Origin: an uncultured Methanosarcinales archaeon
GTDB taxonomy: Archaea; Nanobdellota; Nanobdellia; Woesearchaeales; DSVV01
DNA length: 64,000 bases
Assembly: GCA_964593285.1 (NCBI GenBank)
Contig: CAZQHZ010000001.1
Coordinates: 2,124 to 66,123 of the forward strand
Direction of reading: 5' to 3'
This document shows positions 1 through 64,000 of this stretch, one piece after another. The notes beneath the pieces were generated by a model. The model was given only the letters and a program-made list of their open reading frames with translations. It did no database searches and was not told the DNA's origin. Made by a program: the position numbers and the translations under genes. Each line of letters begins with the position of its first letter. Position 1 is the first letter of the stretch.

Positions 1-1
1 T

Positions 2-184
2 TTATCTGATGCAGATTTTGAAAATGCATATCAATTTCAACTAAATAATTTTGATGATATAACAAAAGACGAAGGTCTTATTATTAAAATAAATACGGAG
101 GAAAACGAATTTCAAAATTTAAAAATACTAAGAAATAAATTAGGTGAATATTTAGAATTAGAATTTAAAGATATTGGATATTAA
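2..184 (+). CDS. 3' end of an unidentified gene (C-terminal 60 codons, truncated by the window edge)
   Basis: Open frame from position 2 to the TAA at 182-184, no start within the window; translation ...LSDADFENAYQFQLNNFDDITKDEGLIIKINTEENEF... gives no recognisable family. Confidence 0.3.
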   Translation, partial: LSDADFENAYQFQLNNFDDITKDEGLIIKINTEENEFQNLKILRNKLGEYLELEFKDIGY

Positions 185-192
185 TTATTAAA

Positions 193-879
193 TTATTTTT
201 TTGTAGTATTTTTTTCAATTATTATTACATATTCTCCTTTTGTTTCTTGCTTTTTTCGATTTTTATAATTCTCTGTTATTTTTGTTACTTTATCAATATT
301 AAATTCTTCAAATTTTTTAGTTATCTCTCTTGCAATACATATTTTTCTATCTGGTATTATTTCATTTAATATTTTTAGTGTTTTAATAATTCTATACATT
401 GATTCATAAATAATTAATGTTCTTTTATTTAATTCATCATTTTTGATAATTTTTTCAATTTTATTTTTTGATTTTGGTAAAAATCCAATAAAAGTAAATT
501 GATCAGAGCTAAATCCAGAGGTTACAAGAGCACTAATTACTGCAGTTGCACCAGGAATTGGACTAATTTGTATGTTGTTGTTTAAACACTCATTAATTAG
601 TTGGTAGCCAGGATCACAAATACAAGGTGTTCCTTTTTCGCTAACTAAAGCACAAGTTTTTTCTTTTTTAATTAAGTCAATTATCAATGGTATTTTTTTT
701 TTAGAATTGTAATCATTAAAACTAAGTAAAGGTTTTTTTGGTATTTGATAATATTTTAATAATTTTGTAGTGGTTCTTGTATCTTCACTTACAATAAAAT
801 CAACTTCTCTTAAAATTCTAATAGCTCTAAAGGTTATATCTTCTAAATTTCCAATGGGAGTTGATACAATATATAGCAT
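193..879 (-). CDS. rsmI: RsmI-like tetrapyrrole-methylase-family rRNA 2'-O-methyltransferase
   Basis: 228-aa ORF whose N-terminus MLYIVSTPIGNLEDITFRAIRILREVDFIVSEDTR matches the RsmI signature (TPIGNLEDIT...AEDTR); followed by a GxPxIxDPG-like motif (PCICDPGYQLI). Confidence 0.75.
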   Translation of the reverse strand: MLYIVSTPIGNLEDITFRAIRILREVDFIVSEDTRTTTKLLKYYQIPKKPLLSFNDYNSKKKIPLIIDLIKKEKTCALVSEKGTPCICDPGYQLINECLNNNIQISPIPGATAVISALVTSGFSSDQFTFIGFLPKSKNKIEKIIKNDELNKRTLIIYESMYRIIKTLKILNEIIPDRKICIAREITKKFEEFNIDKVTKITENYKNRKKQETKGEYVIIIEKNTTKK

Positions 880-912
880 TTTAATTTAATATTATCAAAA
901 GTTTTATATATT

Positions 913-1836
913 TTGTTAAAAAAAATAATTTTAATGGTCAAAAACGATTTTTTTTTAAGTTTTAAAGAATCTTTTTTAATTTTTTTAAAGGGATTATTTA
1001 TGGGTTTTTGTGATATAATACCTGGTATTTCTGGCGGAACTATCGCATTAATTACTGGAATTTATGAAAGATTTATGGCTGCATTAAAAAATCTTAATAT
1101 TTTATGGATAATTCCATTTTTATTTTATTTTAAAAATAAAAAAAATAAAGCAATTTTTAAAAAAGAATTTTTTAGAATGGATCCTTTTTTTTTAATTACA
1201 CTAGCATTTGGTATTTTTTTTGCAATTTTAATTGGTTCAAAAATAATACCTTATTTTTTAGATAATTATACGGCATATATATATTGTTTTTTTTTTGGAT
1301 TAATTTTTACATCTTCTATTTATTTAATATTTAAAAATAAATTTAATTTTAAATCTTTATTTTTTTTAATGTTTGGAATTTTAATTGGATTTTTAATTAC
1401 TGGAATTAATGAATTACAAACAAATAATAATTTATACATTTTATTTATTGCAGGTTTCTTTGCAGTTTTTGCAATGCTTCTTCCAGGTGTTTCTGGTTCT
1501 TTTTTATTATTAATTTTTGGGCAATATAATTATATGTTAAATGCATTAAATAATTTTCTTGATTATTTGATTGATATATTTATATTTATTTTAGGAATGG
1601 CGATGGGTTTAATTTTTGGGTCAAAATTTATTGCTCTTTTACTTAAAAATTTTTATAATTATACATTATTTTTTTTGATAGGTTTAATGGTTGGTTCATT
1701 AAGATTACCATTTATTAAAATTTCTACAAATTTTATTGGTATTTTCCAAATACCACTTTTCATTATTTTTGGGATAATTGGTTCAATTTTTATTTTTATG
1801 CTATTTTATTTTGAAAAAAAATATAAGAATAATTAA
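913..1836 (+). CDS. DUF368-family polytopic membrane protein
   Basis: 307 aa, very hydrophobic; motif GLFMGFCDIIPGISGGTIALITGIYERF fits the DUF368 (PF04018) signature; internal second half repeats it (LLPGVSGSFLLLIFG). Confidence 0.75.
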   Translation: MLKKIILMVKNDFFLSFKESFLIFLKGLFMGFCDIIPGISGGTIALITGIYERFMAALKNLNILWIIPFLFYFKNKKNKAIFKKEFFRMDPFFLITLAFGIFFAILIGSKIIPYFLDNYTAYIYCFFFGLIFTSSIYLIFKNKFNFKSLFFLMFGILIGFLITGINELQTNNNLYILFIAGFFAVFAMLLPGVSGSFLLLIFGQYNYMLNALNNFLDYLIDIFIFILGMAMGLIFGSKFIALLLKNFYNYTLFFLIGLMVGSLRLPFIKISTNFIGIFQIPLFIIFGIIGSIFIFMLFYFEKKYKNN

Positions 1837-1876
1837 AAACCTAATATTTAAATATTAATTAAAAATTTAAATTTTT

Positions 1877-2527
1877 ATGATTAAAGCATTTCTTTTTGAT
1901 ATGGATGGAACACTTGTTGATTCATTACCTTTACACATTGAAGCATGGATTGAAACATTAGATAAATATAATATTTTAGTTGATAAATCATTAATAAATG
2001 AAGTAAATGGAATGTCAACTCCAATGATTGCTGATTATATAGTTAAAAAATATAATTTAACAATAAATCCAGCAAATATTGCATTAATGAAACGTGCAAT
2101 TTCTATGAATAAATTAAAAAAAGGTGTCAAATTATTTGATAATACACTTAAAACACTAGTTTTTTTAAAGAAATTAGGTTTTTTTGTTTGCCTTGCAACT
2201 TCTTCAAAATTAAAACATGTAGAATTATCACTTGGTTCAAATCTGGATTTTGAATTTGACAAAATTGTAACACAAGATGATGTAAAATTAGCAAAACCAA
2301 ATCCAGATATCTTTTTAAAATGTAGTGAATTATTAAATATTGAACCTGAAAGTTGTGTTGTTGTTGAAGATTCAATTAATGGAATTATTGCTGCAAAAAA
2401 AGCAAAAATGAAAACAATTGCAATAACTAATTCAACAGATTCAAATTATTTAAAAGATGCAGATATTATAATTTCAAATTTAAAAGAAATAAATTCAAAT
2501 TTGATAAACAAATTAAATGATAATTAA
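1877..2527 (+). CDS. HAD-superfamily hydrolase (beta-phosphoglucomutase-like subfamily IA)
   Basis: HAD motif I FLFDMDGTLVDS at the N-terminus, later K...AKPNPDIF and DS(I)NGI motifs III/IV. Confidence 0.8.
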   Translation: MIKAFLFDMDGTLVDSLPLHIEAWIETLDKYNILVDKSLINEVNGMSTPMIADYIVKKYNLTINPANIALMKRAISMNKLKKGVKLFDNTLKTLVFLKKLGFFVCLATSSKLKHVELSLGSNLDFEFDKIVTQDDVKLAKPNPDIFLKCSELLNIEPESCVVVEDSINGIIAAKKAKMKTIAITNSTDSNYLKDADIIISNLKEINSNLINKLNDN

Positions 2528-2590
2528 AAAATAGTAAGTATTTTAAATTATTATAAATTTTTAGTATAAAATAAAAAATGAGGGAAAAAA

Positions 2591-4000
2591 ATGGAATTTA
2601 ATGATTATAAAGTTAAAGATTTAAATTTAGCAGAATTTGGACGAAAAGAAATTGAAATTGCAGAAAAAGAAATGCCAGGTTTAATTGCATTAAGAGAAAA
2701 ATATGGTGAAGAAAAACCATTAAAGGGTGCAAAAATTACTGGAAGTTTACATATGACTATTCAAACTGCTGTTTTAATTGAAACATTGGTTTTACTTGGT
2801 GCAGATGTTAGGTGGGCTTCATGTAATATCTTTTCAACACAAGACCATGCTGCAGCAGCAATTGCAAAAGCAAAAATTCCTGTGTTTGCATGGAAAGGTG
2901 AAACTTTAAAAGAATATTGGTGGTGTACTAAAAAAGCACTTACTTTTCCAGATGGCATGGGTCCTGATTTAATTGTAGATGATGGAGGAGATGCAACGCT
3001 TATGATTCATAAAGGTGCTGAAATTGAAAAAAATCCAGAATTGCTAGAAAATGACTATGGTGATGAAGGAGAAGACTTTGTTGAATTGATAAATATTTTA
3101 AAATCAACATATCAAGAAAATAAAAATTTATGGACTAATATTTCAAAAGAAATTAAAGGTGTATCAGAAGAGACAACAACTGGTGTTCATAGATTATATC
3201 AATTATTTGAAGAAAATAAATTATTATTTCCAGCAATTAATGTAAATGATTCTGTTACAAAATCAAAATTTGATAATTTATATGGGTGCAGGGAAAGTTT
3301 ACTTGATGGAATTAAAAGAGCAACAGATGTTATGATTTCAGGAAAAGTTGCTGTTGTTTGTGGTTATGGAGATGTTGGAAAAGGATGTGCTCAAAGCTTA
3401 CGTGGACAGGGTGCACGAGTTATTATCACAGAAATTGATCCAATTTGTGCACTTCAAGCTTTAATGGAAGGCTTTGAAGTAAAAACAATTGAAGATACAT
3501 TAGGTGAAGGAAATATTTATGTAACAGCGACAGGAAATTACCATGTAATTACTAAAGAACATATTGAAAAAATGAAAGATCAAGCAATTGTTTGTAACAT
3601 TGGTCATTTTGATAATGAAATAGAAGTTTCACCACTAAATAAAAGAGAAGATGTTAAAAAAATAAATATTAAAGAAGGTGTTGATAAATACATTTTTCCA
3701 AAAGGCAATGAAATTTTTATTTTAGCTGAAGGTCGATTAGTAAATCTTGGTTGTGCAACAGGTCACCCTAGTTTTGTTATGTCAAATTCTTTTACAAATC
3801 AAGTTTTAGCACAATTAGATTTATGGCAAAACAATCATAAAATAAGTGTTATGATGCTTTCAAAAGAATTAGATGAAGAAGTTGCACGATTACATTTAGA
3901 TAAACTTGGCTGTAAATTAACAACTTTAACAGAAAAACAAGCAGAGTATATTGGTGTTAAAAAAGAAGGCCCATATAAACCAAATCATTATAGGTATTAA
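2591..4000 (+). CDS. ahcY: Adenosylhomocysteinase (S-adenosyl-L-homocysteine hydrolase)
   Basis: 469 aa; N-terminus ...[57 protein letters not shown] and the NAD-binding [10 protein letters not shown] segment are diagnostic for SAHH. Confidence 0.93.
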
Positions 4001-4021
4001 TTTTTTAATTTATTTTTTAAA

Positions 4022-4729
4022 ATGTTAATTGATAAAAATATTGAATGTATAATTAAAAATTTTAATAAAATTATTAATAATGATAAATTTAATTATGCTT
4101 TTAATCAAAAAATAAGTTTTAAGATTAATAAAAATAAAACATCTAATGATTTTGGTTTTCAAAAATTATGTTTTCCAATTCCTTTTTTAAAAAAAATAAA
4201 TAATTTTAAAAAAAATAATTCTTCTAATAAAAATATCAATAATCAAAAAAATATTATTAAAAAAATAAAATTAAAAGATAAAAAAAATTCTATTAATTTA
4301 CTAGTAGATGATATTATCAAAGATAATTCTTTAGAAAAAAAATTTCTAAATGAGGATTTAATTTTAAAAAAAAATATTTATAATTTAGATTTATCTAATC
4401 TAAATAATAATTTTTATTTAAATCATACAAGTATTTATAATAATTTTATCTCAAATTATTTAAATTATGGTGGTAAAGCAAATAATGGTTCTTTTCAAAA
4501 TGATAATAATTCTAATTCAAATGAAATTGTTGTTTATCAAAGTGAAGTTATGGGTTATGATAAAAGAAAAAAATTTGAAGAAAAATTAATTGTTAATAGT
4601 GTTTTTAAAAAAACAGATAATTTAATTAATTATTCTAGTGAAAAACAAAATTATGATGTTTGGAAAATGGTTAGTGGTTTTAATATGTATATGAGTTTTA
4701 TTAATTATAATAGGGTTTTTTCTAATTAA
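4022..4729 (+). CDS. Asn/Lys-rich low-complexity hypothetical protein
   Basis: 235-aa ORF dominated by N, K and I; no recognisable domain; could be a real low-complexity protein or a frame artefact of AT-rich DNA. Confidence 0.25.
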   Translation: MLIDKNIECIIKNFNKIINNDKFNYAFNQKISFKINKNKTSNDFGFQKLCFPIPFLKKINNFKKNNSSNKNINNQKNIIKKIKLKDKKNSINLLVDDIIKDNSLEKKFLNEDLILKKNIYNLDLSNLNNNFYLNHTSIYNNFISNYLNYGGKANNGSFQNDNNSNSNEIVVYQSEVMGYDKRKKFEEKLIVNSVFKKTDNLINYSSEKQNYDVWKMVSGFNMYMSFINYNRVFSN

Positions 4730-4804
4730 CTTTTTAAAATTTAAATTATATTTATTTTAATTTTTCCAAAAATATTAAATATCATTAGTCTATATTATTT
4801 TTAT

Positions 4805-5695
4805 ATGGATGTTAGAAAACCATATTTTGCAGGAAAATTTTATCCTGTAGATAAAAAAACACTTGTAAATCAATTAAAAGATTGTTTTTTACATGAACTT
4901 GGAGCTCAAAAATTACCTGAAAATGAAAATTTTCAAACAGTAAAAGGATTAATCGTGCCTCATGCAGGTTATGTATTTTCAGGGATGAATGCTTCTTGTG
5001 GTTATTTTAAATTGAAAGAATCAGGCGTTTATGATTTATTTGTAATTATTGGATTTAGCCACTCATGTGCTGAAAAAGATTTTATTAGTTTATCTAAAAA
5101 AAATTGGCAAACACCAATTGGTTTAGTTAAAACAAATCAAAAAATAGCTGATGAATTATCAAATCATGAATTTTTTAAAATAGATGAAGATGCATTTATA
5201 GATGAACATTCAATTGAAGTTCAATTACCTTTCCTGCAATATTTATATGGTGATAAATTAAATATATTACCAATTTCAATCTCATATAAAGCAAGTTTAG
5301 ATGAAATAAAAAAAATTGCAACTTCCATAAATAAAGTTATAAATAAATCAAAATTAAATGTTTGTTTTATTGCAAGTTCAGATTTTACTCATTATGGTTA
5401 TCATTTTAATTATATTCCTTTCAATAAAGATATAGAAAAAAATCTTTTAAAATTAGATATGGATGCAATTGAATTCATTAAAACACTAGATACAAAAGGT
5501 TTTTTAAATTATATTGATGAAACAGACATAACTATTTGTGGTAAAAATAGTATCTCTTTATTACTTGAAATTTTAAAATATGAGTCAATTAATAGAATAG
5601 AACTATTAAATTATTATACTTCTGCAAAATTAACAAATGATCATGAAAATAGTGTTAGTTATGCTTCAATTTTATTTGAATCAATAAAACTTTAA
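4805..5695 (+). CDS. MEMO1-family protein (AmmeMemoRadiSam system protein B)
   Basis: Starts MDVRKPYFAGKFYPVDKKTLVNQL..., then ...LIVPHAGYVFSGMNASCGYF, both typical of the MEMO1/AmmeMemoRadiSam B family. Confidence 0.8.
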   Translation: MDVRKPYFAGKFYPVDKKTLVNQLKDCFLHELGAQKLPENENFQTVKGLIVPHAGYVFSGMNASCGYFKLKESGVYDLFVIIGFSHSCAEKDFISLSKKNWQTPIGLVKTNQKIADELSNHEFFKIDEDAFIDEHSIEVQLPFLQYLYGDKLNILPISISYKASLDEIKKIATSINKVINKSKLNVCFIASSDFTHYGYHFNYIPFNKDIEKNLLKLDMDAIEFIKTLDTKGFLNYIDETDITICGKNSISLLLEILKYESINRIELLNYYTSAKLTNDHENSVSYASILFESIKL

Positions 5696-5725
5696 AAAAT
5701 ATAATATAAACATAGTAATTGAGAA

Positions 5726-6064
5726 ATGAAAATAATAAATAAAACAAAAAACTATATAATTTCTAATAATTGTATAAAATATAATAGTATTTTATTGAAA
5801 GCAATAGGTTTAATGTTTTCAAAAAAAAAAGATTTACTATTTTTTTTTAAAAAAGAACAAATAATTCCATTACACATGTTTTTTGTTTTTTTTACAATTG
5901 ATGTATTATTTGTTGATAAAAATTATAAAATTGTAGAAATTAAAAAAAATTTTAAACCTTTTAGTTATTATAAACCTAAAAATCCTGCAAAATATATAAT
6001 AGAAATTTCAAAAAAAAAATTAAAAAATACCAAAATTAATGATTTATTAGAATTTAAAAAATAA
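5726..6064 (+). CDS. DUF192-family small protein
   Basis: 112 aa; pattern ...KAIGLMFSKK..LLFFF....IPLHMFFVFFTIDVLFVDKNYKIV... matches the DUF192 (PF02643) consensus GLM.R...mlF.f......fwM.nt.ipLDiiF.d. Confidence 0.55.
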   Translation: MKIINKTKNYIISNNCIKYNSILLKAIGLMFSKKKDLLFFFKKEQIIPLHMFFVFFTIDVLFVDKNYKIVEIKKNFKPFSYYKPKNPAKYIIEISKKKLKNTKINDLLEFKK

Positions 6065-6067
6065 TAT

Positions 6068-6517
6068 TTAAAAGGCTTTAGACATTAAGTAACTTACAGT
6101 TTGCCCCTCCATTTCTACATTAGATATTATTTTATATCCTTTTTTATCAAAAAAATTAATTGCACTAATACTAGAATTTAATTTTATATGGCTATAATTT
6201 TGTGTTTTTATTATCTTTTCTGCATGTTCTAGTAAAATACTGCCATACCCTTTATTTTGAAAATTTAAATCTATAAATAATGTTGTAATATTATTTAAAT
6301 CAACAGCAATTGTTCCAATTATTTTTTCTTCTTTTTTTAGAACAAAAAATTTTCTATGTTTTGCCATTTCGATTAAATTATTAGGTGTATATACATTAAA
6401 TAATTCATTTATTGCAAATTTAGGGGTATCTTTTGAATTTATATGAATTAAATTTTCTTTGATTAATTTTGATGCATCTTCTGAATGCAACTCATTAAAT
6501 TGTTCTATTAAAATCAT
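6068..6517 (-). CDS. GNAT-family N-acetyltransferase
   Basis: 149 aa; acetyl-CoA-binding motif A (FQNKGYGSILLEHAEKI) and a C-terminal ...FFDKKGYKII segment. Confidence 0.75.
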   Translation of the reverse strand: MILIEQFNELHSEDASKLIKENLIHINSKDTPKFAINELFNVYTPNNLIEMAKHRKFFVLKKEEKIIGTIAVDLNNITTLFIDLNFQNKGYGSILLEHAEKIIKTQNYSHIKLNSSISAINFFDKKGYKIISNVEMEGQTVSYLMSKAF

Positions 6518-6569
6518 AATAGATATTTGTTTTAATGAGTTATTTATAAATATTTTTATTTCAACTTGG

Positions 6570-7625
<1,056 letters not shown>

Positions 7626-7681
7626 CTATTTCATTCCAATTATTTATTTAATTTAAAGTTTTTGTTTTTTTAAAAAATATA

Positions 7682-8728
7682 TTAATTTTTTATTTTGTAA
7701 AATTTAATTATTTCAATATATGCTTCTCTTAATATTATTTTATAAATTAAATAAATTGGGATTGAAAAAATCATACCAAAAACACCAAATAACTTTGCTC
7801 CAGCTAAAATTAATATAACTCCAATAAATGGATTAACATTTACCTTACCTGTTATCATAAACGGAATTAAATAAAAATTATCAACTAATTGTGCAATAAT
7901 TATTGTTATTAGAACATAAATTACAAATGTTGGATCATCTAAATATCCAACAATTATTGCAGGAATTGATCCAATTATAGGTCCAAAATATGGTATTATA
8001 TTAAAAAAACCAGCAATAATTCCAAGTATTAACCATCCTTTCAATCCAAATACATAAAATCCAAAACAACAAATTACTGCAATAAAAATGCTCTCAATAA
8101 CTTTTGCAGTTAAAAAATTATAAAGTTTGTTTGCAACTTCTTTTGAAACTCTAACAACTCCTTTATGGAATTTATCTGGAATTAAAGATTCTATATTTTT
8201 GTATATCTCATCTTTTCTCTTAAAAAAAAAATAAAACATTATTGGTATAATTAAAAGCGAATTAAAAATAAATATTGATAATTGAGAAATAATTGTTGTG
8301 GTGTATGAAAAAAGTATTTTTTCAACTTCTCTAATATTTTCAAATTCAAATAAGTTTTCTTTTAAAATATCTGGAATAAATTCAGCAAAATGATTATTAT
8401 AGGCATTAGTTAAAACATTACTTTCAATATTTTGAAAAACGTGTATAAATTCATTTATTGACATTCCAAATAAAAATATTAATATAAATATCCAAAAACC
8501 AATGAAAAAATAACCTACAATTTTTTTAAAAAAATTATTAAAATTATATTTTTTAAGTCTTTTATTAAAATCTGTTTTTAATTCCTGTGTTAAAATTATT
8601 AAAACAATCCCAAGTAAAATAGTTAAAAAAATAGTTTTAAAATAAAATATAATATAAAAAAAAATACTTAATAGAACAAATATAAATATTAAAATCTTCC
8701 AAACTTTTATATTGGTTGTAAGTCCCAT
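7682..8728 (-). CDS. AI-2E family transporter (PerM/UPF0118)
   Basis: 348 aa, 7-8 TM; conserved C-terminal region ...NIIPYFGPIIGSIPAIIVGYLDDP...AQLVDNFYLIPFMITGKVNVNPFIGVILILAG typical of AI-2E/YhhT proteins. Confidence 0.75.
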   Translation of the reverse strand: MGLTTNIKVWKILIFIFVLLSIFFYIIFYFKTIFLTILLGIVLIILTQELKTDFNKRLKKYNFNNFFKKIVGYFFIGFWIFILIFLFGMSINEFIHVFQNIESNVLTNAYNNHFAEFIPDILKENLFEFENIREVEKILFSYTTTIISQLSIFIFNSLLIIPIMFYFFFKRKDEIYKNIESLIPDKFHKGVVRVSKEVANKLYNFLTAKVIESIFIAVICCFGFYVFGLKGWLILGIIAGFFNIIPYFGPIIGSIPAIIVGYLDDPTFVIYVLITIIIAQLVDNFYLIPFMITGKVNVNPFIGVILILAGAKLFGVFGMIFSIPIYLIYKIILREAYIEIIKFYKIKN

Positions 8729-8730
8729 TT

Positions 8731-9249
8731 TTAGTTACATGTAGTTTTCTTTTTATCTAAAATTATTATTCTATAAATTGAAATGATAATAATTATTGTT
8801 ATAAATTGAATAAAATTTTCATAAATAAAAGCTTTTAAAAAATCAAATTTATCAAATAAAAAAACATTAACCACACCAAAGTAATTAAATAATAAATATT
8901 TAATAAAATTTGCAGGAATTATTAATAATGCCACTATAATTGATGGAAATTTACATTTAATTAAACCTGCTATAACACCAACAAAAACATTTGGAATTAT
9001 AACTAATAATCTATCAATTTCATTTGTTATAAAAAAATAATTTACAAATCCACCAATTATTGCAACAAAAAAAGCAATCCTTGAATTTAATATAATTCCT
9101 GCAAGTAGTGGAATAATGATTCCAGATGTTAATAATATTTCATGCATAAAAGGATTTGAACTAATTGATTTTGCATTGGATAAAAGAATATATATAGTAG
9201 TAAATAGAAAAATAAAAGTAATTTCTTTTTTTAGATTAATTTTTTTCAT
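8731..9249 (-). CDS. Small polytopic membrane protein (possibly an ECF-type substrate-binding S component)
   Basis: 172 aa with about five hydrophobic helices; no diagnostic motif. Confidence 0.3.
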   Translation of the reverse strand: MKKINLKKEITFIFLFTTIYILLSNAKSISSNPFMHEILLTSGIIIPLLAGIILNSRIAFFVAIIGGFVNYFFITNEIDRLLVIIPNVFVGVIAGLIKCKFPSIIVALLIIPANFIKYLLFNYFGVVNVFLFDKFDFLKAFIYENFIQFITIIIIISIYRIIILDKKKTTCN

Positions 9250-9404
9250 TTTTAATAAATTTAGTTAAAAAGTATCATTTTATAAGTATAATAAGTAGAT
9301 ATAATATTTAAATACTATCATTTTTTTATTATATAGTAAAACAAATTTTTTTAAAAATTTACAATTGAAAATATTTATATATAACTAGCAAAACTTTTTT
9401 TAAA

Positions 9405-10439
9405 ATGGATGCATTAAAAGAAAATGAATATAGAGAAATACAAAAAGAATTAGATGAATGCAAAAATCCTTTATTCTTTTTTCATGATGATCCAGATGGA
9501 CTTTGTTCTTTTTTATTATTATATCGTTATAAAAAGGAAGGAAATGGAATAATAGTTAAAAGTAATCCAATAATTGATGAAAAATTTATAAAAAAAGTAA
9601 ATGAATATAGACCTGATAAAATTTTTGTTTTAGATATTGCAGATATTAGTGAAGAATTTATTGATAAAATAAATATTCCAATTATTTGGATAGATCATCA
9701 CGGACCTTATAAAAGAGAAAAAGTAAAATATTTTAATCCAAGGGTTCATGATACAAAAAATAATCCTCCAGTTTCATATATATGTTATTTTGTTGTAGAC
9801 CAAGATGAATGGATATCTTTATGTGGTATGGTTGGAGATTGGTTTTTACCAAAAAAAGAGATTATCGATAAATATTTTAGTAATTGTGCTGAATTATTAC
9901 CACAAGATGTAACAAAACCAGATGAAGCTCTATTTAATAGCAAAATAGGTTTTATAAGTAAAATATTTTCTTTTGTTTTAAAAGGTAATTATAAAGATGC
10001 AATGAAATATGTTAAAATAATCTCAAGACTAAAAAATTATAATGAAATTTTAAATCAAGAAACTCCGCAAGGAAAATATATCTATAAAAAATATGAAAAA
10101 ATAAACAAAGACTATATTGAATTATTAAATATTGCTAAAAAAAATATACAAGAAAAGATTATACTTTTTACATATAGTCAAGATAAAATGTCGTTTACTG
10201 GAGATATTGCAAACGAATTATTATATTTATATCCTGATAAAATAATAATCATTGCACGACAAAAAAATAATGAAATGAAATGCAGTATGCGCTCATCAAA
10301 AATTAATTTACCAAAGCTAATAGAAAAATGTATGGTGGGGTTAGATGGTTATGGTGGCGGACATGAAAATGCTGCAGGGGTTGTAATCAAAAAAAGTGAT
10401 TTTAATTCATTTATTGAAAAAATAAATAATGAAATTTAA
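9405..10439 (+). CDS. DHH/DHHA1 phosphoesterase (NrnA-like oligoribonuclease/pAp phosphatase or small RecJ-like nuclease)
   Basis: DHH motif I FFHDDPDGLCS, motif III IIWIDHHGP, and the DHHA1 signature GGGHENAAG near the C-terminus; 344 aa. Confidence 0.65.
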   Translation: MDALKENEYREIQKELDECKNPLFFFHDDPDGLCSFLLLYRYKKEGNGIIVKSNPIIDEKFIKKVNEYRPDKIFVLDIADISEEFIDKINIPIIWIDHHGPYKREKVKYFNPRVHDTKNNPPVSYICYFVVDQDEWISLCGMVGDWFLPKKEIIDKYFSNCAELLPQDVTKPDEALFNSKIGFISKIFSFVLKGNYKDAMKYVKIISRLKNYNEILNQETPQGKYIYKKYEKINKDYIELLNIAKKNIQEKIILFTYSQDKMSFTGDIANELLYLYPDKIIIIARQKNNEMKCSMRSSKINLPKLIEKCMVGLDGYGGGHENAAGVVIKKSDFNSFIEKINNEI

Positions 10440-10510
10440 TTAATATTATTTAAAACAAACAGAAAATATTTAAATTAACTATGATTTATAAGAAATAATT
10501 TTTAAAAAAG

Positions 10511-11485
10511 GTGTTTACTATTATGGAAAACAAAAAAAAAACAGAAAAAAAATCTAATATTGGAAAAATTTTACTATTTGTAATGCTTGGATTTGGTTTA
10601 TTTATAATTATATTTTTTATATTGATTATATTCTTAGCAGTATTTGGTTTATTTTCAGGAGGTTCTAGCTCATCTTTTAAAACAGGTAATATTGCATTAA
10701 TTGATGTTAATGGAATGATTGTTGGAGATAGTAGCGGTGCATTATTTAGTACTGAAGCTTCTTCAAAAAAATTGGTTGATTTAATCGAACAAGCAGATAA
10801 AAATAAAAATATTAATGCTATTATTTTTATGGTTAATTCTCCTGGCGGAAGTGCTGTTGCAACAGATGAAATTGCAAATGCTATTAAAAAAACAGATAAA
10901 ACAACTGTTGCGGTTATTCGTGAAGTTGGAGCAAGTGGTGCTTACTGGATTGCATCTTCTTGTGATTATATTTTTGCAAATAAAATGTCGATTGTTGGAA
11001 GTATTGGTGTTACTTCATCACATCTTGGATTTGAAGGGTTTATAGATAGGTATAATATTAGTTATAGGAGAATTGTAACTGGTGAATATAAAGATATTGG
11101 AACGCCTTTTAGAGAAATGAATGAAGAAGAAATAAACCTAATTAAAGAACAATTATTGGTATTGCATGATGTTTTTGTTGATGAAATAGCACAAAATAGA
11201 AATATGGAAAAAAATGATGCAGAAAAACTAGCTAATGGGTTATTTTGGAGCGGTGTTGATGCAAAAAAATTAAATTTAATCGATGATTTTGGTGGCAAAA
11301 AAGAAGCTATAGAATATATTGAAAAAAAATTAAATATTGAGTCAAAAACTGTAGAAATGCAAAAACCACCAACATTTATGGATCTTTTAATAGGCGTTGT
11401 AAATGATAATTTTTATTCTTTTGGTTATGGTTTTGCAGCTGCATTATTAAAAGAAAAAAATAAAAATAATGTTGCATATTTATAA
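10511..11485 (+). CDS. sppA: Signal peptide peptidase SppA (36K type, ClpP/crotonase fold)
   Basis: N-terminal TM helix, then ...INAIIFMVNSPGGSAVATDEIANAI...VGASGAYWIASSCDYIFANKMSIVGSIGV, the SppA catalytic Ser/Lys region. Confidence 0.8.
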   Translation: MFTIMENKKKTEKKSNIGKILLFVMLGFGLFIIIFFILIIFLAVFGLFSGGSSSSFKTGNIALIDVNGMIVGDSSGALFSTEASSKKLVDLIEQADKNKNINAIIFMVNSPGGSAVATDEIANAIKKTDKTTVAVIREVGASGAYWIASSCDYIFANKMSIVGSIGVTSSHLGFEGFIDRYNISYRRIVTGEYKDIGTPFREMNEEEINLIKEQLLVLHDVFVDEIAQNRNMEKNDAEKLANGLFWSGVDAKKLNLIDDFGGKKEAIEYIEKKLNIESKTVEMQKPPTFMDLLIGVVNDNFYSFGYGFAAALLKEKNKNNVAYL

Positions 11486-11507
11486 TTTAATTTTTAAATA
11501 AAATAGA

Positions 11508-12386
11508 ATGAAAGAAAATTTATCAAATAAAAAATTTCTAATTTTAATTGAAAAAAAAGTTAGAAATACAATTAGAAAATATAAATTATTTTCAAAAAAA
11601 GAAAAAATTGTTGTTGCAGTTTCTGGTGGTAAGGATTCAACTACTTGTTTGTATATTTTAAAACAACTTGGTTTTAATATTGAAGCAATTACTATTGATG
11701 TTTCTATTGGTAAATATACAAAAACTAATTTAGAAAATATAAAAATATTTTGTGAAAATTTAAATGTTCCATTGCATATATATTCTTTAAAAAATGAATT
11801 TAAAATTTCATTAAAAACTATAAAATCAATTTTAAAAAAACAAGACATAAATTATTCTTATTGTATGATTTGTGGAATTTTAAAAAGGTATTTATTAAAC
11901 AAGTATACAAGAGAATTAAATTTTGACTGTGTAGTTACAGGACATAATCTAGATGATGAATCTCAAGCATTTATTATGAATGTTTTTAGAAATGATTTTA
12001 AATTAGCCCTAAGACAAGGACCAATTCCAGGAATTGTTGATTGTAATAAATTTATAAAAAAAGTAAAACCACTTTTTTTTATAACTGAAGAAGACATAAG
12101 AAAATATAGTAAAATAAAAAATTTTTCAATTAATTATGATAAATGTCCATATTCAAAAGATTCTTTTAGAAATGATTTTAAAGAAATGCTAAATAAATTT
12201 GAACTAAAATATCCTTCAATTAAATATAATATTGTTCATTTTCAGCAATCAATAAAAGAAAAAATAATAAATAATAAATCTAAAAGTGATTCTACCGCAA
12301 ATATTTCTTTATGTAAACTTTGCAGTGAACCTTCTTCAAAACAGATATGTAAAGCTTGCTCAATTATAACAAAAATAGTAAAATGA
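11508..12386 (+). CDS. PP-loop ATP pyrophosphatase of the TtcA/NcsA/TtuA tRNA-thiolation family
   Basis: PP-loop SGGKDS in VVAVSGGKDSTTCLYIL; CxxC pairs (YCMICG, C-terminal CKLCSEPSSKQICKAC) typical of Fe-S/Zn tRNA sulfurtransferases. Confidence 0.7.
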   Translation: MKENLSNKKFLILIEKKVRNTIRKYKLFSKKEKIVVAVSGGKDSTTCLYILKQLGFNIEAITIDVSIGKYTKTNLENIKIFCENLNVPLHIYSLKNEFKISLKTIKSILKKQDINYSYCMICGILKRYLLNKYTRELNFDCVVTGHNLDDESQAFIMNVFRNDFKLALRQGPIPGIVDCNKFIKKVKPLFFITEEDIRKYSKIKNFSINYDKCPYSKDSFRNDFKEMLNKFELKYPSIKYNIVHFQQSIKEKIINNKSKSDSTANISLCKLCSEPSSKQICKACSIITKIVK

Positions 12387-12446
12387 ATATAAAGTTTTAT
12401 GTTTAATTTTAATAACTTTTTTAAATAATTACTAATAACACAAATT

Positions 12447-12770
12447 ATGAATAAAATTAAAGAAGAAATTTCTGCAAAAGATGCTTATGATTTAATCAAT
12501 TCAGAGGATATAATTTTAATTGATGTTCGAACAAAAAACGAACATAATTTAGAAAAGATAAAAAATTCAATTAATATAGATCTTTTTTCTAAAGATTTTC
12601 AAAAAGATATTTTAAAATTAAATAAAAATCACAAATATATTGTCTATTGTAGAAGTGGTCAGAGAAGTAGATCTGCAATGGAGATTATGAATAAATTAAA
12701 TTTTAATGAAGTTTATAATTTAGATGGTGGAATTATTTTATGGAAAAATAACAATTTACCAGTTGAGTAA
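12447..12770 (+). CDS. Single-domain rhodanese (sulfurtransferase)
   Basis: 107 aa; IDVRTKNEH...YIVYCRSGQRSRSA...LDGGIILW with the catalytic Cys in CRSGQRS. Confidence 0.8.
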   Translation: MNKIKEEISAKDAYDLINSEDIILIDVRTKNEHNLEKIKNSINIDLFSKDFQKDILKLNKNHKYIVYCRSGQRSRSAMEIMNKLNFNEVYNLDGGIILWKNNNLPVE

Positions 12771-12815
12771 TATGTATATATTAATAAATTAATTTGTTTA
12801 TTTAAAGATTTAAAA

Positions 12816-13280
12816 ATGAAAAGTATACAAATAATATTTATTTTTTCAATATTTTTTTTATTTGGTGTATTTTTAATTATTTTTAATCCAAAAACTACTG
12901 GATTTAGTATTTTAAATTTTAATGATGAAAAAACAGCAGATGATAATTTTTATTTAAATTATAATTTTAATAAAAATATAAATGTTAAAGATGCTTTTAA
13001 TCTGTTAAATAATAATGATTTTTTATTTATTGATGTTAGAACAAAAGATGAATATGTAAATGAAAAAATTAATAATTCTATAAATATAGATTTTAATTCT
13101 AAACATTTTATTGAAGAAATTTCAAAATTAAACAAAGATAAAAAATATATTGTTTATTGCAAAAGTAGTAAAAGATCTAAATCTACAATGAATATTATGA
13201 ATGAACTTGGTTTTAATAATGTTTATAATTTAGAAGGTGGACTAATTTTGTGGAAAAAGAATAATTTACCACTTATTTAA
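12816..13280 (+). CDS. Rhodanese-domain protein with N-terminal membrane anchor/signal (paralog of the upstream gene)
   Basis: 154 aa; N-terminal hydrophobic helix then IDVRTKDEY...YIVYCKSSKRSKST...LEGGLILW; clear paralog of 12447..12770 (active-site loop CKSSKRS). Confidence 0.75.
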   Translation: MKSIQIIFIFSIFFLFGVFLIIFNPKTTGFSILNFNDEKTADDNFYLNYNFNKNINVKDAFNLLNNNDFLFIDVRTKDEYVNEKINNSINIDFNSKHFIEEISKLNKDKKYIVYCKSSKRSKSTMNIMNELGFNNVYNLEGGLILWKKNNLPLI

Positions 13281-13287
13281 ATTTAAT

Positions 13288-14052
13288 TTATAAATTTGTT
13301 GGATGATTAATAAAAATTGTATTTATTTTAAATTTTTTTTCAATAATTTTTGCAAGTGCTCTAACTCCAAGCGTTTCTGTTGCATTATGTCCAGAAAATA
13401 TAACATTTATGTTTGAATCTTTTGCTTCATGATAAATTTCAGATTCTTCTCCAGTTAAAAATAAATCAACATTATAATTAATTGCTTCAATTAATTGATT
13501 AATACTTCCACCACCAGAGCATACGGCAATTGTTTTTATTTTTTCTTTTCCAAAATTTAAAATTTTACATTTTTTATCTAATTTTTTATCTAATATTTTT
13601 GATATTTCAGTTATTGTTTTTGAATTTTTTAATTTACCAATCCATGAAATACTTTGATTTTTATAATTTGCAAATTCATCAATTATTTTAGCATCTAATA
13701 ATTTTAATAATTGTGCATTATTTCCAACAACTTTATGTTTGTCTAATGGTAGATGTGATGCATATAATGATAAATTATTTTTAAATAAAATTTCTAATCG
13801 TTTTTTTTTTGTGTTAATTATTTTTTGATCATTTCCTTGCCAGAATAAACCATGGTGAACAATAAGCATATCTGCATTTTCTTTTATTGCTTTATTAAAT
13901 ATTTCAATTCCAGAATCTACAGCAAATGCTATTTTTTTAATTGTTTTTTTGCCTTCAAATTGTAAACCATTATAAGAACTATCAATAAATTTATCATTTT
14001 CTAGATAAGTGTTTAAAAAATTAACAATATCATTTAACTTTATTTCATTCAT
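13288..14052 (-). CDS. Nif3/YbgI-family dinuclear metal-centre protein
   Basis: 254 aa; ...FEGKKTIKKIAFAVDSGIEIFNKAIKENADMLIVHHGLFW... and a C-terminal ...TGEESEIYHEAKD...FSGHNATE, both Nif3-family hallmarks. Confidence 0.8.
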   Translation of the reverse strand: MNEIKLNDIVNFLNTYLENDKFIDSSYNGLQFEGKKTIKKIAFAVDSGIEIFNKAIKENADMLIVHHGLFWQGNDQKIINTKKKRLEILFKNNLSLYASHLPLDKHKVVGNNAQLLKLLDAKIIDEFANYKNQSISWIGKLKNSKTITEISKILDKKLDKKCKILNFGKEKIKTIAVCSGGGSINQLIEAINYNVDLFLTGEESEIYHEAKDSNINVIFSGHNATETLGVRALAKIIEKKFKINTIFINHPTNL

Positions 14053-14131
14053 TTAGAAATGTTATTATTTGTCATTTATAATTATTTTGGTTTTAAATAA
14101 CTTAATAAATAAGTTTTAAATACAAAAACTT

Positions 14132-14581
14132 ATGAAAATAATCTTAGTTACAATTGGTAAATTTAAAAACGATTATGTAAAAGATGGATTTAATGAATAT
14201 TTAAAGCGAATAAAAAAGTTTTGTAATTTTAATTTAATTGAATTAAAAGAAGAAAAAATTGAAAATGTTAATAAATCAAAAACAATTCATTCAGAAAAAA
14301 TATTAGATTTAGTTAATGGAAAATTTTTTGTATTACTTGATTTGACAGGAAAAGAATACAATTCAAAAGACTTTAGTGATTTTATTTATAAGAATAAAGA
14401 AGAAGAAATTTATTTTGTGATCGGAAATTTTCATGGTTTTTCAGATGAGTTAATTAATAAAGCAAAATATAAAATATCTTTTTCAAAATTAACTTTCCCA
14501 CATCAATTAATTAAATTATTTTTTATTGAGCAACTATATCGTGCATTTACAATAAAAAAAAATATTCCTTATCATAAATAA
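14132..14581 (+). CDS. rlmH: RlmH-like SPOUT rRNA methyltransferase (23S m3Psi1915 methyltransferase family)
   Basis: 149 aa; MKIILVTIGKFKNDYVKDGFNEYLKRI... and C-terminal ...FSKLTFPHQLIKLFFIEQLYRAFTIKKNIPYHK co-linear with E. coli RlmH. Confidence 0.75.
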   Translation: MKIILVTIGKFKNDYVKDGFNEYLKRIKKFCNFNLIELKEEKIENVNKSKTIHSEKILDLVNGKFFVLLDLTGKEYNSKDFSDFIYKNKEEEIYFVIGNFHGFSDELINKAKYKISFSKLTFPHQLIKLFFIEQLYRAFTIKKNIPYHK

Positions 14582-14587
14582 AAATCC

Positions 14588-14600
14588 AAAATATTTATAA
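14588..14600 (+). promoter_or_regulatory. Archaeal TATA-box-like element upstream of tRNA-Gly
   Basis: AAAATATTTATAA sits about 27-39 bp upstream of the tRNA 5' end at 14627, the expected position of an archaeal TATA/BRE. Confidence 0.4.
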
Positions 14601-14626
14601 ATAGTTTAAAAAACCAATAAAATTAA

Positions 14627-14744
14627 GCGTCGGTAGTCTAACGGCTAGGATAGAGGCCTTCCACACGCTAGAATTAAAGATTCGCTGGTTATTTGCCAGG
14701 CGCGAAGAGAGCCTTTGATCCGGGTTCGAATCCCGGCCGACGCA
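14627..14744 (+). tRNA. tRNA-Gly(UCC) with a ~45-nt intron at the canonical 37/38 position
   Basis: Acceptor GCGTCGG/CCGACGC plus discriminator A; D arm GTCT-AACGGCTA-GGAT; anticodon stem GAGGC/GCCTT; loop CTTCCA|intron|A; T arm CCGGG-TTCGAAT-CCCGG. Exons closely resemble archaeal tRNA-Gly(UCC). 118 nt total, no encoded CCA. Confidence 0.8.
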
Positions 14745-14760
14745 TTTTTTCTTTGTTTTA
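14745..14760 (+). terminator. Oligo-T tract immediately after the tRNA (archaeal-type terminator)
   Basis: TTTTTTCTTTGTTTT directly follows the discriminator base. Confidence 0.4.
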
Positions 14761-14835
14761 TAATTTTTTAAAAATTATATCCTTTAGATTTCAAAATCAA
14801 TAAATATAAAAACAATTTAAAAATTCTTTAATTAA

Positions 14836-17061
14836 ATGGCTTATGAATTAATAATTACTGAAAAACCTCAAGCATCATTAAAAATTGCATCTTTTTTAGC
14901 TAATGGAAAGCCAATTAAGAAAAATATTAATGGTGTTCCATATTATGAAATTACTCATTCTAATAAAGATATCGTCGTTGCATCAGCAGTTGGTCATTTA
15001 TATACTGTTGCTGAAATTAAAAAAGGGTGGAATTATCCTTCATTTGATGTAAAATGGGTTGCATCAAGTAAAGTAAATAAAGCTTCTGCTTTTACTTCAA
15101 AGTATGTTACAGCACTTAAAAAATTAGCAAAAGATGCAAATGAAATTACTGTTGCAACAGATTTTGATATTGAAGGTGAAGTTATTGGTTATAATGTTGT
15201 AAAACATATTTGTAAAAAAGATAATGCAAATAGAATGAAATTTTCAACTTTAACAAAAGATGAAATAATTAATGCTTATAAAAATAAAATGAATCAATTA
15301 GTATGGGGTCAGGTAAATGCAGGTTTAACTCGTCATGAACTTGATTGGTATTATGGTATTAATTTATCTAGGGCATTAACTTCGGCTGTTAAAAAAGCCG
15401 GTTCTTTTAAAATTTTATCTTCTGGAAGGGTTCAAGGTCCTGCATTAAAAATGCTTTGTGATAAAGAAAAGGAAATTTCAGATTTTAAGCCTGTCCCTTA
15501 TTTTGAAATAGAACTTATTGGAAATTTAAAAGAAAATGAAATTATTGCATTTCATGAATTAGATAAAATTTTTGATGAAAAAAAAGCATTTGAAATTATT
15601 GAAAAAACAAAAAATAATGATGGATTTGTAAGTGATGTTAATAAATCTTCATTTAAACAGCAACCACCATTTCCTTTTGATTTAACAACCCTTCAAACAG
15701 AAGCTTATAGAACATTAAAAATTCCACCAAAAAATACTTTAGAAATCGCTCAAGAATTATATATTGCAGGAGTTATTTCATATCCTAGAACTTCATCTCA
15801 GCAATTACCAAAAGAAATTGGCTTTTCTAAAATTTTATCTTTACTTTCAAACAATCCAAATTATAAAGAATTAGCTAAAAAATTATTATCTAAAAAAACA
15901 TTAAATCCAAATAATGGTAAAAAAACAGATCCAGCACATCCTGCAATTTATCCAACAGGTAATGTTGATGATTTAGATGGAAGGAAAGCAAAATTATATG
16001 ATTTAATTGTAAGACGATTTTTAGCTACATTTGCAGAACCTGCAATCAGAGAAACTGTAAAAATAAGTATAGATGTAAATTCTGAAAAATTTATTTCAAA
16101 AGGAACAAGAACAACATTTAAAGGGTGGCATGAATTTTATGCACATTTTGTAAAAATGGAAGAGCAAACAATGCCAAGCTGCAGTGTTAAAGATTTTATT
16201 AAAGTAAAAAAGATAAAAAAGCACGATAAAGAAACGCAGCCTCCAAAAAGATATACTCCAGCATCAATTATTAAAGAACTTGAAAAAAGAAACCTTGGAA
16301 CAAAATCAACTAGGGCAACAATTATTGATAATTTATTTTCAAGAGGCTATGTTAATGATAAATCAATTACTGTAACAGATTTGGGTTTTAAAACTTGCAA
16401 TACTTTAGAAAAATATTCTCCAACAATTTTAGATGAACAATTAACTCGTGAATTTGAAGAAGAAATGGAAAATATACGTAATAAGGAAACAAAAAAAGAA
16501 AAAGTTTTAGAAAAAGCAAAAAAAATTTTAACAGAAACTTTGACTGATTTTAAGAAAAAAGAAAAAGAAATAGGTAATGATTTAAAACAAGCAAATATTG
16601 AATCAATAAATGCACAGGCAACTATTGGTGATTGTCCTAATTGTGAAGATGGCAAAATTATGATTAAAAAAAGTAAATTTGGAAGGTTTTTGGCATGTAA
16701 TAAATATCCTGATTGTAAAACAACATTTAACATTCCAAATAAAGGAAATTTAAAATCAACAGATAAAGTTTGTGAAAAATGCAACTATAGTTTAATTTCT
16801 ATACAGCAACCAAGAAAAGCCCCTCAACAATTTTGCATTAATCCAAATTGTTCCTCTAAAACAAATGGTGAAAATGGAGAAGATATTAAATCTAATTATC
16901 CTGAAGAAAATATGACATGTCCTGTTTGTAATAAAGGAAAAATGGTTTTAAGAAAAGGATTTTATGGTGAGTTTTTAGGTTGCAATAATTATCCAAAATG
17001 TAAAACCATGATGAAAATTGTTAATGGAAAAGTTGATACAAACCCAATTACAAAAAAATAA
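14836..17061 (+). CDS. topA: DNA topoisomerase I (type IA) with C-terminal zinc-ribbon repeats
   Basis: 741 aa; Toprim N-terminus (LIITEKP...), catalytic region ...GVISYPRTSSQQLP... (active-site Tyr), and three C-terminal CxxC...CxxC zinc ribbons. Confidence 0.9.
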   Translation: MAYELIITEKPQASLKIASFLANGKPIKKNINGVPYYEITHSNKDIVVASAVGHLYTVAEIKKGWNYPSFDVKWVASSKVNKASAFTSKYVTALKKLAKDANEITVATDFDIEGEVIGYNVVKHICKKDNANRMKFSTLTKDEIINAYKNKMNQLVWGQVNAGLTRHELDWYYGINLSRALTSAVKKAGSFKILSSGRVQGPALKMLCDKEKEISDFKPVPYFEIELIGNLKENEIIAFHELDKIFDEKKAFEIIEKTKNNDGFVSDVNKSSFKQQPPFPFDLTTLQTEAYRTLKIPPKNTLEIAQELYIAGVISYPRTSSQQLPKEIGFSKILSLLSNNPNYKELAKKLLSKKTLNPNNGKKTDPAHPAIYPTGNVDDLDGRKAKLYDLIVRRFLATFAEPAIRETVKISIDVNSEKFISKGTRTTFKGWHEFYAHFVKMEEQTMPSCSVKDFIKVKKIKKHDKETQPPKRYTPASIIKELEKRNLGTKSTRATIIDNLFSRGYVNDKSITVTDLGFKTCNTLEKYSPTILDEQLTREFEEEMENIRNKETKKEKVLEKAKKILTETLTDFKKKEKEIGNDLKQANIESINAQATIGDCPNCEDGKIMIKKSKFGRFLACNKYPDCKTTFNIPNKGNLKSTDKVCEKCNYSLISIQQPRKAPQQFCINPNCSSKTNGENGEDIKSNYPEENMTCPVCNKGKMVLRKGFYGEFLGCNNYPKCKTMMKIVNGKVDTNPITKK

Positions 17062-17063
17062 TT

Positions 17064-17774
17064 TTATCCTCTAATTATTATTTCATCAAAATTAGGCCTT
17101 ATTAATTCTTCAATTTCTTCTAATTCTTTTTTAGTGTATATTTTTTCATTCATAAAAGATAAATCTAAAACGCTTCCTTTATTACAAAATTGTTGCATCA
17201 CATACCTTTTTGCACCTTTTAATTCTTTGCTAATAGTTATTAAATCTTCTTTTGTTAATAATTTTGGAATAACTGTTGTTCTAAATTCATAATCAATATT
17301 AGAATTTTTAATTAAAGAAATTGATTTTTTTATTTTTTCAATATCAACTGTTGTAATAGTTATTTTTTCATATGAATTCATTGGTCCTTTGATATCCATT
17401 GCTATATAATCAATTAATTTTTCATCAAGCATATCCCATAAAAGTTTTGGATTACTACCATTTGTATCAAGTTTTATTTTTAGATTTAATTTTTTTATTT
17501 CACGAAAAAAATCAATTAATTCAGGGTATAGTGTTGGTTCACCACCTGTTATAACAACAGCATCAATCCACTTTTTTTTTGAAATTAAATAGTCAATTAT
17601 CTCTTTTTCATCAATTGTTTTAATTTCTTTATATTTTAATACTAAATTAAAATTATGGCAATATCCACATCTAAAATTACAACCTCCAATGAAAATAACA
17701 CAAGATGTGTATGGTGGGTAATCTATTAGTGAAGTCTTTTGTATGCCTTTAATTGGAAGCATTTTAAAATTCAT
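17064..17774 (-). CDS. nrdG: Anaerobic ribonucleoside-triphosphate reductase activating protein (radical SAM)
   Basis: 236 aa; radical-SAM cluster motif CNFRCGYCHN near the N-terminus; directly downstream of nrdD. Confidence 0.85.
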   Translation of the reverse strand: MNFKMLPIKGIQKTSLIDYPPYTSCVIFIGGCNFRCGYCHNFNLVLKYKEIKTIDEKEIIDYLISKKKWIDAVVITGGEPTLYPELIDFFREIKKLNLKIKLDTNGSNPKLLWDMLDEKLIDYIAMDIKGPMNSYEKITITTVDIEKIKKSISLIKNSNIDYEFRTTVIPKLLTKEDLITISKELKGAKRYVMQQFCNKGSVLDLSFMNEKIYTKKELEEIEELIRPNFDEIIIRG

Positions 17775-18039
17775 CTAAATTTTTATTTTTAACAAAATTT
17801 TGAAATTCTTCAATGTCTGTAACTGAAGCTATTTTTTCACCATTTTTTAAAAATACAATTGTTGGAACTCCACTTACTTCATACTGCTTTGCTTTTTCTA
17901 GACCTTCTTTAGTTGTTGCATCTACTTCTTCTCCTTTAGCTAAAAGTTTTGGATTTTCTTTTAGCCATTCATGAATCTCTCCACAATTTGGACACATAGG
18001 TGTCATAAAAAATAAAAATTTATCAAACATTTTTATCAC
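17764..18039 (-). CDS. Small thioredoxin/glutaredoxin-like redoxin (CPNC active site)
   Basis: 91 aa; Cys pair CPNCGE, ...GVPTIVFLKNGEKI... thioredoxin-fold pattern; overlaps the nrdG start by 11 nt, between nrdD and nrdG. Confidence 0.6.
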   Translation of the reverse strand: MIKMFDKFLFFMTPMCPNCGEIHEWLKENPKLLAKGEEVDATTKEGLEKAKQYEVSGVPTIVFLKNGEKIASVTDIEEFQNFVKNKNLDEF

Positions 18040-18112
18040 ATCTCCATTTATTTATTTTATGAATTTGATTAGAACTTTTTATATAAAAAATTATTGAAAA
18101 AAATAAAAAAAA

Positions 18113-20710
18113 TTATTTTTTACTAACATTAGCCAGTAGTTCTTTTTTAAAACAACTTTTTTCAATATTGTTTTCATCAAAAACAAGTCTTTCACTAAAT
18201 TCTTCTTTTTTCCCTTTATTCCAATTTTGAACAGGTCTATAGTAACCAACAATTCTTGAAAAAACTTCTGTTGGTTTATTACATGTTGGACAATCATGCT
18301 TTTCTCCTTTAATATAACCATGTTCATCGCAAATACTAAATGTTGGTGTTATTGAAAAATATGGAAGTCTTGTGTTATATGCAATCTTTTGAATCAATTT
18401 TTTACAAGATTCACCAGAACTTACTTTTTCACCCAAAAATGTATGAAAAATTGTACCGCCAGTATATAAATGTTGTATTTCATCTTGGTGTTCAATTGCT
18501 TCAATTAAGTTATCAGAATGGCCAACTGGAAGCTGAGTTGAATTTGTCAAATATGGTTCATCCTCTCCTGATGTTTTAATTTTTGGATACATCTTTTTAT
18601 CAAGTAAAGCAAATCTATAACTTGTTGATTCTGCAGGTGTTGCTTCTAAATTATATAAATTACTTGTTTCATTTTGAAATTCTAAACACATATCTCTCAT
18701 GAATTGTAGTGTTTCAATTGCTAAATTTTTTCCTTCACTAGTTGAAATATCTTTATCAATCAAATTCATTGCAGCTTCATTCATTCCACAAAGTCCAATG
18801 GTTGAAAAATGATTATTAAAAGTTCCAAGATATCTTTTAGTATATGGCATTAATCCTTTTTCAAGATTTAGATCTATCATTTTTCTTTTTATTTCAAGAG
18901 AATCTTTTGCAAGTAACATATATTGTTTTATTTTATCAAAAAACTCTTCTTTTGATTTTGCTTCAAATGCCAACCTATTAAGATTAATTGTTACAACACC
19001 AATTGATCCAGTACTATCTCCAGGTCCCCACATGCTTCCTGGTCTTTTCATTAAATCAAATTGGTTTAAATTAAGTCTACAGCACATTGCTCTGATAGAT
19101 TTTGGATCTAAATTTGATCCAATATAATTTTGAAAATATGGTGTTCCATACTTTGCTGTAACTTCAAACAATATTTTTGCATTTTCACTATCCCAATCAA
19201 AATTTTTTGTTAAATTATATGTTGGAATTGGAAATGAAAAAATTCTTCCAGTAGCATCTCCTTCAAGCATAACTTCTAAAAATGCTTTATTTATTATGTC
19301 CATTTCTTTTTGTAAATCGCCATATTTATAATCTACACGCTTTCCACCAATAATTGCTTTTTCATTTTTCATATCTTCAGGGACAACCCAATCAAATGTT
19401 AAATTTGAGAATGGATATTGTGAACCCCATCTTGATGGTATATTTAATGAAAATACTAATTGCTGCATACATTGTTTAACTTCTTTATAAGTCATTTTAT
19501 CTTCTCTAACAAATGGTGCAAGCAATGTATCAACACTTGAAAATGCTTGTGCTCCTGCAAATTCCATTTGTAAGCAACCTATGTAATTAACCATTTGATG
19601 AACTATTGTTCCCATATGTTTTGCACCTTTGCAATCAACTTTTCCAGGAACTCCACCAAATCCTTTCAATAATAAATTTTTCAAAGACCATCCAGCACAA
19701 TACCCGATAACACCATTAGTTAAGTCATGTATATGCATATATCCTTCTTTATGTGCTGTAGATATTGCTGGTGTGTATATATAATTGAGTATATAATTTG
19801 AAATTATTTTTCCAGATGTATATAATAATAAACCAGAAAATGAAAATTGTTCATTACTATTTTCATTAACTTTCCATGTTGCTTTATCTAAATATTCTTT
19901 AACTGTTGATTCAATTTCAATCATTGTATTTTTTGTTGCTCTAAGTTTTATTTGTTGTTGCCTATATAAAATATAACTTTTAACAGTTGTATAGTGTCCT
20001 TCTTCTGTTAAAACTTTTTCAACTAAATCTTGAACATTTTCAACTGTTGGAATATTTTTATCATCATATTTTTCATTTACCAATTGAACTACTTTTTGCC
20101 CAAGTTCTGCTGACAATTCTTTATCTTTTCCACCAACAGATTTTGCAGCTTTCCAAATAGCTTCAACTATCTTTTCTCCATCAAAATCAACAATTGAATT
20201 ATCTCTTTTTTTAACCTTATTTACTTTTAATTTTGTTTTAGGTAAAGGTTTGTCTTTTAAATTTTCAATCTCTTTTTGAAATGCTTCAATACTAGAAAAC
20301 CCTTTAAATACTGATGCAAATCTTAAATAGGAAATATGATCTAATTTTTTTAATTCATTAATAATCATCTTACCTAATTTTTTAGTTTCTATTTCATTTT
20401 CATCTAAAGTTCTAGATTTTGCTTCAATTTTTTCAACTAATTCATCAATAATTTTTTCATCAACAGATCTTTTTTCGCAGGCTTTTAAAATTCCAGATTT
20501 TAATTTTTCTCGATTAAACGGTTCTCTTTCACCATTTTTTTTAATAACATTAAGGTTAATAATCTCAATTCTTTCATATGTTGTAAATCGTTTACCGCAT
20601 TTTAAACATTCTCTTCTTCTTCTAGTGCTATCTTCATCAGAAGTGTTTCTTTTATCTATAACTTTTATTTCATTTGTATTACAATATGGGCATTTCATTT
20701 TATATATCAC
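18113..20710 (-). CDS. nrdD: Class III anaerobic ribonucleoside-triphosphate reductase fused to an N-terminal full-length NrdR-like domain (Zn ribbon + ATP cone), followed by a second ATP cone
   Basis: 865 aa, one ORF. Residues 1-150 align along their length with bacterial NrdR (CPYC...RRRRECLKCGKRFTTYER; REPFNREKLKSGILKACEKR; YLRFASVFKGFSSIEAFQKEI). Then a second ATP cone, the NrdD catalytic core, a C-terminal CPTC zinc site and the glycyl-radical motif RIVGYYRPV. Confidence 0.9.
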   Translation of the reverse strand: MIYKMKCPYCNTNEIKVIDKRNTSDEDSTRRRRECLKCGKRFTTYERIEIINLNVIKKNGEREPFNREKLKSGILKACEKRSVDEKIIDELVEKIEAKSRTLDENEIETKKLGKMIINELKKLDHISYLRFASVFKGFSSIEAFQKEIENLKDKPLPKTKLKVNKVKKRDNSIVDFDGEKIVEAIWKAAKSVGGKDKELSAELGQKVVQLVNEKYDDKNIPTVENVQDLVEKVLTEEGHYTTVKSYILYRQQQIKLRATKNTMIEIESTVKEYLDKATWKVNENSNEQFSFSGLLLYTSGKIISNYILNYIYTPAISTAHKEGYMHIHDLTNGVIGYCAGWSLKNLLLKGFGGVPGKVDCKGAKHMGTIVHQMVNYIGCLQMEFAGAQAFSSVDTLLAPFVREDKMTYKEVKQCMQQLVFSLNIPSRWGSQYPFSNLTFDWVVPEDMKNEKAIIGGKRVDYKYGDLQKEMDIINKAFLEVMLEGDATGRIFSFPIPTYNLTKNFDWDSENAKILFEVTAKYGTPYFQNYIGSNLDPKSIRAMCCRLNLNQFDLMKRPGSMWGPGDSTGSIGVVTINLNRLAFEAKSKEEFFDKIKQYMLLAKDSLEIKRKMIDLNLEKGLMPYTKRYLGTFNNHFSTIGLCGMNEAAMNLIDKDISTSEGKNLAIETLQFMRDMCLEFQNETSNLYNLEATPAESTSYRFALLDKKMYPKIKTSGEDEPYLTNSTQLPVGHSDNLIEAIEHQDEIQHLYTGGTIFHTFLGEKVSSGESCKKLIQKIAYNTRLPYFSITPTFSICDEHGYIKGEKHDCPTCNKPTEVFSRIVGYYRPVQNWNKGKKEEFSERLVFDENNIEKSCFKKELLANVSKK

Positions 20711-20740
20711 CTTTTTCCGTTTTTCATCACCAATCCATAA

Positions 20741-20756
20741 TTACAACATATGGTGT
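20741..20756. promoter_or_regulatory. NrdR-box-like palindrome (proximal), 31-46 bp upstream of the nrdD start
   Basis: TTACAACATATGGTGT matches the bacterial NrdR-box consensus acaCwAtATaTwGtgt at 12/16 positions. Confidence 0.35.
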
Positions 20757-20772
20757 TTTTGTTTTTTTTAAA

Positions 20773-20788
20773 CCACAAGATATAGTGT
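20773..20788. promoter_or_regulatory. NrdR-box-like palindrome (distal), centre 32 bp from the proximal box
   Basis: CCACAAGATATAGTGT matches the NrdR-box consensus at 14/16 positions; centre-to-centre distance to the proximal box is 32 bp, the spacing of tandem bacterial NrdR boxes. Confidence 0.45.
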
Positions 20789-20942
20789 TTTTATGATTTA
20801 GCTGGTTTATATATTTTTCGTAATTTTAATATCTATTTATTAAAATATTTTCTAAAAAATCGAAAATATAAACTAAATATTTTTTATTTTTTTAAATTGT
20901 GATATCAAAAATTTTATAAATAAGATAATATATAATTAACAT

Positions 20943-23003
20943 ATGAATTATATGGATAAATATAAAACAATTGGAAATAATTCAAATAATTATTTTGATA
21001 ATCAACCACCAGAACAAAAAATAGAATCAAAAATTGGAATTAAAGATATCGGACAAACAGTAACTGAAGGAAGTAGATTTGGAACACTAATTAAAACTTC
21101 TATGGATGCAATTAAAAAAGGAACTAGTCAAATTGAACTTCAATTGGGCATGGGCGGTGGTGCTGAAAATGTTGGTGCTGAAAGTTATGGTAATGAAGCA
21201 CGGCAAGCTTTAAGAGAAGTTGCAAGAGCTAATCAAATTAATTTTAGTTCAGTTCACGCACCAACACAAATTGGAAATTTATCAGGGTTTGATCAAAGAC
21301 AAAATAATTTTAGTGATGAAATACGGGCAAGTAGTATTGATGAAATAAAAAAAGCGATTAAATTTGCAGCTGATGTTGGTGGAAAAGCTGTTGTTGTACA
21401 CACAGGTGAATTTCAGCGAGATATGAGTGAAGCACAGTGGAATCGAGAAATTGGTGATGGTGAAGATAAAGTCCACGAATTTTTAAGTTATCCATCAGAA
21501 AAAGAGCAGCAAGTTCATTATTTAGTTGATAAAAGAACAGGTAAATTAATAACAGATGTTAAAAAAAATCAAGTTGTATATGAACCAGTTTATAAAACAC
21601 TTGAAGGTAATGATCATATTTTTGTTGATAGAGATGGCAATCCAATTGCTCATGATGAATACGATAAACGTGTTCCACTATTAAATGAAGATAAAACAGG
21701 TGTTAAAGTTGAAAGACGAGATTTTGAGTATTATAGAAAATTAGCAGATGAATATAATAAAAATTTTTTAAAGAATGGAAAACCTAAAAAAACAGCTGCA
21801 CAAATGTTTATTGAATCAAAATTACACAATCAAATAATGCAAAATCAAGGTTGGGCAAACTATCGAAATGAAGATGTTACGCAAACTAATGCATTATTAG
21901 AGCAAATTGATAAAGACATAGAATTTGTTGAAAAAAATAATATAGATAATTTAAGTGAAGAACAAAAAATTAGTTATTTAAGCAGTCAAAAATATATAGA
22001 TTTAAATGATGAAGATATGAAAAAAATAAAAAATAATACGCCAATTAGAGAAATTTTAAAAGATAGATATGATAAATTTTTAAAAAAACGAGATTATTCA
22101 ATGGATATGAATTCATCATATGAAACATCTGCAAAAGAGACACAAGAAACAATAAAAAATATCATGTCTGTTGAAAATTATGCAAAAGAAAAATCATTGA
22201 ATTCATATGCAGAACTTGGACTTTATGCAATGGAGGAAAGCAGTAGAAAAGATGTAAAAGATTCTGTTTTTGTTGCACCAGAAAATATTTTTCCAGAAAT
22301 GGGTTATGGAAGTCATCCTGAAGAATTAATAGAATTAGTAGAAGATGCAAGAAATAGAATGATAAAATTTTTAACAAATAAAAAAATTGAAGATCCAAAT
22401 GGTAGTGTTGATGAAAATGGTAATATAAAGATGATTAATAATCCATATTATCAAGGTATTAATGAAAAAGAAGCTGAAAAAAAAGCAAAAGAACACATAA
22501 AAGCAACTTTAGACACACAGCATGCTGGTATGTGGTGGAAGCATTTCCAGCCACTTCATGGTGAAACAACTGAGCAGAGGAAAAAAAGGTTTGATGAATG
22601 GTATTTGAAAATGATTGATAAAATGCATGAAAAAGATATAATTGGTAATATTCATTTAGTAGATGCAATAGGCGGGGGACATCATCATTTACCTGCAGGA
22701 CAAGGAAATTTACCTGTTGTAAAAGCTATGGAAAAATTGAAAGAAAAAGGTTTTAAAGGTTCAATAAATTCAGAAGCACATGGAGAAGAAGCTTTATTTG
22801 GTCCTGGAAGAATGCTTACAAAAACATGGGAGGCTTTTAATTCACCAATTTCTTTTTCAGATTATGGTATAAGTGCCCCAACACCTGCATTTGGTGATGT
22901 TTCAGGATTTTATGGTAATCATATTCAATCACCTTATTTTGCTTTTGGCTCATACGTTCCATCAAATGATTGGAGGCTTTGGAGCGAGGTACCCTTTGAA
23001 TAA
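20943..23003 (+). CDS. Xylose-isomerase-like TIM-barrel (sugar-phosphate isomerase/epimerase-like) protein with a ~380-aa internal insertion
   Basis: 686 aa; N-terminal segment (...SSVHAPTQIGN...EIKKAIKFAADVGGKAVVVHTGEF...) and C-terminal segment (...IGNIHLVDAIGGGHHHLPAGQGNLPVVKAMEKLKEKGF...) resemble halves of an AP-endonuclease-2/xylose-isomerase TIM barrel; the ~380 residues between have no recognisable domain. Confidence 0.45.
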   Translation: MNYMDKYKTIGNNSNNYFDNQPPEQKIESKIGIKDIGQTVTEGSRFGTLIKTSMDAIKKGTSQIELQLGMGGGAENVGAESYGNEARQALREVARANQINFSSVHAPTQIGNLSGFDQRQNNFSDEIRASSIDEIKKAIKFAADVGGKAVVVHTGEFQRDMSEAQWNREIGDGEDKVHEFLSYPSEKEQQVHYLVDKRTGKLITDVKKNQVVYEPVYKTLEGNDHIFVDRDGNPIAHDEYDKRVPLLNEDKTGVKVERRDFEYYRKLADEYNKNFLKNGKPKKTAAQMFIESKLHNQIMQNQGWANYRNEDVTQTNALLEQIDKDIEFVEKNNIDNLSEEQKISYLSSQKYIDLNDEDMKKIKNNTPIREILKDRYDKFLKKRDYSMDMNSSYETSAKETQETIKNIMSVENYAKEKSLNSYAELGLYAMEESSRKDVKDSVFVAPENIFPEMGYGSHPEELIELVEDARNRMIKFLTNKKIEDPNGSVDENGNIKMINNPYYQGINEKEAEKKAKEHIKATLDTQHAGMWWKHFQPLHGETTEQRKKRFDEWYLKMIDKMHEKDIIGNIHLVDAIGGGHHHLPAGQGNLPVVKAMEKLKEKGFKGSINSEAHGEEALFGPGRMLTKTWEAFNSPISFSDYGISAPTPAFGDVSGFYGNHIQSPYFAFGSYVPSNDWRLWSEVPFE

Positions 23004-23005
23004 AA

Positions 23006-23548
23006 ATGATTGAAAATTATAATAAAATAAAAACAATTTATGATGAATTTCATAAATTTTTAGAAAAAAATAATCGCTTGCCACTAAAAGATACAGGTAT
23101 TGGCTACTGGGGCGTTACTCCAATTGATGATGCTTTTTCATTTTTTCAAAAAATTAAGTTAAATAATTATAAAAATTTTTTAGATATCGGTTCTGGTGAT
23201 GGAAGGATGGTTTTACTTGCATCTTTATTTAATGTTATAAGTCATGGAATTGAATATGATGATGAATTAGTTTTTAATGCTCTTGATTTTAGACGAAAAT
23301 TAGGGGATGAATTTTTAAATAAAACAAAAATCTTAAAAAAAGATTTTTTAGAACATGACATGAGTTCTTATGATTTAATTTATATAAGCCCTGATAAACC
23401 TTTTTATCGAAGTAATTTAAATAATAAATTATTAAATGAGTTAAAGGGTAAGTTAATTGTTCATGGCTGGGAATTTTTCCCATCTAATTTAAAAGAAGTT
23501 GAAAGTCATGTAATTAATGGTGAGAAATTTACAATTTATGAAAAATAA
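23006..23548 (+). CDS. Small class I SAM-dependent methyltransferase
   Basis: 180 aa; motif I FLDIGSGDGRMVLLAS; starts 2 nt after the upstream stop. Confidence 0.6.
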   Translation: MIENYNKIKTIYDEFHKFLEKNNRLPLKDTGIGYWGVTPIDDAFSFFQKIKLNNYKNFLDIGSGDGRMVLLASLFNVISHGIEYDDELVFNALDFRRKLGDEFLNKTKILKKDFLEHDMSSYDLIYISPDKPFYRSNLNNKLLNELKGKLIVHGWEFFPSNLKEVESHVINGEKFTIYEK

Positions 23549-23570
23549 TTTAATTGTAATTTTTTATAAT

Positions 23571-25976
23571 TTATTTCTCAAAAGAATATTGATTACCATA
23601 CTCAATTTCTTTAATTTTGTGTGTTATCAAAAAATCTTTTTCTATTTCTTTTAATTCTTCTTTTACTTTAGCTTTTGATAATTCAGATTTTAATGATAAT
23701 TGATTATCTTTTTTAAATTTCCAAATTAATGAATTAGCATCAATTATTGTTTCTGTATTTATTTTATTTGGTTTAATTTCTGTTTTTTTTGGAAAATTTA
23801 TTTTATGAATATTTTCATTATATAATGCATTATATAATTTATAAGTTAATATAGGTAAAACAGGTGCCCATAATTTTAACATAGTTTTTAACACTTTATT
23901 TAATGTATAAATTGCTGCATTTTGATTTTCTTTTTTAAATAAATTATCTTCATTATAAGCTCTTGATTTTACTAATTCAAGGTAGTGTGATGCAAATATT
24001 TCAACAATAAAATGTCTTATTGCTTTTGCTGGATTATTAAAATCATATTTTTTATAGCATTTTTTTGATAATTTTATTAATTTATCAGTTTCATTTAAAA
24101 TCCATTTATCAATTTCAAACAATTCATAATCTTTTTCTGTATCATTAGTGTATTGAAATGTTGAAATAAATCGTGCAACATTCCAAATTTTTGTTAAAGT
24201 TTTAGAATGCCCTTTCATTCTCTCAAGACTACATCGTAAATCAATTTCATGAATATTTCCTTCAAGTACTGCCCATAATCTAAAAGCTTCAGCACCATGT
24301 TCTTTAATTATAACTTGTGGGTCTATCCCATTACCTAAAGATTTTGAAAATTTATTTCCTTTTTCATCAACAACATGATGATGTATCCATACATCTTTGA
24401 AAATTGGTTTTTGTATTAAATGATATGCTCTAAGTAAACTATAATAAAGCCAAGTTCTAACAATTTCTTTACCTTGAGGTCTAAGTGAACATTGTTTTAC
24501 TTTGCTGAAAAATTCTTTATTTTCTGAATATTTTAAATTAAAAAAAGGTGAAATTGATGAATCAAACCATGTATCAAAGACTCTTTCTTCTCCAATCCAT
24601 TCATTTGAATTACATTTTGGACATTTTGTTATAGGACATTCATCTCTCCAAGGCTGCCAGTATTTTCCTTTATTTGGAGCGCACACTGTATGATTACAAT
24701 TTTTACAATGCCATAAAGGTATTTCTGTTGAATAAAATCTTCTTCTAGAAACTGGCCAATCAATATTAATTTCATTAATCCAATCAAGTAAAATATGTTT
24801 TGATTTAGGGTCATAAAAATTCATTTCATCTGCAATTTTTCTAATATCATCTTTAAATTCAATTTGTTTTACATACAATTCTTCCATTTCAATGAATTCT
24901 ATTGGTGCTTTACTTCTCTCACATATTGGAGTTCTGTGCATACACTCTTTTATTGATTCAACTAAATTAAGTTTTTCTAATTCTTCAATCATTGTATTTC
25001 TTGCATTTTTTACATATTGACCTTCTAGAAAACCTGCATTTTCATTCATTTTACCATTTATGTCAATAGAAATAATTGGTTTTATATTTTGTTCTCTAAA
25101 AAACCTAATGTCTGTATTATCTCCTGCAGAACACATCATAACTAAACCTGTTCCTTTATCAATCTTAGCATCAGTATGTGGTTTAATTGGAACTACTTTA
25201 TTGTAAATTGGAAGTATTGCATGTTTTCCTTTTAAATGTTTATATCTTTCATCTTCTGGGTTATATATAACCATACCACAGCTTGCAATTAACTCAGGTC
25301 TTGTAGTTCCAATAATTATTTCTTCATTTGTTTCTTTTACTTTCCATTTAACATTTACAAATTGTGATTTTAATTCTGCATATTCAATTTCAGAATCTGC
25401 AATGGTTGTTTTTAGCCCTGGTGAATAATTATTTATTCTTTTATCAAAATAAACTAAATTTTTATTCCAAATATCAATAAATGTATCTTGAGTTAGTGTT
25501 CTATATTTAATAGAATCAGTCATATATGCTTCTCCTAATTCTCCTGTTTCAAATTCCCATGAGTTAAAAGAACATCCTAAATCTTGAAAGCTTTTAATTG
25601 ATTCAAGACTTGTTTCTTTTAAAATTTCTTTACAATATTCAATAGCTTTTTCTCTTTTAATTTCATGTAATTTTACTTTAAATTTTTTTTCAGCAGCAAC
25701 TTCAATTGGAAGACCATTTCTATCAAGACCTAGTGGAAAAATAACTTGTTTTCCAAGCATTCTATTAAATCTTGCAAACATATCTTGCATTACATAAGTA
25801 GCTGCATGACCTATATGGATTGGTGCATTAATATATGGTGGCGGGGTATCTATAATATAAAATTCTTTATCTGAATTAATATCAACTTTATTTTCTTTGT
25901 CATCACGCCATTTTTGTGTAATTTCTTGTTCAAACGATTTATTCCATTTTTTTTCATTAATTTTTGGTTCTGCCAT
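23571..25976 (-). CDS. valS: Class I aminoacyl-tRNA synthetase with editing domain, most likely valyl-tRNA synthetase (LeuRS not excluded)
   Basis: 801 aa; HIGH region IIDTPPPYINAPIHIGHAATY..., editing-domain TTRPE (IIIGTTRPELIAS), KMSKS variant NKFSKSLGN, and a Cys cluster (CKNCNHTVCAPNKGKYWQPWRDECPITKCPKCN). The PPPY plus TTRPE pattern favours ValRS. Confidence 0.55.
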   Translation of the reverse strand: MAEPKINEKKWNKSFEQEITQKWRDDKENKVDINSDKEFYIIDTPPPYINAPIHIGHAATYVMQDMFARFNRMLGKQVIFPLGLDRNGLPIEVAAEKKFKVKLHEIKREKAIEYCKEILKETSLESIKSFQDLGCSFNSWEFETGELGEAYMTDSIKYRTLTQDTFIDIWNKNLVYFDKRINNYSPGLKTTIADSEIEYAELKSQFVNVKWKVKETNEEIIIGTTRPELIASCGMVIYNPEDERYKHLKGKHAILPIYNKVVPIKPHTDAKIDKGTGLVMMCSAGDNTDIRFFREQNIKPIISIDINGKMNENAGFLEGQYVKNARNTMIEELEKLNLVESIKECMHRTPICERSKAPIEFIEMEELYVKQIEFKDDIRKIADEMNFYDPKSKHILLDWINEINIDWPVSRRRFYSTEIPLWHCKNCNHTVCAPNKGKYWQPWRDECPITKCPKCNSNEWIGEERVFDTWFDSSISPFFNLKYSENKEFFSKVKQCSLRPQGKEIVRTWLYYSLLRAYHLIQKPIFKDVWIHHHVVDEKGNKFSKSLGNGIDPQVIIKEHGAEAFRLWAVLEGNIHEIDLRCSLERMKGHSKTLTKIWNVARFISTFQYTNDTEKDYELFEIDKWILNETDKLIKLSKKCYKKYDFNNPAKAIRHFIVEIFASHYLELVKSRAYNEDNLFKKENQNAAIYTLNKVLKTMLKLWAPVLPILTYKLYNALYNENIHKINFPKKTEIKPNKINTETIIDANSLIWKFKKDNQLSLKSELSKAKVKEELKEIEKDFLITHKIKEIEYGNQYSFEK

Positions 25977-26090
25977 TAAAAAATGATAATTAATTCTTTC
26001 TTATAAGCTTTTTGATTTTTTTATTGCAGAAATTTCGGAATTTTGTGTGTTAAATAATTTTAGTAAATTTTTAAGTTGAAAAATTTTATT

Positions 26091-26897
26091 CTAAAATCTA
26101 TGTCTTTTTTCACCTATTAAAAACAAACCAATTATGGTATAAATAATAAATAATCCTAAATGAATATAATATGTATTAATAATTAATAAATTAAAAGGTT
26201 CTATTATTAAATACATTGTAGATGCATAAATAACTATAAATAATAATTTTTTGTTTGTAATTTTAAATTTTGTTAGCAAAGATAATATTTTAATTAAAAT
26301 AAAAATTAATAATATTAATAAAATTACTTTAATTAAAATAAAAAAAGTAATAAATATGCTAATAATTGGTATAAAAACAATAGTTAAAAAAATAATTAAA
26401 CTATTAATTTCATCTTTAAAATTTAATATATCTTTTAATTCATTTGTTTTAATTTCTTTATGTTTATTATTAAAAATACAAAGAGCTGGAATTATAAGGC
26501 ACTCTTTTTTTTTAAATGCAATTTTTTCATTACTAATAAACATAAATTCACCTGAATAATTTCCTTGTTGTGTAATTTTAACATTATCATTTAATAAATA
26601 AATATCTTCAGTTAAATTCATGTTAATATCTATGCTTAGATTATTAAAATAATTTAATCTATCATCTAAAGAATTAATAAATAAAAAGGATTTTACAATT
26701 AATAAAATATTTATCAATAAAAAAATTAAAAGAATTAATGAAAAAAAATATTTTGCTATATCTTTTATTCTTTTATCAGTAAATTTATGATAGTTATCTG
26801 GATATAATGAAAGAAAAAATATTTTTATGAATATTAAAACAGATTTTAAAAAAGGAACTTTTTCATCTTTTAATTTAATTTCTTCTTTTTTTCTCAT
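26091..26897 (-). CDS. Hypothetical polytopic membrane protein
   Basis: 268 aa with multiple hydrophobic helices and an Asn-rich loop; no family motif. Confidence 0.4.
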   Translation of the reverse strand: MRKKEEIKLKDEKVPFLKSVLIFIKIFFLSLYPDNYHKFTDKRIKDIAKYFFSLILLIFLLINILLIVKSFLFINSLDDRLNYFNNLSIDINMNLTEDIYLLNDNVKITQQGNYSGEFMFISNEKIAFKKKECLIIPALCIFNNKHKEIKTNELKDILNFKDEINSLIIFLTIVFIPIISIFITFFILIKVILLILLIFILIKILSLLTKFKITNKKLLFIVIYASTMYLIIEPFNLLIINTYYIHLGLFIIYTIIGLFLIGEKRHRF

Positions 26898-26926
26898 CTT
26901 TTAATATAAATTAATGATTGTTATTT

Positions 26927-27022
26927 TTATATTTTGTTATAGTTTAGTTTATCTTTTGTTAATATCAAAAAAATTATATCTTTTTCTTCTTCAATTATTT
27001 TTAATTTTCCTTCATTAAATAT
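26927..27022 (-). pseudogene. Remnant of a methyltransferase-gene 3' end (about 31 codons homologous to the C-terminus of the 28181..28699 methyltransferase)
   Basis: Minus-strand translation IFNEGKLKIIEEEKDIIFLILTKDKLNYNKI* parallels the MTase C-terminus IFNERNFKIIEEEKDIIVLILTKNKINLKLIF*. A stop occurs immediately upstream in that frame, so only the tail is present; the HEPN-like gene's last codons overlap it in another frame. Confidence 0.5.
26954..27019. repeat. Direct repeat copy A (66 bp, ~90% identical to 28203..28268)
   Basis: ttttgttaatatcaaaaaaattatatctttttcttcttcaattatttttaattttccttcattaaa compared with copy B ttttgtcaatattaaaacaattatgtctttttcttcttcaattattttaaaatttctttcattaaa. Confidence 0.75.
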
Positions 27023-27492
27023 CTCTTTATAAAATTATTTCTTATATTATTTATCTCTTCTATTCTAATTAAATCTATTTTTTCAAGAATTTTTATATTA
27101 AATTTTTCAGCAATATCAATTCCTATTTTTACATCTTCTTTAGTAGATTTAAAATCAATATAATATTGTTTATCTAATCTTTCTTTTTTTGATTCTTTAA
27201 TTTCTTTATTCTCAAAATCAAATAATTCTTTTAATAATATTATTGAACCAGTATGATTTTGACTTTTAATACCACATTTAAATAATAAAGCTAAAAGAGA
27301 ATAATACATCGAATAATAAGTTAAAGCAGTAGCATCATCAAAATTACCAATTTTATAAAGTGTTTTTGATGATGTTAAAGATTTTGATGATTTATCTAAA
27401 TATGATTCACAAATTTCAAGGCTTGGTTCAACTAATTTTATTTTATTTTCTATTATTAATTTTTTAATGAATTGATTCATAAAATTTTTCAA
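27001..27492 (-). CDS. HEPN-like domain protein, putative toxin partner of the upstream nucleotidyltransferase
   Basis: 163 aa, all-helical; overlaps the MNT gene by 29 nt in the standard MNT-then-HEPN order; the canonical Rx4-6H motif is not clear (closest is KSQNHTGS), so the HEPN assignment rests mainly on context. Confidence 0.45.
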   Translation of the reverse strand: MKNFMNQFIKKLIIENKIKLVEPSLEICESYLDKSSKSLTSSKTLYKIGNFDDATALTYYSMYYSLLALLFKCGIKSQNHTGSIILLKELFDFENKEIKESKKERLDKQYYIDFKSTKEDVKIGIDIAEKFNIKILEKIDLIRIEEINNIRNNFIKRYLMKEN

Positions 27493-28202
27493 CTCCTTTA
27501 ATTATTACATGATTTTTTATAATTTCTTTAATTAATAAATTATTTTTATCAAATTCACCTGTTTTTATACTTAATTTTGTGTCTAATAAACTTAATTTTT
27601 TTTTATATTTGCTTTCATTAATATATAAATCGATGTCGCTATCATTTGTATTAGTATTTTTTGTATATGAACCAAAAATTATTGCAATTTCTAAATTTAA
27701 TTTTTTGATTTCATTAATAATTTTTCTTAATCTTGGATTATTTTTTATTAAATTTATTAATTTATAATGTTCCATCATCATTAATTTTTCTTTAGCTTCA
27801 ATTGAATCTTTTATAAAATATACTTTATTTTTACCTTCTTTTTTGAAATCAACTATATTTTGGTTTTCTAATTCTTTTATTTTTCGAGATATGGTCATAT
27901 GATTAATATTTAATATGTTAGATAATGATCTAATATGGTTATTTCTTTTAAATAATTCTTGTAATATATTGTAACTTATTTGTTCCATATGTAACAAATA
28001 TTGTCCAATAATATATAAAGTTTTCTATTTTTTTAAAAATATAAACAAAACAATTTAATAAATTAAACTAATGAAATGTAGAATAATTTTCGATTATTTT
28101 AAAAATATTTATTTATCAATTCAAAAAAAGCATATTTTTTCAATTTTTTTGAAAAGTATTTTTATTATAATGATATGTATTTAAAATATTAATTTAAGGT
28201 TT
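27020..28202 (-). mobile_element. Putative inserted MNT/HEPN-like cassette bounded by 66-bp direct repeats (no integrase or transposase seen)
   Basis: Two-gene TA-like module flanked by imperfect direct repeats derived from a gene 3' end, plus a displaced gene-tail remnant on the far side; this pattern resembles site-specific integration at gene 3' ends. No recombinase is encoded, so this is an inferred insertion, not a demonstrated mobile element. Confidence 0.3.
27464..27997 (-). CDS. Minimal nucleotidyltransferase (MNT, pol-beta superfamily) with N-terminal winged-helix DNA-binding domain, putative antitoxin
   Basis: 177 aa; N-terminal wHTH (...ILNINHMTISRKIKELENQNIV...) followed by the NTase signature IIFGSYTKNTNTNDSDIDLYI (hG[GS]x9-13DhD). 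Confidence 0.7.
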   Translation of the reverse strand: MLHMEQISYNILQELFKRNNHIRSLSNILNINHMTISRKIKELENQNIVDFKKEGKNKVYFIKDSIEAKEKLMMMEHYKLINLIKNNPRLRKIINEIKKLNLEIAIIFGSYTKNTNTNDSDIDLYINESKYKKKLSLLDTKLSIKTGEFDKNNLLIKEIIKNHVIIKGVEKFYESIH

Positions 28203-28699
28203 ATTTTATTTTTTGTCAATATTAAAACAATTATGTCTTTTTCTTCTTCAATTATTTTAAAATTTCTTTCATTAAAAATTTCTTTAATTAACCCCAATAT
28301 CAATTCTTTTTTTGGTGATTTTTTTAAGAAAGTTAATACAAAGTTTTCTTTTCCAACTCTTTTAATTTCAACTAAACCTTTTTTTATATTAGAAAAATTT
28401 TGTATAGCAGTAATTGAAACAACTATATCAAAAAAATTATCTTTAAACGGAATTTTTTCAGCTTGTCCTAATTTATATGTAGGTCCAGGATGCGCTCTTT
28501 CTAATAATTTTTTTGCAGGATCAATTCCAAATCTAATACAATTCCATGGAATTGTAGTAATTCCAGTGCCACATCCAACATCTAATAATTTATCATTTTT
28601 TGATATTTTTAGGTATTGTTTAATTAAAGCAATCTTTTTTTCTTGCTCTTCTCTATGAAGTTCTTCATAACCTTCTGAAATTTCATCATAATAATTCAT
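28181..28699 (-). CDS. Small class I SAM-dependent methyltransferase
   Basis: 172 aa; motif I LLDVGCGTGITT; its last ~22 codons lie in direct-repeat copy B. Confidence 0.7.
   Translation of the reverse strand: MNYYDEISEGYEELHREEQEKKIALIKQYLKISKNDKLLDVGCGTGITTIPWNCIRFGIDPAKKLLERAHPGPTYKLGQAEKIPFKDNFFDIVVSITAIQNFSNIKKGLVEIKRVGKENFVLTFLKKSPKKELILGLIKEIFNERNFKIIEEEKDIIVLILTKNKINLKLIF
28203..28268. repeat. Direct repeat copy B (66 bp) at the 3' end of the methyltransferase gene
   Basis: See copy A; the ~1.18-kb segment between the two copies contains only the MNT/HEPN-like pair and its upstream region. Confidence 0.75.
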
Positions 28700-28748
28700 A
28701 GCAATAAAAAAGAATAAGAAATATAAAAATATTTAGAAAATTAAAAAA

Positions 28749-30554
28749 TTAATAAGAAATTAAAACTTCAGCATCTTTTCCAAATATTTTTTTAATATCA
28801 TCAAATGTCTCTTGTTTAAGTGTTATTTTTTGTGGTGTTTTTATTTCTTTTATTTTTTCTAAAAATTCTTCAATTTTTATTTCTTTAGGATTTTCAAGTT
28901 TTCCTGTTTTTGTTAATTTTGCTTTTAAAATTCCTTCTTTTTGGTTTTCAACATCTTTTATAACATATGCATTTTTTTCAATTAAAACAATTTCACCAAA
29001 TTTTTCACCATGTTTTATTTTAATTTTTGATCTTTCATAATTAATTGAATCTGTTCTTTGCATATGTTCAACTAAAAATTTCATGTATTCAATACCTTGT
29101 TTTTTTGCTTTTTGTACTTCTGTTTTTGTAATTTTATCTTTATCAAAAGCTTTTTTTGCATTTATTACGTCTTTTAGCATTCGCAGGTATTTTCTTGGAA
29201 TTTTTCCTTTGCATATAAGTTCATTATTAAATTCATCAAGTATTTTTTGTTCAGAAATTTTTGTAGTATTACAATGTTTTTTAATAGCATCGGTAGTTAT
29301 AGTAATTACATCATCATATATATCTTTTATTCCTTCCTTTTCTGTTTTTCCTTGGATTTGCTCAAATAATTTTTCAATCCTCTTTAAATATTTTTGAGCA
29401 TCACTAACCATTTGATCAATTTTTTTACCTGAAATACTTTCAAGGGTTCCATGTTCTAATTCTTTTCGAACATTTATAACATCACTTAAAATTTTTACAT
29501 ATTTTTCTTCAAATATTTTTTCTTTTTTTACAAATATCTCTTTCATTAATTTTGCTGTTTCTCTTGGTGCTGGTGGTGGAAGACCATATAACATTAATGC
29601 CGCTTGACTTGGCGATAAAATTGCATAAAAAATATCTTCCATTCCAATTTCTTTAATTTTATGATCTATTCTTTTTAAAATTTGGTCACCAGATGTCATA
29701 AACATATCTATTGCTTCTTTTGAAGGTTTTATTTTACCCATGTTTAATAATTGTTTCCAAGGCATGAAAATTCCTCTATCATATAAAGGAATTCCATCTC
29801 TAAGTAGTGTGAAAATAACTGGATTTGCTTCTTTTAAATTATCCCAAAAGTCTGTTAAAATATAAACTTGAATATTTAATTTATTTAAAATACCTGTAAT
29901 TGATCCAGCTTCCATTCCCATTCCAATAATTATTGCACGAAGTTTATCTTTTAATTCACCTCGTGTCATCTTTTTAACGTCTGTATCATCGATAATGATC
30001 ATAACATCAACATCAGAAGTTTCTGTAGCTTCTCCTCTAACTAAACTTCCAGTTAAAACATAACTAATGATATATTTTTCAAATTTTTTTAAGACCATTG
30101 ATTTGTGGATTTCTGAAATTTTTATTCCACCAAGTAATCCTTTATCATAAATTGGTGCAGAAATTGCAATCATTTGTAATATCTCGTATTTAGAATCATA
30201 ACAACTTTGCCATAATTCTGAATGAATTAATACTTGTGGTTGAATATTTTTATCAGTTTTATGTGATATTTTTTTAACAACTTTTTCAATATTTTCTTTT
30301 AATTCTTCTTTTGATAATTTTTGACTATCTGAATCATCAAACAATAAAAGAACATTAATTTGATCTTTATTTACTTCTTGATTGTCTTCTGGTTTTGGTG
30401 GTGGAAGTAGCGCGACACCTGTCAAATAATCTTCAAATTTTTTTAATAAATCATCTTTAAATTTTTCAAGTGTTTTTTTTATTTTTTCAAGTTTTTTTTT
30501 TGCATCATCTGATAAATTTTCTAAATTAACATTTTGTTCATTTTCATTATCCAT
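28749..30554 (-). CDS. Large nucleotidyltransferase-fold protein of unknown function (N-terminal coiled coil, pol-beta-type NTase core, long helical C-terminal region)
   Basis: 601 aa; NTase motif YVLTGSLVRGEATETSDVDVMIIIDD; ~170-aa acidic/coiled-coil N-terminus; C-terminal ~300 aa helical with a possible small beta domain at the end; no specific family assignable by eye. Confidence 0.45.
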   Translation of the reverse strand: MDNENEQNVNLENLSDDAKKKLEKIKKTLEKFKDDLLKKFEDYLTGVALLPPPKPEDNQEVNKDQINVLLLFDDSDSQKLSKEELKENIEKVVKKISHKTDKNIQPQVLIHSELWQSCYDSKYEILQMIAISAPIYDKGLLGGIKISEIHKSMVLKKFEKYIISYVLTGSLVRGEATETSDVDVMIIIDDTDVKKMTRGELKDKLRAIIIGMGMEAGSITGILNKLNIQVYILTDFWDNLKEANPVIFTLLRDGIPLYDRGIFMPWKQLLNMGKIKPSKEAIDMFMTSGDQILKRIDHKIKEIGMEDIFYAILSPSQAALMLYGLPPPAPRETAKLMKEIFVKKEKIFEEKYVKILSDVINVRKELEHGTLESISGKKIDQMVSDAQKYLKRIEKLFEQIQGKTEKEGIKDIYDDVITITTDAIKKHCNTTKISEQKILDEFNNELICKGKIPRKYLRMLKDVINAKKAFDKDKITKTEVQKAKKQGIEYMKFLVEHMQRTDSINYERSKIKIKHGEKFGEIVLIEKNAYVIKDVENQKEGILKAKLTKTGKLENPKEIKIEEFLEKIKEIKTPQKITLKQETFDDIKKIFGKDAEVLISY

Positions 30555-30710
30555 TTTTTCACCACATAAATTTTTAAATATATAAATATCTTATTAAACA
30601 ATCATTTATATAATTTTTGTCTTTTTGATTAAAAATTTTTGTTACTACTTCAAAAAAATATATGTTTTTTGATAATATTTAAATATTTATTAAATTATAA
30701 TATATAAAAA

Positions 30711-31823
30711 ATGGAAAATTCAAATTATAATCATTTAAGTAATGCACCTGATTTTATTAAAAATTATTCTAACAAGCAAGAAAAAATCGAAAAAATATTA
30801 TCATCTAGGAATTTAATTCACAAAGAAGCAATTTATTCAGGTATATCTCATTTAAGAGATAAAGATGGATACATAAATTTACAAAATAAAAATAAAGATG
30901 ATGTTTTAAGTAAATATGTAGATTCAATGATAAAAACTTATACGAAGCATGCAAAAGAAGAATTAGGTGTTGATGATTCAAATTTTGCATTAAAATTTTA
31001 TACTGGAAAGGATAGTGGTGATATAAAAGAAATATTAAAAAAATCTCATTTTAATTTTGATCACATTATTCAACTTTATTCTCAAGAAATCCATGGGCAC
31101 ACAGAGAAAACAAAAAATGATCTTCAAAAAGCTTCAAGACATGGAATAAAAGAAGAGCATTTAGATGAAATTGTCAATTTTTTAGATAGTAAAACAGATC
31201 TTAAAAAATTTATTAATTATAAAGTTTTAGATTATGAAAATACATTAAAGTTGTTGGATATTTATATAGCTAAGGAAAAATTAAATCCTGAAATAATTGG
31301 TCAGTTTTATAATCATATACCTTATTTTATGGATCCAAATTGCACTAAACAAAATGGAAATGCTTCAACAGATTATTTAAAAAATGAATTAAAAGAACAA
31401 ACAAACAAAAATGACGAGTTAAATGAACAAAAAATTATTAATGGAATTTTAAACAAACAAATTACTCCTGAAGATTTAGTTGCATATGCAGATGAAAATC
31501 TAGATGCTCAAAAAAAAATAGATAATGCTTTAAAATTTATGCATGAAAATAAAACAATGCCCTCTGATTTTAACAATAAATTACGAAAAATTTTGGAACA
31601 AAAACATGAAAAAGAAAATCCTACAAATGAAAATTTAAATGAAGAGTTATTTAATAAAGTAAAAGAACTTGTAGATAAAAATAATTTAAGTCAAGACCAA
31701 GTAATTGAAGTGTTAAAAACGAATAATGTTGCAAGTGATGTTGGTACTAATATTTTACAAAGACTTAATGCAGAAGGTTATTTTAATAAAAACGATCAAA
31801 ATTTAGATGAAATTGTGAATTAG
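30711..31823 (+). CDS. Hypothetical acidic protein
   Basis: 370-aa ORF, hydrophilic, N/K/E-rich, no recognisable motif. Confidence 0.35.
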   Translation: MENSNYNHLSNAPDFIKNYSNKQEKIEKILSSRNLIHKEAIYSGISHLRDKDGYINLQNKNKDDVLSKYVDSMIKTYTKHAKEELGVDDSNFALKFYTGKDSGDIKEILKKSHFNFDHIIQLYSQEIHGHTEKTKNDLQKASRHGIKEEHLDEIVNFLDSKTDLKKFINYKVLDYENTLKLLDIYIAKEKLNPEIIGQFYNHIPYFMDPNCTKQNGNASTDYLKNELKEQTNKNDELNEQKIINGILNKQITPEDLVAYADENLDAQKKIDNALKFMHENKTMPSDFNNKLRKILEQKHEKENPTNENLNEELFNKVKELVDKNNLSQDQVIEVLKTNNVASDVGTNILQRLNAEGYFNKNDQNLDEIVN

Positions 31824-31870
31824 AAAATGAATAATTTTTTATATTAATTATGCATTTAAAAAATTAAATA

Positions 31871-32347
31871 ATGAATAAAAAACAACTTAGAAAATCAGAA
31901 ATTAAAGAATTAAATGATTTGATTAATTCTAATTATTCTTCTTTTTTTAATTTTAATAAAAAAGATAATGTAGAAGTTGTAAAAACTGATGATTTTAAAT
32001 TAGTTTTATTAGATAATGAAGTTGTTTTTTTATATTATAATGATTTAATAATTCCTTCATTAAAATTTATTTTAAAAAATAATAATTTGCCAATTAAAAG
32101 AATTGCTGTTGATATGGGTGCTGTAAAATTTGTTACATCTGGTGCTGATATTATGAGACCAGGAATTGTTGATATTGATGATGGTATTAATGAAAAAGAT
32201 ATTGTAATAGTAGTTGATGAAAATAATAAAAAGCCTTTGGCTGTTTGTTTGGCTTTATTTAATTCTGATAAATTAAAAGAAATGACTACTGGGAAAGTTT
32301 TAAAAAATATTCATTATGTTGGAGATAAAATCTGGAATTATGAATAA
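31871..32347 (+). CDS. PUA-domain RNA-binding protein
   Basis: 158 aa; C-terminal PUA signature ...IAVDMGAVKFVTSGADIMRPGIVDIDDGINEKDIVIVVDENNKKPLAVCLALF... Confidence 0.65.
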   Translation: MNKKQLRKSEIKELNDLINSNYSSFFNFNKKDNVEVVKTDDFKLVLLDNEVVFLYYNDLIIPSLKFILKNNNLPIKRIAVDMGAVKFVTSGADIMRPGIVDIDDGINEKDIVIVVDENNKKPLAVCLALFNSDKLKEMTTGKVLKNIHYVGDKIWNYE

Positions 32348-32350
32348 AAT

Positions 32351-33055
32351 TTATATTTTGCCATATGCTAAATAAAAGTATGATAAATCACTTTTTTTAA
32401 CTAATTTAATTTTAACATCTCTAAAAAATTGACTTAAAATAATTTTTAACTCATTCTTTGAAAAATAATAGTGAGGCACCATATATTCAAAATCTTTTGA
32501 TAGATAATAAAATAAATGTGGTTGTGATTTATCTTGCTTTAACCATGATTTAAATTTTTTACCACCAGAATATACCCAAAAATAATGTAATTTTTTATTT
32601 TTATCAAAATAAATATCTTCATAGCGAAGAAATGTTGCAAAAAACATTCCATCTTTTTTTAAAATTCTTTTAATTTCACTTAAGGTAAGCATAATTTGTT
32701 CAAGTCTTCCATGAAATATTGCTTGAAAACAAATAATAAAATCAAAATATTTATTATTATAAGGAAATTTATTGTACATATTAGCTTTTTTAATAGAAGC
32801 TTTAAGACTATTTTTTTTTAAATTTTCTTTTGTAGCTTTTATTGCTTCATTTGTAAAATCAAATGATGAAGCATTAAAACCTAATTTAATTAATGGAATT
32901 GTTGAGCCAAGACCATTACCACATCCAACATCTAAAAAATTTTTAAAATTATTTTTTTAAATATCATATAAACAATAATTAACAAAATCTGAAACCATGA
33001 TGTTTTTCTTGGTTGGATATTTTTTCCATACATTAGAAAAATTTATTTTAGCCAT
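32351..33055 (-). pseudogene. Class I SAM-dependent methyltransferase gene interrupted by an in-frame TAA
   Basis: Minus-strand frame reads MAKINFSNVWKKYPTKKNIMVSDFVNYCLYDI-TAA(32957..32959)-KNNFKNFLDVGCGNGLGSTIPLIKLGFNASSFDFTNEAIKATKENLKK...MYNKFPYNNKYFDFIICFQAIFHGRLEQIM...LKKDGMFFATF... Motif I (LDVGCGNG) and post-II (LKKDGMF) sit on either side of the stop, in one frame. Confidence 0.6.
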
Positions 33056-33104
33056 TATTAAAATAATAATTAATTATTATAAATATTTTTGAAAATAAAA
33101 AAAT

Positions 33105-33407
33105 TTAAGATAGCATACACATGCAAGGTTTATATCCTTTGTTGTATGCTTGTTCTTTTGTTTTAAAATATATTTTATTTTTTGGCATGATATTTTTTGC
33201 AAAAGCACAAGTTTCTTTATGAACCTTTTTCCCAGTTTTTGATGAAATAATTTTATTTTTTGTAGTTACTTTTTTATTAGTTTTAACAGTTGGTTTGTTT
33301 AAATTGTTTATTTTTTCATTTAATGTTTTTATTTGACTTTTTAAACTTAAAATATCAAATTTAACTTTTTTAAAAGATTTTTTAACAGCATTTTTTGTTG
33401 TATACAT
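33105..33407 (-). CDS. Small Lys-rich protein with a C-terminal Ada-like zinc-binding motif
   Basis: 100 aa; N-terminal coiled-coil-like KxxK repeats; C-terminus ...HKETCAFAKNIMPKNKIYFKTKEQAYNKGYKPCMCM resembles the Ada metal-binding domain ending ...GyRPCkrC. Confidence 0.3.
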   Translation of the reverse strand: MYTTKNAVKKSFKKVKFDILSLKSQIKTLNEKINNLNKPTVKTNKKVTTKNKIISSKTGKKVHKETCAFAKNIMPKNKIYFKTKEQAYNKGYKPCMCMLS

Positions 33408-33519
33408 TTTAGCACCTCATAAGTATGTTTTGTTACTTGGTAGTACTAACTATTATTTAAATGTTACTTTTTTATATAGTTATAACTATAATTAAAAAAT
33501 TTATAGAAAAAATTTAAAA

Positions 33520-33777
33520 TTAGATAATATCTACTTTTTTAGAAATTGATTGTCCTGGCATTCCTCTTTCAAAAAGAACTCTTACAGCACCTTTATTTCC
33601 ATGTGCAAAAGTTATTTTTCCTTTGATTTCTTTGCCACCCTCGGTTGTGTATAAAACTTCTTTTCCAACTATTTGTGAAGTTTTCTCTTTACTATCAATA
33701 TTTTCAACCATTACAATCATTTGATTATCTTTTTGTCTTTTTACTGAAGATCTAAAATTCATTATTGTTCCTTTCAT
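33520..33777 (-). CDS. rpl35ae: Ribosomal protein L35Ae (eL33)
   Basis: MKGTIMNFRSSVKRQKDNQMIVMVENIDSKEKTSQIVGKEVLYTTEGGKEIKGKITFAHGNKGAVRVLFERGMPGQSISKKVDII is co-linear with archaeal L35Ae (...GKIVRVHGNSGAVRARFE.GLPGQALG..V). The listed ORF extends upstream; the real start is probably the MKGTIM Met at 33777. Confidence 0.85.
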   Translation of the reverse strand: MKGTIMNFRSSVKRQKDNQMIVMVENIDSKEKTSQIVGKEVLYTTEGGKEIKGKITFAHGNKGAVRVLFERGMPGQSISKKVDII

Positions 33778-33861
33778 GTTGCTTAGAAAAAATAAGCTAT
33801 TTAAATATTTATCGTTTTTATTTTTATAAATTACACAAAAGCAAAACATATTTATATTTAA

Positions 33862-34842
33862 TTGTTTCTTAAAATAAATATGCTTTTTAATAATAATGAG
33901 AAATATATAAAAAAACATTTAATAGATTATATAATATTTCAATTAAATCAAGGTTATGAATTTAATGATATTAAGACTATATTAATTAATTATGGATATT
34001 CTAGTTCTTTAATTAATGAAATAAAAAATGAAATTGATTTTAAAAATTTGAATATAAAAAAAAACAAAAATACATCAAAAACAAAATTATCAAAAGAAAT
34101 AAAACTTTATTTAGAAGAGCTAATTACTGATTTTATTTTAAAAGAATTAGAACAAGGATATAGTATTTCTGCTATAAAAAAAGCATTGATTAATTATGGG
34201 CATGATAAATATCTAATAGATGATATTGTTTTAAAAATGAATAATTCAAAACAAAATAAAAAAAATTTAATCACTGCAAAAGATTTATTGGATACTAGTA
34301 ATTTAAAATCTAATTTTAAAAAAACTTTTAAAAAAGAAAAAAAATTCAAATTTAAATTACCTTTGTTATTAAATTATTTTTTTTCAATAATTGCTATTTT
34401 GTTTATAATTTTTTTTTTAGTTATTAAAACAAATACTGAAATTTTTATTGTTTTTTTGAGTTTTCTGCCATCTATTTTAGCTATAACATTTTCTTATTTC
34501 ATATTTTTAAAAATAAAAAGTGAATCTAGTTTAAAAATCATACCTGTTTTTTCAGCATTAATTGCTATTTTCATTTTTGTTGGATTATTTTATTTGTTAA
34601 AAGATTTTTTTGTTTTATCAAATCCAGCAATTTTAATTATTTTAAATTTTATATTATCTTTAATTTTATCAACAGTTATTTGTTTTTTTAGTTTTATTGA
34701 AAATAAAAAAAATTGTAGTATAATAGAAAATAATCAATTTTCACTTGAAGATAAAAAAATATTTGATGATTTTGATAGAGAAGAAAAAAAATTAGAAAAT
34801 TTATTAAATAATGATAAATTTGAAAAAATTAAAAAAATATAA
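33862..34842 (+). CDS. Hypothetical membrane protein with an internally duplicated N-terminal soluble motif
   Basis: 326 aa; two copies of a ~30-aa unit (LNQGYEFNDIKTILINYGYSSSLINEI / LEQGYSISAIKKALINYGHDKYLIDDI) followed by ~4 TM helices. Confidence 0.4.
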   Translation: MFLKINMLFNNNEKYIKKHLIDYIIFQLNQGYEFNDIKTILINYGYSSSLINEIKNEIDFKNLNIKKNKNTSKTKLSKEIKLYLEELITDFILKELEQGYSISAIKKALINYGHDKYLIDDIVLKMNNSKQNKKNLITAKDLLDTSNLKSNFKKTFKKEKKFKFKLPLLLNYFFSIIAILFIIFFLVIKTNTEIFIVFLSFLPSILAITFSYFIFLKIKSESSLKIIPVFSALIAIFIFVGLFYLLKDFFVLSNPAILIILNFILSLILSTVICFFSFIENKKNCSIIENNQFSLEDKKIFDDFDREEKKLENLLNNDKFEKIKKI

Positions 34843-34844
34843 TT

Positions 34845-35645
34845 CTATTTTTGTTTATTTATTTTATATAACATTACAAATCCTATTATAATCATAATAA
34901 TACATAAAATTTGTCCCATTGTAAAATAATTTAATATATAACCTATTTGTTCATCGGGTTGTCTAATAAATTCTATTAAAAAGCGTAATGCTCCATAAAA
35001 AATTACAAATAGCCAAAAAATAATTCCATCTTTTAATTTTTTCTTGGTAGCTAAATAAAATAATGGAATAAAAATTAATATATTTTTTATTGATTCAAAA
35101 ATTTGCGAAGGAAATCTACATCCTTCAACATTATTAACATAACTACTTTTTGAATAATCTATACAAAAAATACCTTCATACATTCTACCATATAACTCTC
35201 CATTAATAAAATTACCAATTCTTCCAAGTGCTAATGCTAAAGTTAGTGGAATTATAGTAATATCTGCAAGCTTATAAAATTTAATTTTTTTTTTAACAGA
35301 AAAAATATATCCAAAAAAAACTGCTCCAATAAAACCACCATGAAAACTCATTCCACCTTGCCATATTTTTAAAATGGATAATGGGTCATTTAAAATTATC
35401 GAAGGATTATAAAAAATGAAATAAAATAATCTTGATCCAATAATCATTCCAAGTCCAAGATATAATAAATAATCTAAAATATCATCTTTTGTAAGTTTTA
35501 TATGTTTAACTTTTACCAAGTAATTCAATAAGAAATATGCAATGATAAAACCAATAATATAAAATAAACCATAATATCTAATTTCAAAACTACCAATATT
35601 TAATAATGTTGGATTAATATTGTGTGTAATATTATAAAAACTCAT
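34845..35645 (-). CDS. lgt: Prolipoprotein diacylglyceryl transferase (Lgt)
   Basis: 266 aa, polytopic; exact Lgt signature LGRIGNFINGELYGR (PROSITE G-R-x-[GA]-N-F-x-N-x-E-x2-G) plus an upstream ...GGMSFHGGFIG... segment. Confidence 0.8.
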   Translation of the reverse strand: MSFYNITHNINPTLLNIGSFEIRYYGLFYIIGFIIAYFLLNYLVKVKHIKLTKDDILDYLLYLGLGMIIGSRLFYFIFYNPSIILNDPLSILKIWQGGMSFHGGFIGAVFFGYIFSVKKKIKFYKLADITIIPLTLALALGRIGNFINGELYGRMYEGIFCIDYSKSSYVNNVEGCRFPSQIFESIKNILIFIPLFYLATKKKLKDGIIFWLFVIFYGALRFLIEFIRQPDEQIGYILNYFTMGQILCIIMIIIGFVMLYKINKQK

Positions 35646-35752
35646 TTTATATTAAAAATGTAACTAGTATTTATATTTTACAGAATTTTTTTATTATTTA
35701 ATAATGATTAAATTAAAAAATTTTTTAAATGCTTCTTATTTACTAGAAAAAT

Positions 35753-37492
35753 TTGAGGGTTTTTGAAATGGTTTTAAATGGTTTAAAAGAACAAACAAAA
35801 AGTTTTCGTGAAAAAATGAAAAATTACAACAATGTAATTATAGCATCTCATAAAAAGCCAGATGCGGATTCATTATTTTCGGTAAATTTTCTTGAAAAAA
35901 TATCTAAATTTTTTAATGAAAATTTAAATATTTATCCTGTTTTAAATGTTTCTGATGCCCCCTTAGATTGCTCTGAATTGATAAAAAAATATAATATAAG
36001 TTATTTTGATTCAGCAAATATTTTTGAAGATGATATAAATTCTATTGATGCAATAATTATTGCAGACACGCAATTTAATGAACGACTTTCTTTGCCAAAT
36101 TTTAAAAAACAAGATTCAAATGAAATAATTAATTTATATGATTATATTATAAATAATAAAAAAAAAATTGTTGATATTATCTGTCGAGACCACCATCTTA
36201 AAAATACAAACATAAAATATACATCTTCAATTATTGATTCAGCGTACAATTCAACAGCATCTCTTCTTTTAAAGGAATTTTTAGATACAAATTTTGTTAA
36301 AGAAGATTTAATTCAAGATGAGTTATTGTGCACTTTAGGTTATCAAGCACTTAGAGTTGATACTAGAAAATTTAAAAATATGGCTGAAGATGATGAGAAT
36401 GCAAGAAAAATATTTGGTTCTGGAAATTTAAATTCAAGATTTATCTATGAAATAAATAATCCTAAATTAGATGATGAAACTGCCGATTTATTTGGAATTA
36501 TGCATATGAAAAAAGCTAGAATGCATTATGCAGATTTAGTTACTTTTTGTTATTTAGGTGTAATTGAGCCAACACAAACAGATATTTTAGGTCAAGTTGC
36601 AGATAGTATGTTTAGATTTAAATCAACAAAAAACATCGCAATGGCATCTGCAGTAATAAAGCAAGATGATGACGACCAATATAAATTAGCAATGAGTATT
36701 AGATCAGAAGAGCCTGGGCAAAAAGTAAATGCAACAAAAGTTTCTAATTTATTTAATGGTAATGGTGATGAAAATAAAGCTGGTGCACAATTAGACCTAG
36801 GAATTTTTAAATATAGCGTTAAACATCCTGATTTTGAATCACTAATAAACGAAGAAATAGGTCAAACTATTGTTGGTTCAAAATTGTCAAATTTAGATGA
36901 AGATAAAAAACCAAATCCAACAATTTATGAAGATTCAAAAAAATTAGAAGAAATTATAGGTGCAGGCATGAATGAGCGTGATATTTCTCTTGATTTTGAT
37001 GTTTTATCAAAAATTAGATATACAGAACTTAGATCTAATAATAAATATTTAACTTTATCTGTAAATTTACACAAAGAGCCATTTGATAAAGCAGATATTA
37101 TTTCAGAAAATCAAATTCCATGTATTCTTGAAATAAATAGACAAATAGTTAATAGGTGGGGTACTAAAATTTATAGTGATGTTAATGCAAATTTAATTTT
37201 TGCATTAATTAATAAACCAGTTCAACCATATTTGTTTGGTATTTATTGTAGGGATAAAAAAGATGAGAAAAACGAAAAAGAAACAAGATTAATAAATGAT
37301 TTATTCGGTCCAATTATTACTGAGCAATATGACCATGTTGATAAAATAAATAATAAAGAATATTTATTAACTTTAGTTAAATCACCTATATTAAAATTAA
37401 ACTATACAGACCAAAGTTCTTTATTAATGAAATCTTTAGATTATGAAATGAAAGTTAGAACTGATAAAGCGATTGGTTCAAAAGAAATATAA
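35753..37492 (+). CDS. DHH-superfamily phosphoesterase (RecJ/Cdc45/GAN-like)
   Basis: 579 aa; motif I IIASHKKPDADSLFS, DHH motif ICRDHHLKNTN; the C-terminal half is divergent with no clean DHHA1 GGGH. Confidence 0.5.
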   Translation: MRVFEMVLNGLKEQTKSFREKMKNYNNVIIASHKKPDADSLFSVNFLEKISKFFNENLNIYPVLNVSDAPLDCSELIKKYNISYFDSANIFEDDINSIDAIIIADTQFNERLSLPNFKKQDSNEIINLYDYIINNKKKIVDIICRDHHLKNTNIKYTSSIIDSAYNSTASLLLKEFLDTNFVKEDLIQDELLCTLGYQALRVDTRKFKNMAEDDENARKIFGSGNLNSRFIYEINNPKLDDETADLFGIMHMKKARMHYADLVTFCYLGVIEPTQTDILGQVADSMFRFKSTKNIAMASAVIKQDDDDQYKLAMSIRSEEPGQKVNATKVSNLFNGNGDENKAGAQLDLGIFKYSVKHPDFESLINEEIGQTIVGSKLSNLDEDKKPNPTIYEDSKKLEEIIGAGMNERDISLDFDVLSKIRYTELRSNNKYLTLSVNLHKEPFDKADIISENQIPCILEINRQIVNRWGTKIYSDVNANLIFALINKPVQPYLFGIYCRDKKDEKNEKETRLINDLFGPIITEQYDHVDKINNKEYLLTLVKSPILKLNYTDQSSLLMKSLDYEMKVRTDKAIGSKEI

Positions 37493-37501
37493 AAAAAATA
37501 T

Positions 37502-40500
37502 TTATTCTTCTTTAATACTGATTTCAACTTCTTTTCCCTTAATTTTTTCACTAGATAAAATTTTATGATTTACTCCATCAATAAAAATTTCAATTGCACT
37601 AGCCCCAACTTTTTGCATAATTATTTCTGAATGTTTTGAAAGCATTTTTTCAAGTTCTTCATCGTTTGTTTTAATTCTTAAATTAATTAAATCTGTTTTT
37701 TTTAAATCATGTTTTTTCCTTAAAGTTTGAACTCTTCGCATAATCTCTCTTGCAAAACCTTCTGAATCTAATTCTTTATTTCTAGTTTTATCAATATATA
37801 TTTTTCCAAATTTAAATTTTATTTCAATTAAATGTTCTGGTAAATTTTTAATTATTTGAATATGTTTTTCTTTTAATGTTATTTCTTCTCCGTTAATTGT
37901 CATTTTTTGTCCTTCATTTTTTATTTTTTCAAGTAGTGAATCAAAATTCATAGACATAATTCTTTCAATTATTGTATCTTTTTTACTACCAAATTCTTTT
38001 CCAATTTCTGCCACATTTGGTTTAATTGTTGTTTGTCCTAATTCAAATTTATTGGTTGTTTTAATATTTTTAACATTTGTTTGGTTAATTATTATTTCTT
38101 TTAGTTTCTCAATTGAAGAAATTATCTTTTTTTCATTTGAAACAATTATGCATTCTTTTAATGGCCATCTTTGTCCAAGTTGTATTTTTTCTCTTCCATA
38201 TAAAATGGATTGAATTGCATCAAATGCAATTTCAAATTCTTCTTCAAGTTCAAAATTAATAAGTTCTTCATCATATTTTTCAAATTCAAATTCATGAATA
38301 CTTTTTTTTTCTAACTTTAATTCTTCTTTAAATTCTTGATAAATTGCTTCACTAATATATGGGCAAACCATTGAAAATAATTTTAGTGTTTTAAATAAAA
38401 CATCAAATATAACATTAAAGACTAGTTCTTTTTCTTTCTTTGTTCCAATAGATAATTTATCTCTATTTAACTGAATGTATTTTCTTGATAGTTCTAAGAA
38501 TACTTTCTCTAAAATTAAAGGTGCTTCATTTAATTTATACCTATCTAATTTTTCTTCAATTTCCTTAATTGATGAATTTAATTTTGAATAAATAAATTTT
38601 TCACTAATTCCAAAATCATTTTTATCAGGAATTTTTAATTCAATTTTTTCATTTTGAGCAAAATTTAAAATTAAATTTTTAATATTCCATAAAACTCCTA
38701 AATTTTTGTGCTTTAATTTCATATCATCAAAATTATAATTAATATCATTTCCAGGACTAGTTGATCCAATCATATAATATCTTAATGTGTCTGCTCCATA
38801 TTTTTCAATAACTTCCTCTGGTAAAATGTAATTTCCAAGTGATTTTGACATTTTCCTACCAAGAGAATCTTGAACAAATCCATGCATATAAACTGCTTTA
38901 AATGAAGGTTTTTGCATGCTAACCATTGATGCAACAAATAATAAATTAAACCATCCTCTAATTTGATCTATTCCTTCTAAAATAAAATCTGCAGGAAACA
39001 TTTTTTCAAATTTTTCTTTTTCTTGAGGAAAATTAAGACAATTCCATGACGCAGAGCCAGAATCAATCCAAACATCTAATACATCAGGTTCTCTAATCAT
39101 CTCACCACCACATTTACAATTCCATTTAACTTCATCAATCCATGGTTTATGTAAATCTTGTGGGATTTCGTTTGCTTTAACCTTAAGCTCATTAACTGAC
39201 CCTATTACTTCATATGTTTTACATTCATTACATACCCAAATTGGAAGTGGTGTACCCCAATAAATTTGTCTTGTAATTCCATTATCTCTTAAATTTTCAA
39301 GCCAAGAATCATAATTTTTAGAACCTGCATACTTTGGAATCCAATTTATTTCTTTGTTTATTTCCCGCATATTTTCTTTTAAATCTTCAATTTTGAAAAA
39401 CCATTGTTTTGTTGTTCGATAAATTATTGGTTTTTTACACCTCCAGCAGTGTGCATAATCGTGATTTATCTTTTGTTTAAATAATAACATGTCTTTTTTT
39501 TTTGAAAAATAATCAACAAACTTTTCATCATCAAGCTTTGCAGTATATCCTTTAAACACATTCATTTCTTTTGGAAATATACCCGACCTTGTTAAATTAT
39601 TAAATGGTTTTATTCCTTCCTTGTGTCCTACTTCATAATCTTCAGGCCCACACCCTGGAGCCATATGGACTAATCCAGAACCAGAAGTTGTAGTTACATA
39701 TTCTTTGCTTAATACAACGCTATGTATCTTTGGAGATTTTATTTTTAATTCATCATAAATTGGTTTTAATTCATCATTTAATGGGTGAATATACTTTAAT
39801 CCTTTTAATTTTTCTCCTTTAAATTCTTCAAGTATTTCATAATCTAATTCTAAATTTTCTTTTAAAATTTCTTTTACTAAATCTTTTGCAAGAATTAATT
39901 CTTCATTACTATTTTTTATTTTAACTTTTACATAAAATTCATCTGGATTTACCATAACTCCTAAATTAAAAGGTATTGTCCAAGGTGTTGTTGTCCATAT
40001 AACTAAATATTCATTTTCTGTGCCTTCAATTTTGAATTTTAAAAAAATAGAGTTATCATTAATATTTTCATATTCTAGTTCATGTTTTGCTAATGATGTT
40101 TCACAATTAGAACACCAAGTCATTGTTTTCTCTCCTTTATATAATCTATTATTTTCATGGGCTTTTTTAATAAGCCACCATTCACCTTCAATAAACTCTT
40201 TAGAAATAGGCTGGTATGCATTATCAAAATCCATCCAAACACCCATTTTTTTAAAATCTTCATTCATTAATTTCATATTTTTTAAGGCTGTTTTTTTACA
40301 TTCTTGTATAAATTTAGAAATTCCAATTTTTTTAATTTCATCCCTAGATTCAATGTTTAATTCTTTCATAGTCGCTTGCTCAATTGGCATTCCATGCATA
40401 TCATATCCAGCTCTATCCCATACACAAAATCCTTTCATTCTTTTATATCTTAAAATTAAATCTTTTAAACATTTATTCCAAGTAGTTCCAATATGAACTC

Positions 40501-40654
40501 TTCCAGAAGTATAAGGTGGTCCATCTAAAAAGTAAAACTTTTTTTTATCTTTGTTTTTATTTCTAACCTTATCAATAATTTTATTTTCATTCCAAAATTT
40601 GGTAGTATTTTCTTCAATTTCTTTAAAATCATAATTTTTTGCCATAATTTTCAC
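37502..40654 (-). CDS. ileS: Isoleucyl-tRNA synthetase (archaeal/eukaryotic type)
   Basis: 1050 aa; HIGH region FYFLDGPPYTSGRVHIGTTWNK, KMSKS as RKMSKSLGN, zinc knuckle WNCKCGGEM, and a CP1 editing domain. Confidence 0.9.
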   Translation of the reverse strand: MKIMAKNYDFKEIEENTTKFWNENKIIDKVRNKNKDKKKFYFLDGPPYTSGRVHIGTTWNKCLKDLILRYKRMKGFCVWDRAGYDMHGMPIEQATMKELNIESRDEIKKIGISKFIQECKKTALKNMKLMNEDFKKMGVWMDFDNAYQPISKEFIEGEWWLIKKAHENNRLYKGEKTMTWCSNCETSLAKHELEYENINDNSIFLKFKIEGTENEYLVIWTTTPWTIPFNLGVMVNPDEFYVKVKIKNSNEELILAKDLVKEILKENLELDYEILEEFKGEKLKGLKYIHPLNDELKPIYDELKIKSPKIHSVVLSKEYVTTTSGSGLVHMAPGCGPEDYEVGHKEGIKPFNNLTRSGIFPKEMNVFKGYTAKLDDEKFVDYFSKKKDMLLFKQKINHDYAHCWRCKKPIIYRTTKQWFFKIEDLKENMREINKEINWIPKYAGSKNYDSWLENLRDNGITRQIYWGTPLPIWVCNECKTYEVIGSVNELKVKANEIPQDLHKPWIDEVKWNCKCGGEMIREPDVLDVWIDSGSASWNCLNFPQEKEKFEKMFPADFILEGIDQIRGWFNLLFVASMVSMQKPSFKAVYMHGFVQDSLGRKMSKSLGNYILPEEVIEKYGADTLRYYMIGSTSPGNDINYNFDDMKLKHKNLGVLWNIKNLILNFAQNEKIELKIPDKNDFGISEKFIYSKLNSSIKEIEEKLDRYKLNEAPLILEKVFLELSRKYIQLNRDKLSIGTKKEKELVFNVIFDVLFKTLKLFSMVCPYISEAIYQEFKEELKLEKKSIHEFEFEKYDEELINFELEEEFEIAFDAIQSILYGREKIQLGQRWPLKECIIVSNEKKIISSIEKLKEIIINQTNVKNIKTTNKFELGQTTIKPNVAEIGKEFGSKKDTIIERIMSMNFDSLLEKIKNEGQKMTINGEEITLKEKHIQIIKNLPEHLIEIKFKFGKIYIDKTRNKELDSEGFAREIMRRVQTLRKKHDLKKTDLINLRIKTNDEELEKMLSKHSEIIMQKVGASAIEIFIDGVNHKILSSEKIKGKEVEISIKEE

Positions 40655-40974
40655 CCAAGTACATTAATTAAAGTAAATTTAAATTTTTTTACCTTATATT
40701 TTAAAAACAAGAATTATTAAATAATAAATAATATTTAAATATATCGTAGATAATTATGGAAATATTTTAACTATATACAAAAAATCACTTTATTTAGTTT
40801 TCTATTGGTAATGTTATTTTTTTAATCATTTTTTCTGATCTAATAATCAAATAATCATCTGTTGGAAAATTAATTCTTATCTGTTTTATTAAATCAGTAT
40901 TGTTTAATTCTTCAATAGTAATCATTACTTGATAATTTTTAAGTAATTTTATTAGTTGGGTTTTCTTAATATTT

Positions 40975-42006
40975 TTAAAAACTAATATTATCTAAAACAC
41001 CATGTGCATCATTAGATTTAATATATGGTTTTATTAAATTAAATAATTTTTTATTTTTTGAAGAAATGGTTGTAAGTAACATTTCTGTTTCATTATTGCT
41101 AATTCTTGCAAGACTATCTGCTTTTATTAATCCATATGGGTAGCCTAAGAAAACAGCATCGTTTGAGTAATATGCAAAATAGCTAACTACTTTTTTTATA
41201 TCTAACAATTTTGTTTGTTCTTTATAAATTTCTAATGTAAAAATATAATCTGATAATTTATGAAGTTTTAAAAAATAAATAATTGATTTTTGCATTTCAT
41301 TTTTTAAATCAATAAAATCATCATAATACCAAATTTCTGCTGGTGCAATTTTAGAAATTGATGCTAAAAGACAATTTCCATTATTTGTAATAGCATTATT
41401 AGTTTTTAAAATACTACTTATTAAAATATTGTTTTTAATTGCAATTTCATATAATTTATCCAACTTTTTTTTCTCAAAATCAAATAAAGTTTTAAGCGTC
41501 CCATCAAGTAAAATTATATCTCCTTCATTTAAATAATTTATAGATTCAATAGAAGTTTTAATTTCTAAGATTCTTCTTGATAAATCAATCATTTTTGAAA
41601 TGCTAAATGGTTCATTGTTAATTGAAAAATTTTTATCTTTTGAATTAATAATAATTTCATCAATTAATTGAGAATTTTGATTATATTTGAAATATTTTGT
41701 TTTATAATAAATTTTTTCATTTTCAAAAAAAGTATATGCAAAAACAAAAAATTGATTTGTTATTATTTTTTTTATTTTTTTATTTTTATAAATAATTGAT
41801 GCAGATTTAATAAAACCTAAGGAAAATGAAGGAGAATCAATTAAAACACTACTTCCTCCATCTACAAAACAAATTTGATTATTAAAACATTCTTTTTTTG
41901 TTTTAAAAAAATTATTTTTATCTATTTTATATGAATTATAAATTTCATTCGTTTTATCTTTGGTATTAGTCAAATAATTGTCTAATTCATTTAACATTTC
42001 ATCCAT
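40975..42006 (-). CDS. NurA-like nuclease domain protein (standalone)
   Basis: 343 aa; NurA-type acidic motifs ...ICFVDGGSSVLIDSPSFSLGFIKSASII... and ...GDIILLDGTLKTL...; no herA, mre11 or rad50 nearby. Confidence 0.45.
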   Translation of the reverse strand: MDEMLNELDNYLTNTKDKTNEIYNSYKIDKNNFFKTKKECFNNQICFVDGGSSVLIDSPSFSLGFIKSASIIYKNKKIKKIITNQFFVFAYTFFENEKIYYKTKYFKYNQNSQLIDEIIINSKDKNFSINNEPFSISKMIDLSRRILEIKTSIESINYLNEGDIILLDGTLKTLFDFEKKKLDKLYEIAIKNNILISSILKTNNAITNNGNCLLASISKIAPAEIWYYDDFIDLKNEMQKSIIYFLKLHKLSDYIFTLEIYKEQTKLLDIKKVVSYFAYYSNDAVFLGYPYGLIKADSLARISNNETEMLLTTISSKNKKLFNLIKPYIKSNDAHGVLDNISF

Positions 42007-42058
42007 ATTAAAATAAAAAAAAATAGAATATATAAATTTATTTGAAAAAATTAAAAAC

Positions 42059-42183
42059 TGCGGGGAGTAGGACTCGAACCCACGTAAGCACTAAGCTAAC
42101 AGGTGTCTTTATTTCATTGTAATTTTACTCATCACACCTAAAATACCTAAGCCTGTCCCGTTTGACCACTCCGGCATCCCCGC
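42059..42183 (-). tRNA. tRNA-Leu(UAG), type II (long variable arm), with a 41-nt intron at position 37/38
   Basis: Reverse complement: acceptor GCGGGGA/TCCCCGC plus A; D arm CCG-GAGTGGTCAAA-CGG; anticodon stem ACAGG/CCTGT; loop CTTAGG|intron|A; 15-nt variable arm with AGC/GCT stem; T arm GTGGG-TTCGAGT-CCTAC. Intron TATTTTAGGTGTGATGAGTAAAATTACAATGAAATAAAGAC. Confidence 0.8.
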
Positions 42184-42312
42184 ATAAAGTTAAAAATTCA
42201 CAAATTATTTAAAAATGTTTTTATTCTTATAACTCTATAATTTTTTCGAAAATTATTTAAATAAGTTAAATTGATATAAAATTATAATATACTTTAAAAA
42301 AGGGGTTAATAA

Positions 42313-42753
42313 ATGGTTAAAAAAAACAATTCTAAATATTGTTTAGTAGATTTTAAAAAAGCACAAGCAATGTCAACTGAAACATACATAGCTATTTTAA
42401 TTTTTTTAAGTGTTATAGTTTTATTTTATTCTCTATTTGCATTTACTGATATAGATCAAACACGATCAAAAAATATAATTTTTACAGTTGAAAAAATAAA
42501 ATCTGATTTGGTTTTTGATAAAGGTTTCTTAGATAATGATGATTTAGAATTTCTATTACCCCTAGATTGTTCAGATTTAAAAGATTATTTTCAAGTTAGA
42601 AATGATTTTTGTATCTTTTTAGTTGATTCAAATGATAAAATAATACCTTTTAGAAACATTACTCATTACAAATATGGAATTGGCTGTAAAGATGTTTCTT
42701 TTAATAATGGTACAACAAAATTTGAGTGTGGTAAAATTAGAGAAATTGAATAA
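42313..42753 (+). CDS. Putative pilin-like protein (N-terminal hydrophobic helix after a short charged leader)
   Basis: 146 aa; ...KKAQAMSTETYIAILIFLSVIVLFYSLFAF... is compatible with an archaeal class III (prepilin) signal (K-A | Q...); first gene of the pilus-like locus. Confidence 0.3.
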   Translation: MVKKNNSKYCLVDFKKAQAMSTETYIAILIFLSVIVLFYSLFAFTDIDQTRSKNIIFTVEKIKSDLVFDKGFLDNDDLEFLLPLDCSDLKDYFQVRNDFCIFLVDSNDKIIPFRNITHYKYGIGCKDVSFNNGTTKFECGKIREIE

Positions 42754-42789
42754 AAATTTCTAAAAATTTGTTTATAATATTTAGTAATA

Positions 42790-43335
42790 ATGAAATTAAT
42801 AAAAAAATTCAAAAAAAGAGGGTATTTTTTTATATTTGATGTAGGTTTATCTATATTTGTTTTACTTTTGGGGTTAATAATTGTTTTTTCATATTATTTT
42901 AATGTTTATTCAACTCATCAATCTTCTTATTTTTCAACTAATATAATGGATATTTTATCAAATACAAAAATTTATCAAAGCAATAATAATTATTTTGGTT
43001 TTAATGGTGATTTACATAAAAATGGCAATATAACTAATATTCAAAATTCTTTACTAACCCAAATGTCTGAATTTTATTATAGATCTGAAGAAAAAGATTG
43101 TGATTACTGTCTAAATTTAATTAATAATTCTTTTAATCAAATTACAGATTTATTAATTTCTGAAAATTATTATTATATAGTTAAAATAAATAATACTGTT
43201 GTTTTTAATACTACTAAAGATATTCCATTTTATAATTCAACTCAATTGATACCATCAAAAAAAATAGTATATGGAATTTATGAAAATAATGAAATATTTG
43301 GTCCATATGGTTTTGAGGTATGGGCATGGCGTTAA
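42790..43335 (+). CDS. Putative archaeal type IV pilin-like protein
   Basis: 181 aa; MKLIKKFKKRGYFFIFDVGLSIFVLLLGLIIVF: a KRG|Y class-III-signal-like junction followed by a ~22-residue hydrophobic helix. Confidence 0.45.
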   Translation: MKLIKKFKKRGYFFIFDVGLSIFVLLLGLIIVFSYYFNVYSTHQSSYFSTNIMDILSNTKIYQSNNNYFGFNGDLHKNGNITNIQNSLLTQMSEFYYRSEEKDCDYCLNLINNSFNQITDLLISENYYYIVKINNTVVFNTTKDIPFYNSTQLIPSKKIVYGIYENNEIFGPYGFEVWAWR

Positions 43336-44348
43336 TAAAAAATAAAAAATCAATTTTTTTTACAATAGTTAGCATTTCTTTAGTTTCTTTATTTTTAATT
43401 ACATTTATGGGTGTTTCAAATATCAGTTTTAATAGGCCTGAATTTTTAATTGAAACAGAATTTAATATTTTACATTCTTATACAAAAGAATTAAAAGAAA
43501 ATTTTATAAAAGATGTTTTAATTATAAATTCTATAAATTCACTTGAAGAAATGCTAGATTATGTTGATGATAATAATGGTGTAATAGATAATTTTCAAGC
43601 TAATTTTTCTAATTTAATGATTGATGGCTCGATAAATATTGATGGAAATGAAATAAATATTTCTCAAAATATTTCAAGCTATGTAAATGATTTAGATAAT
43701 GAAGCAAAAAGTTTATTTGGAATAAAATCTAATACTACAATTCATTCAATTGATATAATTCAGTATGAACCATGGAAAGTAAATATTTTAGCTAATATTT
43801 CAATAAATGCATCTTTATTAAATATTTCATACAATATAAATGATTTATTTAATTATTCAATATCTATAACTGGATTTAGAGATCCAGTGTATTTACGAAA
43901 TTTTAATTATAATCATTCAATAAAAAAAACAAAGTTAAATAAATTTGATACAATAGATGATGTTTTAAGGCTTATAGAAGAACGTGAATATAGACACATT
44001 CCTGATAGTCCAAGTTTTATCATGAGATTTGAGAATAAAACAACAAACTCTAATTGTTGTGGGATACAATCATTTATAAATACAACTTTTGCTCAAAAAA
44101 TAATAAATTCAAATCCAAATTATAACAGTCCTTTAAATTTTTCTTTTGTGGATTATTATTCAGCTAATAGAGTAAATTCATGTGCAGATGCTCCAGATTC
44201 ACTTGAAGATTATGAAGTATATAATATTACTGGAATCAGTAATCAAAGTATAGCAATAGGTTTTAATTTAGATGTAAATTTTATAGATTTATATAATATT
44301 TCTAATGATGTAGATCAAGAAATTTGTAAAATTGATGATTTTATATAA
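43320..44348 (+). CDS. Pilus-associated protein with N-terminal TM helix and large Asn/Ser-rich extracellular domain
   Basis: 342 aa; ...KNKKSIFFTIVSISLVSLFLITF... then N-glycosylation-sequon-rich (NxS/T) sequence; overlaps the previous gene by 16 nt. Confidence 0.35.
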   Translation: MGMALIKNKKSIFFTIVSISLVSLFLITFMGVSNISFNRPEFLIETEFNILHSYTKELKENFIKDVLIINSINSLEEMLDYVDDNNGVIDNFQANFSNLMIDGSINIDGNEINISQNISSYVNDLDNEAKSLFGIKSNTTIHSIDIIQYEPWKVNILANISINASLLNISYNINDLFNYSISITGFRDPVYLRNFNYNHSIKKTKLNKFDTIDDVLRLIEEREYRHIPDSPSFIMRFENKTTNSNCCGIQSFINTTFAQKIINSNPNYNSPLNFSFVDYYSANRVNSCADAPDSLEDYEVYNITGISNQSIAIGFNLDVNFIDLYNISNDVDQEICKIDDFI

Positions 44349-44355
44349 TAATAAA

Positions 44356-44387
<32 letters not shown>

Positions 44388-44441
44388 ACTACTATATGTT
44401 AGTTATAAATCTTTTTATATATAAAAACATCTAAAATAAAA

Positions 44442-44888
44442 ATGGAAACTGATATTTTAAAAACTGATGTTGATAAATTTATTAAATTAGTTAGACAAAA
44501 AGAAAAAATAACTGTATCTGAAGCTTCAAAATTATTAAATTTAAGTGAAAAAATAGTTCAAGCATGGACTGATTTTTTAGTTGAAGAGAAAATTCTAGGC
44601 ACAGAATATAAATTTACCACCCAGTATATTTATTTAAATTATGATAAAGATTTAGAATTAAATAAAAGTAATGATGCCGAGGAAGATATAAAAGAAATGT
44701 TTTTTAGAAAAGCTAGATTAAAACAAATTTCTGAATTAAAAATAAAAGAAATGTGGAAAAAATATCTAAATGAAAATCAATTTAATATAAAAGAAAAATT
44801 TTTTAAAAAATGCAAGGAAAAATTAATTCCTGATGAAAAAGTTGATGAATTATGGTTAAAATATTTTAGTATTTTAAAAGAGGATTAA
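44442..44888 (+). CDS. Small soluble protein with possible N-terminal winged-helix
   Basis: 148 aa; ...ITVSEASKLLNLSEKIVQAWTDFLVEEKILGTEYK... looks wHTH-like; K/E-rich tail. Confidence 0.3.
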   Translation: METDILKTDVDKFIKLVRQKEKITVSEASKLLNLSEKIVQAWTDFLVEEKILGTEYKFTTQYIYLNYDKDLELNKSNDAEEDIKEMFFRKARLKQISELKIKEMWKKYLNENQFNIKEKFFKKCKEKLIPDEKVDELWLKYFSILKED

Positions 44889-44890
44889 AA

Positions 44891-45733
44891 ATGGATATAG
44901 ATGATTTTTTAGATTTAGAAATTTCAAAACAAGGAATGAAGGCAGGTTCTTCAGGGAAATTAAAAAACAATGATGAATTGTTTAGTGAATTAGATAATTT
45001 AAAACATGTAGTTGCCCAAAAAGATTTTTTTACAGCACTTAATAATTTAATAAATTTAAAACATAAATATCACGATTTAACAAAAAAACAATTAAATGAA
45101 AATAGATTTATTTTTAATGAATTAATTAAGATTAATTCAGATTTAATTTCAAAAATTGATTTAATTAAACAAGATTTATATAAAAAAATAAATCTTATTC
45201 AAAATTTAATTGTTGATGCTCAAACTAAATTAAATGAAGGAAATATTAGTGAAGCTAATAAAATTTATTTACAAACAAAAAACTTAATTAAAGATATTCC
45301 TGATATTTTAATTGAAGAAAAAAAAGCATTAAATAATCAATTAACTGCATTTTATGTTTCTTATTCTGTTTTAATACAAAAAAAATCTGAACAAATATTT
45401 ATTGAAAAAAAAGATTATCTTTTAAATGTAATTAAAAAAGCATATGAATATATAAAAAGTGGAAATAAATTTCCATTGAAAACTTTTGAGCATATTAATA
45501 AATTATTTAATGATTTACCAGAAGGACATTTATATCAAAAAGCAATAATATACAATGATATTTTAAAATTATTTAGAACAGCTGCACTTTCTGAAGAAAA
45601 TTCAAATATAGTAAATACAATCATTTCACAGACTTTAAATTTAAATAATGAGCATTTAGTAAAAAAACCTACAAATTTAGATTCAGAAAAGAAAGCCATT
45701 AATTTAGATTCACAAAAAAATATAAATAATTAA
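44891..45733 (+). CDS. Coiled-coil hypothetical protein in the pilus locus
   Basis: 280 aa, helical with heptad-like periodicity; no P-loop. Confidence 0.35.
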   Translation: MDIDDFLDLEISKQGMKAGSSGKLKNNDELFSELDNLKHVVAQKDFFTALNNLINLKHKYHDLTKKQLNENRFIFNELIKINSDLISKIDLIKQDLYKKINLIQNLIVDAQTKLNEGNISEANKIYLQTKNLIKDIPDILIEEKKALNNQLTAFYVSYSVLIQKKSEQIFIEKKDYLLNVIKKAYEYIKSGNKFPLKTFEHINKLFNDLPEGHLYQKAIIYNDILKLFRTAALSEENSNIVNTIISQTLNLNNEHLVKKPTNLDSEKKAINLDSQKNINN

Positions 45734-45739
45734 GGGGTT

Positions 45740-47242
45740 TTGATGTCAAAAAATAATAATATAGAATTTCAATTAATTGAGAAAGATAAATTAACAGCTA
45801 ATGAATGGCTTGATTCTTATAAATTGAATGTTAATAATGTGTTAGTCGATGTAAATATATTTTTTAGAGATGAAGATTCTATACCTATCTATGAAGTAAA
45901 TATTGTTAATATGACTAAAAATACTAAAATTATTTTAGAAAAAATTAGAGAAGAATTTATCTCAAAAGTTAATATCAATACTTCTGAAATTTCTGATTCA
46001 AAAGGATTAGATAAATTAAAAGATTTGTTTAGAAAAGAATTAATAGTTTTACTTAAAAAATATTTTCCAAGTTTAGATAATAAAACACAAGATATGCTTA
46101 TGAATTATGTTATTGAACAAAATTTGGGTCTTGGATATATTGAAATTTTGCTTAAAGATAATTTAATTGAAGAAGTTGTTATAAATAATGCAAAAGAGCC
46201 TGTATGGATTTATCATGTAAAATTTGGTTGGATGAAAACAAATATCTTAATTCCAACAGAATCAAGAATTAGACATTTTGCAACAATTATTGCAAGAGAT
46301 GCAATTAAAGAAATTACCAATTTAAATCCATTAATGGATGCACATTTATTGTCAGGAGATAGAGTAAATGCAACGCTTCATCCAGTTTCTAGTTTTGGAA
46401 ATACATTAACTATTAGAAAATTTTCATCAATCCCATGGACCATCACAAGAATGATTAAATCAAATACATTAGATTATAAAACTGCTGCAATTTTATGGTT
46501 ATGTATTCAATATGAATTTTCAATAATAATTGCAGGTGGTACTGGTTCTGGTAAAACTTCTATGTTAAATACGGTTGCTGGTTTTTTTGCATCAAATCAA
46601 CGAATTATATCTATTGAAGATACAAGAGAATTAAAATTGCCACCACAATTACACTGGGTTCCATTAGCAACTCGACAATCTAATCCCGAAGGAAAAGGTG
46701 AAGTTTCTATGCTTGATTTAGTTATCAATTCACTTAGGATGAGACCTGATAGAATTATAATGGGTGAAATTAGACGAAAAAAAGAAGCAGAAGTTTTATT
46801 TGAAGCAATGCACACAGGCCATAGTGTTTATGGAACATTTCATGCAAATACTGCAAGAGAAGTTATTCAAAGACTTACAAATCCACCAATCGATTTACCA
46901 AAAGCATTAGCTTCAGCAGTAAATTTAATTGCTGTTCAAAATAGGAATAGAAGAAATAATACTAGAAAATTATTTGAATTAGCAGAAGTATTGCCCGATG
47001 GTGAAGTAAATATACTTTATAGGTATAATATTTTGGAAGATAAAATAAAAAAAGTTAATGATTTTAAAGTAATAAATAAATTACTTGAATTATATGCTGG
47101 TTTTGATGATAATAAAATAAATGAAGAATTAAAAAAACGAGAAAATATTTTAAAATGGATTGTTGAAAAAAACATTAATTCATTAGAAAAAATAGGACAA
47201 GTAATGTCTAATTTTTATCGTGATAAATTCAAATTTGAATAA
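45740..47242 (+). CDS. Type IV pilus/archaellum assembly ATPase (FlaI/ArlI-TadA/VirB11 superfamily)
   Basis: 500 aa; Walker A IIAGGTGSGKTS, Asp box/Walker B ...RPDRIIMGEIR, His box EAMHTGHSVYGTFHA. Confidence 0.85.
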   Translation: MMSKNNNIEFQLIEKDKLTANEWLDSYKLNVNNVLVDVNIFFRDEDSIPIYEVNIVNMTKNTKIILEKIREEFISKVNINTSEISDSKGLDKLKDLFRKELIVLLKKYFPSLDNKTQDMLMNYVIEQNLGLGYIEILLKDNLIEEVVINNAKEPVWIYHVKFGWMKTNILIPTESRIRHFATIIARDAIKEITNLNPLMDAHLLSGDRVNATLHPVSSFGNTLTIRKFSSIPWTITRMIKSNTLDYKTAAILWLCIQYEFSIIIAGGTGSGKTSMLNTVAGFFASNQRIISIEDTRELKLPPQLHWVPLATRQSNPEGKGEVSMLDLVINSLRMRPDRIIMGEIRRKKEAEVLFEAMHTGHSVYGTFHANTAREVIQRLTNPPIDLPKALASAVNLIAVQNRNRRNNTRKLFELAEVLPDGEVNILYRYNILEDKIKKVNDFKVINKLLELYAGFDDNKINEELKKRENILKWIVEKNINSLEKIGQVMSNFYRDKFKFE

Positions 47243-47250
47243 AATTAAGG

Positions 47251-48084
47251 GTGATTTTTATTGTTGATTTAATTAATTTAATTAAACCTATGTTTCCAGA
47301 TTTAGAATCTAATATAAAAAAGGCTAAATTAAATCAAAAACCAGAAGATTTTATTAAAAAATCAGTAAATGTTGGATTATTTTTTTCTACATTTTCTCTA
47401 ATTATTTCTTTTTTTATTTTAAGCACGCTTAATAAAAATTTATTAGTATTAATACCTATTTTTATTGTTTCTTTCTTCATTATTTTTTTTATAATTATAA
47501 ATTCACCAATTGTTACAATAAAAAAAAGACAAAGAGAATTAGACAAAGAAATATTATTTGCAGGAAGATTTTTACAAATTAAGTTAAAATCAGGTAAACC
47601 ACTACTTAATTGTTTAATTGAAGTTTCTAATGGTTATGGTGTTTGTGGAAAATATTTTAAAGAAATAACTGATGATATCAATATGGGTAAAAGTATTGAA
47701 AAAGCCCTAGAAAATGCAATGATTTATTCACCATCTGATAAAATGAAAAGAATTTTATTTCAAATAAACAATTCATTAAAAATAGGAATTGATGTTGGTG
47801 AATCACTTGATAGAACACTTAATGAAATAACAAAAGAACAAATAAATGATATACGAATTTATACAAAAAAATTAAATTCTTTAAGTTTGTTTTATTTAAT
47901 GCTTGCAATTGTTGTTCCGGCTATTGGAACAGCAATTGTTGTAGTTATTGGTGCACTAATTGGTTTATTAACAGATGATCAAGGAGCAAAGCAATTATTT
48001 TATGCGATTTGTATTTTGATTATTATTTTACAATTTATATTTATTGCTGTCTTTAAAAATACAAGATTAACGGTGAATATATAA
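47251..48084 (+). CDS. Pilus platform membrane protein, first half (single T2SSF domain; FlaJ/TadB-like)
   Basis: 277 aa; 2 TM, cytoplasmic T2SSF-type helical domain (...KSIEKALENAMIYSPSDKMKRILFQINNSLKIGIDVGESL...), then 2 TM. Confidence 0.65.
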   Translation: MIFIVDLINLIKPMFPDLESNIKKAKLNQKPEDFIKKSVNVGLFFSTFSLIISFFILSTLNKNLLVLIPIFIVSFFIIFFIIINSPIVTIKKRQRELDKEILFAGRFLQIKLKSGKPLLNCLIEVSNGYGVCGKYFKEITDDINMGKSIEKALENAMIYSPSDKMKRILFQINNSLKIGIDVGESLDRTLNEITKEQINDIRIYTKKLNSLSLFYLMLAIVVPAIGTAIVVVIGALIGLLTDDQGAKQLFYAICILIIILQFIFIAVFKNTRLTVNI

Positions 48085-49130
48085 TGAAATTTTTATTTGC
48101 ATATGAATTTGGAAAATCTTTTATTCCAGATAAAATTAGACCAAATTTGCGAAAATATTTATTTAAAGCAGGTATTGTAAATGAACCTTATTCTTTTTTT
48201 GGAATTTTATTTTATTTTTCTTTAATTTTTTCAATTTCTTTTTATTTTCTATATATTAAATTGTTATTAGATCAGTTTGTTGGACTTGAAAATATTACTA
48301 ATATTTTTTTAAATTTTTTAATAACTTTTAGTTCGATTGTTTTACTAAATTTTTTAATTATAGGTTTTTTTATAGTGATTGTTTATTTTTTTATTGATTT
48401 AATAATTTATAATAGAACTAAAAAATTAGAAGAAATATTACCTTATTTTTTTGATAATTTATCAGCTAATTTAAAATCTGGTATGTCTTTTGATAATGCA
48501 TTATTTATGTCAATAAAACCTGAATTTGGTATTTTAGCAGATGAAATTGCAATAACTGCAAAAAAAGTAATGACTGGAAATGATATTGAATTAGCACTTG
48601 AAGAGTTTTCTAAAAAATATGACTCACCAATGCTTAAGCGTTCAATGGAATTAATTATCAATCAATTAAAAGAAGGAGGTGCAGTTTCTGATATTATTGA
48701 TAAGATTGCTTTTAATTTAAAAAATACAATGGAATTAAAACAAGAAATTAGAACTTCTGTATATAGTTATGTATTATTTATATCAATAATTGTTATTTTA
48801 ATTTCTCCAGTTTTATTTGCATTATCGCAAAATTTATTTGAAATTATTAAAAGCGTTGTTAATGTTTTAGCATTTTCAATGGGTTCAACTGATGCAGTAG
48901 GTTTTAGTGTAAGTGAAATTACAATCACTAAAGAAGTTTTTAATTGGTTTTCATTTATTGCATTAAGTATTATTGCAATTTTTTCTTCAATGATTGTTTC
49001 AATTATAGAAAAAGGTGATATAAAATCAGGAGTAAAATATATTCCTATGTATTTTATCGGTTCGCACGTTGTTTATTTAATTGCATCCAATGTTTTAGGG
49101 ATTGTTTTTGGTGGATTTATTATGAGTTAA
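48084..49130 (+). CDS. Pilus platform membrane protein, second half (single T2SSF domain; FlaJ/TadC-like)
   Basis: 348 aa; same TM-T2SSF-TM layout (...NDIELALEEFSKKYDSPMLKRSMELIINQLKEGGAVSDII...); start overlaps the previous stop (ATGA). Confidence 0.65.
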   Translation: MKFLFAYEFGKSFIPDKIRPNLRKYLFKAGIVNEPYSFFGILFYFSLIFSISFYFLYIKLLLDQFVGLENITNIFLNFLITFSSIVLLNFLIIGFFIVIVYFFIDLIIYNRTKKLEEILPYFFDNLSANLKSGMSFDNALFMSIKPEFGILADEIAITAKKVMTGNDIELALEEFSKKYDSPMLKRSMELIINQLKEGGAVSDIIDKIAFNLKNTMELKQEIRTSVYSYVLFISIIVILISPVLFALSQNLFEIIKSVVNVLAFSMGSTDAVGFSVSEITITKEVFNWFSFIALSIIAIFSSMIVSIIEKGDIKSGVKYIPMYFIGSHVVYLIASNVLGIVFGGFIMS

Positions 49131-50300
49131 TTTATTGTTAATATTTTTTATTGAAATCAAAGGAAAATCTACTATGCTTTTTAATAACCGTGAAAAATGT
49201 TCTGTTATGTAGTTTAAATGTCTAAAAATAGGTAAAATTTTTGGATTAAAAAGATTTGGTATTTTTTCAATTAATTCTACATGTTCAATTCCAATTTTAC
49301 CATAATATAATTTATTTAAATTATTTCCATTTTTTATGAATTTTTTTATTAAAATATATCCTTTAAGATAATTTATATCCTTAGTACAAGCACCAGCTTT
49401 AGTTGTATCACCAAGGCCGCGTTTAGCTCTTAATGTTAATCTAAAAGCCGTATCTTTATTAAAATATTTTCTTAAATTTTCATAAGTTTCTCTAAATGAA
49501 TATTTTAATGCAAAATCTATTGCAATAACTCTTCCAGCATATATTTTTAAAATATAATCATTCAAACAATCATTAATTTCTTCATTATAAACAGCAAGTC
49601 CTTCTTCTGTTTTTAAATATCCTAAAAGTCCTCTTTTAAAAAATAAATAGGGTTGCATTTTTCCGTTTTCAAATCTTGCAACATGTGTTCCTATTTCATG
49701 TACTATTAATCGCTTTAGAAAATTCTCAGAAAATTTCATATCTTTTTTAATATAAATTGTCATTTTATTTGTATTAACAGCAGCTTTTGAAACCATTTCT
49801 TTTTCCTTTACATTCCAAGGAAATCCATATTTTAAAAAAGCAAATTTAAATTTATTAACAACTTGTTTTGATGTATATATTTCTGTTTCTTTTTTAAATT
49901 TAATATGCATAAATTTTTTTGCTTCATTTAATAATTTTTTATTTGGCGAACCATAAATTTTTTTTGAATATTTAGTAAATTTAACATTATCTTTTCTATA
50001 TTGTAGTAGATATGTTTTATCAATGTAATTTTGTTTAATTTCTTCTAATATTTTTCCAATTATAGTATTATTTGTTTTAATTTCTTTTAATTCATTTCGA
50101 ATTTCTTTTAAATTTTCTTTATATTCACTATATTTAAAAATTGGATTGTAATTAATATTTTCAAAAAATTTTTTTTTTTCAGTTTCAACATTTATTGGAT
50201 TAATTGCATAAAATGATAATTTTTTACTTATATTATCTAATTTGAGATCAATTTTATGTAATTTATTAAAAAATAAATCTTTAAATTTAAAATTTACCAT
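49095..50300 (-). CDS. DUF1704 / QEGLA-motif family putative zinc metallopeptidase
   Basis: 401 aa; HExxH-like LIVHEIGTHVARFENG and an EEGLAVYNEE (EGLA) motif; 3' end overlaps the platform gene's 3' end by 36 nt (convergent). Confidence 0.55.
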   Translation of the reverse strand: MVNFKFKDLFFNKLHKIDLKLDNISKKLSFYAINPINVETEKKKFFENINYNPIFKYSEYKENLKEIRNELKEIKTNNTIIGKILEEIKQNYIDKTYLLQYRKDNVKFTKYSKKIYGSPNKKLLNEAKKFMHIKFKKETEIYTSKQVVNKFKFAFLKYGFPWNVKEKEMVSKAAVNTNKMTIYIKKDMKFSENFLKRLIVHEIGTHVARFENGKMQPYLFFKRGLLGYLKTEEGLAVYNEEINDCLNDYILKIYAGRVIAIDFALKYSFRETYENLRKYFNKDTAFRLTLRAKRGLGDTTKAGACTKDINYLKGYILIKKFIKNGNNLNKLYYGKIGIEHVELIEKIPNLFNPKILPIFRHLNYITEHFSRLLKSIVDFPLISIKNINNKLTHNKSTKNNP

Positions 50301-50396
50301 TTTTGTAGTTTATTATAGTATTTAGTATATTTAAATATTTGGTTTTTAAATTTTAAATAAAAAACTTTTTATATTAATAATAGTTTCTAATTAATA

Positions 50397-50825
50397 ATGG
50401 CTATTATTAATAACTTATTAAAATCAAATTTAAATAAATGTAAATGTAAGCGTTTAACTTTTCAAAAACAAAAAGTATATGAATTATTAAAATCTACAAA
50501 AACGCATCCACGAGCAGAAGATATTTTTAATGCATTAAAAAAAATTATTCCAACAATTACTCTTGCAACTGTTTATCGAAATTTACATACATTAGCAAAC
50601 GAAGGTAAAATTTTAAAATTAGAAATAAATAAAGAATATAGATTTGATGCAGATTTATCAAATCATTTACATTTTGTCTGCAATAATTGCAATTGTATTA
50701 TTGATTTACATAATAATGAAATAAATAGTTTTATTAAAAAAAAATTATCAAATTTTAATTTAGAAATAAATTGTATAAATATTATAGTTAAAGGTATTTG
50801 TAATAAATGTCAAAAAGAGAATTGA
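50397..50825 (+). CDS. Fur-family metalloregulator (PerR-like)
   Basis: 142 aa; ...THPRAEDIFNALKKIIPTITLATVYRNLHTLANEGKI... (Fur DNA-binding helix) and C-terminal metal site HLHFVCNNCNCII...C..C. Confidence 0.8.
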   Translation: MAIINNLLKSNLNKCKCKRLTFQKQKVYELLKSTKTHPRAEDIFNALKKIIPTITLATVYRNLHTLANEGKILKLEINKEYRFDADLSNHLHFVCNNCNCIIDLHNNEINSFIKKKLSNFNLEINCINIIVKGICNKCQKEN

Positions 50826-50971
50826 AAATGTTTTTTTATAACCATAATCAAAATTATTATAGTACTAATACATACAATTTATATAAGGAAAATTATGCTC
50901 AAAATAAATGTAGCCATTGTATAAGTTGTGGTTATTGTAAATGATTTTAGAAAAAATAAAAGGTGTTTTAA

Positions 50972-51469
50972 ATGAATGAAAAAGAAGATATTTTTGTTAA
51001 AGCTTTAGAATTTGAAAAAAAAGGTTACAAGTTATATAAAGAAGCAGGAGATAGTTCTTTTAATCCGTTTGTAAAAAAAATATTTTTATTTTTAGCAAAT
51101 GAAGAATTAAACCACATAATGGCTATTGAAAAATATATTAAAGAAAATGATTTAAGTATTAATTTTGGTTTTAATAAAAATGAAGTAAAAGATTTTTTTA
51201 ATATGACTATTGATGAATTTAAAGAAGGAATTGAATTTACTGAAAATGAAATAAAAGTTTATGAAAAAGCATTAGATTTAGAAAAATCAGGATTTGATTT
51301 TTATAAAACTAAAGCAAATGAAACAAATAATAATGAAATTAAAGATTTTTTATTATTTTTAGTAGAGCAAGAAAAAAGTCATTATTTAATGCTTGAAAAA
51401 TCCTTAAAATTCATAAAAAACCCAGTAAACTTTTTTGCATTACAAGAGGACTGGAGTTTTGAGGGTTAA
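50972..51469 (+). CDS. Ferritin-like diiron protein (rubrerythrin family, no rubredoxin domain)
   Basis: 165 aa; two ExxH half-sites (ANEELNHIM, LVEQEKSHYLM) in a four-helix-bundle pattern. Confidence 0.55.
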   Translation: MNEKEDIFVKALEFEKKGYKLYKEAGDSSFNPFVKKIFLFLANEELNHIMAIEKYIKENDLSINFGFNKNEVKDFFNMTIDEFKEGIEFTENEIKVYEKALDLEKSGFDFYKTKANETNNNEIKDFLLFLVEQEKSHYLMLEKSLKFIKNPVNFFALQEDWSFEG

Positions 51470-51491
51470 TTTAAAACAACGAGGTGTAAAA

Positions 51492-52037
51492 ATGGAAAAA
51501 ACAATAGAAAATTTAAAAACTGCATTTGCAGGAGAAAGCCAAGCTAGAAACAAATATGATTATTTTGCTAAAGTTGCAAAAAAAGAAGGATATTTGTATA
51601 TTGCAAAAATTTTTGAAGAAACTGCAATAAATGAAATGCAACATGCAAAAGATGAGTTTAAATTACTTGGTGTCTTGGGAGATACTAAAAAGAATTTAAA
51701 AGAAGCAATTAATGGAGAAAATTATGAACACAAAGACATGTATCCAAAGTTTCAAAAAGAAGCAGAAGAAGAAGGAAATGAAAAGGCAGCAAAATTATTT
51801 AAACAAATTGCAAAAGTAGAAGAGGAACATGAAGCACGATTTAAAAATTTATTAAAGTTAGTTGAAGAAGGAAAGGTCTTTAAAAGAGATAGTGAAATTA
51901 GATGGAAATGTTCTAAATGTGGTTATATTTACAAATCAACAGAGCCACCAGAAGAGTGTCCTTCGTGCAAACATCCAAAAGAATATTATGAACCTGAATG
52001 TATGTGTTTTGAGGATGATTGTAGTTGCTGTAAATAA
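51492..52037 (+). CDS. rbr: Rubrerythrin with a Cys-rich C-terminal extension
   Basis: Starts MEKTIENLKTAFAGESQARNKYDYFAKVAKKEGY... (ferritin-like diiron domain), then a rubredoxin-like WKCSKCGY...ECPSCKHP, then an extra tail ...YYEPECMCFEDDCSCCK. The listed ORF begins at 51435; the Met at 51492, preceded by GAGGTG, is the likelier start. Confidence 0.8.
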   Translation: MEKTIENLKTAFAGESQARNKYDYFAKVAKKEGYLYIAKIFEETAINEMQHAKDEFKLLGVLGDTKKNLKEAINGENYEHKDMYPKFQKEAEEEGNEKAAKLFKQIAKVEEEHEARFKNLLKLVEEGKVFKRDSEIRWKCSKCGYIYKSTEPPEECPSCKHPKEYYEPECMCFEDDCSCCK

Positions 52038-52082
52038 ATTTTATTTTTTTAATTTTTTTATAATAAATAAAGGTTTTTAAAA

Positions 52083-52598
52083 ATGGTAAAATTATTTAGA
52101 TGTGTTATTTGTGGGGATTCATATATTGGGGATAATGCGCCAACAAACTGTCCTTTCTGCGGGGTTTTGGGTGAAAATATTAAAGAATATAAAGATGCAA
52201 ATGTAAATTATGATGTTACATTAAATGAAGTTGATTTAGAAAATGTAAAAAAAGCATTAGATGTTGAAATTAGTAATACTGAATTTTATTTTTCTGCATC
52301 AAAAAAAATGGAAAATAGTGAAGCAAAAAATTTATTTAAAGCACTTGGCAAAATCGAAGCAGAACATGCATCCATTTTTAAGAAAATTTTAAAACTAGAT
52401 TCAATTGAAATTAAGTCAATTGATGTATCTAATGATTATATTGAAATTTTAAATGAATCTAATAGACGAGAACAGCGAGCAATTAATTTTTATAAAGATG
52501 CAGCAAAAGTTTGTGAAAATGAAAGAGTAAAAGAAATCTTTTTAGCATTAATTTATGTTGAAGATGACCATTTGGATTTGTCAAAACAAAGATTATAG
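52083..52598 (+). CDS. Reverse rubrerythrin (N-terminal rubredoxin-like domain + C-terminal ferritin-like domain)
   Basis: 171 aa; N-terminal FRCVICGDSY...NCPFCGV then a diiron helical domain (...KIEAEHASIF..., ...YVEDDHLD...). Confidence 0.75.
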   Translation: MVKLFRCVICGDSYIGDNAPTNCPFCGVLGENIKEYKDANVNYDVTLNEVDLENVKKALDVEISNTEFYFSASKKMENSEAKNLFKALGKIEAEHASIFKKILKLDSIEIKSIDVSNDYIEILNESNRREQRAINFYKDAAKVCENERVKEIFLALIYVEDDHLDLSKQRL

Positions 52599-52608
52599 GT
52601 GAATTAAA

Positions 52609-52992
52609 ATGAATGAAGAAAATGATATTTTTAAGTGCAATATTTGTGGAAATGTTGTTGAATTATTTATTGCAAAACAAGGAAGCTTAGTTTGCTGTGG
52701 TAAGGATATGGTAAAATTAACTGCAAATACAGTTGATGCTGCAGTTGAAAAACATGTTCCAGTAGTTGAGATTAATGATAATATTGTAACTGTAACTGTT
52801 GGAGAAGTAGAGCATCCAATGAATGATGAGCATTATATCAGATTAATAGAATTATTGCAAAATGGTGCTATCATAAAATCAAGATATCTAAAGCCAAATG
52901 AAAAACCTGTTGCAAAATTTGTAGTTGATGATACTTCTAACTTAAAAGCTAGAGAATATTGCAATTTACATGGTTTATGGGCAAATAAATAA
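52609..52992 (+). CDS. dfx: Desulfoferrodoxin (2Fe superoxide reductase)
   Basis: 127 aa; desulforedoxin-like N-domain CNICGNVV...LVCCG; SOR domain EKHVPVVE...VEHPMNDEHYI. Confidence 0.85.
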   Translation: MNEENDIFKCNICGNVVELFIAKQGSLVCCGKDMVKLTANTVDAAVEKHVPVVEINDNIVTVTVGEVEHPMNDEHYIRLIELLQNGAIIKSRYLKPNEKPVAKFVVDDTSNLKAREYCNLHGLWANK

Positions 52993-53018
52993 ATTTTTAT
53001 TTTTTATTTTTAATTAAA

Positions 53019-53657
53019 ATGGATTTAATAACTAAAATTAAAAATTTAAAAAAAACACAAATTAAATTAAGAGTAGATAAAAAACTAAAAGAATTTTCAA
53101 GTTTTAAAAATAAAAATTCTAATGAATGGTTTTCTGAATTATGTTTTTGTATTTTAACTGCAAATTCAAAAGCAAAAACTGCAATTAATATTCAAAATGA
53201 TTTAAAAGCGATTGGTTTTTGTAATTTTTCAGAAAATAAAATTAAAAAGTGCATTATAAAAAATAAACACAGGTTTCATAATAATAAAACTAATTATATT
53301 ATATGTGCACGTGAATTTATTAATATAAAGCAAATAATAAATGAAATTATTAAAAAAGATGATGAAATAGTTTTGAGAGATTTTATTGTAAAAAATATTA
53401 AAGGTCTTGGATATAAGGAAGCTTCACATTTTCTTCGAAATGTTGGTTTTTTTAATTTTGCAATTTTAGATAGGCACATTATAAATTTAATGATTGAAAA
53501 TAAAATAATTAAAGAAAAGCCAAGTAATTTATCTAATAAAAAAACATATTTTGAATTAGAAAAACAAATTTTAAACATTGCAAATAAATTAAAAATGAGT
53601 GCTGCAGAACTTGATTTATATATGTGGTATCTAAAAACTAATGAAGTCTTAAAATAA
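53019..53657 (+). CDS. ogg: N-glycosylase/DNA lyase (archaeal Ogg2-type 8-oxoguanine DNA glycosylase)
   Basis: 212 aa; HhH-GPD-type pattern ...ELCFCILTANSKAKTAINIQNDL... and a conserved Lys/Asp region (...IKGLGYKEASHFLRNVGFFNFAILDRHI...). Confidence 0.7.
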   Translation: MDLITKIKNLKKTQIKLRVDKKLKEFSSFKNKNSNEWFSELCFCILTANSKAKTAINIQNDLKAIGFCNFSENKIKKCIIKNKHRFHNNKTNYIICAREFINIKQIINEIIKKDDEIVLRDFIVKNIKGLGYKEASHFLRNVGFFNFAILDRHIINLMIENKIIKEKPSNLSNKKTYFELEKQILNIANKLKMSAAELDLYMWYLKTNEVLK

Positions 53658-53662
53658 AAAAA

Positions 53663-53932
53663 TTAATTTTTTGAAAAAAATAACATACAATGGCATCTAC
53701 CATCTTTTAATATTTCATCTTTATGATAAATACACGGGCAAATTATTTTTTTATCTTCTTCTTTATTTCCTGTTCTTTTTCTACATGGACAATATATTTC
53801 ACCATATAATTCTTTATTTTTAAAAAGACCAAAAATAATTATTTCTCGTACCTTCTCATTTGGATTTAAAACAAAATTATTTTTAGTAGCATAATTTTCT
53901 AAATATTCTTTTAATTCTTCTTTAGTTTTCAT
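53663..53932 (-). CDS. Ferredoxin-thioredoxin reductase catalytic-subunit-like protein
   Basis: 89 aa; Cys pattern CPCR...CPCIYH...GRCHCMLF matches the FTR-B signature (CPC..x..CPC..H....G.C.C.LF). Confidence 0.65.
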   Translation of the reverse strand: MKTKEELKEYLENYATKNNFVLNPNEKVREIIIFGLFKNKELYGEIYCPCRKRTGNKEEDKKIICPCIYHKDEILKDGRCHCMLFFSKN

Positions 53933-53949
53933 TTTTAAAAATAAAAATA

Positions 53950-54279
53950 TTAAATTTTATTTAAAATTGAATTAATTGCTTCTATAAGCTCTTCTTTTTC
54001 AAGGTATCCAACAATTCTATCAACTTCAGCCCCATTATTAAAAACAATTAAACATGGAATTCCATCAATTGAATATTTACTTGAAATATTTTTAGCATTA
54101 TCTGTATTGATTGTTAAAAATTTCATTTTATCAGTAAATTCATCACTAACTTCTTTAAAAATAGGCTTTAACATAACACAAGGACCACACCAATTAGCAA
54201 AAAAATCAACAATTACAGGCATATTTGATTCTAGTGCTTCCTTTTCAAATTCATTTTCACTAATTTCTTTTACTACCAT
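53950..54279 (-). CDS. trx: Thioredoxin
   Basis: 109 aa; active site WCGPC (FANWCGPCVMLKP), ...GIPCLIVFNNGAEV... Confidence 0.85.
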   Translation of the reverse strand: MVVKEISENEFEKEALESNMPVIVDFFANWCGPCVMLKPIFKEVSDEFTDKMKFLTINTDNAKNISSKYSIDGIPCLIVFNNGAEVDRIVGYLEKEELIEAINSILNKI

Positions 54280-54552
54280 TTTTTTATTACCCCCTTATTA
54301 TCTATTTATATAATAAAAAAATAAAATAGTTTATAAATTTATTTATTTCAAAAATTATAGGTTGAATTAAATAAAAAGAAAAAATATTTTAATTTCTAAA
54401 AAAAATTATGTGAATAGTTTACAATGCATAAATTGTTTTAGTTGTATAAGTAAATGTTCAAAAAATAATGCACTTAAATATAAATTAATTAATTTTAAAC
54501 ATTTTATAAAAAAATAGTTAATTATTTAAATTAAATAATATCAATAAAAAAA

Positions 54553-55209
54553 ATGGGTGATAAAATTATTAATCTTGAATCTTCCTTTTATGATTATGGT
54601 CTTTTAGAAAAAAAGCGAAATCTTTTATTTAATTTAATTATTTTAATTTCAATTTTATTAGTTATATATATATATTATTTCATTGGAAGAAATTATCTGG
54701 GTTTTATCGATGATTTTTTAATTTCTGTATTTAATCATGTAAAATATAATACCGCAATTAGTAATATTAGTTATCTTGGAATGTTTTATATTACTTTTTT
54801 TGGAGGACTTTTTTTTTTAACAATTCCAATTGAACCGATGTTTTTACTAGCAGTTAATAAACCTTTGAATAATCCATTTATTTTAATTATTGTTGCACTA
54901 ACTGGTGCAGTTATATCATATTCAATAAATTATATTTTAGGAAATAAATTTTCAAATTTTGCAAAAAAATTAATTTCAGTTAAACAATTTTACAAATTAA
55001 AAGCCATAATTAATAAACATGGTGGTATTGCAATTTTAGTTTTTAATATCATTGGTTTTGGCTCGCAGCAAATTACATTCATTTTAGGAGTTTTTAGATA
55101 TAATAGAACAAGATTATTTATTTTAGCTTTTAGTGGTCAATTAATTAAATATTTTGGAATTTTAGCATTTGTTTATTTTTTTGATTATATAAAATCCTTT
55201 TTTTTATAA
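54553..55209 (+). CDS. DedA/VTT (SNARE-associated) family membrane protein
   Basis: 218 aa; ...FFGGLFFLTIPIEPMFLLAV... and the G-rich LTGAVISYSINYILG segment typical of the VTT domain. Confidence 0.6.
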   Translation: MGDKIINLESSFYDYGLLEKKRNLLFNLIILISILLVIYIYYFIGRNYLGFIDDFLISVFNHVKYNTAISNISYLGMFYITFFGGLFFLTIPIEPMFLLAVNKPLNNPFILIIVALTGAVISYSINYILGNKFSNFAKKLISVKQFYKLKAIINKHGGIAILVFNIIGFGSQQITFILGVFRYNRTRLFILAFSGQLIKYFGILAFVYFFDYIKSFFL

Positions 55210-55272
55210 ACTTTTATGAAAAAATTTTAAATTAAAAAACATAATAAAAACAAAATTTGAGGTAATATTAAA

Positions 55273-55734
55273 ATGAAAGAAAAATATGAACTAATAGTTG
55301 AAAATGATGCTAATATAAAAGATGAATTTAAATTAAAACAAATCATTGGTAAAAGAATTTTATCAAAAGATGCTGAAGTTATTTCAAAAGTTAAAGATGT
55401 AATAATTAAAGATTTTAATTTAATTGGAATTATTTTTAAAAAAGGATTTAAGACAATTTATTTAGATAAAAAATATATTGAATCAATAAATGAAAAATCA
55501 ATTATGTTAAATGTTAATTTATCAATTAGTTTATTAGGTAAACAAGTTATCGATAAAAATGGGTTAATAGTTGGGCGAGTAAAAAAAGTTATAAGGAAAA
55601 ATAATTCAAATACTTTAGTTGAATTAATTGTAAAAAAAGGAATTTTTGGAAAAGAAATTTCTATTTTAAATGGTGCAATTTCAAAGGTTAGTGAAATGAT
55701 AATTTTAAATAAAGAAATTGATGAAATAAAATAA
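55273..55734 (+). CDS. PRC-barrel-like domain protein
   Basis: 153 aa; two ~60-aa repeats each ending ...LIG/VGRVKKVI... consistent with archaeal tandem PRC barrels; weak call. Confidence 0.3.
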   Translation: MKEKYELIVENDANIKDEFKLKQIIGKRILSKDAEVISKVKDVIIKDFNLIGIIFKKGFKTIYLDKKYIESINEKSIMLNVNLSISLLGKQVIDKNGLIVGRVKKVIRKNNSNTLVELIVKKGIFGKEISILNGAISKVSEMIILNKEIDEIK

Positions 55735-55743
55735 TTTTTTAAT

Positions 55744-57141
55744 TTAATATTTACAATTTTTTGGTGTTCTTGGATATGCTATTGTATCTCTTATATTTTT
55801 CATCCCTGTAAAAAGCATAATTAGTCGTTCAAGACCAAGACCAAAACCTGAATGTGGGATTGAGCCAAATCTTCTAGTATCTAAATACCAGTTATACTCT
55901 TCTTCATTTAATTTAAATTCTTTTACTCGCTTCATTAAAAAATCCATTCTCCACTCTCTCTCAGAGCCACCAATAATCTCTCCAATATTTGCAACTAAAA
56001 CATCAGTACCTCGTACAGTTTCATTATCATCATTTAAATACATATAAAATGCTTTAAATTTTTTTGGAAAATTATATAAAATTATTGGTTTTTTAAAATG
56101 TTTTTCTGTTAGATATTTTTCATGTTCAGATCCTATTTCAACATCCATTGATGGAGATATTTCAAAATTTATCTTTTCATCATCTTGTGCTTTTTTAAGT
56201 ATTTTAATAGCATCTTTATAAGTTAGCCTTTCAAATGTATTATTTCTAATATGTTCTAATGATTCAATTAAGTTTGAGTCAATTTTATTATTTAGAAATT
56301 CTAATTCCTTAAAACATTTTTTTTTTATATAATCAATTAAAAATTTAATAAATTCTTCTTCTAAATCCATTAGTTCGTTAATTGTGTAAAACGCCATTTC
56401 AGGTTCAATCATCCAAAATTCTGATACATGTCTACTAGTATTTGAATTTTCTGCTCTAAATGTTGGACCAAATGTATAAACTTGGTTGTGGCTAAATATA
56501 AATGGTTCAACAGTAATTTGACCCGAAACTGTTAAATTAGTTTCCTTTCCAAAAAAATCTTTTGAATAATCAACTTTGTTATTATTCTTTGGAATGTTAT
56601 TAAAATTTAATGTTGTAACTTTAAACATTTCTCCAGCACCCTCGCAGTCATTTCCTGTAATTATTGGTGTTTGAATATATTCAAATCCTTTTTCTTGAAA
56701 AAATTTATGTATTGCAAATGAAAGTTTGCTTTTGATTCGAAATACTGATTGAAAAGTTGTTGTTCTATTTCTAAGATGAGCATACTCTCTTAAGTATTCT
56801 AATGGAAGTTTTTTTTTTTGAAGAGGAAACGATTCACAAGATGTAGCTAAAATTTCTATTTTTTTTGCATTTATCTCAAATGTTTGACCGCTTCCAGGAG
56901 ATTTAACTAATTTTCCTACCATCTTTAAAGAAGTTCCAATAGTTAAATTTTTAGTTATTTCTTCAAAATTCTCCATTTCTTTTTCTAAAACTATCTGTAT
57001 AGAGTCAATAGTTGTTCCATCATTTAAAGAAATAAATCCAACATTTTTTGAAATTCTTTTAGTTTTAAGCCAACCTTTAAGAATAATATTTTCTTTTTCT
57101 TCTTGTAATTTTAATACATCTATTATTTTTGTATGTTCCAT
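55744..57141 (-). CDS. asnS: Asparaginyl-tRNA synthetase (class IIb)
   Basis: 465 aa; N-terminal OB anticodon-binding domain; motif 2 FRAENSNTSRHVSEFWMIEPEMAF (AsnRS-type); motif 3 ...GSIPHSGFGLGLERLIM. Confidence 0.8.
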   Translation of the reverse strand: MEHTKIIDVLKLQEEKENIILKGWLKTKRISKNVGFISLNDGTTIDSIQIVLEKEMENFEEITKNLTIGTSLKMVGKLVKSPGSGQTFEINAKKIEILATSCESFPLQKKKLPLEYLREYAHLRNRTTTFQSVFRIKSKLSFAIHKFFQEKGFEYIQTPIITGNDCEGAGEMFKVTTLNFNNIPKNNNKVDYSKDFFGKETNLTVSGQITVEPFIFSHNQVYTFGPTFRAENSNTSRHVSEFWMIEPEMAFYTINELMDLEEEFIKFLIDYIKKKCFKELEFLNNKIDSNLIESLEHIRNNTFERLTYKDAIKILKKAQDDEKINFEISPSMDVEIGSEHEKYLTEKHFKKPIILYNFPKKFKAFYMYLNDDNETVRGTDVLVANIGEIIGGSEREWRMDFLMKRVKEFKLNEEEYNWYLDTRRFGSIPHSGFGLGLERLIMLFTGMKNIRDTIAYPRTPKNCKY

Positions 57142-57176
57142 TTAATACCTCTAATTAATAAAAAATTAATTTTATT

Positions 57177-58502
57177 TTAGAAAAGAAAATTTTTTACATT
57201 TATATATTTACTTAAAATAAAATATAGTAAAATAATAATATATGATATTATTGTATAAAATATGGTTCTATTAAGAATTGCTTTTTTTATATTTTTAGTT
57301 TTTTTGAAGAATAAATAAAAAAGTGTAAATGGAAAATGGTGGTATTTTAAATATCTATTATAATTAAATTTTGTTGTTTTTTTGATTAAATATATTGATA
57401 TTATTAAGTATGATGTAAAAAAAATGAGTAATGTTGGAACTATTAATATTATTAATAAACTAATTAAATTGAATGTTTCTATAAAATAATTATAAAAAAT
57501 TATAAAAAATAAAGTAATTGTAAGTGCAAAAATTATACTTATAAAGTAATTAAGGAAAATATATCTTAAATTATCTTTATTTTTTGAATTAAAATAATAA
57601 AAAACTGAATTTAAAAAAGCGATTAAAAATAATAAAAATAAAAAATAAGTTTCAAAAATAAAAATTGTAATAATTGTAATAATTATACATATGATACCAA
57701 CAAATTTTCCTAAAAATATTTTGTTTTTTTTATGTAAAGAATCAATTAATATATATTTTGAAAGTAAGATAAAAAATACGATTAAATTATTATAGTATTC
57801 ACCAGTAAGATAATTAAATAAAAAGACAAATGAAATTATAAAAATAGTAAATAATAAAAGAGAAATTGATTGTAAATAATTTAAAAAGAAATCTAATTTT
57901 TTATTGATAATACTAAGTAAAACAATTGAAAATAAAATATAAAGTATTATTAAAATTATATTAAAAATAATTACATTATTAATAGATAAAAAAGAAATAA
58001 TTTGATTTATTAATTCATGATAAAGTGAAGTATTAATTATACTAATAAGCAGGGTATAAGAAAAAATAATACTGATAAAAAGTGTTAGAAATATTGTTTT
58101 TATATCATGTTTTTTTGTTATTTTTACATATAAATATGAATGGACAAGTAAAAGTAAAAGTATTAATCCAAAATTTAAATTAAAAAAGATTATTGTATAA
58201 AATATCAATAAAAGTGTAAAAATTATTTCAAAAAGAATTATATTTTTATATTTTTTTATATACAATTTGTTAATTATAAAAATTGATATAATTAATATAG
58301 TTGTAAAAAAAATACCTTCAAAAAATTTATCTGTTAGATAAAAAAATATAAATAATGTTGTAATAAATAATATGAATGTAGAAAAAGATATTAAATTAAT
58401 ATATTTTGAAATTAAAAAAAATTGATCTTTATTTTTCATTATTTTTACTTTAGATAAGATGATATTTAAATATTTTTTTAAGAAAATGTTATAAATAACC
58501 AT
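57177..58502 (-). CDS. Hypothetical polytopic membrane protein (10 or more TM)
   Basis: 441 aa, almost entirely hydrophobic (I/L/F-rich) with short K/N loops; no motif recognised. Confidence 0.4.
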   Translation of the reverse strand: MVIYNIFLKKYLNIILSKVKIMKNKDQFFLISKYINLISFSTFILFITTLFIFFYLTDKFFEGIFFTTILIISIFIINKLYIKKYKNIILFEIIFTLLLIFYTIIFFNLNFGLILLLLLVHSYLYVKITKKHDIKTIFLTLFISIIFSYTLLISIINTSLYHELINQIISFLSINNVIIFNIILIILYILFSIVLLSIINKKLDFFLNYLQSISLLLFTIFIISFVFLFNYLTGEYYNNLIVFFILLSKYILIDSLHKKNKIFLGKFVGIICIIITIITIFIFETYFLFLLFLIAFLNSVFYYFNSKNKDNLRYIFLNYFISIIFALTITLFFIIFYNYFIETFNLISLLIILIVPTLLIFFTSYLIISIYLIKKTTKFNYNRYLKYHHFPFTLFYLFFKKTKNIKKAILNRTIFYTIISYIIILLYFILSKYINVKNFLF

Positions 58503-58531
58503 TTATTTTCAAAAATTTAGGTGTATTTATT

Positions 58532-59731
58532 ATGTTAATTGGTGTTGTTGGAAAAGCAAATGTTGGAAAAAGTACATTTTTTAAGTCATTAACCTTAGCT
58601 GATATTGAAATTGCAAATTATCCTTTTGCAACTATTAATCCAAATAAAGGTGTTGGTTTTGTGAAAATTGATTGTGTTTGCAAGGAATTTAATAAACAAT
58701 GTAATCCAAGGGAAGGATATTGTACTGGTAAATATAGATTTATTGCAGTTGATGTAATAGATGTTGCAGGTTTAGTTCCTGGAGCTCATGAAGGAAAAGG
58801 CATGGGTAATCAATTCTTAGATGATTTAAGGCAAGCTAATTGTTTAATTCATGTAATAGACTGTTCTGGGAGCACCAATGAAAGAGGAGAATCTGTAACT
58901 CCAGGTTCATATAATCCTGAAAAAGACATTTTATTCTTAGAGGTTGAATTAGATATGTGGTACCTTGGAATACTAAAAAAAGGTTGGGAAAAATTAGCAA
59001 GACAAATACAGCAAGAAAGTTTAGATACACACAAAGTTTTAGCAAAACAATTATCTGGGTTAGGAGTTAGTGAAGATATGATTAAAGAATCATTAAGGAA
59101 ATTAAATTATAATATTGAAAAACCAATCTCATGGACTGAAGATGAATTGGCAAAATTAGCATCACATCTTCGAAAATTAACAAAACCTATGGTTATTGCA
59201 GCAAATAAAGTAGATACAGAAACTGGTAAAAAAAACTATGAAGAATTAAAGAAAAAGTTTAATGATAGATTAATCATTCCATGTAGTGCTGAATCTGAAT
59301 TAGTTTTAAGACAGGCATCAAAAGCAAATTTAATTAATTATGTCCCAGGAGAGAATAATTTTAAAATTATTGCACCAGAAAAATTAAATGAAAAGCAATT
59401 AAAAGCATTAGATTTTATTCAAAAAAATGTTTTGGATGTTTATGGTAGCACTGGTGTTATCAATACATTAAATTCGGCAGTTTTTGATTTACTTGAATAT
59501 ATGGCAATATTTCCAGGAGGCGTTGGTAAGATGGAAGATCAACATGGTAATGTTTTACCAGATTGTTTTTTAATGCCAAAAAATACAACTGCTCTTGATT
59601 TTGCATTTAAATTACATACAGATTTAGGTAAAGGATTTATTAAAGCAATAGATGTTAAAACAAAAATGGTCGTTGGAAAAGATCATAAATTAAAACATCG
59701 AGATGTTATAGAAATTGCAAGTAAATCTTAA
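58532..59731 (+). CDS. Obg-like ATPase/GTP-binding protein of the YchF/OLA1 family with C-terminal TGS domain
   Basis: 399 aa; G1 GVVGKANVGKST, ...ANYPFATINPNKGV..., G3 DVAGLV; C-terminal TGS-like ...ALDFAFKLHTDLGKGFIKAIDV... Confidence 0.65.
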   Translation: MLIGVVGKANVGKSTFFKSLTLADIEIANYPFATINPNKGVGFVKIDCVCKEFNKQCNPREGYCTGKYRFIAVDVIDVAGLVPGAHEGKGMGNQFLDDLRQANCLIHVIDCSGSTNERGESVTPGSYNPEKDILFLEVELDMWYLGILKKGWEKLARQIQQESLDTHKVLAKQLSGLGVSEDMIKESLRKLNYNIEKPISWTEDELAKLASHLRKLTKPMVIAANKVDTETGKKNYEELKKKFNDRLIIPCSAESELVLRQASKANLINYVPGENNFKIIAPEKLNEKQLKALDFIQKNVLDVYGSTGVINTLNSAVFDLLEYMAIFPGGVGKMEDQHGNVLPDCFLMPKNTTALDFAFKLHTDLGKGFIKAIDVKTKMVVGKDHKLKHRDVIEIASKS

Positions 59732-60106
59732 TTATTCTTTTTTAAGAAAGCTTTGTGCTAAGTCAATTACATATTTACCTTCTTCTAATTTGTAAACAAG
59801 AGGTTTATCTTTTTTAAATAAAGAAACTAAATCAACTTCAAATTTACCTGGTTTTAAAATTCTAATGCTTTCAAAATCTAAAATAACTGCATTATCATTT
59901 TCTTCTTTTACACCAACTATATCCAAAACATCTTTTTCGATTTGTTTTTTATCTTTAGTGGTTAAATTTTCAACAGCTTCTTTTGCTTCTTCAATATTTT
60001 TTTTTTTAACAAAAAAGAATAATTTAGCACCACAGCTACATCCACTCAAAATTGCTTTTGATCCATCATCATATACAGTTCCACATCTAACACATTGGTG
60101 AGGCAT
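59732..60106 (-). CDS. Zn-ribbon domain protein (conserved hypothetical)
   Basis: 124 aa; N-terminal CVRCG...GCSCG zinc ribbon, remainder acidic/helical. Confidence 0.35.
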   Translation of the reverse strand: MPHQCVRCGTVYDDGSKAILSGCSCGAKLFFFVKKKNIEEAKEAVENLTTKDKKQIEKDVLDIVGVKEENDNAVILDFESIRILKPGKFEVDLVSLFKKDKPLVYKLEEGKYVIDLAQSFLKKE

Positions 60107-60196
60107 TTTAAATATATGGATATTCTCTTAATTTATAAAACTTTTTTATTATTTTTAACAATTAACTTTAAATAATATTATTTTTTTAAGCAAATT

Positions 60197-60961
60197 ATGT
60201 TAAATGAAGCTATAAAAATTTCAAAACTTGCAGGAGATTATTTATTAAAAAACTTTAAACAAGATTTACTAATTTTAAAAGAGCGAGGAATGTCTAAAGA
60301 AATTGTAACTAAATATGATAAAGAAGCTGATAAAATTATTATTAATGAAATTGAAAAAAATTTTAAAAATCATAGTATCTTAACTGAAGAAACTGGTTTA
60401 ATTGATAAAAAAAGTGACTATTTATGGATAGTTGACTCAATGGATGGTAGTGGTAATTTTGCTAATCAAAATCCTTTTTATTCTGTATCAATTGCGTTAA
60501 TGCATAAAAATGAATTAATTATAGGTGTAATTTATGCTCCATCTTTAAATGAATTGTATGTTGCAGAAAAAGATAAAGGTTCTACATTAAATGGTGAAAA
60601 ATTAAAAGCTTCTAAAATTTCAAATTTAGATAAATCTTATATTGTAACATGCGAGGGCGGTTCAAAGGACAATAAAAATATTGCAAATTTATATTACAAG
60701 TTATATCCAAAAGTTAAAGATTTACGAAAAATTGGAAGTGCTGCAATTGAAGGGGGTTTAATTGCAAGTTCTAGGGCTGATGGGTATGTTACTTTTAATA
60801 TTTCTCCTTGGGATGTTGCTGCAACTATTTTGGTCTCAAAGGAAGCTGGATGCATTGTTACAACATTTGACAATAAACCATGGCAGTTAAAAAATACAGA
60901 TTTAGTTATTTCCAATGGTAAAATACATAGTGATTTGTTAAAAATTGTAAATTTATTATAA
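60197..60961 (+). CDS. suhB: Inositol monophosphatase / fructose-1,6-bisphosphatase family (SuhB/IMPase)
   Basis: 254 aa; metal-binding motifs ...LTEETG... and WIVDSMDGSGNFA (IMPase DPIDGT motif), C-terminal ...GSAAIEGGLIASSRADGYV... Confidence 0.8.
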   Translation: MLNEAIKISKLAGDYLLKNFKQDLLILKERGMSKEIVTKYDKEADKIIINEIEKNFKNHSILTEETGLIDKKSDYLWIVDSMDGSGNFANQNPFYSVSIALMHKNELIIGVIYAPSLNELYVAEKDKGSTLNGEKLKASKISNLDKSYIVTCEGGSKDNKNIANLYYKLYPKVKDLRKIGSAAIEGGLIASSRADGYVTFNISPWDVAATILVSKEAGCIVTTFDNKPWQLKNTDLVISNGKIHSDLLKIVNLL

Positions 60962-61073
60962 TTCTTCTAAAAATATGTGGTAAGTAATATAGGTTTTACT
61001 ATACAAATATTTATAAATGTGGTATTTAAAAAAATTAAAAAAAACAAAATAGAGGTGATTTATAGTGAGTGAA

Positions 61074-61181
61074 ATGAAAATTTGTCCAAAATGCAACAAA
61101 AAAACCTTGGATTTAAAGGTTTTATTAAATGGAGATAAAATAATGTATTGTTCTTCTTGTGGATATAAATCAAAAGAATAA
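61074..61181 (+). CDS. Unannotated small zinc-ribbon protein (35 aa)
   Basis: MKICPKCNKKTLDLKVLLNGDKIMYCSSCGYKSKE; two CxxC pairs 17 residues apart; AGAGGTGA Shine-Dalgarno-like sequence ~15 nt upstream; below the ORF-track size cutoff. Confidence 0.4.
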   Translation: MKICPKCNKKTLDLKVLLNGDKIMYCSSCGYKSKE

Positions 61182-61185
61182 GTGA

Positions 61186-61911
61186 TTATATTTTTACATG
61201 GTCATTCCATATTTTTATTATTTTTTTTTTTGTATCATCAGTTGTTGTTGGGGGGTTTGTGTTTAAAAATATTAATTTTGAATTATAGTGGCTAAATAAT
61301 TTTTTAAGCCAGTCACTTTCAAATCTGTGTTGAACTTTTTTTTGAAACATTAAATTTTCAAAAATTGCATTGTCTTTTTTTTCTCGCTTCATTAATCTTT
61401 CAATTACAACTTCAGGTTCTACTTTTATAATAACTAAAATATCTGGTGCATTTTTTATTGCTAGTTTATTTCCAGGTAAATTAATAATATCATTTAATAA
61501 TATTCGTTCATTTTGCACAGGTTGATATACTAGTGATGTAGTAATTCCTCGTTCTTGAATAATAATTTTCCCTGCTTTTTTTGCAGGAATTAATAATTTT
61601 CTATACAAAATTTCTCTATCTAAAGAAAATGCTTGTGCTGTACTAATTCCAGAATATTGTCTTTCATTATTTCTAATAATTTCTTCTCGAATAACTTTTC
61701 CAACTCCATAAAATGTTGGTTCACTACTACAAATAACATCATATTTTTCAATTTCTTTAAGTTCTGGAATTTCATTATGTTTTTGCCAATATTTTCGTAA
61801 ATCAAATACTTTTTTATCCTGGCTTTCAAGATATTCTTTTAGTGCATTAATTACTGTACCTTTACCACTACCATCAAGCCCATCAACCATAATAAAAAAA
61901 CCATTAGCCAT
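61186..61911 (-). CDS. P-loop nucleotide/nucleoside kinase, thymidylate-kinase-like
   Basis: 241 aa; P-loop FIMVDGLDGSGKGT, later ...SEP...DREI... and lid-like RE/K residues in Tmk-like order; substrate not assignable. Confidence 0.45.
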   Translation of the reverse strand: MANGFFIMVDGLDGSGKGTVINALKEYLESQDKKVFDLRKYWQKHNEIPELKEIEKYDVICSSEPTFYGVGKVIREEIIRNNERQYSGISTAQAFSLDREILYRKLLIPAKKAGKIIIQERGITTSLVYQPVQNERILLNDIINLPGNKLAIKNAPDILVIIKVEPEVVIERLMKREKKDNAIFENLMFQKKVQHRFESDWLKKLFSHYNSKLIFLNTNPPTTTDDTKKKIIKIWNDHVKI

Positions 61912-62018
61912 AAATAAAGAAAGATAATAGATTATTTTAACTTTGCGGTTTATTTATGCTTTTTTTGTTTATTTAAACAAATAACAATATAAATACTTCT
62001 TAATTTTTCTATTTTATT

Positions 62019-63533
62019 ATGCAATATGATATTATATTTATAGTAGGTGAAGTGTTTTTTGATCATCCACTAAGTGGCATTGCTATTTTAAAGAGATATC
62101 TAGAAAAGAATGGATATACCATAGGAATAATTGAAATGCCAAAAACTGAGGATGATATAAAACAATTAGGAAAGCCCAAATTGTTTTTTGCAATTAGTTC
62201 TGGAAGCATTGATAGTATGGTTAGAAATTATACACCACTAAAAAAATTAAGAAAACTAGATGAGAATTTAGATTATACAGATGATGTACCAAATAGAGCA
62301 ATAATTGTATATTCTAATTGGGTTCGAAAGAATTTTAAAGATAGTTTAATTGTAATTGGTGGAGTTGAAGCAACTTTAAGAAGATTTGTCCATTATGATT
62401 ACTGGGATAATAAATTAAGAAAACCAATCTTATTTGATTCAAGAGCAGATATTTTATCATATGGTTATTCTGAAAAACAAATTCTAGAAATAGCAAATAG
62501 AATTAAAAATAAAAAAGATTTATTTAAAATACCAGGTACCTGTATTATTTCAAAGGAAGTAGTTGATAATTTTAAATTGATGCCATCATTTAATGAAGTT
62601 AATAATTCTAAAGAAAAATTTTGTGATATGCATAATATGATTTCAATTAATGAAAATTTAGCTCAAAAAATAGATAATAGATATGTTTTACAATTTATAG
62701 CTCCAGTATATACAACAAAAGATTTAGATGAATATTATGCATTAGATTTTTCAAGGGAAGTTCCAAAAAACCTTCGAGGATTTCAATTTAGCATTGTAAC
62801 TCATAGAGGCTGTATTGGTGAGTGTAATTTTTGTTCAATAAAAGCTAGTTTAGGAAGTAGAATAATTTCAAGAAGTATCAATTCAATTTTAGATGAGATT
62901 AAAACAATCACAAAACATCATTTTTTTAGAGGTAATATTGATGATTTAGGTGGGCCTTCTGCTAATATGTATGGAATGGATTGTAATAAATGTAATAATA
63001 GTTGCATTGATTGTTTAAAATTAGATAGAAGTAATAGTCAATTGATAAAACTTTTAAGGCTTGCAAGAAAAATTGATGGTGTAAAAAATATTTTTATTAG
63101 AAGTGGAATTAGATATGATTTAGTAAGTGATGAATATTTAAAAGAATTATCAAAACATCATATTTATGACACATTAAAAGTTGCACCAGAACATATTAAT
63201 AAAAATGTTTTAAAATTAATGAATAAGGATAAAGGTAATTTAAAAAAATTTATTGATAGATTTAATAAATTAAAAATTGACAAAAAATTATCATTTTATT
63301 TTATGGTATCGCACCCTGGATGTAATTTAGAAAATTCAAAAGAATTATCTAAATTTATAAAAAATTTTGATAATTGTGAGTTTGTTCAAGTATTCACTCC
63401 AACTCCACTAACAACATCTACCTGTATGTATTATACTTCAATGGATCCAAAAACAAAACAAAAAATATATGTACCATATAACTATTCTGAAAAAAAACAG
63501 CAAAAAAGAATTGTTATGAGGAATGTAAACTAA
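62019..63533 (+). CDS. ygiQ: YgiQ-family (UPF0313) radical SAM protein
   Basis: 504 aa; N-terminus DIIFIVGEVFFDHPLSGIAI...LGKPKLFFAISSGSIDSMVRNYT co-linear with E. coli YgiQ; radical-SAM cluster HRGCIGECNFCS. Confidence 0.8.
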   Translation: MQYDIIFIVGEVFFDHPLSGIAILKRYLEKNGYTIGIIEMPKTEDDIKQLGKPKLFFAISSGSIDSMVRNYTPLKKLRKLDENLDYTDDVPNRAIIVYSNWVRKNFKDSLIVIGGVEATLRRFVHYDYWDNKLRKPILFDSRADILSYGYSEKQILEIANRIKNKKDLFKIPGTCIISKEVVDNFKLMPSFNEVNNSKEKFCDMHNMISINENLAQKIDNRYVLQFIAPVYTTKDLDEYYALDFSREVPKNLRGFQFSIVTHRGCIGECNFCSIKASLGSRIISRSINSILDEIKTITKHHFFRGNIDDLGGPSANMYGMDCNKCNNSCIDCLKLDRSNSQLIKLLRLARKIDGVKNIFIRSGIRYDLVSDEYLKELSKHHIYDTLKVAPEHINKNVLKLMNKDKGNLKKFIDRFNKLKIDKKLSFYFMVSHPGCNLENSKELSKFIKNFDNCEFVQVFTPTPLTTSTCMYYTSMDPKTKQKIYVPYNYSEKKQQKRIVMRNVN

Positions 63534-63537
63534 TAAA

Positions 63538-64000
63538 ATGAATAATGATCAAGAAAAAGCAATAAAAAAAATAAACGGCCCATGTATTATTTTAGCTGGG
63601 GCTGGTACTGGAAAAAGTTATACTATTAAAAAAAAAGCAAATTACTTAGTAAATGAATTAAAAAAATACAAACCTGAAGATATTTTATGTTTAACTTTTT
63701 CAAATGAAGCAACAAATTCATTAAAAATTGGTATGCGTGAAGAATTAAAAACAACAACTAATGTAACAGTTAAAACATTTCATGGATTTTGTTCAGATAT
63801 TATAAAAGAACATGGTAACTTAATTGATATTGATTCTAATTTTGAAATTTTACTAGCAGATGATGCAAAAATTATGATTCATAAATATTTAAATGTCCTG
63901 CCTTATTGGGCTAATCGTTTTATTAATACAATCATGACTGCAAAAGATTTTGGTATTAGTTTAGATGATATTAAAAAACATTTAAATGAAATAAAAAAAA
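63538..64000 (+). CDS. UvrD/Rep/PcrA-family DNA helicase, N-terminal part (runs off the window)
   Basis: ...INGPCIILAGAGTGKSYTI... (motif I/Walker A), ...ILCLTFSNEAT... (motif Ia); open to the window end. Confidence 0.7.
   Translation, partial: MNNDQEKAIKKINGPCIILAGAGTGKSYTIKKKANYLVNELKKYKPEDILCLTFSNEATNSLKIGMREELKTTTNVTVKTFHGFCSDIIKEHGNLIDIDSNFEILLADDAKIMIHKYLNVLPYWANRFINTIMTAKDFGISLDDIKKHLNEIKK

Follow-up and report, generated by a model that had tools for sequence, protein, structure and literature searches.

Reportedly, an operon of fur-like, rbr and rdl genes was described in Desulfovibrio vulgaris by Lumppio et al. in 1997. In C. difficile, the rbr1-perR-rbo-CD630_08280 operon is autoregulated by PerR (PMC8546684), and rubrerythrin (Rbr) together with superoxide reductase has already been reported from DPANN genomes (PMC8561730).

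Here we describe a related locus in a 64-kb stretch of DNA (hereafter the window) from a DPANN archaeon of about 22% GC, deposited at NCBI as a Nanoarchaeota MAG. Overall, we consider it best explained, with a probability of roughly 0.8, as an operon for defence against oxidative stress that is controlled by its own Fur-family (PerR-like) repressor. It is a largely ordinary oxygen-stress gene cluster, i.e., a known kind of system, of which three elements appear not to have been described previously: a four-cysteine tail on Rbr, a small Cys-rich peptide gene and a conserved repressor site. A Rbr variant and a small-peptide family are thus the novelties of this locus, with roles that are proposed from sequence.

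Gene content, recurrence and the thioredoxin pair

A sequence-only reading of the window had proposed an anaerobe-type O2/ROS detoxification module of seven consecutive genes. The genes that it named lie at the positions it gave, each supported by Pfam or curated-family models; Rbr, desulfoferrodoxin (Dfx), Ogg and thioredoxin exceed NCBIfam cut-offs, with metal and catalytic residues kept. The cluster is real, but the count is not: there are eight recognisable genes, besides an unlisted small ORF (50807/50828-50944). The statement that catalase and SOD are lacking is valid for the 64-kb window only, and the anaerobic lifestyle deduced is consistent with the class III ribonucleotide reductase encoded elsewhere in it.

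Between the regulator and Rbr genes, which are discussed below, lies that of a ferritin-like di-iron-carboxylate protein of 165 aa (50972..51469, plus strand). It matches PF02915 only (E=1.6e-14), has neither a rubredoxin domain nor any Cys, carries ExxH at residues 45 and 134, and is weakly similar to the COG1633 proteins 2oh3 and 1vjx/TM1526. Rbr is followed by a rubrerythrin-like protein of 171 aa (52083..52598, plus strand) for which the “reverse”, rubredoxin-first order is borne out, PF21349 covering residues 5-28 and PF02915 starting at residue 53; it keeps Cys7/10/23/26 and ExxH at residues 92 and 160. This protein is divergent, with weak NCBIfam matches and no solved relatives found. 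Next comes Dfx, a two-iron superoxide reductase of 127 aa (52609..52992, plus strand; PF06397 and PF01880), above the TIGR00320 cut-off (151.6 bits vs 146.9), which aligns with D. baarsii Dfx 2ji1 at 121 bits and keeps Cys10/13/29/30, the EKHVP and HPM..H motifs and CxxH. Finally, an Ogg2-type 8-oxoguanine DNA glycosylase/AP lyase of 212 aa (53019..53657, plus strand; PF22175, E=1e-57) exceeds the NF002305 cut-off (234.8 bits vs 183), reaches 195 bits against M. jannaschii Ogg 3fhf/3knt and retains GYKEASHFLRNVG and DRH. By homology, rubrerythrin would reduce H2O2 to water and Dfx would convert superoxide to H2O2, while Ogg2 would remove 8-oxoguanine.

For comparison, 82 related, Rbr-centred loci were assembled. 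The neighbours of Rbr include Dfx (46 loci, always on the same strand), glutaredoxin-like genes (21), Ogg (19-22), Fur (15), the rubredoxin-first gene (13, same strand every time), endonuclease III (8) and the ferritin-like gene (5); ferritin, ZIP metal transporters and ferritin-like genes are repeat members. Since the same genes adjoin Rbr on the same strand again and again across these loci, their clustering is not due to chance. Which electron-supply genes go with the cluster depends on the lineage.

From Fur to Dfx, the same-strand intergenic gaps are short (2-45 nt), and a Shine-Dalgarno-like GGTG precedes the ferritin-like, Rbr, rubredoxin-first and Dfx genes. A single transcript would likely comprise the regulator, the small Cys-rich peptide, the ferritin-like protein, Rbr, the rubredoxin-first protein and Dfx. 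Ogg could share it or, as its gene shows no Shine-Dalgarno-like sequence and follows a T-rich stretch, may be transcribed from its own promoter; given the T-rich tracts 3′ of Rbr and of Dfx, the cluster may be split into several transcripts.

At its end, as had been noted, lies a convergent pair on the minus strand, both members being supported by Pfam: a single-domain FTR catalytic-subunit-like protein (FeThRed_B) of 89 aa (53663..53932; PF02943, 88.9 bits, E=3e-25) and a thioredoxin of 109 aa with a WCGPC active site (53950..54279; PF00085, E=1e-27; 111 bits vs a TIGR01068 cut-off of 96.8). The former bears the motifs CPC, CPC and CHC (Cys48/50/65/67/80/82 and His81), its closest solved relatives being 7pwe and the M. 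acetivorans FTR-like enzyme 4tpu. From its sequence, the pair is a predicted ferredoxin-driven disulfide-reducing system associated with the cluster. It may feed electrons to Rbr or Dfx, general thiol repair or ribonucleotide reductase being equally possible destinations.

That the pair is a mere neighbour, serving general disulfide reduction or the supply of the class III ribonucleotide reductase at 17-21 kb, is a serious contender, somewhat short of even odds. It lies on the opposite strand, and a PWM scan of both strands of the 64-kb window found no second copy upstream of it of the operator described below. Furthermore, thioredoxin adjacency occurs only here and in L081, which has the same convergent FTR-like arrangement; the window carries NrdD, a thioredoxin-like protein and NrdG; and a Methanosarcina FTR-like enzyme is reported to feed class III ribonucleotide reductase and to reduce thioredoxins (PMC6262447). 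Against this, FTR-like genes, present in 7 of the 82 loci, are embedded in the Rbr/Dfx cluster, and on its strand, in L004, L044, L059 and L081, which argues for a functional tie; such in-cluster genes often form a pair or a fusion with a rubredoxin-like protein.

Regulator and predicted operator

The first gene encodes a PerR-like regulator of the Fur family, of 142 aa (50397..50825, plus strand; PF01475, E=3e-24). Its closest solved relatives are PerR proteins (2fe3, 67.8 bits, vs 50 bits for the best Fur), and NCBIfam PerR models score 98 bits vs 60 for Fur, although 98 bits is below the PerR equivalog cut-offs (180-200). In B. subtilis numbering, the five regulatory ligands His37, Asp85, His91, His93 and Asp104 are kept, as well as both CxxC pairs. 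The position of PerR Asp104 is said, after Parent et al. in 2013, to be Glu in Fur and to tune peroxide sensitivity.

Upstream, a TATA-box-like element TTTTATATT (50367..50375, plus strand), the predicted promoter of the regulator and operon, aligns with AAACATTTATATA of 11 related promoters. With the ATG at 50397 lying about 25 nt past this element, the mRNA probably lacks a leader. Just downstream of the TATA box, and overlapping the likely transcription start and the first regulator codons, a 38-bp operator is predicted by PWM and alignment (50373..50410, plus strand), made up of two tandem Fur-box-like 7-1-7 inverted repeats with the consensus ATTAATAATgATTACTAATTAATAATaATTATCATTAA. A PWM built without the window sequence gives 30.1 bits at this site and 10.0 at the next unrelated one in the 64 kb, both strands considered. 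In the related loci, the motif occurs only upstream of Fur genes, in one region per locus, and its columns average 76% identity among promoters whose genomes span 22-52% GC; the window copy is degenerate in the right half of both repeats. The idea that a Fur-family regulator heads the cluster is strengthened by this conserved operator, confined as it is to the regulator gene. A metal-loaded repressor dimer would bind the two repeats past the TATA box and block transcription, and would be released by peroxide or by metal loss.

Because the half-sites (TAATAAT/ATTATCA) lie between the consensus boxes of B. subtilis Fur and PerR, an iron-sensing Fur is also conceivable, in which case the locus would belong to an iron-homeostasis regulon with Rbr, Dfx and the ferritin-like protein governed by iron supply. 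Agreement of the operator halves with the B. subtilis Fur 7-1-7 box TGATAATnATTATCA is exact in L021 and L003 and short by one mismatch in L060 and L059; moreover, the recurrence of ferritin, ZIP transporters and ferritin-like genes and the sub-cut-off PerR scores would suit such a sensor. We regard it as rather doubtful, though: PerR is the best match in both PDB and NCBIfam, by some 18-38 bits over Fur, Asp stands at the position of PerR Asp104, and the genes under control, like those of the PerR operon of C. difficile, encode enzymes that detoxify ROS.

Rubrerythrin tail and small cysteine-rich peptide

Rbr (181 aa; 51492..52037, plus strand) comprises a di-iron four-helix bundle (PF02915), a C-terminal rubredoxin-like Fe(Cys)4 domain (PF21349) and then a tail. 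Its start, previously taken as TTG 51435, has to be moved to ATG 51492, preceded by gaggtg, the product then being identical to an NCBI protein. The NCBIfam rubrerythrin equivalog cut-off is exceeded (213.8 bits vs 200), the di-iron ligands and Cys140/143/156/159 do not vary among 39 homologues, and the AlphaFold2 model has a mean pLDDT of 86.8. Aligned to a characterised Rbr, D. vulgaris 1ryt, residues 3-167 match and the tail is extra.

This extension, PECMCFEDDCSCCK (residues 168-181; 51993..52034, plus strand), is in frame, contains five Cys and ends at TAA 52035-52037; its motif CxCx4CxxC corresponds to Cys170-x-Cys172-x4-Cys177-x2-Cys180. It is kept by 120 of the 120 best database homologues. 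Pro168, Cys170, Cys172 and Cys177 show no exchange, and at least 90% of the sequences have Cys180, while the residues between them vary. The motif was not found in 150 representatives of more distant Rbr clusters, nor is the tail seen in solved Rbr structures. Conservation in the clade and absence elsewhere indicate that the cluster of cysteines is non-standard, as had been suspected, and not the product of a missed stop; so far, the tailed subfamily has been seen only in DPANN-labelled genomes. Among the 82 loci, the full motif occurs in 63, variant forms in 4 and shortened tails in 15. The latter end at assorted stop codons, with remnants past the stop in L029, L032 and L064, and 7 of the 15 have also lost Cys170 or Cys172 (0 of the 63 intact tails). 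With shortening in 15 of 82 lineages, the tail is dispensable for Rbr as such.

Most likely, the four cysteines together would make up a single additional metal site, for Zn, Fe or possibly a small Fe-S cluster, beside the rubredoxin domain, where it would play an accessory part in structure or in electron entry; AlphaFold2 models the tail as coil, without a fold and with moderate confidence only (pLDDT about 66-74). Alternatively, the tail could be a mobile dithiol/disulfide relay from a thioredoxin-fold donor to the rubredoxin centre, the donors being thioredoxin via the FTR-like enzyme here and a glutaredoxin-like protein with a TrxR-like flavoprotein in other lineages. Rbr would then work as a peroxidase linked to thioredoxin, in genomes that lack a dedicated rubredoxin reductase. 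Both the relay and this choice of donors seem unlikely to us. In class II ribonucleotide reductase, electrons are known to be shuttled by Cys-rich C-terminal tails (PMC5704485), and no accessory genes of the cluster are commoner than those of thiol-disulfide systems: besides the FTR-like genes, there are the 21 glutaredoxin-like ones, after which a TrxR-like flavoprotein usually comes (in L001, the flavoprotein is fused to Dfx). No free rubredoxin or rubredoxin reductase was found in the window cluster. However, co-regulation of thiol repair with ROS enzymes accounts for such synteny without direct coupling, the state of the tail (intact or shortened) shows no association with neighbouring gene classes (all p at least 0.28), and the loss of four cysteines as a unit is more in keeping with one metal site than with a dithiol pair. 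Furthermore, we know of no rubrerythrin in which a two-electron dithiol passes electrons to a one-electron Fe(Cys)4 centre. That the tail is a neutral, decaying appendage or a read-through artefact, as the various stops and remnants of the shortened forms might suggest, is very improbable, given the normal in-frame TAA, its presence in all 120 homologues from independent assemblies, and the invariance of the four Cys and Pro168 amid variable residues.

Between the Fur and ferritin-like genes, conservation and synteny reveal a small ORF of 38 aa (50828..50944, plus strand; 45 aa if started at 50807), with a Tyr/Asn/Ser-rich N-terminus and the C-terminus KCSHCISCGYCK, of pattern CxxCxxCxxC. The ORF and the operator were absent from the sequence-only reading. 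In the close relative L081, all its Cys codons are kept while neighbouring codons vary, and similar ORFs lie on the same strand beside Rbr in L001, L017, L028, L039, L044 and L080. The type accounts for 8 of 388 nearby small ORFs vs 0 of 3022 elsewhere (Fisher p=2.6e-8), and most copies have Shine-Dalgarno-like sequences 5′. A blind pattern scan of metagenomes added three copies adjoining Grx-Dfx-Rbr; beside Rbr/Dfx, the gene (38-45 aa) is present in about 11 independent loci. It matches no Pfam or NCBIfam family and was assigned to none; the peptide would bind metal.

Comparison with described systems

As in the C. difficile operon, a bacterial counterpart that has been characterised, Rbr, a Fur-family PerR repressor and Dfx are encoded together, and the repressor would act on its own operon through a promoter box. 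Here, unlike there, the regulator gene comes first, the promoter is an archaeal TATA type with a probably leaderless mRNA and the operator downstream of TATA, the rubredoxin-fold flavoprotein is missing, a ferritin-like protein, a rubredoxin-first Rbr, Ogg and the small Cys peptide are added, and Rbr has its extra Cys4 tail. The boxes resemble those of B. subtilis Fur and PerR, whose 7-1-7 consensus, the 15-bp inverted repeat xxATAATnATTATxx, reportedly goes back to Fuangthong and Helmann in 2003; several loci match the Fur box exactly. In contrast, two boxes stand here in tandem, 17 bp apart, after an archaeal TATA box, and since the discriminating positions are mixed (A left, C right), neither consensus is met cleanly.

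With canonical Rbr (D. vulgaris 1ryt/1b71; NCBIfam NF045767), the protein shares both domains, the ligands and residues 3-167 end to end. Canonical forms stop a few residues past the rubredoxin domain, typically in YFE plus about six residues, the last aromatic (FELLGINW in D. vulgaris), whereas the tailed subfamily ends in YYEPECMCFxxxCxxC. Desulforubrerythrin of Campylobacter jejuni, which has an extra Cys4 metal centre besides its di-iron and rubredoxin sites, offers a precedent for a third centre, but there it is a 36-residue N-terminal desulforedoxin domain and here a putative 11-residue C-terminal motif with other spacing. The C-terminal Cys array of the class II ribonucleotide reductase NrdJd, which binds Zn and mediates electron delivery (PMC5704485), may serve as a working model for a Cys-rich tail, by analogy rather than sequence similarity; that enzyme is unrelated, and its domain spans some 30 or more residues, with six Cys in CxxC pairs.

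In turn, the FTR-like protein belongs to the same Pfam family as the Methanosarcina ferredoxin:disulfide reductase (4tpu; PMC6262447) and the plant and cyanobacterial FTR catalytic subunit; it has the three Cys pairs for a [4Fe-4S] cluster and a redox-active disulfide, and a thioredoxin adjoins it. It differs in being only 89 aa long, without a nearby variable subunit and without the fused rubredoxin domain of 4tpu. Its third motif is CHC, as in plants, 4tpu and 7pwe having CYC. Related loci also encode a second FTR-like type, with CWC, which occurs with a rubredoxin in opposite order, as a pair or as a fusion.

Composition and recurrence of the cluster

The oxidative-stress cluster is real, and the sequence-only reading of it was essentially right: every ORF that it had proposed is present at its coordinates, with the expected Pfam domains. 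Two details had to be amended. The rubrerythrin (Rbr) gene starts at the ATG at 51492 and not at the upstream TTG that had been chosen, and the cluster comprises eight recognisable genes and one small ORF, more than had been counted. On the forward strand these run from a Fur-family regulator (50397-50825) through the small ORF, a ferritin-like protein, Rbr (51492-52037), a rubredoxin-first Rbr-like protein (52083-52598) and desulfoferrodoxin (Dfx) to an Ogg-type N-glycosylase/DNA lyase (53019-53657), and are met on the reverse strand by a convergent pair, an FTR-like protein (53663-53932) and a thioredoxin (53950-54279).

Four of the proteins exceed the cut-offs of curated NCBIfam models, namely Rbr (equivalog NF045767, 213.8 bits against 200), Dfx (TIGR00320, 151.6 bits against 146.9), Ogg (NF002305, 234.8 bits against 183) and thioredoxin (TIGR01068, 111 bits against 96.8), the last with the active site WCGPC at Cys31/34. 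The di-iron ligands of the four-helix bundle of Rbr (PF02915; E15, E48/H51, E76, E79, E110/H113) align with those of D. vulgaris (E20, E53/H56, E94, E97, E128/H131) and are invariant, or nearly so, among homologues. Furthermore, a C-terminal rubredoxin-like Fe(Cys)4 domain is formed by Cys140/143/156/159 (PF21349, 45.6 bits), and family membership predicts an NAD(P)H/rubredoxin-dependent peroxidase. Dfx carries an N-terminal desulforedoxin-type Cys4 centre (CxxC...CC; Cys10, 13, 29, 30; PF06397) and a His4Cys catalytic centre whose EKHVP, HPM..EH and C118-x2-H121 align with 2ji1, while in Ogg (PF22175) the stretches GYKEASHFLRNVG and DRH align with the M. jannaschii enzyme (3fhf), the catalytic Lys and Asp of the HhH-GPD fold being kept. 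The ferritin-like protein (PF02915 at residues 7-143; ExxH at 45 and 134) has neither Cys nor a rubredoxin domain, carries the two Glu...ExxH half-sites of a COG1633-type di-iron-carboxylate four-helix bundle, and is weakly similar to 2oh3 and 1vjx.

The rubredoxin-first order proposed for the product of 52083-52598 was borne out by domain search (PF21349 at residues 5-28, PF02915 from residue 53). The protein is divergent, scoring 23 bits with the NCBIfam Rbr equivalog model and 27-32 bits over short stretches against the Rbr and the ferritin-like protein of the window (BLASTP). Because of this divergence, of weak matches to curated families, and of a search for a relative of solved structure that returned none, we would call it rubredoxin-first rubrerythrin-like and keep it apart from the clostridial revRbr family.

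With the Rbr protein as query, a scan of GTDB species, each represented by a single genome, gave 80 loci, all of them titled as Woese-, Nano-, Pace-, Micr-, Aenigmat- and Parvarchaeota and Iainarchaeum (DPANN), plain "archaeon", one Methanobacteriota and, for many TPA assemblies, "uncultured Methanosarcinales", a label that we suspect to be wrong. The window Rbr is 100% identical to an NCBI entry titled "MAG: rubrerythrin [Nanoarchaeota archaeon]" (P0001), and the gene order recurs on contig JBMCSS010000016.1 of assembly GCA_048624335.1 (locus L082); a closer relative from a JGI metagenome, L081, has an Rbr 89% identical to that of the window. When ORFs less than 4 kb from Rbr were clustered over 82 loci and their representatives labelled by Pfam, Dfx was the neighbour in 46, always on the same strand, followed by an 81-aa glutaredoxin-like protein (21), Ogg (19-22), Fur (15), rubredoxin-first Rbr (13), endonuclease III (8), a ZIP transporter (7), ferritin (6) and the ferritin-like protein (5). 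The counts of Ogg and endonuclease III indicate that the co-location of base-excision repair with detoxification enzymes, remarked upon earlier for this cluster, is recurrent across related loci and not peculiar to the window.

A cysteine-rich tail and a cysteine-rich peptide

The alignment of Rbr with the D. vulgaris protein stops at residue 167 and is followed by 14 residues, PECMCFEDDCSCCK, with the motif CxCx4CxxC. A read-through caused by a missed stop can be dismissed as the origin of this tail, since the extension is kept in all of the best 120 database homologues (73-100% identical); in an alignment of 39 of these, Pro168, Cys170, Cys172 and Cys177 never vary and Cys180 hardly does. 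The earlier remark that a tail beyond the rubredoxin domain is non-standard also stands: the motif occurs in 0 of 150 Rbr proteins chosen to represent clusters farther off (at most about 61% identity for full-length proteins), which end in ...YFE plus some six residues, the last one aromatic. The tail marks a well-defined Rbr subfamily with a co-conserved Cys4 motif, seen so far in DPANN-labelled genomes only; searches of the literature for a Cys-rich Rbr tail found none.

Over the 82 loci the tail reads CxCx4CxxC in 63, is a variant in 4, and is shortened by assorted stop codons in 15, in some of which a recognisable remnant follows the stop. Because Cys170 or Cys172 is also replaced in 7 of the 15 truncated tails, against 0 of the 63 intact ones, the four cysteines act as a single unit, open to loss in its entirety, a pattern that points to one accessory metal site and not to residues independent of each other. 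In the AlphaFold2 model (mean pLDDT 86.8) the body of Rbr is well modelled and the tail is coil, with pLDDT of about 66-74.

Selenocysteine was considered and rejected, the truncated tails stopping at TAA, TAG or TGA in varying positions with no general Sec signal. A TGA exactly at the position of Cys177 is found among the truncated tails in one related locus alone, L032, where the end of the Rbr gene (about 3300-3335) reads an in-frame TGA, then Gly-Cys-Cys-stop; this could be a recent nonsense mutation or, with lower probability, a codon for selenocysteine.

Both roles that the predicted metal site of the tail may have, structural or redox-active, have precedents. One is desulforubrerythrin, with its additional Fe(Cys)4 domain. 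Another precedent is offered by class II ribonucleotide reductase, whose C-terminal Cys array binds Zn and shuttles electrons (PMC5704485). Expression and spectroscopy of the tailed subfamily should be straightforward, and might bring to light a third metal centre or a new point of entry for electrons.

The small ORF between the regulator and ferritin-like genes (50807/50828-50944, forward strand) encodes 45 aa (38 aa if translation begins at the ATG after the Fur stop) and ends KCSHCISCGYCK. Its counterpart in L081 (5274-5438) has 54 aa and ends KCGICTNCGYCK, the Cys codons being all identical and the codons between them different. Six more species have similar ORFs next to Rbr and on its strand, 35-54 aa long, with a start rich in Tyr, Ser and Asn and with CxxCxxC and a fourth Cys at the C-terminus; all members adjoin Rbr or Dfx genes on the same strand, and GGAGG- or GGTG-type sites precede most copies. 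Beyond the window and L081, members of the family are located at L001 6700-6834, L017 159-266, L028 6557-6673, L039 5889-5999, L044 5847-5987, L080 1232-1342, L087 8246-8281, L100 688-810 and L101 4307-4342. Among all small ORFs of the loci, the pattern occurs in 8 of the 388 that lie near Rbr and in 0 of the 3022 others (p=2.6e-8), a count from which the window's own copy is to be discounted, as the pattern was defined after seeing it.

Moreover, a blind scan of a metagenome collection for DNA encoding CxxCxxCGYCK-stop returned 33 stretches, of which 3 contain a proper small ORF, each just upstream of a glutaredoxin-Dfx-Rbr-endonuclease III cluster whose Rbr has no tail. The observations on these ORFs mark the peptide as a genuine gene linked to the cluster, and as one independent of the tail. 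Gene callers usually miss such peptides: the ORF is unannotated in the NCBI assembly of L082 and a "hypothetical protein" in L081, and the rarity with which such ORFs are called explains why a protein-database search with the peptide alignment returned just two copies, both already known from the loci. A known family was ruled out by the lack of any Pfam or NCBIfam match, and a RiPP precursor by the lack of a maturase nearby, the only radical-SAM genes of the window being that of NrdG and, at 62 kb, an unrelated gene. Our guess, held with low confidence, would be a metal-thiolate or small Fe-S centre. A second small Cys-rich peptide of 38 aa (ECFTFSGKTxCQVCGCxDxKCECTHEYI), preceded by a strong ribosome-binding site, lies immediately 3′ of Rbr in two other loci (L005 6569-6685 and L007 6572-6688).

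The regulator and its predicted operator

The regulator has the Fur-family fold (PF01475), with structural Zn(Cys)4 cysteines at Cys95/98 and Cys135/138. Its best solved relatives are the PerR proteins of B. subtilis (67.8 bits) and S. pyogenes (55.7 bits), the best Fur reaching 50; in the alignment with 2fe3 all five PerR regulatory ligands (His37, Asp85, His91, His93, Asp104) and both CxxC pairs align. Two PerR models also come first among ten NCBIfam models of the Fur family, with 98 bits against 60 for Fur, a score that lies below the PerR equivalog cut-offs of 180-200. An N-terminal extension of about 17 residues with a CxC pair, KCKCK in the window (50397-50450) and SCNCI in L081 (4830-4890), is absent from the Fur genes of other loci and is partly encoded by the operator itself.

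The Fur genes of related loci are preceded by a conserved stretch, AAACA-TTTATATA followed by about 38 bp with two 7-1-7 inverted repeats spaced 17 bp. The motif is equally clear in genomes of 22% and 52% G+C, which rules out base composition as its cause. When the window sequence was left out of the construction of a weight matrix, the matrix scored 30.1 bits at 50373-50410 (forward strand), the next unrelated site in the 64 kb reaching 10.0, and in the related loci it matched only upstream of Fur genes. This comparative approach was adopted because a search of the window for the canonical 7-1-7 box, with one mismatch allowed, had given 21 matches, mostly repeat-derived. Runs of TTA/ATT triplet repeats at 6799-6828 and 44356-44386 were false positives of the operator search, and a bacterial promoter and terminator scan (38 sites against 40.8 expected) was uninformative for an archaeon.

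Archaeal repressors usually block the recruitment of RNA polymerase by binding right downstream of the TATA box. Here, a TATA-like element lies about 25 nt 5′ of the regulator ATG, and the second operator repeat overlaps the first codons. With so short a distance the regulator mRNA is probably leaderless, and with the predicted operator just downstream of the TATA box, autoregulation would be the natural reading. The 7-1-7 operator is present and conserved, and its discriminating bases, judged against the PerR-type box (TTATAATnATTATAA), are a mixture of Fur and PerR; since the half-sites are intermediate between the Fur and PerR boxes of B. subtilis, the signal sensed may be either peroxide or iron. 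The genes from Fur through Dfx are connected by short gaps and GGTG-type ribosome-binding sites; Ogg has no such site and is preceded by a T-rich tract, so its co-transcription is uncertain. Judging by the literature searched, no regulator-operator pair common to DPANN lineages would have been predicted before this one, and its sharply conserved operator opens a way into gene regulation in organisms that cannot be grown in isolation.

Electron supply, genomic setting and known systems

The electron-supply genes vary among the lineages that carry the Rbr/Dfx cluster. One type comprises a glutaredoxin-like protein and a TrxR-like flavoprotein immediately upstream of Dfx. As assembled, a single 435-aa ORF of locus L001 (8073-9380) fuses a TrxR-like pyridine-nucleotide-disulfide oxidoreductase to a complete Dfx, the two genes being adjacent yet separate in at least six other loci. 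Another type consists of FNR-like reductases, one of them fused to a rubredoxin-like domain (L035 3329-4231), and a further one of a rubredoxin-like protein with an FTR-like protein bearing CWC instead of CHC, fused in L004 (9661-10083) and adjacent in L044 (8409-8818) and L081 (6574-6992), with a domain order opposite to that of Methanosarcina 4tpu. The window and L081 have a CHC-type FTR-like protein with a thioredoxin. An association of the state of the Rbr tail with a particular electron-donor gene was sought among the loci and not found.

The 89-aa FTR-like protein of the window (PF02943, 88.9 bits against a cut-off of 22) has all the residues for a [4Fe-4S] cluster and a redox-active disulfide (CPC at Cys48/50, CPC at Cys65/67, CHC at Cys80/82 with His81), and among solved structures it is closest to 7pwe and the Methanosarcina FTR-like enzyme 4tpu. 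Unlike the plant-type FTR, a heterodimer with a variable subunit, it has no FTR-A partner among the called neighbours with Pfam hits, and unlike Methanosarcina FDR, with its fused rubredoxin, it is a single domain. FTR-like enzymes are reported to draw on ferredoxin for the reduction of thioredoxins and to supply the class III ribonucleotide reductase of M. barkeri (PMC6262447). No predicted operator was found at this pair, whose orientation converges on the operon. That it recurs in related clusters speaks for a tie to the stress response. The 273-bp gap that follows thioredoxin holds a GTG-initiated ORF of 35 aa (54410-54517, forward strand) with a ferredoxin-type CxxCxxCxxxC. It was rejected as the ferredoxin partner of the FTR-like protein, as its sequence corresponds to the C-terminus of a 229-aa Fer4_5 protein intact in L081 (11698-12387) and looks like a gene remnant.

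A class III (anaerobic) ribonucleotide reductase system (17064-20710, reverse strand), with an ATP-cone NrdD, the radical-SAM activase NrdG and a small thioredoxin-like protein (17764-18039, reverse strand), supports the anaerobic lifestyle proposed earlier and offers another potential client for the FTR-like/thioredoxin system. The flanking genes show no redox connection: upstream lie type IV pilus/archaellum-like assembly genes and a MATCAP/DUF1704 peptidase, downstream a DedA/VTT membrane protein, a PRC-barrel protein and asparaginyl-tRNA synthetase. The peptidase gene (49095-50300, reverse strand; PF08014, E=4e-52) is divergent from the regulator gene, starts 96 bp from its start codon and has no operator of its own. 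The window has a G+C content of about 22% and two tRNA genes of 118 nt (14627-14744, forward strand) and 125 nt (42059-42183, reverse strand), detected by Rfam and missed by ARAGORN in bacterial mode, whose lengths suggest introns, consistent with an archaeon. A replication origin may lie near a homologue of the origin-associated protein OapC (59732-60106, reverse strand; PF09845, E=2e-23), and adjacent HEPN and nucleotidyltransferase genes (27001-27997, reverse strand; Pfam annotation from the matching contig L085) are likely a toxin-antitoxin module.

Taken jointly, these observations allow a tentative reading, to which we give about one chance in five: DPANN archaea would have extended the classical Rbr/Dfx defence by two Cys modules not described before, both functional redox or metal centres, together replacing a missing rubredoxin/rubredoxin-reductase chain. 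The first would be the 11-residue Cys4 site fused to the C-terminus of Rbr, and the second the free-standing peptide of 35-54 aa, whose C-terminal CxxCxxC and fourth Cys are spaced like a minimal [4Fe-4S]-binding "ferredoxin maquette"; through the two, the reduction of peroxide and superoxide would be coupled to donors of the ferredoxin or thioredoxin type in these reduced genomes.

By itself the cluster confirms no more than that this DPANN archaeon is an anaerobe under oxygen stress, with the standard Rbr/Dfx toolkit. What is new is the Cys4-tail subfamily of DPANN-labelled genomes, the Cys-rich peptide family, the conserved operator and the varied electron-supply modules; all four are computational observations, and the mechanisms suggested for them are predictions. 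The system as such is of a known kind: Rbr and SOR have been reported before in DPANN genomes (PMC8561730), and its bacterial match is the rbr1-perR-rbo operon of C. difficile, which is under PerR control (PMC8546684).
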